The notes under the pieces were generated by a model. That model searched no databases and was not told the DNA's origin. It saw nothing but the letters and a program-made list of their open reading frames with translations. This document shows positions 1-32,000 of a stretch of 32,000 nt of DNA, piece after piece. This DNA is from Gammaproteobacteria bacterium. GTDB taxonomy: Bacteria; Pseudomonadota; Gammaproteobacteria; G965277405. Location of the stretch: NCBI GenBank assembly GCA_965277405.1, contig OZ255726.1:1129123-1161122 (forward strand). Direction: 5' to 3'. How positions within the stretch are numbered: the stretch's first letter is position 1; every line of letters begins with the position of its first letter. A program made the position numbers and the translations under genes.

Positions 1-558
1 GGGCTGGCTGCAGGAAAATTCTTCGTTGCCAGCATGCACCGCGAAGAAAATGTCGATCCCCTAGATTCGCTGCGCAGCATTGTGGCGACCCTCAATATGC
101 TTGCGGGCAGATATGGGTATCCCATTATGATTTCCACACACCCTCGGACCCGCAAGCGGCTGGAGGAAACCGGCCTTCAATCCAACAATACGCTGCTGCG
201 GTTCATGAAGCCCTTCGGGTTCCTAGACTATGTGAAACTGCAGCTGAACGCCTTGTGCATTCTGTCCGACAGCGGCTCGATCACGGAGGAGGCATCTATC
301 CTCAATCTTCCAGCAGTGACCCTACGTAACGTGCATGAGCGACCGGAAGGTATGGATGTCGGCACACTGGTCATGTCGGGGCTTGACACCCAGTCGGTGC
401 TTGACGCTGTCAAACTTGTGATCTCGCAGCATGACAGCAAGAACCGGGTATTCCAGGTTGTCCCAGATTATCTGGCGGCAGCTGTTTCCAAGCAGGTTGT
501 GAGGCTAGTTCTGAGCTATATTGGTTATGTAAACCGAACCGTGTGGCATGAGCAGTAA
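1..558 (+). CDS. wecB: UDP-N-acetylglucosamine 2-epimerase, C-terminal part (truncated by window edge)
   Basis: Frame is open from base 1 (GLAAGKFFVASMHREENVD...). HREENVD and the SDSGSITEEA / RNVHERPEGMDVGTLVMSG motifs are typical of the non-hydrolysing 2-epimerase family. Confidence 0.85.
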   Translation, partial: GLAAGKFFVASMHREENVDPLDSLRSIVATLNMLAGRYGYPIMISTHPRTRKRLEETGLQSNNTLLRFMKPFGFLDYVKLQLNALCILSDSGSITEEASILNLPAVTLRNVHERPEGMDVGTLVMSGLDTQSVLDAVKLVISQHDSKNRVFQVVPDYLAAAVSKQVVRLVLSYIGYVNRTVWHEQ

Positions 559-652
559 CCGCCCCATGCGCGTGCTTGTTACCGGAGCCAACGGATTTGT
601 CGGCAAGGCGCTTGCCGACGCGACGGCGAGGTTTTGGTCAGAGCTTCCTTAG
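548..652 (+). pseudogene. N-terminal remnant of an NAD-dependent epimerase/dehydratase (SDR)
   Basis: ATG overlaps the wecB stop. Translation MSSNRPMRVLVTGANGFVGKALADATARFWSELP* carries the Rossmann motif VTGANGFVG and then stops after 34 aa. Confidence 0.6.
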
Positions 653-901
653 ATCAACGGCGAAAGCTACAGGCTCAAACACAGCCGTAAAACCGACTAT
701 AACCAGAACAGCTGGACTAACGGCCAGTAGGCGCTTTGGCATGCGTTAGCTATATGGAAAGCACCCACACCAAAGCGTCGCCTAACCTCAAAACTCAGTG
801 GCTCCTTGTTACGCCGCGATCTGGACCTCTTTTAAGCCAAGATTGACAGCTAGGAACAATACGGTAGAATCCTGATAAGCCAATTTAAAAGAGGAGTAAA
901 T

Positions 902-1924
902 ATGACTGACTAAAACAAAAACCCGAAGAAACCTGCAAGGCGCGACTTCCTGAAGACCGTAGCGCTAGGATCTGTGGTGCTGGGTGCCGGAACGTTAGCA
1001 CCAGAACTCGTGTCAAAAACCGCCAGCGTGGCATATGCCCAAGGTGGTGATAAGTTGAAGATGGCTTTTATCCAGTATATACCGCACACCGTGCCGGCTG
1101 CCTGGAGCAAGGGCATTGAAGATGTCCTGAATTCTCAGCCGACGATCGAGTATCAGTTGCTCGACGGTCAGGCTAAAGCCGAGGTTCAGGCGAGTTTGAT
1201 GGATTCACTCATTATTAACGGTACCAACGTGATCTTTCTGCAGCCCGTTGATAGCGTGGCTCTGGGTCCGTCAATCGCTAAGGCGCGGCGCGCGGGAATT
1301 CCAGTGATCACACTCAACATTGATGCGCCTGAACTCCATGCTGCGCATGTGGAGATGAGTCACTATCTAGGAGCCAAGGACATTGCTAAATCGACGGGTG
1401 CGGCAATGGGTGGTACTGGTAAGGTGGCAATCCTGAATGCGCCTCCTGGACTGATTATCCGTGATCAGCGTGAAAATGGCTTTGTCGATGGCATGGTCGA
1501 ACATCATCCCAGCATACAGATTGTAGCCAATCAGGTTGCCGACTGGTCGCGCAAGAAGGCGCAGGATGTATTCACCACGATCCTGGCGGCAAATCCTGAT
1601 GTGACAGGTGTTTATGGTATCAACGATTCCATGGCCCTTGGTGCCGTAGATGTTGCCAAGCAAAAGGGAATTCTTGATAAAATTACCGTCTACGGCAACG
1701 ATGGTGAGAAAGATGCACTGCAGTCGATTGAAAATGGCGAGCTCACCGGAACACAATATACTGACGTGTATCAGCAAGGCCGGTATGCAGCAGCCGCTGC
1801 CACGGTGCTTGCCAGTGGCGGTGTTTCGGCGCGTGATATCGGTAGACAGGGAGCCCTTTTGATGCCGTACATCATTGCGACGCTGGATACGGTAGGCCAG
1901 ATCGGTCCAGCGCAACGCTGGTAG
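902..1924 (+). pseudogene. Periplasmic sugar-binding protein (RbsB-like) of an ABC transporter, Tat signal, in-frame stop at codon 4
   Basis: AGAGGAG ribosome-binding site upstream of ATG at 902. Reading frame is M-T-D-TAA(911-913)-NKNPKKPARRDFLKTVALGSVVLGAGTLAPELVSKTASVAYA, followed by a full periplasmic-binding protein (QPVDSVALGPSIAKARRAGIPVITLN, GVYGINDSMALGAVDVAK, LLMPYIIATLD). Confidence 0.75.
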
Positions 1925-2005
1925 GTGTTCAGGTTGTTGTAATGTTACGAACGCGGGGCGTGTTTTACCGATAAATCACGCCTCGGGCTTTGCAGGTTTG
2001 GCGCA

Positions 2006-2938
2006 ATGCACTTGATAAACAAAATACCCAACAAGGAACTCCTGTTCCTCTTAGTTGCCGCCGTTGTGATATTTTCGATATTTGCAAATCGATTTTTGAC
2101 GCCCTCGAACTTTGAGAACATTCTTACGGGTTATTCGTTTCTGGCAATTCTTGCCATCGGCCAGGGTCTGACCATCATGGTTAGAGGAATTGATCTCAGC
2201 ATCGGGTCGAACGTTGCTTTGGGGGCGATGGTGCTTTTCGATTTGACGATGATCCTGCAACTTCCAGGATATCAGGCAATACCGCTTGCGACCTTGGCTG
2301 CCTATCGCGGAGCAGTTTATGCCATTTCGGGGCGGCAACTTTTCCCCGAACTGTCTTCAAAACCCATAACCGACCCATGGATTCGTTATCTGGGTGATTT
2401 TATCGACCTAGGCGGTCTATTGCGGCTCGACGGTGTTGTGCAACTTCCCTGGATACCAGTTTCCTTTGTTGTGCTTCTTATCTTTGCCGCTGTCGTCCAG
2501 TTTGCGGTGTTTAGCACGCGCTGGGGGCTAAACCTGAGGACACTTGGGGGCAACGCGGAAGCCGCGCATCTTGCCGGTCTAAACACCAGCCTTCTGGAAA
2601 TTTCAGCCTATGTTATTTGCGGCCTAGCGGCCGGGCTTGCAGCCGTCATCCTAGTTGGACGCTTCACGACCGCGACGGAGGCGCTTGGCAGCGGCATGGA
2701 ACTAACCTCGATTGCTGCGGCCGTGATTGGCGGAACCAGGTTGCACGGTGGTGTAGGCGGGGTGTTCGGCCCGCTAATTGGCGCCTTCCTGCTTGGTGTT
2801 ATTTTGATCGGGTTGACGTTGATGGGCGTTTCGCAATTTATCCAGCAGATTTTGACGGGTACAATACTAATTGCAGCAGTTTCATATGATCGATTCCTCA
2901 TTCATCGTTCGAAAAAGCGTGCTGGGGTGACAACATGA
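2006..2938 (+). CDS. ABC sugar transporter permease (RbsC-like), possibly internally deleted
   Basis: Multiple hydrophobic segments, IGQGLTIMVRGIDLSIGSNVALGAM and AVIGGTRLHGGVGGVFGPLIGAFLLGVI motifs of the RbsC family. Confidence 0.85.
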   Translation: MHLINKIPNKELLFLLVAAVVIFSIFANRFLTPSNFENILTGYSFLAILAIGQGLTIMVRGIDLSIGSNVALGAMVLFDLTMILQLPGYQAIPLATLAAYRGAVYAISGRQLFPELSSKPITDPWIRYLGDFIDLGGLLRLDGVVQLPWIPVSFVVLLIFAAVVQFAVFSTRWGLNLRTLGGNAEAAHLAGLNTSLLEISAYVICGLAAGLAAVILVGRFTTATEALGSGMELTSIAAAVIGGTRLHGGVGGVFGPLIGAFLLGVILIGLTLMGVSQFIQQILTGTILIAAVSYDRFLIHRSKKRAGVTT

Positions 2939-4449
2939 TACCCTTTGCCCTGCAAGCGCTTGCGGTATCGAAGAAATTTGGCACTTTTGCAGCTCTGCAG
3001 CCGCTAGATTTTTCGATTGAGGTGGGGGAGGTGCGCGGACTGGTTGGCAGTAACGGTGCGGGAAAGACCACCTTCATCAAGGTGCTAACGGGTGCACACC
3101 GCCCGACAACTGGCACGATTTTGGTGGACGGGCACGAACTGCCGGACAATTCGACCGCTGCGCATCTGCACGCTGGTATCGCATGCATCTATCAGCATTC
3201 CAGTCTGGCACCAAATCTGACAGTTCTTGACAACCTGTATTTAGGACGTCATCCATGCGGTATCCTTGGCATAATCAATAGACAAAAATTGCGAGCGGAT
3301 GGCCTTGCGCTTCTTACCGGTCATGGAGTGGATGTTGAGCCCGACGTGCTCGTTGAGACCTTGCCCACGGTCAAACAGAAACAAATCGAAATCCTCAAGG
3401 CCTTGGCACAAAATGCCAAAATAATCCTGATGGACGAACCGACAGCGTGGCTGTCACATGCGGAGGTAAAGCGGCTCCACGAAACTATTGCCAGACTGCA
3501 AGCGCGCGGCATCGCTATTGTCTATATTTCCCATATGATAAACGAAATTTTTCAGGTCTGTGACAGTGTGTCGGTCCTGCGCGATGGAACACATGTTTGG
3601 ACCGGCGCGGTCTCTAGTACGGATCGCCCTGAGTTGATACAGCATATGCTTGGTGAATCAGCTAGCAAACTCACCGGTCATTCCAGACCTCAGGACAGGG
3701 CAAAGCGTAACTCCGGTGCGGTGAAATTGTCCAGCAAGGGGCTTTGCCGTGCCGGGTATTTTTTTGATGTCAACTTCGATCTGCATGCTGGTGAAATTTT
3801 GTGTGTTACCGGACTGATCGGAGCCAAGCGCACCGAACTTGTGCGTTGTCTATTCGGCGCAGACCGACCGGACAAGGGAACAATCGAGATCGACGGTGCA
3901 CCGGTGCAAATCAGTTCACCCAGACAGGCAATGAACCTGGGCATCGGTTTCGTTCCCGAGGATCGTCACCGAGATGGCCTTTTTTTGACGCATTCAATCC
4001 GCGAAAACCTGGTTCTTGCCGCGCTTTCCAAGCTCAGCGATGGGCTGTTGATGAGGAGCCGTGTGTTTCGTGATGTAGCTGCACGCCAGGTCAAAAAGCT
4101 AAACATCGTACCGACCGATCCAGAACGGGTGGTCGGCTGGCTCAGTGGTGGCAACCAGCAGAAAATCCTGCTCGGCAAATGGCTTGAAACCAATCCGTCG
4201 ATCATCATTCTTGATGAGCCGACGGTCGGCGTCGATGTCGGCGCCAAGGCTGAAATCTACGCAATTCTTGATGAATTGAAGCGCCGTGGCGCGGCTGTTT
4301 TGGTTGTTTCGTCGGACATTGAGGAAGTTCAAGCGATTGCCGACAGAATTGCGGTGATGGCGGATGGGTGTCTTGGCAAGTGCTTTGAGGCATCGAGTGT
4401 TACACATGCGGAATTGATAGGCTTGATCAGCGGAAATGCGACCGCATGA
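2935..4449 (+). CDS. ABC sugar transporter ATP-binding protein with two nucleotide-binding domains (RbsA/MglA-like)
   Basis: Walker A GLVGSNGAGKTT, Walker B IILMDEPT, second domain LSGGNQQKILLGKWLETNPSIIILDEPTVGVDVGAKAEIY. Overlaps the stop codon of the upstream permease. Confidence 0.92.
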   Translation: MIPFALQALAVSKKFGTFAALQPLDFSIEVGEVRGLVGSNGAGKTTFIKVLTGAHRPTTGTILVDGHELPDNSTAAHLHAGIACIYQHSSLAPNLTVLDNLYLGRHPCGILGIINRQKLRADGLALLTGHGVDVEPDVLVETLPTVKQKQIEILKALAQNAKIILMDEPTAWLSHAEVKRLHETIARLQARGIAIVYISHMINEIFQVCDSVSVLRDGTHVWTGAVSSTDRPELIQHMLGESASKLTGHSRPQDRAKRNSGAVKLSSKGLCRAGYFFDVNFDLHAGEILCVTGLIGAKRTELVRCLFGADRPDKGTIEIDGAPVQISSPRQAMNLGIGFVPEDRHRDGLFLTHSIRENLVLAALSKLSDGLLMRSRVFRDVAARQVKKLNIVPTDPERVVGWLSGGNQQKILLGKWLETNPSIIILDEPTVGVDVGAKAEIYAILDELKRRGAAVLVVSSDIEEVQAIADRIAVMADGCLGKCFEASSVTHAELIGLISGNATA

Positions 4450-5375
4450 GCACTTTTGCGGACAAATTTTCCAGCCTTGCATTGCCTATTGCGGTTGTAG
4501 TAACCGCTCTTGTGTTTGGACTGGTTGAGCCAGCCTTTTTGTCGTCGGGAAACCTGACGGGCATCGTGCATCGTATGGCGACCATTGGCATTATGGCAGT
4601 TGGCATGACGTTTGTGATCATGACAGGCGGCATTGACCTTGCGGTCGGTCCTGTTATGGCGCTCGCCGGGCTTGCGTCGTATTTCTCACTTCAGGTCGGC
4701 ATTCCCCTGCCATTGTCAATCGTGGTCGGCGTGTTGAGCGGTGCGGTTGTCGGTGCAATCAATGGCACAGCAATAGCGTTTTTCAGGTTGCCTGCGATAA
4801 TTGTGACCCTTGGCATGTTGTCGATCGTGCGTGGCGTGGCGCTGACGATCGGCGGACCGACCCTCCACCAGATCAGCGACCAACCTGCGTACACATTCAT
4901 AGGTACAGGGTCGTTTTGCGGCCTTCCGGTTTCGGTGTTGATTTTTGCATTGCTGGCTTTGATTGCAGTGCTGGTCCAGAAATACACCATCTACGGCCTT
5001 CAGATTTCGACCCTTGGTGACAATGAAAGAGCGTCGGAACTGTCCGGTCGCCCCACCCGATTGCTGAAATTGTCAACATATGTTGTGTGTGGAGTGACTG
5101 CAGCAATTGCGGGTATTATCGAGAGCTCACAAGTTTACACCGCGTCGGCGAACTTTGGTGAGTTTGGCACTGAACTCGATGTGATTTCAGCCGTCATACT
5201 TGGCGGGGCAAGCATGTTTGGCGGAAAGGAGTATGTATGGAACACAGTGCTGGGTGTCCTATTTCTGGGTGTGATCAATAGCGGGCTGAACATTTTGAAC
5301 ATTCCCGTGGATGTTCAGCTAATGGTCAAGGGCGCTATAATTGTTTTGGCGATCAGCGTTTCTTTGCATAAGTAA
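4446..5375 (+). CDS. ABC sugar transporter permease (RbsC-like)
   Basis: GMTFVIMTGGIDLAVGPVMALAG, GAINGTAIAFFRLPAIIVTLGMLSIVRGVALTIGG, AVILGGASMFGGKEYVWNTVLGVLFLGVINSGLN. ATGA overlap with the ATPase gene. Confidence 0.9.
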   Translation: MSTFADKFSSLALPIAVVVTALVFGLVEPAFLSSGNLTGIVHRMATIGIMAVGMTFVIMTGGIDLAVGPVMALAGLASYFSLQVGIPLPLSIVVGVLSGAVVGAINGTAIAFFRLPAIIVTLGMLSIVRGVALTIGGPTLHQISDQPAYTFIGTGSFCGLPVSVLIFALLALIAVLVQKYTIYGLQISTLGDNERASELSGRPTRLLKLSTYVVCGVTAAIAGIIESSQVYTASANFGEFGTELDVISAVILGGASMFGGKEYVWNTVLGVLFLGVINSGLNILNIPVDVQLMVKGAIIVLAISVSLHK

Positions 5376-5928
5376 CGGGAGGCTAGCATAGTGAGGTCCT
5401 GTCGATATAGTGCAGCCCTCAAATGTTCTGGCATTGTGGGTTATGCAACACTCAAATCTTCGAGGTGATACCAATGCAGAATTCCGACAGTTGTCTGGCT
5501 TGGAAAAAGATGCAAGACCATCGCATTAACATATTTTTTCATAGAAAATATCTGCATTCCTCATTACTCAGAAAATCATCGTATGCGGAGTATCAGCAGG
5601 TCACAATCTTAGTTTTAGTGATGCTTTGTGAGGAAATTCCCGCTTGTGAACTCGATTGTTTGGCAGACCTCATACATTGGCAAGACCTGCGCCAACACCT
5701 GCGCATTGTGCCTAGAGACAATATCAGTATGGTTACAATATTTATTACCAACATGGTACAACTTAGCGGATGAAGCAGTGAGCCATGCAGTTGCTCGCGC
5801 TTTAGTTTGCATGAAGTTTGGTAATTTTACTCTTGCAGGCAGCTAATGCGACAATGTGTGTCCGCTTGCGGAACAAGGTAAACACATAATCTTTTCAAAG
5901 CCCTCCTTAGCATTTACACTTAGGGAAT

Positions 5929-6210
5929 CTCTGATTAAGTCCATAATGGGCAAGATTGAGAAAAACGCTTATGATAACTAGACGCAGTGCATAGATAATG
6001 CTGGTGGTCTTGTGGGTGTTGCCACGCGCTGCTACGACGTTAGCACCGCTTTTTTCCCGTCGTTGTGTTGAATATACTTTGGGTTTGCTGTAGCGGTACT
6101 TGCTGTGTTGCATCCCTTGGCGTATATGCTACGGCATACGCTCAGCGGTTTGCGTCTTGCAATCATCAGCAATTACCATCAAATTCGCTTCATCAGCGAC
6201 TTAATCAGAG
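5929..6210. repeat. Dispersed TIR element, copy 1 (MITE-like)
   Basis: Begins CTCTGATTAAGTC and ends GACTTAATCAGAG. Interior shared with copies 2 and 3 (CTTTTTTCCCGTCGTTGTGTTGAATATACTTTGGGTTTG; GTACTTGCTGTGTTGCATCCCTTGGCGTATATGCTAC). Confidence 0.85.
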
Positions 6211-6573
6211 GTGTCCTTTAAGGTATACAATGGAGCGGTGCGATAAGCTCCTATATCTTGTCTTCCTGCGCTAATACCTTGAATACCTTGCGACATTAGC
6301 AGACGGTTGTTTTGTCATGTTCTCTTCTGCCAAGACTCAGACAGCAAAAGCGCATGGGGGCAGGCCAGTCGCGATCTTGTTAGCTAAATTTTATCATCCA
6401 CAAGGTTGTAGCGCAAGCTGAACACAGGTGACTTGAACATCAACACGCTGTCTATCGGCTTGCGTCCAATACGCGAATTACGTTACTTATCGCCAGCTCT
6501 ATCTAGCACAGGTCATAATTCATCTAGTAGCAACAGTTTGATTTAGACCTGTGGGTCTTTTTCTTGGATTGTA

Positions 6574-7140
6574 TTAGTAAATTAAATTCGCTCTGCGATT
6601 TAACTTCCACGCACCTTCATTATCAGCACTATCAACTGGTCGTAACTCACCATAACTGATTACATTAATATTTTTTTGCCGTACGCCACGAATACGTAAA
6701 TACCTAGCTACAGCTTCACCGCGACGATTACCTAATGCGTTATTATATTCAATCGTGCCACGATCATCAGCATGACCTTCGATAGTTACTTCTAATTCCG
6801 GCTGTGCAAGCAAACGAGATAAAATCACTTCTGCATGCGCATCTAACGCTTCAAACGCAATTCCCTTGAGTTCATCTTGATCATAGTCAAAGTAATATGT
6901 TTTAACATCTAAAAGTTCAGCCGTTCTTCGTGATTCTTCACTTGCTTCACTTGCTTCACTTGCTTCAGTGGCAGCAGTTGCTTGTTCGGTTGGTGTTTCT
7001 TGCTGTAGTGTGGCTTCTTGCTCTACAGTTTCAGCAACACTACCACTATCTTCGGTGTCACTACTTTTTACTTGATTTTGCGCGCAAGCACTAATTCCAG
7101 CTAAAAACACAAAAAACAAAATGGTTTGCAGTATTTTCAT
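6574..7140 (-). CDS. pal: OmpA/Pal-family peptidoglycan-associated lipoprotein
   Basis: Signal with lipobox-like AGISAC; OmpA-like domain YYFDYDQDEL...EVTIEGHADDRGTIEYNNALGNRRGEAVARYLRIRGV. Confidence 0.8.
   Translation of the reverse strand: MKILQTILFFVFLAGISACAQNQVKSSDTEDSGSVAETVEQEATLQQETPTEQATAATEASEASEASEESRRTAELLDVKTYYFDYDQDELKGIAFEALDAHAEVILSRLLAQPELEVTIEGHADDRGTIEYNNALGNRRGEAVARYLRIRGVRQKNINVISYGELRPVDSADNEGAWKLNRRANLIY
6941..6967. repeat. 9-bp tandem repeat (CTTGCTTCA)x3 in the linker of the Pal-like gene, encoding EASEASEAS
   Basis: Three perfect adjacent copies of CTTGCTTCA, with a degenerate copy GATTCTTCA upstream. Confidence 0.85.
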
Positions 7141-7154
7141 TATATTTTTCCTAG

Positions 7155-7766
7155 TTAATATTTTAATTCAACTCGTCTATTTTGCATCCAAGCAGTTTCG
7201 TCATTCCCTTTGACTGCTGGGACCTCTTCACCATAGCTTACAACACGTACTGCTGTTTTGGGAACACCTCGATGAACTAAATACGTACTTACAGCAGCAG
7301 CCCGTCTTTCTGCTAAGGCAATATTATAGCCTTTAGAGCCACGATCGTCTGTATGTCCTTCAACTATAACAACAAGATTCGGGTTACTCAATAACGCATG
7401 TGTCATATTTTGCACATGAGCATCTAAAGTAGCGAATGCTTGTGGGCGTATTTGACTACTGTTCGTAGTAAATAAGAATACACGCTGTTGTAAGTTTGAG
7501 TCTGAGCCGAGTAATTCTAGGGATTGTGTAATCAAATAATCTGTTGGACGGAGTTCATCATCAAAACCAAACTCAGAACCTTGTGTAATGTCTTGTTCGG
7601 GAAAGTTTTGATCAGAAAAAAAGCTGTTGTTAGTATTGTCATCAACTGGAATAACAACTGCGCAACTCCCAATGGACGTCATCATAACAAAAAAAGCCAG
7701 TCGAATACTGGTGTCAATCATAACTATACTGCCATTGGCTTTGTGAACGAGAATATATTTTAACAA
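7155..7766 (-). CDS. Second OmpA/Pal-family lipoprotein paralogue (real start possibly downstream at MIDTSIRLAFF...)
   Basis: Lipobox-like TSIGSC; OmpA-like domain LVVIVEGHTDDRGSKGYNIALAERRAAAVSTYLVHRGV...NRRVELKY. Confidence 0.78.
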   Translation of the reverse strand: MLKYILVHKANGSIVMIDTSIRLAFFVMMTSIGSCAVVIPVDDNTNNSFFSDQNFPEQDITQGSEFGFDDELRPTDYLITQSLELLGSDSNLQQRVFLFTTNSSQIRPQAFATLDAHVQNMTHALLSNPNLVVIVEGHTDDRGSKGYNIALAERRAAAVSTYLVHRGVPKTAVRVVSYGEEVPAVKGNDETAWMQNRRVELKY

Positions 7767-7940
7767 GATGCTTAAGTGTTCTGTAGTAAGAAAGCTGATT
7801 TCCTATACAAATTATAATTGTCAGGTAGGTTATTAGCATATTATTGTGTGAAACTCTAGGGAAAATGTAAATATCAAAATCTGATAATCTCTTGGCAATA
7901 ATAGTAGAAAGTTTACAAACTCTTGGCACTATACTAACAG

Positions 7941-8024
7941 GCCCGGATGGTGGAATTGGTAGACACTCAAGACTTAAAATCTTGTGGACGTAAGTCCGTG
8001 CCGGTTCGAGTCCGGCTCTGGGTA
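7941..8024 (+). tRNA. tRNA-Leu (anticodon TAA)
   Basis: Acceptor GCCCGGA/TCTGGGT, anticodon stem-loop CAAGA-CTTAAAA-TCTTG, long variable arm GGAC-GTAA-GTCC, T arm GCCGG-TTCGAGT-CCGGC. The genome sequence after the discriminator base is TCA, not CCA. Confidence 0.95.
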
Positions 8025-8238
8025 TCATTTTTTGTTGCAATAGTATGGGGTGCATCCAGATTAGTATGTAGTATTTTGCACAAAGGTTACAATTTTGAGC
8101 GTGTAGTTTGTGTGTAATCATTTATGAAAAAACACAGGCCCGCTTGTTGTGATGCGTTTAGAGCCGCTTTTTTTTATAAGCTTTAGCATTATGTGTGGTT
8201 TGTTTGTGTTGGCGCGGTTCAGTCGTCGGTTAAGAAAC

Positions 8239-8507
8239 CTTTGATTAAGCCCATGATGGGCGAGACGGAGAAAAAAACGCTGATAAAACTTAAGCGAAGT
8301 GCGCGCTAACGCTTGGTGGGTCTTGCCAAGTGCTGCAACGAGGCAGCGCAGCGTTTTTTCCCGTTGTTGTGTTGAATATACTTTCGGTTTGCGGCAGCGG
8401 CACTTGCTGTGTTGCATCCCATGGCGTATATGCTATGCCATGCGCTTAGCGCCTTGCAATCCTCAGCAAATGCAGGCAAACTCGCGCCATAAGCGAGTTA
8501 ATCAAAG
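8239..8507. repeat. Dispersed TIR element, copy 2 (MITE-like)
   Basis: Begins CTTTGATTAA and ends TTAATCAAAG. Internal inverted repeat GGAGAAAAAAACGCTG ... CAGCGTTTTTTCCC. Shares GTTGTGTTGAATATACTTTCGGTTTG and GCACTTGCTGTGTTGCATCCCATGGCGTATATGCTA with the other copies. Confidence 0.87.
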
Positions 8508-8589
8508 ATTACATAGGGCAGCGGTAATGCCTTGTAATCAACGCCAGTTCGATACAAACTTGGCGTATTTGCAATTATTAATATATTAT

Positions 8590-9576
8590 ATGCAATACCC
8601 TCAAACTAGAATGCGCCGGCTACGCTCTGACGTATGGATACGGAAACTGGTACAACAAACATCGTTAAGCGTGCATGACTTTATCTACCCTGTATTCGTC
8701 CACTATGACCCAAACCATCGTCAGCCGATTGCCGCGCTGCCTGGGATTGAGCGGATGGGTAATACAGTGTTGCTGCGTCATTTGCAGCCATTGGTACGGC
8801 AAGGGTTGCTGGCGATTGCAATATTTCCTGTTATTGATGCTAACAAAAAATCAGCAGATGCTGCTGAGGCTTGGAACCCTAACGGATTGGTGCAACAAGC
8901 AGTCGTTAGTGTTAAAAAGCACTTTCCTCAACTTGGGGTGATTACTGATGTTGCCTTGGATCCGTATACCAGCCACGGTCAAGATGGGCTCATGGATGCG
9001 CATGGATATATCGTCAATGACAGCAGTTGCGATGTGTTAGTGAAACAGGCGTTGTCGCATGCAGATGCAGGTGCTGATATAGTTGCACCGTCTGATATGA
9101 TGGATGGGCGGATTGGGTTAATTCGCACTGCTTTGGAGGAACATGCGTATCCATTAGTTAAAATATTGGCATATAGTGCGAAATATGCATCAGCATATTA
9201 TGGACCGTTTCGCGCAGCGGTTGGTTCAGTACAAAGCCTTGCTGGTGCTAATAAATCAACGTACCAAATGGATATCGCCAACAGTGCCGAAGCGCTAAAG
9301 GAAATTCAATTAGATATCGATGAAGGCGCTGATATTGTTATGGTAAAACCGGCGCTACCGTATCTGGATATCATTCAGTCGGCACATAACATATTTAAAA
9401 CAACACCTGTGTTTGCATATCAAGTGAGTGGTGAGTATGCGCAACTCCAAGCTGCAATAGCCAATGGCTGGCTTGATGATGCGGCTATTGTCGAAGCATG
9501 TATGGCGATAAAGCGTGCGGGGGCGAGTGCAATGTTGAGTTACTTTACTCCGAAAATTTTTTCATTGCTGGCGTGA
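8590..9576 (+). CDS. hemB: Delta-aminolevulinic acid dehydratase (porphobilinogen synthase)
   Basis: MRRLRSDVWIRKLVQQTSLSVHDFIYPVFV..., DVALDPYTSHGQDG, DIVAPSDMMDGRI, KPALPYLDII, YQVSGEYAQLQAA. The longer upstream ORF start (8299) lies inside the repeat element. Confidence 0.95.
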   Translation: MQYPQTRMRRLRSDVWIRKLVQQTSLSVHDFIYPVFVHYDPNHRQPIAALPGIERMGNTVLLRHLQPLVRQGLLAIAIFPVIDANKKSADAAEAWNPNGLVQQAVVSVKKHFPQLGVITDVALDPYTSHGQDGLMDAHGYIVNDSSCDVLVKQALSHADAGADIVAPSDMMDGRIGLIRTALEEHAYPLVKILAYSAKYASAYYGPFRAAVGSVQSLAGANKSTYQMDIANSAEALKEIQLDIDEGADIVMVKPALPYLDIIQSAHNIFKTTPVFAYQVSGEYAQLQAAIANGWLDDAAIVEACMAIKRAGASAMLSYFTPKIFSLLA

Positions 9577-10604
9577 GTAGTTTGCATGCGCTAAATGACG
9601 TTATTATTTCTCAACAGAACACTCTGGCTGTTCCAGCAATAGCAGATGCGCTTGTGGTTGTGAGCCACTTGCAAGATGTCCAACAATTGCCAGCCTTACA
9701 AGAGCGTCTGCAGTTGCCAATACTGCTGCTCGGTAGTGGGAGTAACGTGGTATTACCACAACGGTTGCATCGGCTAGTTGTTAAGTTGGCTGTTGGCAAA
9801 ATGAGTGTTCACGCAGAAGATGATGCGTCGATCATCATTGATGTGGCAGCGGGCTATAACTGGCATCAACTCGTCTACACGGCGACACAACGCGGCTGGT
9901 TTGGTTTAGAGAAGTTAGCGCTTATTCCAGGGACTGTTGGTGCAGCTCCTTTGCAAAATATAGGCGCATATGGCGCATCATTTAGTGATTGTTGTGTGGC
10001 GGTAGAATATTATGATTTGCAGCAGCAAACGTGGTGTTGGCGTGCTAGTGAGCGTTGTGAATTTGGATATAGAACGAGTTGGTTTGCCCACCAACGTCAG
10101 TTGATAGTTACTCAAGTCAGGTTGCGATTAGCTAAATTTGCAGCTGCTATTCAGCCTGAATATCAGCAGTTGCGAGATAGGTGTGGTGACCAGCTTGCGC
10201 CGATGGATGTGTTGCATGCGGTCATTGCCTTGCGTACAAGAAAACTTCATGACCCGCAGCGCACCCCAAATGCTGGGAGTTTTTTTCACAATCCTGTTGT
10301 CGATGTGGCGATTGCAGAGAATATTTGCACTAGGTTTCCACAAATCAAATCACATGTTCGTCAACAACAAGTTGTTATCCCTGCAGCTGCACTTATTGAA
10401 CACGCTGGTCTCAAAGGTTTTTGCGATAGTGTGTACAATGGTGCTGCAGTGTCGGGGCGACACGCGCTGTGTCTTATCAATTGTGGCCATGCAACAGGGA
10501 ATGATTTTTTGCGACTTGCCAAGCACATCCAGCGCACAGTATTGGCGCAATTTGGGGTATTGTTGACGATAGAACCGCAGGTAATTCAGCCCGTCCAACA
10601 ATGA
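9573..10604 (+). CDS. murB: UDP-N-acetylenolpyruvoylglucosamine reductase; GTG start overlapping the hemB stop
   Basis: LLLGSGSNVVLP, GLEKLALIPGTVGAAPLQNIGAYG, GSFFHNPVV motifs of MurB. Confidence 0.92.
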   Translation: MSSLHALNDVIISQQNTLAVPAIADALVVVSHLQDVQQLPALQERLQLPILLLGSGSNVVLPQRLHRLVVKLAVGKMSVHAEDDASIIIDVAAGYNWHQLVYTATQRGWFGLEKLALIPGTVGAAPLQNIGAYGASFSDCCVAVEYYDLQQQTWCWRASERCEFGYRTSWFAHQRQLIVTQVRLRLAKFAAAIQPEYQQLRDRCGDQLAPMDVLHAVIALRTRKLHDPQRTPNAGSFFHNPVVDVAIAENICTRFPQIKSHVRQQQVVIPAAALIEHAGLKGFCDSVYNGAAVSGRHALCLINCGHATGNDFLRLAKHIQRTVLAQFGVLLTIEPQVIQPVQQ

Positions 10605-10632
10605 TGTAATCATAGGAGTAGCAGCAGATAAT

Positions 10633-11811
10633 ATGGCAGTATCGATACCAGCTTTTCCAGAGTTCTACACACATGAGTTTCGTACAGTTGTGGCAGCAAC
10701 GCATGTGCGGTATGCCAATCGTGACGATATGGTTATGATTGAATTACCCGATACTGCAACGATTGCTGGGGTATTTACGCTTAACGCATTTGCCGCGGCA
10801 CCTGTTAAGATATGTCGCAATCATATGCAGCGAGCAACAGCAAAATACCTCATCGTCAACTCTGGTAATGCGAATGCTGCCACAGGCGCCCAAGGGCTTG
10901 TCGCTGCGCAGGAGATTTTACAGCACTATGCCATTATGCTTGGATGTCATATTGAGCAAATCCTGCCGTTCTCTACAGGTGTGATTGGTGAGCAGTTGCC
11001 TATTGAGAAACTCAAACGTGGGTTTTCGTTGCCTATCGATTGGCGGCATAATGCTTGGCTACGCGCGACGCAGGCGATGATGACGACTGATACCCAAGCC
11101 AAAGCCGTATATTTACGCGATGGTGGTGTATATATTGCGGGAATTATAAAAGGGTCTGGCATGATTGAGCCACATATGGCAACCATGTTGGGGTTTTTAT
11201 TTACAAATATGACCGTAAATCAAGCAGATCTGCAGCAATTGCTGACGGAGGTTGTCGATGTTACTTTTCATTGTTTGACAATAGACAGTGATACATCAAC
11301 AAATGATAGTGTGATGCTTAGTGCAAGCAATACACAGCACATCAGTATGTCAAGGTTTTCCGTATTGCTCGAGCGTGCTTGTAGTCAATTGGCACAAATG
11401 GTGGCGCGAGATGGCGAAGGCGCGAGCAAGTTTATAACTGTGCAAGTATACGGTGAGGCACACCAGCAAGCTCGCAGTATTGGCAAAGCAGTGGCGAATT
11501 CACCATTAGTAAAAACTGCGCTGTTTGCTAGCGACCCGAATTGGGGAAGAATTATTATGGCCGTTGGCAAAGCTGGTGTGAATATCGACCAACGCTTGGT
11601 AGATATTTGGATAAATAATGCCTGTGTTGTCACAGCTGGCATGCAGGCAGCAAGCTATAGTGAAGCTATCGGTCAAAAGTTGTTACAGCAAGAAGACATT
11701 ACCATTGATATTTATATGCGAGGCAAAGGAACCCAGCCCCCGAGCGCGCGTATTTGGACATGCGATTTGTCTCATGAATACGTACGGATAAATGCTGAGT
11801 ACCGCAGCTAG
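10633..11811 (+). CDS. argJ: Bifunctional glutamate N-acetyltransferase / ornithine acetyltransferase
   Basis: LIVNSGNANAATGAQG, FSTGVIGEQLP, IIKGSGMIEPHMATMLGFLFTN (autocleavage site T-M-L), SPLVKTALFASDPNWGRI. Confidence 0.93.
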   Translation: MAVSIPAFPEFYTHEFRTVVAATHVRYANRDDMVMIELPDTATIAGVFTLNAFAAAPVKICRNHMQRATAKYLIVNSGNANAATGAQGLVAAQEILQHYAIMLGCHIEQILPFSTGVIGEQLPIEKLKRGFSLPIDWRHNAWLRATQAMMTTDTQAKAVYLRDGGVYIAGIIKGSGMIEPHMATMLGFLFTNMTVNQADLQQLLTEVVDVTFHCLTIDSDTSTNDSVMLSASNTQHISMSRFSVLLERACSQLAQMVARDGEGASKFITVQVYGEAHQQARSIGKAVANSPLVKTALFASDPNWGRIIMAVGKAGVNIDQRLVDIWINNACVVTAGMQAASYSEAIGQKLLQQEDITIDIYMRGKGTQPPSARIWTCDLSHEYVRINAEYRS

Positions 11812-11844
11812 TATGTTGCATAGCCTCAAGCGTGTTCTTTTCCC

Positions 11845-14421
11845 ATGAGCACATTCTCGCTGAGCAATCATACGCCGATGATGCAGCAGTATTTGTCGAT
11901 AAAAGCCGCGCACCCCGATACGCTGTTGTTGTATCGCATGGGCGATTTCTACGAGCTATTCTTTGAAGATGCACAACGTGCCGCTGATTTGCTTGGGATT
12001 ACCTTAACCCATCGCGGCAAATCGAATGGCAAACCTATTCCGATGGCTGGCGTTCCGTTTCATGCTATCGATCGATATTTAAGCACCCTAGTAAAACTCG
12101 GTGAAACAGTGGCAATTTGCGAGCAAATTGGTAGTCCTGGCAACAGCAAAGGCCCTGTTGAGCGTAAGGTTGTGCGCATAATTACTCCAGGAACCTTGAC
12201 TGACGAGAGTTTGTTAGAAGCGCACCAACGCAATGTTTTGGTTGCAATATATCCGTATGGTGACACGCAATCTGCTTGGGGTTTGGCGAGTATTGCGTTG
12301 AGTGAAGGGGTTATTTTTGTGATGCATACCAGTGATCTTGTCAATGAACTGGCACGTATTAAGCCTGTCGAAATCTTGTATCCAGAAGAAGCGAAAATTG
12401 ATAGCAATTGGTACGCTGCATCATGGAAAAAACTGCACCAGTGGCATTTTGATGGAAATCAAGCCGTTGCTGAGCTAAGCAAACATTTCGGGGTTGCCGA
12501 CTTGCATTCATTTGGGTGCTTGGAGGTGCCACAAGCATTGGTTGCATGCGGTGCGCTGTGGTTTTATATTGTTGATACACAACGCCACGAAATATCCCAT
12601 ATCCACGATATTGTTGTCGAACAAACTAATGCGTATGTTTTGCTCGATGCAGCAACGCGGCGTAACTTAGAAATTGACGTGAATTTGCGCGGTGGCAGTG
12701 CAGCAACCTTGGTCGGCGTCGTTGATAAAACTGTAACAGGAATGGGTGCACGGCTATTACGCCAATGGCTGCACCAACCATTACGAGATCAACAACAAGT
12801 AACTGCAAGACATCAGGCTGTAGGCGCATTGATAGCCCAACAATGGTCTGGAGATGTTCGTGCAGAAATGCGAAAATGTGGCGATATCGAGCGGATTTGT
12901 GCACGCCTTGCGTTGGCAACCATCCGTCCGCGTGACTTTTTAAAACTCGCTGAGTCGTTGGCTGTTTTACCCGAGTTGATCGCAGTATTCGATGCATCAC
13001 CTCCAGGCTTATTGGGCGATGTCATCAACCAAATTGATGTTTTGGAAAAATTAACGGTATTACTGCATTCAGCAATAGATACGCATACACCAATGTTGTT
13101 GCGTGATGGTGGCGTGATCGCCACCGGGTATGACCGGGATTTGGACGGGTTGCGTAATCTGAGCGCAAATACCAATGAATACCTTGCCAAATATGAATTG
13201 CGCGAAAAGCAGCGGACCGGCATCCAAACATTGAAGGTGGGCTATAATTCTGTGCATGGGTATTATATTGAAATTGGTAAGGCACAACAAGCAGCAATCC
13301 CAGATGATTATCGCCGGCGGCAGACACTAAAAAATTATGAGCGATACATCACTCCAGAGCTTAAGGAATATGAAGATAAGATTGTAGGTGCGAGTCAACG
13401 GGCGTTGCAACGCGAAAAAGAGCTGTATACCCAGCTGATTGAGCGCAGTTTATCAGATTTAACTGCGCTACAGAGCAATGCGCGGGTGATCGCGGTGCTC
13501 GATGTTCTAGCAAGTTTTGCTGTATGTGCTGAAGAGAAACAATGGGCATGTCCAGAAATGACGGTTGCTGGACAGGTTACTATTCGTCAAGGGCGCCACC
13601 CTGTAGTTGAAGCACAACTTGGCAAAACATTTGTAGCCAATGATTGCGTGTTACACCAGAAAGAAAAAATGTGGTTGATTACTGGTCCCAATATGGGAGG
13701 AAAATCAACATTTATGCGGCAAGTGGCAGTGACTGTGCTGTTGGCATATTGTGGTTGTTGGGTTCCTGCTAGTTCAGCAACAATTGGTCCGATCGATAGA
13801 ATCTTCACGCGGATAGGTGCGGCTGATGATTTGGCTGGTGGGCGTTCTACGTTCATGGTGGAAATGATTGAGTCAGCAGAGATTTTGCGTCATGCTACCC
13901 GCGATAGTTTAGTGTTGCTCGATGAAATTGGCCGCGGCACGAGTACCTTTGACGGGCTCGCGTTGGCATGGTCCATTGCTAGCCACATTGCCAACTCTAT
14001 ACAGGCGTATGCCTTATTTGCGACCCATTATTTTGAATTGACGCAATTGCCAACTATTGCCCCAACTGTAGTAAACATGCACGTAGCGGCTAAAGAGCAT
14101 AAAGATCAAATTATCTTTTTGTATCAATTACGCCAAGGACCAGCTGGGCAAAGTTACGGGCTGCAAGTCGCAAAACTGGCTGGTATTCCAGCCGTTGTCG
14201 TCAAAGAAGCCAAGCAGTACTTGCAAGTTTTGCAACAATCACAGCCAGCAAATGAAACGATGTCTACTGTAGATTATGTTGATGATACAGTAGCTGAACC
14301 GGCGGCAATTGCTGCGTTGATTGCTGAGCTGGCATTGACAAGTCCAGATACATTGACTCCAAAACAAGCACATGATTTGCTGTACACATTGCAACAGCGA
14401 GCACTGCGTTGTATTGAGTAA
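11845..14421 (+). CDS. mutS: DNA mismatch repair protein MutS
   Basis: [32 protein letters not shown], Walker [46 protein letters not shown]. Confidence 0.98.
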
Positions 14422-14435
14422 AACTGTTATGAACC

Positions 14436-14731
14436 CTCTGATTAATTCCATGATGGCCGAGACGAAAAAAAACGCTGATGACACTTAAGCGCAGCACTTG
14501 ATAATACTGGTGGTCTTGTGGGTGTTGTCAAGTACTGCAACGACGTTGGCGCAGCGTTTTTTCCCGGAGTTGTGTTGAATATACTTTGGGTTTGCGGCAA
14601 TTGCTTACGCTTGCTGTGTTGCATCCATTGGCGGATATGCTACAGCATGCGCCTGCGGAATGCTCGCGGTTTGCGCCTTGCGATCATCAGCAATTGCAGG
14701 CAAACTCGTTCCATCAGCGAGTTAACCAGAG
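14436..14731. repeat. Dispersed TIR element, copy 3 (MITE-like), between convergent mutS and pmbA
   Basis: Begins CTCTGATTAA and ends TTAACCAGAG. Internal GAAAAAAAACGCTG ... CAGCGTTTTTTCCCG. Shares GTTGTGTTGAATATACTTTGGGTTTGCGG and CTTGCTGTGTTGCATCCATTGGCGGATATGCTAC. Confidence 0.87.
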
Positions 14732-14736
14732 CTCCC

Positions 14737-16068
14737 TTATGCTCCTATAGTAAAACCATGAATCAGTATTGAACCTGTATGGATGGAGCTACGAGTGTCG
14801 ATATCATTACCATGTGCTTGGATGCCCGCAAAGATATCAATCAAATTTGCAGCCAAGGTGATCTCTTCGACAGCATGCGTGATTTTCCCTGCGGAAATCC
14901 ATTTGCCACTCGCGCCAAAAGAAATATCACCAGTGAGCGTGTTGGCACCTTGACCCATGATATCCGTACATAAAAAACCTGTGTGACATTGCTCCACGAG
15001 GGCGTCGAAGTTTGTTATGTGGTCACTTTCAATTGAAATAACACCAATATAACCGCCGTTACCAGTTGGTTTGGTGTTGCATTTGCGTGCATACACGATG
15101 TTAAATAAAAACTGTTTGAGGATGCCGTTTTCAATAATAGTTTTGTCTTGCGTGGCGATGCCATCTTGATCGTACCATGCGCTCCCGCTGATGCCACGCT
15201 GGTGGCATTGTTCGTGAACCTGTAGCCATGGTGGAAATATTTGTTTGCCAATTTTATCGATTAAAAAACTAGATTGTTTGAATAGATGTTTGCCATGACA
15301 GGCGCTCAGTAGTTGCCGCCAAACCATCTGTGCTACATCAGCATGCAGCAGCACAGGGTATGTGCCAGATGTTATTGTATGCGGTTGCAGTTTATCTAGC
15401 GCCTTATGCGCCGCATTGGTTGCGATAGCACTGCTGAATGGCATTTTAGTAACGTCGTGGTGCGTCACATAGTCGTAGGCAATTTGCTTTTTACCCGCGC
15501 TTGCAGCAATAACTGCACAAGAGGCTGAATATTGTGTTTGTTGCGTTTGTTGTGCCCAGCCGTGGCTGTTAAAAATCATTGTGGACTCGTTAGACTGGCT
15601 AAATGTACATTGCTCAACGCTAATACGATTATCGACGTTTGTAGCTGTACGTTCTAGTTGATTGCAGTAATCAATAGCTTGTGATGTAGACAAAGACGCA
15701 GGGTGATACAAGTCAAAGGAATTGTTGTGTATATCACGTTGTTTGGCTAAATACGTAAGTTCAGGTAACGCATAGTGGTGGTCTGCTTGGTTAAGTTCGG
15801 CTTGGCGGATGGTTTGCAGCAACAACGAATGCAGCGTATCAGCATCAATTTGATTGCTGTGTGAAACACTATGTCGACCATCACTAATAACCGTAACCGC
15901 AACAGCATATTCGTCAAAATCTTCCAGCTGTTCCAGTTGCAGATTTCTGGTTTCAATGTTTGTTCCACATTCATGGGAAATCACGATTTGGCATTGAACA
16001 CCATGTTCATTGGCAAGAGCGATAGTTTTCTCTGAGTTACTAATGATAGTTGCAATAGTATGATGCAT
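14737..16068 (-). CDS. pmbA: TldE/PmbA-family metalloprotease component
   Basis: YARKCNTKPTGNGG, GANTLTGDISFGASGKWISAGKITHAVEEITLAANLIDIFAGI...GSILIHGFTI typical of PmbA/TldE C-terminus. Confidence 0.9.
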   Translation of the reverse strand: MHHTIATIISNSEKTIALANEHGVQCQIVISHECGTNIETRNLQLEQLEDFDEYAVAVTVISDGRHSVSHSNQIDADTLHSLLLQTIRQAELNQADHHYALPELTYLAKQRDIHNNSFDLYHPASLSTSQAIDYCNQLERTATNVDNRISVEQCTFSQSNESTMIFNSHGWAQQTQQTQYSASCAVIAASAGKKQIAYDYVTHHDVTKMPFSSAIATNAAHKALDKLQPHTITSGTYPVLLHADVAQMVWRQLLSACHGKHLFKQSSFLIDKIGKQIFPPWLQVHEQCHQRGISGSAWYDQDGIATQDKTIIENGILKQFLFNIVYARKCNTKPTGNGGYIGVISIESDHITNFDALVEQCHTGFLCTDIMGQGANTLTGDISFGASGKWISAGKITHAVEEITLAANLIDIFAGIQAHGNDIDTRSSIHTGSILIHGFTIGA

Positions 16069-16400
16069 GGTGATTTGCGAAGTCTAGTGGGGAAATAAGT
16101 TTGCGGATAAATTGTACTGATTGTAAGGTGAATTCACAAGCAGGTATTGGGCTGCGTTGTTTGCAACTAAACAACCTTCACGTTTACTACTCCTAACAAC
16201 CGCTGTAACCCATTGTAATTTATTTATAAATAGGATATAAAAGAGAGTAAGAGTTGCGCTATGGACGAATTGGCAATTATATGTTACTCAGCAACTGCCA
16301 ATAAATAACATAATAATGTAACTATCGCATTACTAAATATAACAAGACGATAACTATATATACGACCATCGCATTTTAGGACCACTACGAATCTTGTTTC

Positions 16401-17105
16401 ATGCGACTAAACTATAAATTTCAACATGCCGTGCTGCATGGCATAGCTGATAAATTACGTAATGTTCGACTGTTTGCTATAATAAGCGCAGGTTTTTTGG
16501 GATTGGTTTCAGGTTGTTCATTGCTTGGTCTTGCTGATGGTGCGGAAAATACGACGCCTGCTGACTCGTTGGCTCAATTATTAGGTAATCAGCTCGGCCA
16601 ACAAAAAACCAATCAACGGGTTTCAGCTGCTTCTATATATGGTGAGAAAGGCATTATTTTATATGATCCTTTAGGGAATGGTACGGATTTCGTGTTGGAC
16701 CCATCTGGGCGGATTGTGAAATCTGATTTAGACGCGGCAGAAACAGGATTAGAAATTAACGATTTGGAACGACGTTTTTTTCGTTCCAACAAGCATCTGA
16801 TTGATGCCGAAAGTTTATTTTATTCTGGTTTGTACGAAGAAGCACTCAACGAAACAAAAGCATCAATTGAGCTTACTCCGCGTTCAGCAAAAGCTTATGC
16901 AATAAAAGGTTCATTGGAATATAAGCTTGGGCGGCTAGAGCGTGCTAGAGCAGCTTGGATGGTTGCATTAAAGCTTGACCCAAAGATGAAAAGCGTGTCA
17001 CGCGCCCTCTATTTAACTTCTATTCCTGATGCAAATCAAAGAATAGCTGCAACAAGTGGCAGCACGGATAGCGCAGTAGTAGTTGGTGGGGGCACAGAAC
17101 AGTAA
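16401..17105 (+). CDS. TPR-containing lipoprotein, first gene of the motor-like cluster
   Basis: Lipobox-like GLVSGCS; tandem TPR-like segments (LIDAESLFYSGLYEEALNETKASIELTPRSAKAYAIKGSLEYKLGRLERARAAWMVALKLDP). Confidence 0.75.
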   Translation: MRLNYKFQHAVLHGIADKLRNVRLFAIISAGFLGLVSGCSLLGLADGAENTTPADSLAQLLGNQLGQQKTNQRVSAASIYGEKGIILYDPLGNGTDFVLDPSGRIVKSDLDAAETGLEINDLERRFFRSNKHLIDAESLFYSGLYEEALNETKASIELTPRSAKAYAIKGSLEYKLGRLERARAAWMVALKLDPKMKSVSRALYLTSIPDANQRIAATSGSTDSAVVVGGGTEQ

Positions 17106-17195
17106 TAATAATGAAAAATAATATTGCAGAGCATCCGTACATCTTATTCGGAAAGAGTCCGTGAATCTCATGCTTGATCAACTCCGTTTTTTATT

Positions 17196-19208
17196 ATGGG
17201 CTGTAATATAATGCCTCAAAATATACTGGCAATATTCATTGGCGTAGTGGTAATGCTCTCAGGTCAAGCATGGGCTGTAATTATTGATGTGGAAAATCCA
17301 GCTGTTGACGAGGTGTTTTTTGAAAAAGAAATGGAAAGCAGGCTTTCTCGTGATATTCAAGCATATCTTGGACATGATAGGTTTATTTTAGGTATTGATT
17401 TTAAGCTTTCTTCGTTTGCAGGCTTCGGGAGGCAAGGTAGCGATGCTGGTGATAGCGATGCTGGTGATAGAGTGGTTGTTCGTGAAATAACAACGTCATT
17501 GCCTGGTTTACCTGGTGCAGAAGTAAAATTTCAAAAAGAATTAACGGGTGAAGATATTAATAATTTGCGGGAAAATCTGCGCTTAGATGAAAGCTCGCTG
17601 GGGTCTAGAAGTCCGCTAAGCTCTGTGCTACAGCCAAGCACACAAAGTGCTAATGCGCTTGCAGGAACTGGAACTGAAGTGTTTCTTGTGTTAGATACTA
17701 CGGTGACAACGGCGCAGGAAAACTTTATCCGCGATGTAATGTCTAGAAAGTTGAGTATAGATCTAAACAAAGGTGATAGTATTCAAATCGTTCGATCTAC
17801 TTTTGAACGTGAAAGTAATAGTTCAAATACGAGCAATCAACAGCCTAATCAATTTGGAGAAAATCCTGCGCAGCAACCGCCATTATCTGGAAATCAAGTC
17901 CCCGTTGCAGGTGCAGGCGCACCAACTACTGACTCGGGAAATGTAAGTGATTCAGTAACTGATCCAACTTTGTTGCAAAAAATCAATGAACTTGAACAGG
18001 GGTTGAAGAAAGATTTTATTGAGAAAAATTTAGTTTGGATTTTACTCGGTGGCTTTGGTTTTTTATTGTTTTTTAGTCTGATATTGTTTTTGGCATCACG
18101 CAAACCGGCGCAATCAATGATGCCAGCGTATCCGCCGATGGCGCCGCCGCAAAGTCCTAGAACAGGCGCTAGTAATGCCGAAAAAAATAATGTTGATCAA
18201 ATTGAGATTGAGGGAATGCGTCATCGTGCGGTAGTGGCAGAAACTAAACGTGAGATTGCAGCGATAGGTTTAGCATCGCCCAATATTGTAAAACAAGAAA
18301 TGAACAATCTGTGGGCACAAAACCGCATGGATACGATTGCTGCTGTATATACTGGTCTTGGAAATTCAATTTATGAGTCATTGTTTGGTGGACTGTCTGC
18401 ATCTCAATCTTCAGAAATTAGTGCGTATTTATCAGAACGTGAAATCACATCGACACAATTAGAGGCACAAGTTAAAGATTTTTATTCTCGATCATTACGT
18501 GCTGCGAACGACCCTGATGGTAAGCATAAGTCGCATTCATTTGCATTCTTAAATAAAATGAGAATAGGGTCGCTGCAATTCTTGTTAAAAAATGAAAAAC
18601 CACGGGTCAAAGCCTTGGTTATTTCACAGCTTGAAAATGAAAAGGCAACGACTGTATTAAATAGTTTTGAGGATAAAGATCGAAGTAAAGTTGTTCATGA
18701 ATTAGCTCAATTTGAAGACTTTCCGTATGAGACATTTAATGAAGTTGCGCAATTATTGGTTAGAAAAGCTAAAAAAATTCCTGCTGTTAATAATGTTGGG
18801 GCAAATGGTATAAATATTTTAATTAATTTATTGGATAATATGGATAGCAGTGATGAAAGTCGCTTAATTGAAGAATTGCAAAATATGGATCCTGAGTTAC
18901 ACGATAAGCTTAAAACATTGTATTTTACTTTTAATGATCTAAGTAAAGCGCCGCTGCGTGTTATGGGTGAAGCGCTACTAGAAGTTGATAAAAGCACTAT
19001 CGCTATAGCGTTAATGCAAGCATCTGATGTTATTAGAAAACGTGTTTTAAGCAGTATGCCTAAGCGTGTTTCCCAGACTATTGAGGTTGAAATAAAAGAA
19101 ATACAAGACACTATTAAAAACGAACAGATTCAGTCTGCTCGAAAAGTGTTGTTACGCAGTATGCGTGCTTTAGTACGCAATGGTAAAATTGATATGAGTA
19201 AAATCTAA
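17196..19208 (+). CDS. Membrane-anchored FliF(C-terminal)-FliG-like fusion protein (real start possibly 17208)
   Basis: N-terminal signal-like helix. Periplasmic segments resemble FliF C-region (EKEMESRLSRDIQAYLGHDRFILGIDFKLSSF; TTAQENFIRDVMSRKLSIDLNKGDSIQIVRSTFE). TM helix NLVWILLGGFGFLLFFSLILFLA. FliG-like N, middle and C domains (LQFLLKNEKPRVKALVISQLENEKATTVLNSFEDKDRSKVVHEL; INILINLLDNMDSSDESRLIEELQNMDPELHDKLKTLYFTFNDLSKAPLRVMGEALLEVDKSTIAIALMQASDVIRKRVLSSMPKR). Confidence 0.75.
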   Translation: MGCNIMPQNILAIFIGVVVMLSGQAWAVIIDVENPAVDEVFFEKEMESRLSRDIQAYLGHDRFILGIDFKLSSFAGFGRQGSDAGDSDAGDRVVVREITTSLPGLPGAEVKFQKELTGEDINNLRENLRLDESSLGSRSPLSSVLQPSTQSANALAGTGTEVFLVLDTTVTTAQENFIRDVMSRKLSIDLNKGDSIQIVRSTFERESNSSNTSNQQPNQFGENPAQQPPLSGNQVPVAGAGAPTTDSGNVSDSVTDPTLLQKINELEQGLKKDFIEKNLVWILLGGFGFLLFFSLILFLASRKPAQSMMPAYPPMAPPQSPRTGASNAEKNNVDQIEIEGMRHRAVVAETKREIAAIGLASPNIVKQEMNNLWAQNRMDTIAAVYTGLGNSIYESLFGGLSASQSSEISAYLSEREITSTQLEAQVKDFYSRSLRAANDPDGKHKSHSFAFLNKMRIGSLQFLLKNEKPRVKALVISQLENEKATTVLNSFEDKDRSKVVHELAQFEDFPYETFNEVAQLLVRKAKKIPAVNNVGANGINILINLLDNMDSSDESRLIEELQNMDPELHDKLKTLYFTFNDLSKAPLRVMGEALLEVDKSTIAIALMQASDVIRKRVLSSMPKRVSQTIEVEIKEIQDTIKNEQIQSARKVLLRSMRALVRNGKIDMSKI

Positions 19209-19219
19209 GACTATTTTGC

Positions 19220-20011
19220 ATGCCATCCTTCGGAACAATTGGTGGCTTTATAGCAGGGATTGTACTGTTCACAACTGCTGTTAGCCAAGCCACTGATGAT
19301 TATATTATATTCCTAAGCGTCCCCAGCGTACTTTTAGTCGTTGGCGGTACGATTTCCGCAACATTTTTAAGTTTTGAGGTTAGGGATATTTTTAGTGCGT
19401 TTTTTGGTATGTTTTTTTTGTTTTTTAAGAAAAATAATGAGAAAGGTTTTAGAAAAGATATAAAGATGCTATTAGATTTTGCTAAAATACAACGAACAGA
19501 AGGAATGCTGCAAATTGAAATGCAACTTACAAGAACGCAACGTAAAGATGTTTTTATTAGCTTTGCTGTTGATTTACTATTGAGTAATTATCGTCCGGCT
19601 GAGATACGGTCAATGTTAACGGATATGGTATTAGCAAATTTTGATAAAGGTAACCTCAAGGCCTCTGTCATGCGTACAATGGGTGCGTATTCGCCTGCTT
19701 TTGGAATGATAGGTACGTTAATTGGTCTTATTATTATTCTCAGTGGATTCGGTGGAGATATATCACAACTAGGCGCTGGGCTTTCACTGGCGCTTATTTC
19801 CACCTTATATGGCGTTTTATTAGCCAATTTCACGTATTATCCTGCCGCAGAAAAATTCGCTAGAAATACTGATTTGCAACATTTTCGTGAAAAAATTTTA
19901 TTAGAAGGCTTTGTGTTGATTGCTGCAAGAAAAGGAGCGTTGGCTATACAGGATAAATTAAATAGCTTGTTAACGCCTGAATTACGCTACAAAATTAACA
20001 GTAGTCAATAA
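19220..20011 (+). CDS. MotA/PomA-like stator subunit
   Basis: SVPSVLLVVGGTISATFLSF, GNLKASVMRTMGAYSPAFGMIGTLIGLIIILSGF, LGAGLSLALISTLYGVLLANFTYYPAAEKFARN typical of MotA. Confidence 0.88.
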   Translation: MPSFGTIGGFIAGIVLFTTAVSQATDDYIIFLSVPSVLLVVGGTISATFLSFEVRDIFSAFFGMFFLFFKKNNEKGFRKDIKMLLDFAKIQRTEGMLQIEMQLTRTQRKDVFISFAVDLLLSNYRPAEIRSMLTDMVLANFDKGNLKASVMRTMGAYSPAFGMIGTLIGLIIILSGFGGDISQLGAGLSLALISTLYGVLLANFTYYPAAEKFARNTDLQHFREKILLEGFVLIAARKGALAIQDKLNSLLTPELRYKINSSQ

Positions 20012-20014
20012 GTC

Positions 20015-20713
20015 ATGGATGTGTATCCAGAAGGGGGGGTAGCTACAAGACTACAATCAAACAGCAGTGGAAAAGATGCTAGGAGGAATGAGCCTTGGCT
20101 GTTAACGTATTCAGACACGATTACTTTGCTTTTTACTTTTGTGCTGATAATTTTAAAAATTTCTTCTATTGATGTGAATAAGGCAGAAGAATTACGTGAA
20201 GGTTTATCTCAAACATTTTTAAAAAAAGATATTTCAACTGCATTTCAATCATTTTCAAAAGAAATTGAGCAAGTAACAAACATTAATCATGATTTACAGG
20301 TTGATATCACCAGTAGATACGTGACTATAGAGTTGACAAACTCAAGTATATACGATGTTGGTAGCGCTGATATTGTGAATAAAGAGATTAAAACTATACA
20401 GTCAGTAGTTGATATTCTAATACAAGACCCATACGCAAGGTATACATTAGAAGTTGAAGGACATACTGATGATGTTCCAATTAAAAACTTGGAGTTTCAG
20501 TCCAATTGGGAACTTTCAACTGCTCGAGCAACAAACATTGTTAGATATTTAGAAGAAAATGGTGTAAGTAGAGAACGGATGAAAGCAATTGGATACGCAG
20601 ATTCTAAACCATTGCCTGAGACCTTGGATATTAATGGCAATATTGTTCCTGAAAAAAGACCGTTAAATCGTAGAATTTCAATCCGTATTTCACGCTATAA
20701 AATTAATGACTAA
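20015..20713 (+). CDS. MotB-like stator subunit with OmpA-type peptidoglycan-binding domain
   Basis: EPWLLTYSDTITLLFTFVLIIL resembles the MotB TM with the ion-binding Asp (YSD); C-terminal OmpA domain YTLEVEGHTDDVPIKNLEFQSNWELSTARATNIVRYLEENG...KRPLNRRISIRI. Confidence 0.88.
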   Translation: MDVYPEGGVATRLQSNSSGKDARRNEPWLLTYSDTITLLFTFVLIILKISSIDVNKAEELREGLSQTFLKKDISTAFQSFSKEIEQVTNINHDLQVDITSRYVTIELTNSSIYDVGSADIVNKEIKTIQSVVDILIQDPYARYTLEVEGHTDDVPIKNLEFQSNWELSTARATNIVRYLEENGVSRERMKAIGYADSKPLPETLDINGNIVPEKRPLNRRISIRISRYKIND

Positions 20714-21662
20714 AAGAGTTCATCATCAACAAATACAATCACTACTAAACGCTTTACAAAATAATATTGTTGGACAAAAAAAACTATTAGAAAGATTGAT
20801 CATTGGATTATTATCTGATGGACATATATTAGTTGAAGGCGCGCCAGGGTTAGCAAAATCGCTAACTGTTGCAACATTAGCAAAGCTTATAAACTGTGAT
20901 TTTCAGCGTATTCAATTTACTCCAGATTTACTCCCCAGCGATATTACAGGGAGTGAAATCTACAAGCCGCAAACTCAAGCATTTAGCTACCAAAAAGGGC
21001 CAATATTTAGTAATTTAGTGTTAGCTGATGAAATTAATAGAGCACCAGCAAAGGTTCAATCAGCCCTGCTTGAAGCAATGTCTGAACGCCAAGTAACCAT
21101 CGGCAATACAACGTATACGTTACCAGCTTTATTTCAGGTCATGGCAACTCAAAATCCCATTGAACACGAAGGTACGTTCCAACTGCCAGAAGCACAGCTT
21201 GATAGGTTTATTATGTATGTGGCAATTGATTATCCTTCTATAGATGAAGAGTTAATGATTATGCGACTTAATCAAAAAAAGGCGGTTGAGATCACACCAG
21301 TTATTGACATTACAACTATTTTGCAAGCACGTGAGGAAGTCCGTGAGATGTATATTCACGAAAGATTATTAATGTATATTGCAGAAGTTGTCCATGCTAC
21401 GCGTACCCAAAAAAACAGAACAAGTGGCAATCAAGGCTATATAGAAATAGGTGCAGGACCAAGAGCAAGTATTGCGTTAGCAACACTGTCACGTTCTCTT
21501 GCATATCTAAGAGGTCAAGACGAGGTCACTCCAGATATTATCCAAGAGCTGTGTTATGACGTGCTCGCCCATCGAATCATTTTAAATTTTAGCTCAGAAA
21601 ACACAGTTCAACAAAAATACCAAATAATTGACGAGGTACTGAGTAGCGTGAAAATTGTATAG
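20706..21662 (+). CDS. MoxR-family AAA+ ATPase
   Basis: VEGAPGLAKSLT (Walker A), QFTPDLLPSDITG, LADEINRAPAKVQSALLEAMSERQVT, VMATQNPIEHEGTFQLPEAQLDRF. Confidence 0.95.
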   Translation: MTKRVHHQQIQSLLNALQNNIVGQKKLLERLIIGLLSDGHILVEGAPGLAKSLTVATLAKLINCDFQRIQFTPDLLPSDITGSEIYKPQTQAFSYQKGPIFSNLVLADEINRAPAKVQSALLEAMSERQVTIGNTTYTLPALFQVMATQNPIEHEGTFQLPEAQLDRFIMYVAIDYPSIDEELMIMRLNQKKAVEITPVIDITTILQAREEVREMYIHERLLMYIAEVVHATRTQKNRTSGNQGYIEIGAGPRASIALATLSRSLAYLRGQDEVTPDIIQELCYDVLAHRIILNFSSENTVQQKYQIIDEVLSSVKIV

Positions 21663-22460
21663 ATGTTTCAAGTTTTAGAAAAGCTGTCAACAGGGTGGTT
21701 AATAAATTCCGAATATATCCAAGCAGCGTATGCGTATCAGCGCAAGGTCAGTAAAAGTAGGCTACATCATACTTATGGTGCCAGCAGATTAACAAAAAAA
21801 GGAAAAGGTTCTGATTTTGATCATTTAAGGGAGTTCACTAGCAGTGATGATATTCGACATATTGCATGGAAAGCTTCGTTACGATCACAAAAAACATATA
21901 CAAAAGTATTTTCTGATGAGATTGAAGATAAGATAAAAATTTATGTGATGTTGAATGCCGAGTTGTCATTTGCTATAAAAAAAAGATCTGCAGCATTTGC
22001 TTTATATATAGCACTCCACAGCGCTGTAGAAACATGTTATAAAAAAAATATGCAATGTGAAATTTTGCTTATTCATGGCAACAATGTCATCGAGAGAGCC
22101 AAAATACGTATGCAGAAAGAAATTATCAGAACACTTAGTAGCCTTGCTAAGAAAATCAACGCTGCAATGTGTAAGTATAAAACTGGTGATTTATTTAAAA
22201 TGGATGATATAAAGATTACTCCGCATTCAATTGTTCTTACAGGTGCGCGTAATATACAGCATTACGGATTAGATAGCAGCACCCTACTGGGCAGCACACT
22301 ACTGGTAGTAGATGAAGAACCATTGCAACGAATAAGAATTATTGCCCAAACAAATTCTGGTGTGAAACAGGTTAATGTCGGCGCAAATGCCATAGACTGC
22401 GCCATCGTTGCAGATGACACTGTCGAAGATATCTATGCAAAAGTGCAAAGCTGTATATGA
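21663..22460 (+). CDS. DUF58 domain protein
   Basis: GKGSDFDHLREFTSSDDIRHIAWKASLRSQKTYTKVFSDE, the DUF58 signature. Directly abuts the moxR stop codon. Confidence 0.88.
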   Translation: MFQVLEKLSTGWLINSEYIQAAYAYQRKVSKSRLHHTYGASRLTKKGKGSDFDHLREFTSSDDIRHIAWKASLRSQKTYTKVFSDEIEDKIKIYVMLNAELSFAIKKRSAAFALYIALHSAVETCYKKNMQCEILLIHGNNVIERAKIRMQKEIIRTLSSLAKKINAAMCKYKTGDLFKMDDIKITPHSIVLTGARNIQHYGLDSSTLLGSTLLVVDEEPLQRIRIIAQTNSGVKQVNVGANAIDCAIVADDTVEDIYAKVQSCI

Positions 22461-22870
22461 AAGATGTTCATCAACCATATAATTTATATCTTTATTTAAA
22501 TATTACTTGGATTGCTATTGCAATTGTTTTCATGGTATTTCTTATAATAAGTTATATATATTTACAACGATATCTAGCAAATAGAAAAATACAGCAAACT
22601 ATACGTAGGTTGCAAGATATAGAGAGCGATGAGGTTTTTGCATTAAACATTGTGCAAGCCATCAAGCATTCAATGGATGAACATGGGATACAAAGCAATA
22701 TGCTCCATGGCGAACGCTTGTATAAAACCTTGCTTAAACATTACAAATACAAGGCAACCATCACATTAAGAGACTTTTTAATATCAACATACAAAGAACA
22801 AAAAATGATTCAGAGACATTTAGTTCTAAAAGAAATTGAGTTACTAATAAAAAGCAATGTTAGCAATTGA
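22457..22870 (+). CDS. Small single-TM protein (DUF4381-like)
   Basis: ATGA overlap with the DUF58 gene; one N-terminal TM helix then a charged cytoplasmic-type domain; position matches the DUF4381 slot in MoxR/DUF58/VWA operons. Confidence 0.55.
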   Translation: MKDVHQPYNLYLYLNITWIAIAIVFMVFLIISYIYLQRYLANRKIQQTIRRLQDIESDEVFALNIVQAIKHSMDEHGIQSNMLHGERLYKTLLKHYKYKATITLRDFLISTYKEQKMIQRHLVLKEIELLIKSNVSN

Positions 22871-23783
22871 TTGGCCGCTATTTTCTATTGTAGTAATTGG
22901 TTGCTATGTATTGTATAAATACCGAAAAACCATCCGCGTTACTAGCATCTGGTATCCATTTGTAATAGATGAGGCAACTAAAAAATCTCACTATCGTTCG
23001 TCCTTTTTATTTGCAGTGTGCTCTATATTGCTGATTGGCGGAGGTATGCGCCTGCAAAAAATAGATGAAACTGTTAGTATTAAGCAGAATTATAGGGACT
23101 TAATACTAGCAATAGACGCATCAGATAGCATGCGAGTACGCGATATGGAAATAAATAATCAGCTTTTTAGCAGATACGACGCTGTAAAATATTATATGGA
23201 TAAGTTTATCGATAAACGTCAAGGTGATCGATTAGGGTTTGTGATATTCGGATCAAAGGCATATATTCAAGCACCATTAACAGCCGATTTATCGGTGATA
23301 AAAACATACCTAGAAGAGTCATATATAGGCATTGCTGGGCCAAAGACGGCAATTGGTGATGCACTTGCCTTAGCAGTCAAACAAAAAGACAAAGATGACA
23401 CGAATCAAGCAATTATTTTAATAACAGACGGCTCAAATACATCAGGAACAATTGATCCATATCAAGCCGTAGCAATTGCAAAAAAAAAGAAGATTAAAAT
23501 ATATACCATAGCTATTGGCAATAGACGATTTTCACGAGACATAGATTTTAGGTTTCTGCAAACCGCTGCAGCATCAACCAACGGCAAGCATTTCTATGCC
23601 AGTAACGCAAATGAATTGGCATCTATTTATGCGCAACTAGATCGACTAGAACAAAATATCGAACAGTCTTCAACGTTTAGCAAGTATTTTGAGTTGTACT
23701 ATTGGTTTGTATTAGCCTTCATTATTGTGTTTATAGTGGGTTATATGTTTACTCCGTCAAGGCGTGTCAGGAAACATATATAA
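22857..23783 (+). CDS. VWA-domain membrane protein (BatA-like)
   Basis: DLILAIDASDSMRVRD (MIDAS DxSxS), FVIFGSKAYIQAPLTADLSVIKTYLEE, IILITDGSNTSGTIDPYQAVAIAKKKKIKIYTIAIG; N-terminal and C-terminal TM helices. Confidence 0.88.
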   Translation: MLAIDWPLFSIVVIGCYVLYKYRKTIRVTSIWYPFVIDEATKKSHYRSSFLFAVCSILLIGGGMRLQKIDETVSIKQNYRDLILAIDASDSMRVRDMEINNQLFSRYDAVKYYMDKFIDKRQGDRLGFVIFGSKAYIQAPLTADLSVIKTYLEESYIGIAGPKTAIGDALALAVKQKDKDDTNQAIILITDGSNTSGTIDPYQAVAIAKKKKIKIYTIAIGNRRFSRDIDFRFLQTAAASTNGKHFYASNANELASIYAQLDRLEQNIEQSSTFSKYFELYYWFVLAFIIVFIVGYMFTPSRRVRKHI

Positions 23784-23802
23784 AACAACTTTAGGCAATT
23801 TA

Positions 23803-24249
23803 ATGCGAATCATAATGGATAATAATCAATTAAAAATTGCTGGATTTAGTTTGATTGAATTGCTGATTGTAATGGTGATTGTTGCTGTACTCAGTGTTGT
23901 CGCCTTGCCAGTATACCAAACGTATGTAGGGCGAGCAAAGTTTACAGAGGTTATTCAAGCTACCGCACCATATAAAATTGCCGCAGAAATTGCATGGCAA
24001 AATACTGCAACGAGTCTAACTGATCTTGATGCTGGATCCCATGGAATTCCAGATGCAACAGGAAGTAATGACCGCGAAATAAAATCTATCACTATGGTCG
24101 CTGGAGTTATTACCGCAACAGCAAATACTGTCGTAGATGAAAACAACGCAGGAGTAACTTACGTACTTCAGGCCCACGATTTTTCAGGTGGAATCATATG
24201 GAAGGTTGATGCTGCCAACAGTAGCTGTAAAAATCTTGGCTATTGTTGA
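23803..24249 (+). CDS. Type IV prepilin-like protein (ORF track starts at GTG 23764)
   Basis: Class III signal KIAG^FSLIELLIVMVIVAVLSVVALPVYQTYVGRAKFTEV, including Glu at position +5; C-terminal Cys pair SSCKNLGYC. Confidence 0.85.
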   Translation: MRIIMDNNQLKIAGFSLIELLIVMVIVAVLSVVALPVYQTYVGRAKFTEVIQATAPYKIAAEIAWQNTATSLTDLDAGSHGIPDATGSNDREIKSITMVAGVITATANTVVDENNAGVTYVLQAHDFSGGIIWKVDAANSSCKNLGYC

Positions 24250-24408
24250 AAATGATGTTGTAAAGTTTTGTGTTTATAGCTGAAGAAGGCGTAGACTAAT
24301 AAAACTATTGCAAAAACAGCTTCCTATCTCGACAGCTTGTAGTTAGCTCCTTGAAATTTATGTAATAGCATAAACATACAAAACACTTCTATTTACAAAA
24401 TCAAAGAA

Positions 24409-26346
24409 ATGGCAAAAAATGTACTGATATGGATCGGGATTGTTCTTGGACTTGTATTTATATTAAGTCAAGAGATGAGCTTTGAGCCGGAACAAGAAAA
24501 TATTTCATATTCAGATTTCCTCACAAGTGTGCGCAATGGAAAATTATCTCAAGTCACCATAGATGGCTATACTATCTCAGGGCAATATCAAAATGGACAG
24601 GGCTTTGAAACAGTTCGACCAGCTGCGCAAGACCCTAAACTAATTGATGATTTGTACAATAATAAAGTTGAAATCGTAGGTAAGTTACCTGAGCAACCGT
24701 CGTTATGGCGACAATTGCTGGTCGCAAGTTTCCCAATAATATTGATGGTAACAATATTTATGTTAGTAATGCGCCAAATGCAAGGAGGCATGGGCGGGGG
24801 GCGATCTGGTGGACCAATGTCGTTTGGGCGCAGTAAAGCGAAATTACTCAGGTCCGATGAAGTCAAAGTAACATTTGCAGATGTTGCAGGAGTCGATGAG
24901 GCAAAAGAAGAAGTCAGTGAATTGGTTGAGTTTCTAAAAGAACCTGCAAAATTTAAAAATTTAGGTGGCAAAATACCGAAAGGGGTGTTGATGTCTGGTT
25001 TACCAGGAACAGGTAAAACCTTATTAGCGAAAGCCATCGCTGGAGAGGCAGATGTGCCATTCTTTAGCATCTCTGGATCGGATTTCGTAGAAATGTTTGT
25101 AGGTGTTGGCGCCTCAAGGGTGCGCGACATGTTTACCCAAGCTCGAAAACAATCACCATGCATTATTTTTATTGATGAGATTGATGCAGTCGGTCGTCAT
25201 CGAGGTGCAGGTATGGGCGGTGGTCACGATGAACGTGAGCAAACATTGAATCAATTGCTTGTAGAAATGGACGGCTTTGATGGACACGAAGGCGTGATTG
25301 TCATTGCCGCCACAAATAGGCCTGATGTACTTGACCCAGCACTTCTTCGACCAGGTAGATTCGACAGGCAGGTCGTAGTTGGGTTGCCAGACATCCGTGG
25401 GAGAACAGAAATTCTGCAGGTTCATACACGTAAAGTACCGATAGATAAAAATGTTAATGTTGAAGTAATCGCGCGTGCAACACCTGGTTTTTCTGGCGCT
25501 GATTTAGCAAATCTCGTGAATGAAGCTGCATTATTTTCTGCGAAAAAAGGTAGGAGAAAAGTCAGCATGGCTGAGTTTGAACAAGCTAAAGATAAAATTT
25601 TAATGGGTGCCGAACGCCGCTCGATGGTGATGAGTGACGAAGAAAAACGCAATACTGCATACCATGAGTCAGGTCATGCAATCGTTGGGAGACTGGTTCC
25701 AGAACATGATCCTGTGTATAAAGTGACTATTATTCCACGTGGTAGGGCACTTGGGGTAACAATGTTCTTGCCAGAAAAAGATAAATACAGCCATAGTAAA
25801 CGTGCAATTGAGAGTCAGATTGCTAGCTTATTTGGTGGGCGAGTAGCGGAAGAATTGACGTTAGGAAGTGATGGTATAACTACAGGTGCATCGAACGATA
25901 TTGAACGCGCCACCAGTCTGGCAAGGAATATGGTTACAAAATGGGGGTTATCTGAGGCAATTGGACCGTTACATTTTGGTGAAGAGAATGAAAATCCATT
26001 TTTGGGCTATTCAGCAGCAAAACAACAAAGCCCAATTGCTAGTGATACAGCAAATAAAATTGATGCCGAAGTAAAGCGCATCATTCAACAATCACACGTT
26101 CGGGCTAAAAAAATTCTGGTTGACAATCGTGATATTTTAGAACTTATGTCGGATGCGCTGATGGAGTATGAAACGCTTGAGTCGAAGCAGATTGACGATA
26201 TTATGAAGAGGATTAAACCCAAGCCCATAGATGAATATAAAGATGATGATAGCGGTAGCGCATCTTCAACAGTTAATAAGCAGAAAAAACCTAAAGCAAT
26301 GAAAACTGATGACTATAAAGGCACAGGGGACCCATCAGTTGCTTAG
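24409..26346 (+). CDS. ftsH: ATP-dependent zinc metalloprotease FtsH
   Basis: [50 protein letters not shown] region RPGRFDRQV, zinc motif HESGHAIV. Confidence 0.98.
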
Positions 26347-26570
26347 TATAAAATCAGTTGATTATTTTTGATTATATTTATCAAAGGTTCCTTCATAGTT
26401 GAAAATTACAGTAAAAAGCCACAGATATTTTGAAAATTAGCAATTTTTATTTAGATTTATATGTAAAATTCATCCTTTTTAAACCTATTATTCAGTAACA
26501 ACTATGATATACACCAATTATGGTGCATACAGAGATAACTGGGTTACATGGTTTTTGTGTCTTACAATAT

Positions 26571-26647
26571 AGGCGCGTAGCTCAGTTGGTTAGAGCACTA
26601 CCTTGACATGGTAGGGGTCGTTGGTTCGATTCCAATCGCGCCTACCA
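26571..26647 (+). tRNA. tRNA-Val (anticodon GAC)
   Basis: Acceptor AGGCGCG/CGCGCCT, anticodon stem-loop CTACC-TTGACAT-GGTAG, T arm GTTGG-TTCGATT-CCAAT, encoded ACCA end. Confidence 0.95.
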
Positions 26648-26695
26648 TTGTATAAAAAAATTATAAGCAATTAGTGACGTTCAACTCTGCGGTAT

Positions 26696-28588
26696 ATGCC
26701 AAAAATTACACTTCCTGATAATACAGTTCTTGATTATCCACACCCGGTTACATTAGGTGAAGTGGCAATTAAAATAGGAGCAGGCTTGGCAAAGGCTGCA
26801 GTAGCTGGCAGCGTCAATGGTAAGCAGCAAGACTTGGATGATGTCATCACACAAGATAGTTCGGTGCTACTGTATACTGCCAAGAACCCAGAAGGAGTTG
26901 CAGTAATTAGACACTCTTGCGCACATTTATTTGGTCACGCAATTAAACAGCTGTTCCCCAATGTACAAATGGCAATTGGCCCCGTAATTGAAAATGGTTT
27001 TTACTACGATATTAAGTATGAGCGGAGCATTACTTTAGCTGAAATGGCAGAAGTTGAGCAACGCATGATGGTACTTGCGAAACAAGCATATGTTGTCAAC
27101 AAAGTTATGACCAAGCGCTGCGAAGCTATTGAAATATTCACAACACGGCATGAACCCTATAAGCTTGAATTAATCAGAGACCTCCCCAATGTTACAGAAT
27201 TTGGCTTATATCACCATCAAGAATACATCGACATGTGTATTGGCCCACATGTTCCGCATATGGGGCATATTAAGGCATTTAAACTGACAAGTATTGCTGG
27301 AGCATATTGGCGCGGTGATGCCAACAATACGGCAATGCAACGCTTTTATGGCACATGTTGGCCCGATACCAAGCAGCTACGCCAATACTTATTTCAACTA
27401 GAACAAGCGCAGCTGCGCGATCACCGTAAACTGGGCAAACATCTTGGTTTATTTCACCAACAAGAAGAAGCACCAGGCATGGTGTTTTGGCATGCAAAAG
27501 GTCAGCTATTATTTTGTTTAATAGAGCAGTATTTGCGGAAAAAATTTAATGATACTGGCTATCAGGAAATCAAAACACCGTTATTGATTGATAAATCGTT
27601 GTGGGAAAAATCTGGGCATTGGGAGAAGTTTCGTGACGACATGTTTGTTACTGATTCTGAAAAAAGAACATTTTGTGTAAAACCAATGAATTGTCCAGGT
27701 CATATTCAAATCTTTAATCAAGGATTAAAAAGCTATAAAGAGCTGCCAATACGCTTTGCGGAATTTGGTGTTGTCCACAGAAACGAAGCCAGCGGGACAT
27801 TACACGGACTGATGCGGTTACGTAGTTTTACCCAAGATGATTCACACGTGTTTTGCAAGGAAGAGCAGCTGCTTGATGAAGTAGGGCAGATGATTGATAT
27901 AATACTCAACGTCTATCAAGACTTCGGTTTTGATGAAGTTGAACTGAAACTATCAACCAGGCCAGCGCAACGTGTTGGCGCTGATGAAATTTGGGATAAA
28001 GCAGAACACGCACTCGCAGCTGCGCTTAATAGCAAAAATCTCACATGGCAAGAGTTGCCAGGAGAAGGCGCATTTTATGGTCCAAAGATTGAGTTTTCAT
28101 TACGAGATTGCTTACATCGAGTATGGCAATGTGGCACAATTCAAGTAGACTTTTCTATGCCAGCAAGACTTGGAGCTGTATACATTGATAGCGATAATAG
28201 CAAGCGCGTACCAGTTATGATTCACCGAGCAGTGCTTGGTTCAATTGAACGTTTTATAGGAATTTTGATTGAGCACTATGCAGGCAAGCTGCCAGTTTGG
28301 TTGGCACCGGTACAATGTGTTATTTTACCAATTTCCGAACATCAACATCAGTATGCCGAATCAGTACAAACGCAATTGCGAGTATTAGGCGTGCGTAGCG
28401 AGACCGATATGCGCGCTGAGAAAATAAATTATAAAATTCGTAACCACAGTATGAACAAAACGCCATATTTATTTATTGTTGGTGACGCAGAGCAGCAAAA
28501 AAACAGCGTGCGAGTCCGCGAGCAAAATGGCACAGACTTGGGTGAATTGTCACTTGAGTCCGCACAAAAACTATTTCTTGCAAAATGA
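26696..28588 (+). CDS. thrS: Threonyl-tRNA synthetase
   Basis: TGS domain start MPKITLPDNTVLDY, RHSCAHLFGHAIKQLFP, FCVKPMNCPGHI, MRLRSFTQDDSHVFC, PVMIHRAVLGSIERFIGILIEHYAG. Confidence 0.97.
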   Translation: MPKITLPDNTVLDYPHPVTLGEVAIKIGAGLAKAAVAGSVNGKQQDLDDVITQDSSVLLYTAKNPEGVAVIRHSCAHLFGHAIKQLFPNVQMAIGPVIENGFYYDIKYERSITLAEMAEVEQRMMVLAKQAYVVNKVMTKRCEAIEIFTTRHEPYKLELIRDLPNVTEFGLYHHQEYIDMCIGPHVPHMGHIKAFKLTSIAGAYWRGDANNTAMQRFYGTCWPDTKQLRQYLFQLEQAQLRDHRKLGKHLGLFHQQEEAPGMVFWHAKGQLLFCLIEQYLRKKFNDTGYQEIKTPLLIDKSLWEKSGHWEKFRDDMFVTDSEKRTFCVKPMNCPGHIQIFNQGLKSYKELPIRFAEFGVVHRNEASGTLHGLMRLRSFTQDDSHVFCKEEQLLDEVGQMIDIILNVYQDFGFDEVELKLSTRPAQRVGADEIWDKAEHALAAALNSKNLTWQELPGEGAFYGPKIEFSLRDCLHRVWQCGTIQVDFSMPARLGAVYIDSDNSKRVPVMIHRAVLGSIERFIGILIEHYAGKLPVWLAPVQCVILPISEHQHQYAESVQTQLRVLGVRSETDMRAEKINYKIRNHSMNKTPYLFIVGDAEQQKNSVRVREQNGTDLGELSLESAQKLFLAK

Positions 28589-28695
28589 CTACTGCGCGAA
28601 GTTGCGTATTTCGTGTAATATTATTCAGATACATTCGTCCACAACTACAAACCATGCGATGATTATTATATTGCTTTTAAAAAAGGAGTAGCACC

Positions 28696-29217
28696 ATAGC
28701 CAAACAAAAAAAAAGATTAGTTAACGAAGACATTGAAGCTGTAACCTTACGCGTAATCGATGAGGTTGGTAAACAAGTAGGTGTTATGGACAGAGAGCAG
28801 GCATTGCAGCTTGCTAAAAGTAAATCACTGGACTTGCTGCTGATTGCAGACATGGGGGAACCGCCAGTCGCCAAGATTATTGATTACGGCAAATATCTTT
28901 TCGACGCAAAAAAGAAAAAAAGCGCTTCACAGAAAAAGCAACATCAGACACAATTGAAAGAAATAAAAATCCGCCCAGGCACCGAAGAAAGTGACTATCA
29001 GGTAAAAATTCGCAACCTGACTCGTTTCCTTAATGATGGTGATAAGACAAAAGTAACATTACGTTTTCGTGGTCGAGAGATGGCGCATACGGAATTAGGC
29101 AGAAAAATGCTCGAACGCATTAAGCTTGATCTCGATGAACATGGAGACGTTGAACAGATGCCTGAGCTTGAAGGAAGACAAATGATTATGATTTTGTCGC
29201 CAAAACGTAAAAACTAA
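28696..29217 (+). CDS. infC: Translation initiation factor IF-3, apparent ATA start codon
   Basis: IF-3 sequence KKRLVNEDIEAVTLRVIDEVGKQVGVMDREQALQLAKSKSLDLLLIADMGEPPVAKIIDYGK... starts upstream of the first ATG. AAAAAGGAG lies 7 nt before ATA at 28696. Confidence 0.9.
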   Translation: MAKQKKRLVNEDIEAVTLRVIDEVGKQVGVMDREQALQLAKSKSLDLLLIADMGEPPVAKIIDYGKYLFDAKKKKSASQKKQHQTQLKEIKIRPGTEESDYQVKIRNLTRFLNDGDKTKVTLRFRGREMAHTELGRKMLERIKLDLDEHGDVEQMPELEGRQMIMILSPKRKN

Positions 29218-29240
29218 AATTAACTTAATGCGAGCATTAT

Positions 29241-29435
29241 ATGTCAAAAATTAAATCAAATCGTGGGGCTGCCAAGCGTTTTAAGGCGCGGGCAAACTAC
29301 ATCAAACGTAAACAGTCGTTCCTACGGCACATTCTTACTAAAAAGTCCACAAAACGTAAACGGGCACTACGACCTAAACTAGCTGTGCATAAATCTGATG
29401 TGGCATCGATCAAACGAATGCTTCCAAATCTATAA
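29241..29435 (+). CDS. rpmI: 50S ribosomal protein L35
   Basis: [18 protein letters not shown]...[28 protein letters not shown]. Confidence 0.96.
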
Positions 29436-29447
29436 TTAGGAACTGAC

Positions 29448-29810
29448 ATGCCAAGAGTAACAAGATCTGTTGTCGCCCGCGCTAAACATAAAAAAATTTT
29501 AAAACAGGCTAAAGGATATTATGGGGCGAGGAGCAGAGTATTTCGCGTTGCCAAACAAGCCGTTATTAAAGCCAAACAATATGCATACCGAGATCGGCGC
29601 AATAAAAAAAGAGACTTTCGTAGACTGTGGATTGTGCGTATTAACGCAGCAGCGCGTATGTATGATATGACCTATAGCCAATTTATTCATGGTCTTCATA
29701 CAGCAGAAATAGCGATCGATCGCAAGATTCTTGCAGATATTGCGGTACACGACCTTGCGGCATTTGCAGAATTGATTGCAAAAATCAAGCAAGCTGCACC
29801 TAATAAGTAA
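29448..29810 (+). CDS. rplT: 50S ribosomal protein L20
   Basis: [70 protein letters not shown]. Confidence 0.98.
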
Positions 29811-29836
29811 CGTTTATCAAGTAGAGATAGCAACGC

Positions 29837-30859
29837 ATGGAGCAAATCCAGGCTATACAACAGCATGCGCAAACATTAATTGAAGCAGTAGCTTCTTTGC
29901 AGGATGTAGAGCGTGTCCGCACCAAGGTGACTGGTAAGCAGAGCCAACTTACACAGGCATTTAGAGCGCTGAAATCGCTACCGCCAGCAGAAAAGACCCA
30001 AGTTGGTGCCGCCTTAAATGTTGCAAAGAATTATGTGCATGATTTGTTGAAAAACAAAGAAGCAATGCTGCAACAAGAGTATTACCAACAACAAATGAAA
30101 CGTGAAGCTATTGACGTTACTTTGCCTGGAATATCCAGAAACTCAGCGGGGGTTCATCCAATCACAGCAACACGTAGAAAAGCAGAAGCGATATTTCAGT
30201 CCATGGGATGTGTGATTGAGACAGGACCAGAAATAGAAGATGAATACCATAATTTTACGGCATTAAACTTGCCTGAATTGCACCCGTCGCGTGACTTGAT
30301 GGACACATTTTATATTGCTGATGATTTAGTATTGCGTACACATACATCACCGGTGCAAGTAAGAACAATGGAGTCTCAAGCACCGCCGATACAAATGATT
30401 TGCCCAGGTCGGGTGTATCGTTGTGATTCTGATGTCACCCATACTCCAATGTTTCATCAAATAGAAGGATTGATCGTTGATCAAGGGATTGGGTTCGCCC
30501 ACTTGAAAGGTTGTATGGATACATTTCTACAAGCTTTTTTTGGGTCATCGGTACGTAGCCGCTTTCGATCATCATATTTTCCATTTACCGAGCCGTCAGC
30601 AGAAGTTGATGTGAGTTGTGTGAATTGTGATGGTATAGGTTGTCGCGTTTGTGCGCATACAGGTTGGATAGAAATACTCGGTTGCGGAATGGTCAATCCA
30701 AAAGTATTGCGTATGTCTAATATAGATGCTGATAAATACACGGGTTTTGCGTTTGGAATTGGGATAGAGCGCTTAGCAATGCTAGATTTACATGTCGCAG
30801 ACATTCGTTTGTTGTATGAAAACGAGCGCACATTTTTACAACAATTCATCGCTGAGTAA
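29837..30859 (+). CDS. pheS: Phenylalanyl-tRNA synthetase alpha subunit
   Basis: GPEIEDEYHNFTALNLPELHPSRDLMDTF, LRTHTSPVQVRTM, HQIEGLIVD, GFAFGIGIERLAML. Confidence 0.97.
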   Translation: MEQIQAIQQHAQTLIEAVASLQDVERVRTKVTGKQSQLTQAFRALKSLPPAEKTQVGAALNVAKNYVHDLLKNKEAMLQQEYYQQQMKREAIDVTLPGISRNSAGVHPITATRRKAEAIFQSMGCVIETGPEIEDEYHNFTALNLPELHPSRDLMDTFYIADDLVLRTHTSPVQVRTMESQAPPIQMICPGRVYRCDSDVTHTPMFHQIEGLIVDQGIGFAHLKGCMDTFLQAFFGSSVRSRFRSSYFPFTEPSAEVDVSCVNCDGIGCRVCAHTGWIEILGCGMVNPKVLRMSNIDADKYTGFAFGIGIERLAMLDLHVADIRLLYENERTFLQQFIAE

Positions 30860-30870
30860 AGTAAAACGCA

Positions 30871-32000
30871 ATGAAGTGTTCTACCCAGTGGTTACAGGCG
30901 CATCTGCAAAGCGATGAATCAATTGAGCAAATAGCTGAAACTCTGTCGTTTGCAGGGTTAGAGGTTGATTCACTACAAGCGGTTGCTGCAAAATTTGATG
31001 ATGTCGTGGTGGCAGAGATACAAGAGGTAATACAGCACCCCAACGCTGATACCCTTAAACTGTGCAAGGTATTTGATGGAATACAGCGCTATCAAATTGT
31101 TTGTGGAGCGACTAATGTTCGTGTAGGTTTGCGTACAGCCTTGGCGAAAATAGGCGCGGTTCTTCCTGGAAACCTTATTATTAAGAAATCTCATATTCGT
31201 GGAGAAGAATCGTTGGGGATGATGTGTTCAGTCCGCGAGCTGACGCTAGGTGAAGATCATGATGGCATTGTTGAAATCGATGCAAATATAGCGCTTGGCA
31301 GCAATATATATGAGTATTTCCAACTCGATGATCAAATCATTGAAATTGGCGTAACACCAAACCGTGGCGACTGCTTAAGTGTCGCAGGCATCGCCAGAGA
31401 CATTGCTGCTCAGCAGCAATGCGCGCGGATCACGCCAAAAATAACACCAGTTGTAGCTAGCACAAGCTCAGCAATAGCTGTGAATGTGCATGCAACAGCA
31501 GCATGTCCAGTATTCTGTTTACGTGTTATTGATGGTATTGACCATGATGCGCAAACACCACTTTGGATGCGTGAACGGTTGCGGCGCAGTGGGGTGCGTT
31601 TAGTAAGCCCTATAGTGGATATTACCAATTATGTTATGTTGGAAATCGGCCAACCCATGCATGCATTTGAACGTGGTGCTTTTGCTGAAACGTTGCATGT
31701 GCGCTGGGCTGGTGCGGATGAACAAGTGCAACTGCTCAATGGTAAAACAATTAAACTTAGTACAGATGAACTAGTGATAGCCAACGATACCCAAAACGAT
31801 ACCCAAGCTGTGGCGCTTGCTGGTGTTATGGGCAGCTTGCAATCAGAAGTATCGAGCAAATCGACGTCAATTGTGCTTGAAGCCGCGCATTTTATTCCAA
31901 ATGTGATTCGCGGGAAAAGCCGCAAATTCTCTTTAAATTCCGAAGCTTCAATGCGGTTTGAGCGTGGCGTGGATTATACATTGCCGCAGCAGGCAATTGA
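30871..32000 (+). CDS. pheT: Phenylalanyl-tRNA synthetase beta subunit, truncated by window edge
   Basis: Reading frame from ATG 30871: MKCSTQWLQAHLQSDESIEQIAETLSFAGLEVDSL...HPNADTLKLCKV...VCGATNVR...GVTPNRGDCLSVAGIARDIAA, open to the end of the window. Confidence 0.95.
   Translation, partial: MKCSTQWLQAHLQSDESIEQIAETLSFAGLEVDSLQAVAAKFDDVVVAEIQEVIQHPNADTLKLCKVFDGIQRYQIVCGATNVRVGLRTALAKIGAVLPGNLIIKKSHIRGEESLGMMCSVRELTLGEDHDGIVEIDANIALGSNIYEYFQLDDQIIEIGVTPNRGDCLSVAGIARDIAAQQQCARITPKITPVVASTSSAIAVNVHATAACPVFCLRVIDGIDHDAQTPLWMRERLRRSGVRLVSPIVDITNYVMLEIGQPMHAFERGAFAETLHVRWAGADEQVQLLNGKTIKLSTDELVIANDTQNDTQAVALAGVMGSLQSEVSSKSTSIVLEAAHFIPNVIRGKSRKFSLNSEASMRFERGVDYTLPQQAI

Follow-up and report, generated by a model that had tools for sequence, protein, structure and literature searches.

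The window analysed here, a 32-kb stretch of DNA, carries nine intact open reading frames on the + strand between pmbA (14737-16068, minus strand; Pfam PmbA_TldD) and ftsH (24409-26346); its host is a deep-branching gammaproteobacterium. In order, the nine genes encode a TPR lipoprotein, a FliF-FliG hybrid, MotA- and MotB-type stator subunits, a MoxR-family ATPase, a DUF58-family protein, a small DUF4381-like protein, a BatA-like VWA protein and a type IVa pilin-like protein. The original prediction had placed nine same-strand genes between these flanks, and our analysis confirmed their coordinates, the junctions and overlaps quoted from the MotA-like gene to the VWA gene, and all of the domain calls (Pfam and NCBIfam, with DUF58 at the gathering score and DUF4381 1 bit below it). 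Gaps of 11 nt and 3 nt separate the hybrid gene from motA and motA from motB, the motB and moxR reading frames overlap by 8 nt, the moxR and DUF58 frames abut, and overlaps of 4 nt and 14 nt join DUF58 to DUF4381 and DUF4381 to VWA. Genes for a secretion apparatus, a rod or a filament were not found adjoining the cassette, and neither fliM nor fliN lies near it.

The 670-aa product of the second gene (17196-19208, + strand; Pfam FliG_M 1.5e-13, FliG_C 2e-19) is, judging from profile comparison, Pfam matches in relatives and a fold search with a predicted model, a real natural fusion of FliF to FliG, as originally proposed. It has the topology of a type I membrane protein, with a signal peptide, a periplasmic split RBM3, a Q/P-rich linker, one transmembrane helix, a cytoplasmic linker and FliG N, M and C domains following one another from the N-terminus. 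When family profile A7 was compared by hhalign with the E. coli proteins, residues 39-302 aligned with FliF 231-470 (probability 93%, E 3e-7) and residues 375-665 with FliG 2-321 (probability 97.5%, E 8e-12). Sequence matches in the PDB were to FliG only, over residues 446-667. A profile of the periplasmic domain alone retrieved 66 clusters, 49 of them long, and FliG_M and FliG_C were present in 40 and 39 of the long ones, respectively. Pfam YscJ_FliF_C matched 16 of 49 distant family members (best E 2e-12), one of which, P0022, exceeded the gathering score.

The putative ring-building motif (17310..17804, + strand; residues 39-203) is a FliF-RBM3-like periplasmic domain in which an alpha-beta element is followed by a collar-type insert of ~90 aa, containing an invariant LPGLP (residues 102-106), and then by a beta-alpha-beta element. 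This arrangement matches the split-RBM topology described for FliF RBM3 (10.1101/023564). The domain ends in a family-invariant GD....F (G193, D194, F203), for which the counterpart in E. coli FliF is RGDSLNVVNSPF. An AF2 model built from 29 sequences reached a pLDDT of 73 overall and above 90 in the RBM core, with the insert at low confidence (45-70), and in a Foldseek search of the PDB the top 15 matches were all FliF RBM3/collar structures (E 2e-5 to 1e-4, probability 1.0), with SpoIIIAG next. Comparison of profile A6 with FliF 373-440 agreed (hhalign probability 84%, E 8e-6). The single transmembrane helix found by hydropathy scan (18024..18101, + strand; residues 277-302), which has RK just after it at its cytoplasmic end, aligns with FliF TM2, hhalign being collinear with FliF 445-475.

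Pfam, PDB FliG alignments and hhalign all support a FliG-like cytoplasmic part (18318..19190, + strand; residues 375-665), and we compared its key positions, together with those of MotA and MotB, with the E. coli proteins over 23 family members. The charges of the torque helix are kept, with R624 corresponding to E. coli R281 and E632 to D289; position 631, equivalent to D288, is V in the window and E or D in 21 of 23 relatives, the neighbouring Glu being kept. The MFXF hinge is present as an invariant YFTF (residues 576-579), and across the family R281, D288, D289 and the hinge are conserved in 21-23 of 23 members. The FliM-binding EHPQR motif, in contrast, has been lost (E467-K-P-R470, with E502 in place of E. 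coli R160), and RBM1 and RBM2 of FliF are absent.

The stator genes support the proposal of an ion-driven pair facing a FliG-type torque partner. MotA (19220-20011, + strand; 263 aa, four transmembrane helices; Pfam MotA_ExbB 1e-18) is a MotA/PomA-type A subunit with best PDB matches to flagellar MotA/PomA (8gqy, 8ucs, 6ysf, 6ysl, 8bri; E ~1e-25); its best NCBIfam matches, none of which reaches its equivalog cut-off, are MotP, MotA and PomA, and ExbB reaches only 1e-4. R92, E100, P159 and P208 correspond to E. coli R90, E98, P173 and P222, positions conserved in 22-23 of 23 relatives. MotB (20015-20713, + strand; 232 aa; Pfam MotB_plug 5e-11, OmpA 2e-15; best NCBIfam MotD/MotB/MotS) has one transmembrane helix with a predicted channel aspartate, D34, which is equivalent to E. 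coli D32 and does not vary among the 23 members. It also has a plug segment and, for binding peptidoglycan, an OmpA-like domain bearing an NRR motif. By sequence, these stators are flagellar-type rather than Exb/Tol/Zor-type, and at the torque interface their residues match the ones that the FliG_C domain of the hybrid retains.

The first gene (16401-17105, + strand; 234 aa; Pfam TPR_2 E 2e-7, TPR_11) encodes a signal peptide, a lipobox (LVSG|C, with Ser at +2) and C-terminal TPRs. The lipobox Cys is kept in 23 of 23 relatives, and the lipoprotein is predicted, because Asp is missing at +2, to reside in the outer membrane. No other cassette protein is as well conserved within the window's clade (73-77% identity over its C-terminal 140 aa). 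Wherever a locus extends far enough, its gene lies directly upstream of that for the hybrid, which makes the lipoprotein an invariant partner. The same TPR is fused to tandem RBM3b-like repeats in lipoproteins P0081, P0082, P0083 and P0056. Elsewhere, the TPR-hybrid-MotA-MotB genes are usually preceded by one for a ~370-aa FlgO-like secreted (outer-membrane) protein, with weak FlgO matches in 6 of 7 members, which is absent from the window.

Relatives do keep the hybrid with MotA/MotB. The TPR-hybrid-MotA-MotB order recurs at about 55 loci with unrelated flanks, in other genomes and in metagenomes, from several gammaproteobacterial lineages. Across many of these lineages the fusion and its set of partners persist at 28-50% identity; locus L029 has the four genes in a different order. 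In the distant family members L030, L031 and L033, MotAB are not nearby, and the hybrid therefore need not always use dedicated stators. Since the four-gene core recurs so widely and the whole nine-gene order is found once elsewhere, in L025 between fusA and guaA, a context unlike that of the window, the arrangement exceeds chance. Of the prediction that all nine genes form one system, the four-gene unit thus stands as conserved, and MoxR-DUF58 and DUF4381-VWA-pilin prove to be lineage-limited.

MoxR (20706-21662, + strand; 318 aa; Pfam AAA_3 6e-63, AAA_lid_2) is an AAA+ ATPase whose Walker A (GAPGLAKS) and Walker B (LADEIN) motifs are intact. The DUF58 protein (21663-22460, + strand; 265 aa; Pfam DUF58 3.5e-5, right on the gathering score) is weakly conserved, with 25-29% identity to relatives, and the DUF4381-like protein (22457-22870, + strand; 137 aa; Pfam 1e-5, 26.2 bits against a gathering cut-off of 27.2) has a single transmembrane helix at 9-41 by hydropathy scan. 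The VWA protein (22857-23783, + strand; 308 aa; Pfam VWA 9e-18; NCBIfam BatA 4e-39, below cut-off) begins and ends with transmembrane helices, and its MIDAS motif (DASDS) is intact. For the PpdD-like pilin gene, first called at 23764-24249 on the + strand, the GTG start at 23764 probably lies too far upstream; the most likely start is ATG 23815, which gives a normal prepilin leader (MDNNQLKIAG|FSLIELL, Glu at +5) and places the gene (23815-24249, + strand; Pfam N_methyl, Pilin; NCBIfam PRK10574 7e-23) ~31 nt beyond the VWA stop. Its product has a C-terminal Cys...Cys loop.

A less favoured reading takes the nine genes as two or three independent units that happen to be neighbours. Only the four-gene cassette would then be the machine; MoxR-DUF58-DUF4381-BatA would be a shortened Bat-like operon serving the envelope or a stress response in its own right, and the type IV pilin gene would be an orphan. 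DUF58 is the usual MoxR partner in Bat-like operons, of which MoxR-DUF58-DUF4381-VWA is the standard order, and the VWA protein here is BatA-like. About 45-50 loci, from Bermanella and other Oceanospirillales as well as L029 and L060, carry the cassette without the MoxR module; attachment of MoxR-DUF58 is confined to the window's clade (the window, L001/L002, L024 and L025/L026/L034), and DUF4381, VWA and pilin only in the window and L025, being missing from L001/L002 and L024. In conservation, DUF58 and VWA (25-35%) also fall far short of the core proteins (44-77%). Against independence, MoxR directly follows MotB in all four inspected lineages of the clade (the window, L001/L002, L024, L025/L026) and in no other clade, although the flanking genes are completely different. 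The moxR start lies inside or at the motB stop in three of them (the overlap is 1 nt in L001 and L024), no terminator-like site occurs on the + strand of the window's motB-moxR interval, DUF58 orthologues follow MoxR in L001, L024 and L025, and L025 repeats the nine-gene order, with a VWA 35% identical and a pilin 48% identical, each in the same position, and a counterpart of the DUF4381-like protein. As the module is absent from most carriers and Bat-like operons stand alone elsewhere, any functional link of MoxR, DUF58, VWA and pilin to the rotor rests on adjacency in one clade.

The cassette has the appearance of a minimal rotary motor of flagellar type, and we lean towards reading the locus as a self-contained, flagellar-motor-derived device comprising an ion-driven rotor ring, dedicated stators, an outer-membrane scaffold and a lineage-specific MoxR/VWA accessory module. 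From homology to the S-ring of the MS-ring, we infer that many hybrid copies would assemble into an inner-membrane ring through the RBM3-like domain. The ring would present one FliG_C torque helix per copy in the cytoplasm, their numbers being equal because FliG is covalently attached. MotA5B2-type units, anchored to peptidoglycan via MotB, would conduct H+ or Na+ past D34, and MotA R92/E100 would push on the R624/E632 charges, driving rotation between ring and stators. Ring formation and rotation are thus proposed by homology. With the FliM-binding motif lost and no fliM or fliN near, the device would probably be unidirectional and outside chemotaxis control. RBM1 and RBM2 of flagellar FliF house the type III export gate; because both are absent, the ring should be unable to nucleate a rod, hook or filament. 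The TPR lipoprotein, with the FlgO-like protein in most other lineages, is most likely a periplasmic/outer-membrane scaffold or load, analogous to PflA/PflB or FlgO/FlgP/FlgT, the scaffolds of elaborate flagellar motors. In the window's lineage the translationally coupled module at the 3′ end would probably act in assembly or remodelling, as MoxR-VWA pairs do for other complexes, and this is the weakest step of the model; the pilin-like protein may be a lineage-specific passenger or a periplasmic fibre component.

Because many carriers are probably flagellated, a role in or beside a real flagellum must also be weighed, and we regard it as unlikely. The cassette might add a further ring to the cell's normal basal body, provide it with an alternative rotor or act as a scaffold that recruits stators to it, and might be a second stator-rotor set brought in under particular conditions. 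Named carriers are mostly Bermanella, a flagellated genus, Oceaniserpentilla, Thalassolituus or Saccharospirillaceae, all motile marine bacteria; the ~370-aa partner has weak matches to FlgO, a flagellar H-ring protein, and all parts have flagellar ancestry. However, in every locus the cassette sits amid housekeeping genes and outside flagellar clusters, and it brings its own stators. Without the RBM1, RBM2 and FliM-binding motif of its flagellar counterparts, the hybrid could not stand in for either FliF or FliG in a basal body that switches and exports, and a FliF-type ring would be hard to fit concentrically with a second MS-ring in one membrane. Still less probable is a non-rotating platform on which a FliG ring docks and unplugs MotAB, the stators either leaking ions in a regulated way or, like Tol/Ton, transducing force to pull on the TPR/outer-membrane partner. 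No axle or load is evident, and a periplasmic face tied to an outer-membrane lipoprotein might hinder free rotation, but the conserved features, torque-helix charges and an MFXF-type hinge, are exactly those that torque transfer needs, and the stator falls in the flagellar rather than the Exb/Tol clade. Decay from a lost flagellum, which a small genome (2.17-Mb contig) and ankyrin-repeat proteins in relatives, suggestive of host association and gene loss, might favour, is close to refuted by intact reading frames, invariant functional residues in an architecture conserved with its partners, and a fusion and dedicated TPR partner that are innovations.

In agreement with the original prediction, we found no published description of such a rotor-stator cassette. 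It has its closest precedent in the FliF-FliG fusion of Chlamydia, which is shorter, and engineered FliF-FliG fusions assemble rings (PMC6079021, PMC10941966, PMC11481574). If the cassette is a rotary motor of its own, as we favour, its rotation may serve to energise an outer-membrane or surface process, or may drive surface motility.

The locus behind the original prediction of a non-flagellar stator-rotor envelope machine holds up in its layout: all nine open reading frames lie at their predicted places on the plus strand, between pmbA (14737-16068, minus strand) and ftsH (24409-26346), and the junctions quoted for them are exact. Gaps of 11 nt (hybrid/MotA) and 3 nt (MotA/MotB) separate the first of the closely spaced genes; the MotB frame runs 8 nt into that of MoxR, DUF58 follows MoxR without a gap, and overlaps of 4 nt (DUF58/DUF4381) and 14 nt (DUF4381/VWA) follow. 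Pfam and NCBIfam supported every family call, namely TPR, FliG_M with FliG_C in a 670-aa protein, MotA_ExbB, MotB_plug with OmpA, MoxR (AAA_3), DUF58, DUF4381, a BatA-like VWA protein, and N_methyl with Pilin. The remainder of the window is ordinary chromosome, with a sugar ABC transporter, hemB, murB, argJ, mutS and pmbA 5′ of the cassette, and ftsH followed by tRNA-Val and thrS 3′ of it. We found no flagellar genes within the 32-kb window (the contig spans 2.17 Mb) and, in or near the cassette, no genes for an export gate, ATPase, rod, hook, filament, FliM or FliN. The encoded ThrRS is at most ∼61% identical to anything else, with matches scattered over many orders, and the source organism is a gammaproteobacterium without a close sequenced relative.

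Several features of the flanking sequence were recorded in passing. Positions 1-5400, possibly a horizontally acquired block, have a G+C content of 52-54%, compared with 34-47% elsewhere in the window, and contain the final part of a gene resembling UDP-GlcNAc 2-epimerase, besides an ABC transporter of the sugar type with Peripla_BP_4, two BPD_transp_2 permeases and a double ABC ATPase. Two adjoining OmpA-family genes (188 and 203 aa; 6574-7766, minus strand) surface in searches through similarity to the MotB C-terminal domain and are unrelated to the cassette. The listed hemB frame (8299-9576) has a GTG start ∼100 codons 5′ of the ALAD domain and overlaps the murB frame (9498-10604) by ∼80 nt at its 3′ end; the hemB start is probably listed too early, and that of murB may be as well.

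The FliF-FliG hybrid (17196-19208, plus strand) is what the original prediction took it to be and can now be described more exactly as FliF(RBM3+TM2)-FliG(N,M,C), without RBM1 and RBM2. In the family alignment the order is a putative signal peptide, a periplasmic domain of ∼170 residues, a Q/P-rich linker, a single transmembrane helix (residues 277-302), a cytoplasmic linker and the FliG part, with the periplasmic domain and cytoplasmic linker both conserved; the N-terminal hydrophobic segment (residues 9-27) ends in AWA/V and looks like a cleavable signal peptide. Sequence searches matched only FliG (residues 446-667). A PDB sequence search with the N-terminal 440 residues gave no match, nor did one with a hybrid family profile, A3, even against the engineered fusion 8z4d, and the FliF homology emerged only by profile-profile and fold methods.

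Four independent lines of evidence identify the periplasmic domain as the ring-building motif RBM3 of FliF. An exhaustive search with a profile of this domain alone recovered 66 clusters at 50% identity among 1.8 billion representatives; FliG_M is present in 40 and FliG_C in 39 of the 49 long ones, and Pfam YscJ_FliF_C recognizes 16 of the 49 (best 2e-12), with one protein, P0022, above the gathering score. By hhalign, a 29-sequence profile aligned with residues 373-440 of E. coli FliF (84% probability), and a 25-sequence full-length profile aligned hybrid residues 39-302 with FliF 231-470 (93%, E 3e-7), a span that comprises RBM3, its insert and TM2. An AlphaFold model built from the 29-sequence alignment has a pLDDT >90 in the RBM core and the topology alpha-beta-[insert: beta-hairpin + helix]-beta-alpha-beta; its best 15 Foldseek matches in the PDB are all FliF RBM3/collar (E 2e-5 to 1e-4, probability 1.0), followed by SpoIIIAG, the other known split RBM, and then PrgK. 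Finally, the insert occupies the same place, between strands 1 and 2, as that described for the RBM3 of FliF (10.1101/023564). The 29-sequence model replaces an earlier AF2 model from 9 sequences, which had a pLDDT of 50 and no significant Foldseek matches. For RBM1 and RBM2 we found neither a Pfam YscJ_FliF match in the hybrid nor an alignment to FliF 1-230, and the predicted mature protein begins ∼10 residues before the RBM3-like helix. In FliF, RBM1 and RBM2, the PrgK-homology region covered by Pfam YscJ_FliF, house the export gate.

To this FliF-derived part essentially a whole FliG is attached, as indicated by the alignment of hybrid residues 375-665 with E. coli FliG 2-321 (broad hhalign profile; 97.5%, E 8e-12). 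Pfam recognizes FliG_M (1.5e-13) and FliG_C (2e-19), and the match to the NCBIfam fliG equivalog TIGR00207 reaches 86.8 bits, below its cut-off of 226.7. FliG_N in the linker went unseen with a narrow family profile, and the broad-profile alignment extends to FliG residue 2; we consider FliG_N to be present with moderate confidence. When 23 non-redundant family members were aligned with the E. coli proteins, the charges of the torque helix proved to be largely kept: R281 corresponds to hybrid R624 (R/K in 23/23), D289 to E632 (E/D in 23/23), and D288 to V631 (E/D in 21/23), and the MFXF hinge is YFTF at residues 576-579 (23/23). The FliM-binding EHPQR motif is not kept, reading E467-K-P-R470 in the hybrid and E-[KDE]-x-R in the family, and the position of E. 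coli R160 is occupied by Glu, E502 in the hybrid, which is invariant across the family.

The stators are of the flagellar type, as predicted, the best PDB matches of MotA being flagellar MotA/PomA (E ∼1e-25). MotA has the four transmembrane helices, cytoplasmic torque interface and channel prolines of a stator A subunit, with R92, E100, P159 and P208 corresponding to E. coli R90, E98, P173 and P222, the first kept in 22 and the others in all 23 relatives. MotB combines MotB_plug with an OmpA-like peptidoglycan-binding domain, and its D34, equivalent to the channel Asp D32, is invariant (23/23). NCBIfam equivalog cut-offs were not reached by either protein (MotA best 128.6 bits against 394, for MotP; MotB best 147 against 283, for MotD), and the cassette stators appear to form a branch of their own among flagellar-type stators. 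Ion flow and torque transfer depend on the features that are kept across hybrid and stators, and a switch complex on the one that is lost. An energizer of the Exb/Tol/Ton type was rejected on the strength of this stator affinity, with an ExbB match of only 1e-4. Zorya anti-phage defence was likewise rejected, as PADLOC gave no match to ZorA, ZorC, ZorD or ZorE and MotB showed only generic similarity to ZorB. MotA T166 aligns with E. coli A180 and is Thr in 23/23 family members; Na+-driven PomA carries Thr at the equivalent channel position, and on that ground the cassette stator might be sodium-coupled.

Which of the nine genes belong together was assessed in 58 related loci. The nine-gene unit of the original prediction stands in part: all nine occur in order in the window and in a related locus, L025, as a lineage-specific arrangement, and most carriers lack the MoxR module. 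Of the co-occurrence proposed for it, the TPR-hybrid-MotA-MotB core is kept together in relatives, and the Bat-like genes, from MoxR on, are attached to it only in the window's clade. The window-type loci (the window, L001/L002, L024 and L025/L026/L034; hybrids 43-51% identical) share the order TPR-hybrid-MotA-MotB-MoxR-DUF58, at which L001 and L024 end; L025 goes on with DUF4381-VWA-pilin and is flanked by fusA and guaA, not pmbA and ftsH. About 45 loci of a second type (hybrids 31-34% identical), from Bermanella, Oceaniserpentilla, Thalassolituus and Saccharospirillaceae MAGs and genomes, lack MoxR and encode a secreted protein of ∼375 aa followed by TPR-hybrid-MotA-MotB, and the same five genes occur in L060, from another clade. 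In L029 the order is Sel1/SPOR-MotA-MotB-372-aa protein-TPR-hybrid. Distant members have TPR and hybrid (L030, L031) or the hybrid alone (L033), with MotAB not nearby. The conserved unit thus consists of the TPR lipoprotein, the hybrid and MotAB, in most cases joined by a FlgO-like protein; the MoxR module has been added in a single clade, and VWA and pilin are kept in two lineages. The hybrid family as a whole is rare, at the 66 clusters recovered by the profile search, yet clearly under selection. The G+C content of the cassette (34-41% at 16000-24000) is below that of mutS and pmbA upstream (44-47%) and similar to or slightly below that of the downstream genes (38-42%), which, together with the differing genomic contexts in relatives, is compatible with lateral movement.

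The contexts of individual relatives offer further observations. In the distantly related L029 (12614-19415) the Sel1/SPOR gene precedes MotA, and the cassette lies immediately 5′ of a Wza/Wzz/Wzy locus for polysaccharide export, with a BBP2_2 barrel, a Wza-like Poly_export/SLBB protein, Wzz/GNVR of tyrosine-kinase type and Wzy_C; a Sel1 protein recurs beside the hybrid in L030. In L033 (12336-13709), from a 2.1-Mb genome, the 771-aa hybrid has neither a TPR gene nor MotAB beside it, and a KAP-family P-loop NTPase comes next. A 469-aa ankyrin-repeat protein (5334-6743), encoded near the L001/L002 cassette in a 1.8-Mb genome, is a hint that some members of the window-type clade are host-associated. 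A Bermanella-type cassette, its partner protein 72% identical to that of Bermanella, also occurs in a MAG labelled 'Crocinitomicaceae bacterium', a Bacteroidota family (L012), where a binning error is more likely than a real transfer.

Genes 5-8 match Bat (Bacteroides aerotolerance-type)/MoxR-VWA operons (MoxR, DUF58, DUF4381, BatA, BatB, BatC, BatD, BatE) in both protein families and gene order: AAA_3 at 6e-63, DUF58 at its gathering score, DUF4381 1 bit below, and a VWA protein (9e-18; BatA-like 4e-39) with a transmembrane segment at both ends and an intact MIDAS. Unlike those operons, the window's set is translationally coupled to motB and stops after BatA, without BatB, BatD or BatE; no further Bat genes were found 3′ of BatA, where the pilin gene and then ftsH lie. 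The pilin, whose start is probably the ATG at 23815 and not the GTG at 23764, has the leader MDNNQLKIAG/FSLIELL, ending in Gly before Phe, with Glu at +5, and a C-terminal disulphide loop in ...SSCKNLGYC (Pfam N_methyl and Pilin); the window contains no pilus assembly genes. It is conceivable, if less likely than not, that genes 5-9 are simply independent neighbouring operons, as most carriers lack the MoxR module and such operons exist independently. In favour of a link to the core, motB and moxR overlap or abut each other in three lineages, and their adjacency persists in differing contexts. Should that link be real, MoxR, DUF58, DUF4381 and VWA might act on the rotor-stator complex, the most tentative step of the mechanism considered here.

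Transcription signals were also sought. A σ28 (FliA)-like match, TATA-N15-GCCAATAA, lies at 16278-16304, ∼97 nt upstream of the TPR gene (16401-17105, plus strand). It was rejected as a chance match, being absent 5′ of the cassette in 22/22 relatives and at background frequency (0.09 per 350 nt). No σ54-like site was found. Scans for sigma-70 sites and terminators returned fewer sites than in shuffled sequence and are uninformative on operon limits; we found no plus-strand terminator-like site downstream of the TPR gene, the sole one, at 16993-17005, lying inside it.

The TPR lipoprotein matches generic TPR models only, with BatC at E 0.0055 (16 bits against a cut-off of 175). The ∼370-aa partner encoded in other lineages has a signal peptide, ends in ...GYRF and matches FlgO in 6 of 7 members, all below threshold; no such protein is encoded in the window. 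Among the proteins retrieved by the periplasmic-domain profile, four lipoproteins of 410-530 aa (P0081, P0082, P0083 and P0056) carry two to four tandem RBM3b-like repeats (…RGD..…V.R..FP) and a C-terminal TPR resembling that of the cassette lipoprotein. This fusion, a separate and apparently undescribed architecture, connects the TPR protein with the RBM3 domain. In L030 a 422-aa protein (8725-9993; another example is P0069) is encoded between the TPR gene and the hybrid, with an RBM3-like N-terminal domain (LGH..F motif, LPGL), a C-terminal transmembrane segment and no FliG part. It is a FliG-less paralogue of the hybrid, and its presence suggests that in some systems there may be two rings, concentric or stacked.

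Compared with the core of the flagellar motor (the FliF MS-ring, FliG and MotA5B2/PomA5B2), the cassette shares an RBM3 with a collar-type insert and a homologous TM2, the N, M and C domains of FliG with torque-helix charges and an MFXF-type hinge, a flagellar-clade MotA with its R90, E98, P173 and P222, and a MotB with channel Asp, plug and peptidoglycan-binding domain. It differs in uniting FliF and FliG in one polypeptide, in the absence of RBM1/RBM2, the loss of EHPQR and an apparent cleavable signal peptide in the place of TM1, and in its dedicated partners, the TPR lipoprotein and, in other lineages, the FlgO-like protein. The cassette is a flagellar-type rotor-stator stripped of all else and supplied with new partners. 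Campylobacter PflA/PflB, TPR-containing periplasmic scaffolds of elaborate flagellar motors, and the FlgO/FlgP/FlgT H-ring of Vibrio invite comparison: genes for a TPR protein and, in relatives, for a secreted FlgO-like one accompany the stator genes, which points to a scaffold, of the stator or of the ring, in the space between the two membranes. The cassette TPR protein is, however, a small lipoprotein, and no sequence membership in either group is detectable. ExbBD-TonB, TolQR-TolA, GldLM, AglRQS and ZorAB are alike in concept, with a MotAB-like unit energizing an envelope process other than swimming, but have Exb/Tol-clade or highly divergent A subunits and a single elongated partner in place of a FliG ring.

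The nearest natural precedent is the FliF-FliG fusion of the Chlamydiaceae, half the size of the hybrid, in which a shortened FliF is joined to FliG sequence in bacteria with no flagellum; it has been put forward as a complex that may be ancestral or minimal, and is thought to work with the T3SS (Bergeron 2015, 10.1101/023564). That protein has ∼330 aa, with RBM2, one unassigned RBM and only a FliG_M-like region (10.1101/023564), and so lacks an RBM3/collar, a FliG_C torque helix and a MotAB partner; by this description the hybrid differs in its 670 aa, its RBM3, its full FliG and its own stators. Engineered full-length FliF-FliG fusions of Salmonella and Vibrio assemble MS-ring-like rings (PMC6079021, PMC10941966, PMC11481574; PDB 8z4d/8z4g), and S-ring structures from such fusions are among the best fold matches of the hybrid. 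Unlike it, they were made artificially, with the full set of three RBMs and both transmembrane segments, and work only as part of a complete flagellum. The original remark that no described system of this composition was known is borne out by a full-text search, which found none, although most subscription journals lie outside its coverage and a description there could be missed. A 2025 survey of MotAB diversity, which places flagellar stators in one clade distinct from non-flagellar homologues (PMC12505986), does not mention the cassette.

The most far-reaching reading, to which we give somewhat less than even odds, is that of an autonomous rotary nanomachine of non-flagellar kind, in which an RBM3/FliG ring with its own stators powers an outer-membrane or surface process, with no type III export or axial structure. 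In the mechanism that we favour, the hybrid would form a ring like the MS-ring in which each subunit brings its own FliG, as the engineered fusions do, and peptidoglycan-anchored stators would turn this ring with H+ or Na+. Such a machine would neither switch nor export, and the TPR lipoprotein, elsewhere together with the FlgO-like protein, would be either its scaffold or its load. That the cassette is instead an accessory of a true flagellum strikes us as improbable: carriers are probably flagellated and the partner is FlgO-like, but the cassette lies among housekeeping genes, has dedicated stators and has lost RBM1/2 and the FliM site. Still less probable is a platform for docking or force transduction that does not rotate, and a decaying remnant is scarcely credible.

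To our knowledge, flagellar-clade MotAB stators and FliG have been described only as parts of the flagellum. If the hypothesis of an autonomous machine is true, the flagellar rotor-stator pair would have been put to a new use in the cassette, or else the cassette would be a living model of a motor stage before the flagellum, and it would bear on how the flagellar motor could have existed, or been reused, without a secretion system. It would separate torque generation from flagellar assembly in nature, offer a much simpler system, of only four or five proteins, in which rotor-stator coupling could be studied structurally and at the single-molecule level, and pose the new question of the load that is driven. 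In the window's lineage, the coupling to MoxR and VWA genes would supply a definite candidate client for a chaperone family that is still poorly understood.

Follow-up and report, generated by a model that had tools for sequence, protein, structure and literature searches.

The locus described here raises the question of what a membrane-anchored protein resembling parts of the flagellar rotor might do in a stretch of DNA where nothing else of a flagellum had been seen. An earlier note on this DNA had picked out an ORF of 670 aa at 17196..19208 (+) of the window, the whole 32-kb stretch analysed here, and had read it as a compact rotor-like subunit taking the place of two flagellar proteins. 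The ORF exists, and an identical protein of 665 aa, with M6 as its first residue (position 17211), is present in public collections, where pipelines name it 'flagellar motor switch protein FliG'. Evidence from sequence, profiles and structure supports the reading as a single subunit and indicates that the ORF encodes a natural, membrane-anchored, end-to-end fusion of FliF and FliG. Its domain order is predicted signal peptide, RBM3 split by a collar-like insert, TM helix, FliF-like tail, and then FliG with a probable N domain and the M and C domains.

Domain architecture of the fusion protein

The fusion starts with a predicted signal-peptide-like segment (aa 1–27; 17196..17276, +) assigned from sequence and hydropathy, which is hydrophobic and terminates in AWA, as befits the secretion signal that the note had proposed; relatives of the fusion have typical signal peptides at this position. 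The segment stands where FliF has TM1, RBM1 and RBM2, and the YscJ_FliF model, which covers these three parts, matched neither the window protein nor any of the 45 family members. Since they are missing, the fusion has no housing for the export gate. RBM3 is the builder of the S-ring, and RBM3 and the collar are the main ring-forming elements of FliF, which itself forms rings of about 33–34 copies. The earlier view that the fusion lacks the N-terminal TM and the ring-building regions of FliF thus holds for TM1, RBM1 and RBM2 but not for RBM3 and a collar-like insert, which are both present.

The first half of RBM3 (17298..17399, +) comprises a helix at aa 35–58 and a strand at aa 63–68, identified from the AF2 model, conserved columns and the family profile. 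It carries the motif E..RL.RDI.AYLGH.RFI, and the alignment of the family profile with E. coli FliF starts at residue 230. There follows the collar-like insert (aa 71–160; 17406..17675, +), modelled mostly with low confidence in the monomer, which contains a nearly invariant LPGLP motif (aa 102–106; 17499–17513, +) that is aligned with 'VPGAL' of FliF and is conserved in the family alignment at L (42/45), P (43/45) and G (41/45). The second half of RBM3 (17676..17798, +) is formed by a strand at aa 161–167, a helix at aa 172–185 and a strand at aa 195–201, and has the motif QE.FIR...GD.I.VVRS.F, the FliF counterpart of which is ..RGDSLNVVNSPF. The AF2 model of the N-terminal part has the topology alpha-beta-(insert)-beta-alpha-beta. 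When this model was compared with known structures using Foldseek, the top 11 PDB matches were all to FliF RBM3/collar, with 47 residues superposed at an rmsd of 1.8 Å; it is a monomer model of low confidence (mean pLDDT 53.5), and the E-values of the matches range from 7e-3 to 6e-2.

The family profile aligns with residues 233–558 of the 560 of Salmonella FliF (E=5.4e-17), in agreement with the claim that the periplasmic stretches resemble FliF ahead of its second TM. It also matches Vibrio FliF (E=4.5e-10), and in E. coli it covers FliF 230–550 as well as FliG 6–64 and 113–323. The Pfam model YscJ_FliF_C (PF08345) matches 15 of the 45 family representatives at E<=0.01, the best with E=2.1e-12. 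The apparent kinship of the window protein with FliF depends on the family profile: the protein by itself falls below the Pfam and NCBIfam FliF thresholds, the clade-level profile A1 on its own detects FliG and misses FliF, and when hhalign was run with the N-terminal profile on E. coli FliF alone, the correct region (396–431) came up with a probability of just 6%. As judged by the family profile, we take the periplasmic part of the fusion to be homologous to FliF from RBM3 through to the C-terminus.

The periplasmic domain is connected to the membrane by a linker of low complexity with many Q, P, N and S residues (aa 205–280; 17808..18035, +), which differs in length among relatives in alignment A1. 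As the note had stated, a TM helix follows: hydropathy reveals one strong helix, at approximately aa 282–303 (18039..18104, +), and the family profile spans FliF TM2 here, the helix being the TM2 counterpart. Beyond the membrane lie helices resembling the FliF C-terminal tail (aa ~340–376; 18213..18323, +), aligned with E. coli FliF 522–550 and with G358, L359, P362, M369, L372 and Q375 invariant. In E. coli this tail is the FliG-binding part of FliF.

In the fusion, FliG itself comes next. Helices resembling the FliG N-domain (aa ~377–438; 18324..18509, +) are matched by the family profile to E. coli FliG 6–64, and profile A1 aligns to E. coli FliG 23–321 in one continuous stretch. The FliG_N Pfam model has no match at the expected place in the window protein and instead cross-matches the middle domain; at the equivalent position it is above its cut-off in the distant members P0053 and P0054 (36–40 bits against 25), and it is found at E<=0.01 in 24 of the 45 members, some of these being cross-matches on the middle domain as in the window protein. 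The AF2 model of aa 305–670 aligns with full-length FliG over 312–339 columns (Foldseek, E=3.5e-9), and the N domain is therefore probably present too. The middle domain (aa 460–529; 18573..18782, +) scores 51.2 bits with FliG_M (cut-off 25) and the C-terminal domain (aa 559–666; 18870..19193, +) 70.2 bits with FliG_C (cut-off 23.3). Across the family representatives FliG_M is matched in 41/45 and FliG_C in 40/45 (E<=0.01). Against solved FliG chains the window protein matches PDB 3hjl with E=2.7e-21, and with the FliG equivalog TIGR00207 it scores 86.8 bits, below the cut-off of 226.7.

The EHPQR motif for FliM binding is degenerate, reading E467 K468 P469 R470 ... E502, with H, Q and R all substituted. 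The torque helix of the C domain (aa 622–641; 19059–19118, +) has R624 (E. coli R281), V631/E632 (D288/D289) and K641 (R297) at the corresponding positions, the counterpart of D288 thus being V631; E. coli K264 corresponds to M607. Close relatives have EE or ED at positions 631/632, and across the wide family the charges of this helix are moderately conserved (R/K in 30/40, E/D in 21/40).

Stator genes, lipoprotein partner and distribution of the cassette

The earlier note had found no other flagellar gene in the window. This proved incorrect, as a motA-like gene begins 11 nt downstream of the fusion gene and a motB-like gene 3 nt further on. The first (19220..20011, +) encodes a stator A subunit of 263 aa with four TM helices and a MotA_ExbB channel domain (Pfam), in which R92 and E100 occupy the positions of MotA R90 and E98 and the equivalents of P173 and P222 are retained. 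The second (20015..20713, +) encodes a stator B subunit of 232 aa that has the channel Asp (TYSD) in its TM helix, together with a plug and a peptidoglycan-binding domain of the OmpA type, these two being matched by Pfam. Over 23 cassettes MotA R90 is conserved in 22, and E98, P173, P222 and MotB D32 in all 23. The MotA-like protein scores 112–128 bits with the flagellar MotP, MotA and PomA models and 22 bits with ExbB, on which grounds an ExbB/TolQ-type motor was rejected; the best match of the MotB-like protein is to MotD (147.4 bits). The NCBIfam equivalog cut-offs for the stators are not reached (MotA, 128.6 at best against 394; MotB, 147.4 against 283). The note was right in a narrower respect, since no export apparatus, rod, hook, filament or FliM/N protein was matched by Pfam among the window ORFs scanned, a set of those with 100 aa or more from which a few that were nested in others or overlapped them were left out.

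Upstream of the fusion gene lies its constant partner, which encodes a TPR lipoprotein (16401..17105, +; Pfam TPR_2/TPR_11) with the lipobox LVSG-C at Cys39; the lipobox Cys occurs in nearly all orthologues, and an in-frame GTG at 16431 may be the true start. Intergenic distances are 90 nt between the TPR and fusion genes, 11 nt between fusion and motA and 3 nt between motA and motB, after which the genes overlap by 8 nt and similar lengths. A promoter and terminator scan, its output at or below shuffle expectation, showed no plus-strand terminator-like site separating the operon genes. What had been an odd protein becomes a rotor–stator module once the MotA/MotB stator and the TPR lipoprotein encoded in its operon are taken into account.

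In the window's clade, the operon continues with a MoxR-type AAA+ ATPase (AAA_3; 20706..21662, +), the start of which overlaps the end of motB by 8 nt, a DUF58 protein (21663..22460, +; borderline, 23.5 bits against 23.4), a small DUF4381-like protein with one TM helix (22457..22870, +; 26.2 bits, below the cut-off of 27.2) and a BatA-like membrane VWA protein (22857..23783, +; 134 bits against 380). BatB and BatD are absent from this set, and its linkage to the cassette is confined to the window's clade. The last gene of the tight cluster (23803..24249, +) is type IVa pilin-like, with the leader ...KIAG-FSLIELL and a C-terminal Cys pair, and its position is likewise occupied in L021 and L028. 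Rfam and tRNA scans of the window found two tRNAs and nothing else.

The four genes for TPR protein, fusion, MotA and MotB occur together in ~60 loci from genomes and metagenomes. Their order is TPR–fusion–MotA–MotB in 18/18 genome loci where the contig allows it to be read and in 36 of the 38 informative metagenome loci; it is permuted to TPR–MotA–MotB–fusion in L077, and some distant members (L025, L027, L079/L080) have no adjacent MotAB. The TPR gene adjoins the fusion gene in all related loci that extend to this point, L027 excepted. Search patterns were drawn from alignment A6, the broad N-terminal alignment A5 being too diverse. The GTDB genome scan for relatives returned no member of the window's clade. 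The related loci come mostly from Bermanella-like marine bacteria, assigned to the genus Bermanella, of which the species B. marisrubri makes flagella (PMC6248924). It had been suggested beforehand that the fusion would be an ordinary, rearranged flagellar gene if the genome held a full flagellar set at another place. That argument does not stand, because the loci assigned to Bermanella, a genus with a flagellated species, carry the same separate cassette with its own stator.

An exhaustive search with a profile of the N-terminal domain gave 61 cluster representatives (50% identity) of 41–69% GC. The near-full-length ones share the layout of signal peptide, periplasmic domain, TM and FliG, and many others are short fragments; one match, P0061, is a polyubiquitin and was discarded as a false positive. 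No plasmid record encodes the N-terminal half of the fusion. Among the scanned flanking genes of ~75 loci the cassette has no other flagellar gene beside it, barring the sub-threshold FlgO match of a beta-barrel-like, FlgO-like protein termed X; this protein is found in most relatives, with weak FlgO matches below threshold in 9 of 16 members, but is absent beside the cassette of the window. Housekeeping genes surround the cassette and vary from lineage to lineage; in one relative a type I-F CRISPR-Cas locus is close by. Genomes of the window's clade are 1.8–2.2 Mb in size and encode ankyrin-repeat proteins. Between the closest pairs of fusion genes pN is 0.07–0.12 and pS 0.7–0.8, given as uncorrected proportions since synonymous sites are saturated and a corrected dN/dS is not computable. 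The fusion gene is under purifying selection.

Comparison with known systems and alternative functions

The fusion shares with the flagellar FliF and FliG rotor the succession of RBM3/collar, TM2 and C-terminal tail followed by a probable FliG N domain and FliG M and C, as well as three torque-helix charges (R624, E632, K641). It differs in lacking the seat of the export gate and the EHPQR motif, in having no fliE, fliH, fliM or fliN nearby, and in sharing a separate operon with a stator. Full-length FliF–FliG fusions engineered from Salmonella and Vibrio proteins assemble rings (PDB 8z4d/8z4g; PMC10941966, PMC11481574), and that from Salmonella is reported to support motility (PMC10941966). 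Their junction is identical to that of the window fusion, whereas the latter is natural and has a signal peptide in place of FliF TM1, RBM1 and RBM2. The cassette stator has in common with MotAB, PomAB and MotPS the four-TM MotA, R90, E98, P173, P222, the MotB Asp, the plug and the OmpA domain, and its best family matches are flagellar stators. It is divergent from them, at 112–147 bits against equivalog cut-offs of 237–394, and its genes adjoin a rotor gene rather than che or other flagellar genes. The order of MoxR AAA_3, DUF58, DUF4381 and BatA-like VWA is shared with Bat/MoxR–VWA operons of the 'aerotolerance' type; compared with the Bat operon (MoxR, DUF58, BatA, BatB, BatC-TPR, BatD) the window set is truncated, without BatB and BatD, is joined to the motAB operon, and is followed by the pilin-like gene.

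Periplasmic scaffolds of flagella include the TPR proteins PflA/PflB in Campylobacter and, in Vibrio, MotX (Sel1/TPR-like)/MotY and FlgO/FlgP/FlgT. TPR-type and FlgO-type proteins being known scaffold components, the cassette could serve a true flagellum, its fusion co-assembling with canonical FliF/FliG or forming an extra ring around the motor, its MotAB acting as a second stator set, and its TPR and FlgO-like proteins forming a scaffold similar to PflA/PflB, MotX/MotY or FlgO/P/T of high-torque motors. Here too a TPR protein accompanies rotor and stator, most relatives add the protein with weak FlgO similarity (matches in 9/16 members), all cassette parts are homologues of flagellar ones, and the genus that dominates the related genome loci includes a flagellated species (PMC6248924). 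Membership of these scaffolds is however not apparent at the level of sequence, where FlgO matches stay under the cut-off and the TPR similarity is of a generic kind. The location of the cassette also speaks against a flagellar accessory: in ~75 loci it was never beside another flagellar gene among the scanned flanks, and it sits amid housekeeping genes that vary by lineage. The fusion has lost the FliM-binding motif and lacks RBM1 and RBM2, the stator proteins are well under the flagellar MotA/B equivalog cut-offs, and in the window's clade, with its 1.8–2.2 Mb ankyrin-repeat-encoding genomes, a full flagellum is not assured. We therefore regard such an accessory or alternative flagellar role as distinctly unlikely. 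Other members of the MotA/ExbB/TolQ superfamily, in the Ton and Tol systems, act as force or energy transducers, and a rather unlikely alternative is that the cassette does a Tol-Pal- or TonB-like job with flagellar parts and is no continuous rotor. MotAB would then pull on membrane-anchored FliG, and the TM helix and periplasmic domain would relay strain to the TPR lipoprotein and on to the outer membrane. An outer-membrane-type lipoprotein as the constant partner, a beta-barrel-like protein in most relatives and the lack of any axle or filament gene are in keeping with this. By analogy, ExbBD–TonB, TolQR–TolA, GldLM and ZorAB are 5:2 motors with a non-flagellar envelope task, as proposed for the cassette, but they have no FliG rotor or RBM3 ring, while the partner of the cassette stator would be a flagellar-type rotor reached through a cytoplasmic torque interface. 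What has been kept of FliF is precisely the ring-forming RBM3/collar, the contact residues are those of the rotary FliG–MotA interface, and the peptidoglycan anchor of MotB is retained as in a fixed stator, all of which argues against a transducer.

Loss of function altogether is very improbable. An accidental fusion would arise easily, because fliF and fliG are adjacent with overlapping reading frames in ordinary flagellar operons such as that of E. coli, and the small genomes of the window's clade would suit a decaying remnant of a lost flagellum. This reading is largely refuted by ~0.07–0.12 nonsynonymous differences per site where synonymous sites are saturated (pS 0.7–0.8), on which grounds a pseudogene relic was rejected, and by the single architecture throughout 61 clusters at 50% identity and 41–69% GC, the retained functional residues and the conservation of partner genes even when gene order is permuted. 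A Zorya-like anti-phage defence system on a MotAB-type motor is extremely improbable. PADLOC matches the MotB-like protein to ZorB models, and the relative near the CRISPR-Cas locus could be cited in its favour; the ZorB matches, however, reflect generic MotB/OmpA similarity, PADLOC found no ZorA match and neither a nuclease gene nor one resembling ZorC/D, the MotA-like protein belongs to the flagellar-stator type, and the neighbours are housekeeping genes. Zorya defence was accordingly rejected, with ZorA and effector absent.

A proposed rotor and stator module

Homology, domain order, conserved functional residues, gene linkage and purifying selection form the basis for reading the operon as a module, and we consider it probably an autonomous combination of rotor and stator, powered by ions, that descends from the flagellar motor and works outside the flagellum. 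From this basis we infer ring formation, rotation, the type of ion, the TPR–LPGLP contact and the output. On the periplasmic side of the inner membrane, the RBM3/collar domains of the fusion copies would join up as a ring, with every copy spanning the membrane once; since each of them carries its own FliG, a FliG ring at a fixed 1:1 ratio is proposed to lie underneath. The OmpA-like domain of MotB would anchor MotA/MotB complexes to peptidoglycan, and flow of H+ or Na+ past the conserved MotB Asp would let the stator push the charged torque helix of the FliG C-domain and turn the ring, or at minimum strain it. Torque could be handed on to partners in the periplasm or outer membrane: the LPGLP loop is a possible binding site for the outer-membrane-type TPR lipoprotein, the FlgO-like, beta-barrel-like protein X may be a further outer partner in most relatives, and in the window's clade the co-transcribed MoxR AAA+/VWA set and pilin-like protein may assemble or use the machine. 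Building or turning a flagellum is unlikely, because the RBM1/RBM2 housing is missing, the FliM-binding motif is not intact, and the surroundings contain no rod, hook or filament gene. For the fuller picture, a free-standing, ion-driven rotary machine that evolved from flagellar rotor and stator, has given up building or turning a flagellum, and drives an envelope process via a lipoprotein and outer-membrane partner, together with the MoxR/VWA and pilin-like proteins in the window's clade, we would put the chances at about even.

The literature searched contained no account of FliF and FliG fused in nature, nor of FliG and MotAB forming a cassette apart from flagella, and a paper on MotAB evolution (PMC12505986) makes no mention of such a cassette. 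If the proposal is true, this would be the smallest natural FliG–MotAB motor, made of one rotor gene and two stator genes. The torque interface between FliG and MotAB, to our knowledge known so far only from flagella, would also turn out to have been put to use elsewhere. The fusion offers a natural minimal rotor with FliF and FliG fixed at 1:1 and without switch complex, export gate or rod, which would suit structural and single-molecule torque work. As it is automatically labelled FliG, counts of flagellar genes in marine and symbiont genomes may be misread. For the evolutionary modularity of the flagellar motor, the finding would mean that a rotor ring with its stator is able to survive as a unit of its own.

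Domain structure of the FliF–FliG fusion

The 670-aa ORF that the earlier note had described as a FliF–FliG-like fusion is present at 17196..19208 (+), and an identical protein of 665 aa, with its start placed five codons later, occurs in public collections on a 2.17-Mb contig. Its N-terminus is hydrophobic and signal-like, with AWA as its last residues, and a single strong TM helix spans aa ~282–303, both as previously proposed. An exhaustive HMMER search with an N-terminal profile against 1.84 billion representatives returned 61 clusters; most of them measure 560–780 aa and run from a signal peptide through a periplasmic domain and a single TM to FliG. Across 45 representatives, domain matches at E≤0.01 were obtained for FliG_M in 41, FliG_C in 40, FliG_N in 24, in part as cross-hits on the middle domain, and YscJ_FliF_C in 15 (best 2.1e-12).

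In the periplasmic half, the motifs E..RL.RDI.AYLGH.RFI and QE.FIR...GD.I.VVRS.F bracket a variable insert bearing a nearly invariant LPGLP (17499-17513, aa 102-106), which is placed in a predicted disordered loop and corresponds to ‘VPGAL’ of E. coli FliF in the alignment. The LPG of this element is the most conserved periplasmic feature of the 45 diverse representatives (L in 42, P in 43 and G in 41). The resemblance to FliF ahead of the TM that the note had suspected proved to be homology to the RBM3/collar region, as seen with both the family profile and a structural model. The 45-member profile aligned with residues 233–558 of the 560 of Salmonella FliF (E=5.4e-17) and with Vibrio FliF (E=4.5e-10), while hhalign of the N-terminal profile with E. 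coli FliF paired, at low probability, residues 396–431, just before TM2 (..RGDSLNVVNSPF against KGDSIQIVRSTF). An AF2 model of aa 28–207 was of low confidence (mean pLDDT 53.5, core 64–78), with the order helix, strand, long insert, strand, helix, strand of a split ring-building motif. Its best 11 PDB matches, from 350,542 chains, were all FliF MS-ring RBM3/collar (E 7e-3 to 6e-2, probabilities 0.69–1.0), and seven of these superposed over 45–47 residues at 1.4–1.8 Å. No family profile matched FliF before residue 230, and on these sequence comparisons TM1, RBM1 and RBM2 are gone from the fusion, which would remove the export-gate seat too. The claim that the ring-building regions are missing is therefore only half right: it holds for RBM1, RBM2 and TM1, but RBM3, the S-ring builder, is present.

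The cytoplasmic half appears to contain the end of FliF followed by all of FliG. Pfam recognises FliG_M (aa 460–529, 51.2 bits) and FliG_C (aa 559–666, 70.2 bits) above threshold in the C-terminal third, and the solved FliG chain 3hjl matches aa 458–667 with E=2.7e-21. All 13 significant PDB matches (E≤0.001) of an AF2 model of aa 305–670 (mean pLDDT 73) are FliG, and full-length FliG chains of 310–331 residues align with it over 312–339 columns (8wiw, E=3.5e-9), which suggests that an N domain is present besides M and C. The profile of the window and Bermanella clades likewise covers E. coli FliG residues 23–321 in a single stretch. With the wider family profile, aa ~349–376 align with E. coli FliF 522–550, which in flagella is the FliG-binding tail, and the ~58 residues that follow align with E. 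coli FliG 6–64, so that the junction joins the end of FliF to the start of FliG. The two genes share 8 nt in E. coli, where fliF overlaps fliG, so a single small mutation could create a fusion of this kind. Engineered FliF–FliG fusions have the same junction; they assemble rings, and a Salmonella fusion was reported to support motility (PMC10941966).

Fusion residues R624, E632 and K641 occupy the positions of FliG R281, D289 and R297, and position 631 is Val in the window and Glu in close relatives; across the wide family the torque-helix charges are just moderately conserved. The EHPQR motif, the FliM-binding site of FliG, is degenerate (E-K-P-R ... E), and R470 and E502 are conserved instead.

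A conserved cassette with stator genes

Two genes just downstream contradict the statement that the window lacks further flagellar genes. A MotA-like gene (19220..20011, +) starts 11 nt past the fusion stop codon, and a MotB-like gene with MotB_plug and OmpA domains (20015..20713, +) follows 3 nt later. The MotA-like protein reaches 112–128 bits with the flagellar models MotP, MotA and PomA, compared with 22 bits for ExbB; the top match of the MotB-like protein is MotD (147 bits). All of these scores lie below equivalog cut-offs, marking a divergent flagellar-type stator. MotA E98, P173 and P222 and MotB D32 are kept in 23/23 cassettes, and MotA R90 in 22. The narrower statement stood: Pfam scans, which covered the window ORFs of 100 aa or more apart from a few that overlap or nest in others, gave no match to families of the export apparatus, rod, hook or filament or to FliM/N.

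With the TPR lipoprotein gene upstream (16401..17105, +), these genes form a conserved four-gene cassette, TPR–fusion–MotA–MotB. It occurs in 18/18 loci of GTDB representative genomes, allowing for one incomplete contig. Among metagenome loci with contig sequence past the fusion gene, 36 of 38 have it. Thirteen of the GTDB loci are assigned to Bermanella, and others include Oceaniserpentilla, Thalassolituus, a Saccharospirillaceae bacterium and three other or unclassified MAGs; the genomes carrying the loci range from 41 to 69% GC. Nearly all TPR partners carry a lipobox Cys with Ser or Ala next to it. One related locus (L077:5685-9986) has the genes rearranged as TPR–MotA–MotB–fusion, with a further gene, X, and a 126-aa ORF ahead of them; that the four genes stay together despite this shuffling supports functional linkage. 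The flanks are lineage-specific housekeeping genes: Bermanella has pyrG/eno, L021 rpsL–fusA/guaA, L019 his/leu genes and the window pmbA/ftsH–thrS, and no other flagellar gene lay beside the cassette among the flanking genes scanned. Distant members without adjacent MotAB are L025 and L079/L080, arranged fusion–TPR–X with TPR proteins of 341 aa and 560 aa, and L027, where a 771-aa fusion precedes a KAP-family P-loop NTPase.

In the closest pairs, nonsynonymous differences in the fusion gene are 0.07–0.12 per site and synonymous differences are saturated at 0.7–0.8, which indicates strong purifying selection. Together with the conservation, this largely refutes a decaying relic.

Genes around the cassette

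X (~360–440 aa; L012:8196-9329, L077:4368-5684, L025:6229-7338, L080:11536-12660) is found with the cassette in most family members, adjoining the TPR gene in L077, L025, L079/L080 and, on its upstream side, all Bermanella-clade loci; the cassettes of the window and of its closest relatives have no X beside them. The protein combines a signal peptide with an invariant CxxC motif and a beta-barrel-like C-terminal half, with a final Phe in three of four sequences inspected and weak FlgO-like Pfam matches in 9/16 members.

In the window clade (the window, L019/L020 and L021/L022/L028), whose three lineages differ in genomic neighbourhood, the cassette continues into MoxR and DUF58. In the window, genes for a MoxR AAA+ protein, DUF58, DUF4381, a BatA-like VWA protein and a type IVa pilin-like protein are packed directly behind motB at 20706-24249, with an 8-nt motB/moxR overlap. 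L021/L028 repeat the nine-gene order in another neighbourhood, L019 retains only MoxR and DUF58, and none of the five genes is found in Bermanella-clade cassettes. Near the L019 cassette, in the 1.8-Mb genomes that hold the closest relatives, none of them among the GTDB representatives, a 469-aa ankyrin-repeat protein (L019:5334-6743) hints that the window clade is host-associated.

Elsewhere in the window, 1-5400 encodes the binding protein, ATPase and two permeases of a sugar-type ABC transporter, along with the last part of a UDP-GlcNAc 2-epimerase gene; its GC is 52–54%, against 34–47% in the remainder, with a sharp change near 5000, and it may have been horizontally acquired. Two tandem OmpA-family genes follow (6574-7140 and 7155-7766, both −). 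No family matches the 135-aa ORF at 7714-8121 (−), which overlaps tRNA-Leu(taa) (7941-8024, +) and is thus probably no gene. The hemB (ALAD) ORF (8299-9576) has ~100 extra residues ahead of its domain, and the murB ORF (9498-10604) overlaps its end by 79 nt; both ORFs were drawn from the first possible start codon, and the true starts probably lie further downstream.

A proposed motor and its alternatives

Going beyond what the sequences show (the homology and domain architecture, the conserved residues, the gene linkage and the purifying selection), we infer a mechanism. The RBM3/collar domains would assemble a ring in the periplasm, each subunit contributing one membrane span and its own FliG to a 1:1 rotor, and MotAB units anchored to peptidoglycan would push the FliG torque helix, powered by H+ or Na+ flow. 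With no export-gate seat, FliM site or axial genes, torque would have to go elsewhere. TPR repeats are a peptide-binding fold, which makes the TPR lipoprotein an obvious candidate partner for the LPGLP loop of the disordered insert; the beta-barrel-like X, where present, as in most relatives, would carry the link on to the outer membrane. The window clade's MoxR/VWA/pilin genes may be assembly factors or cargo.

The cassette could possibly be a flagellar accessory, as Bermanella marisrubri makes flagella (PMC6248924), but its constant separation from flagellar genes among the flanks scanned, the loss of its FliM site and the absence of RBM1/2 disfavour this. It may instead be a Tol/Ton-like force transducer without continuous rotation. 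Zorya-type defence was rejected, there being no ZorA and no effector.

In a full-text literature search, all FliF–FliG fusions that came up were engineered, and neither a natural fusion family nor the cassette was described; one public source labels a family member ‘flagellar motor switch protein FliG’. All parts of the cassette belong to known families, and if free-standing rotation were shown, the proposed motor would be a new kind of machine.
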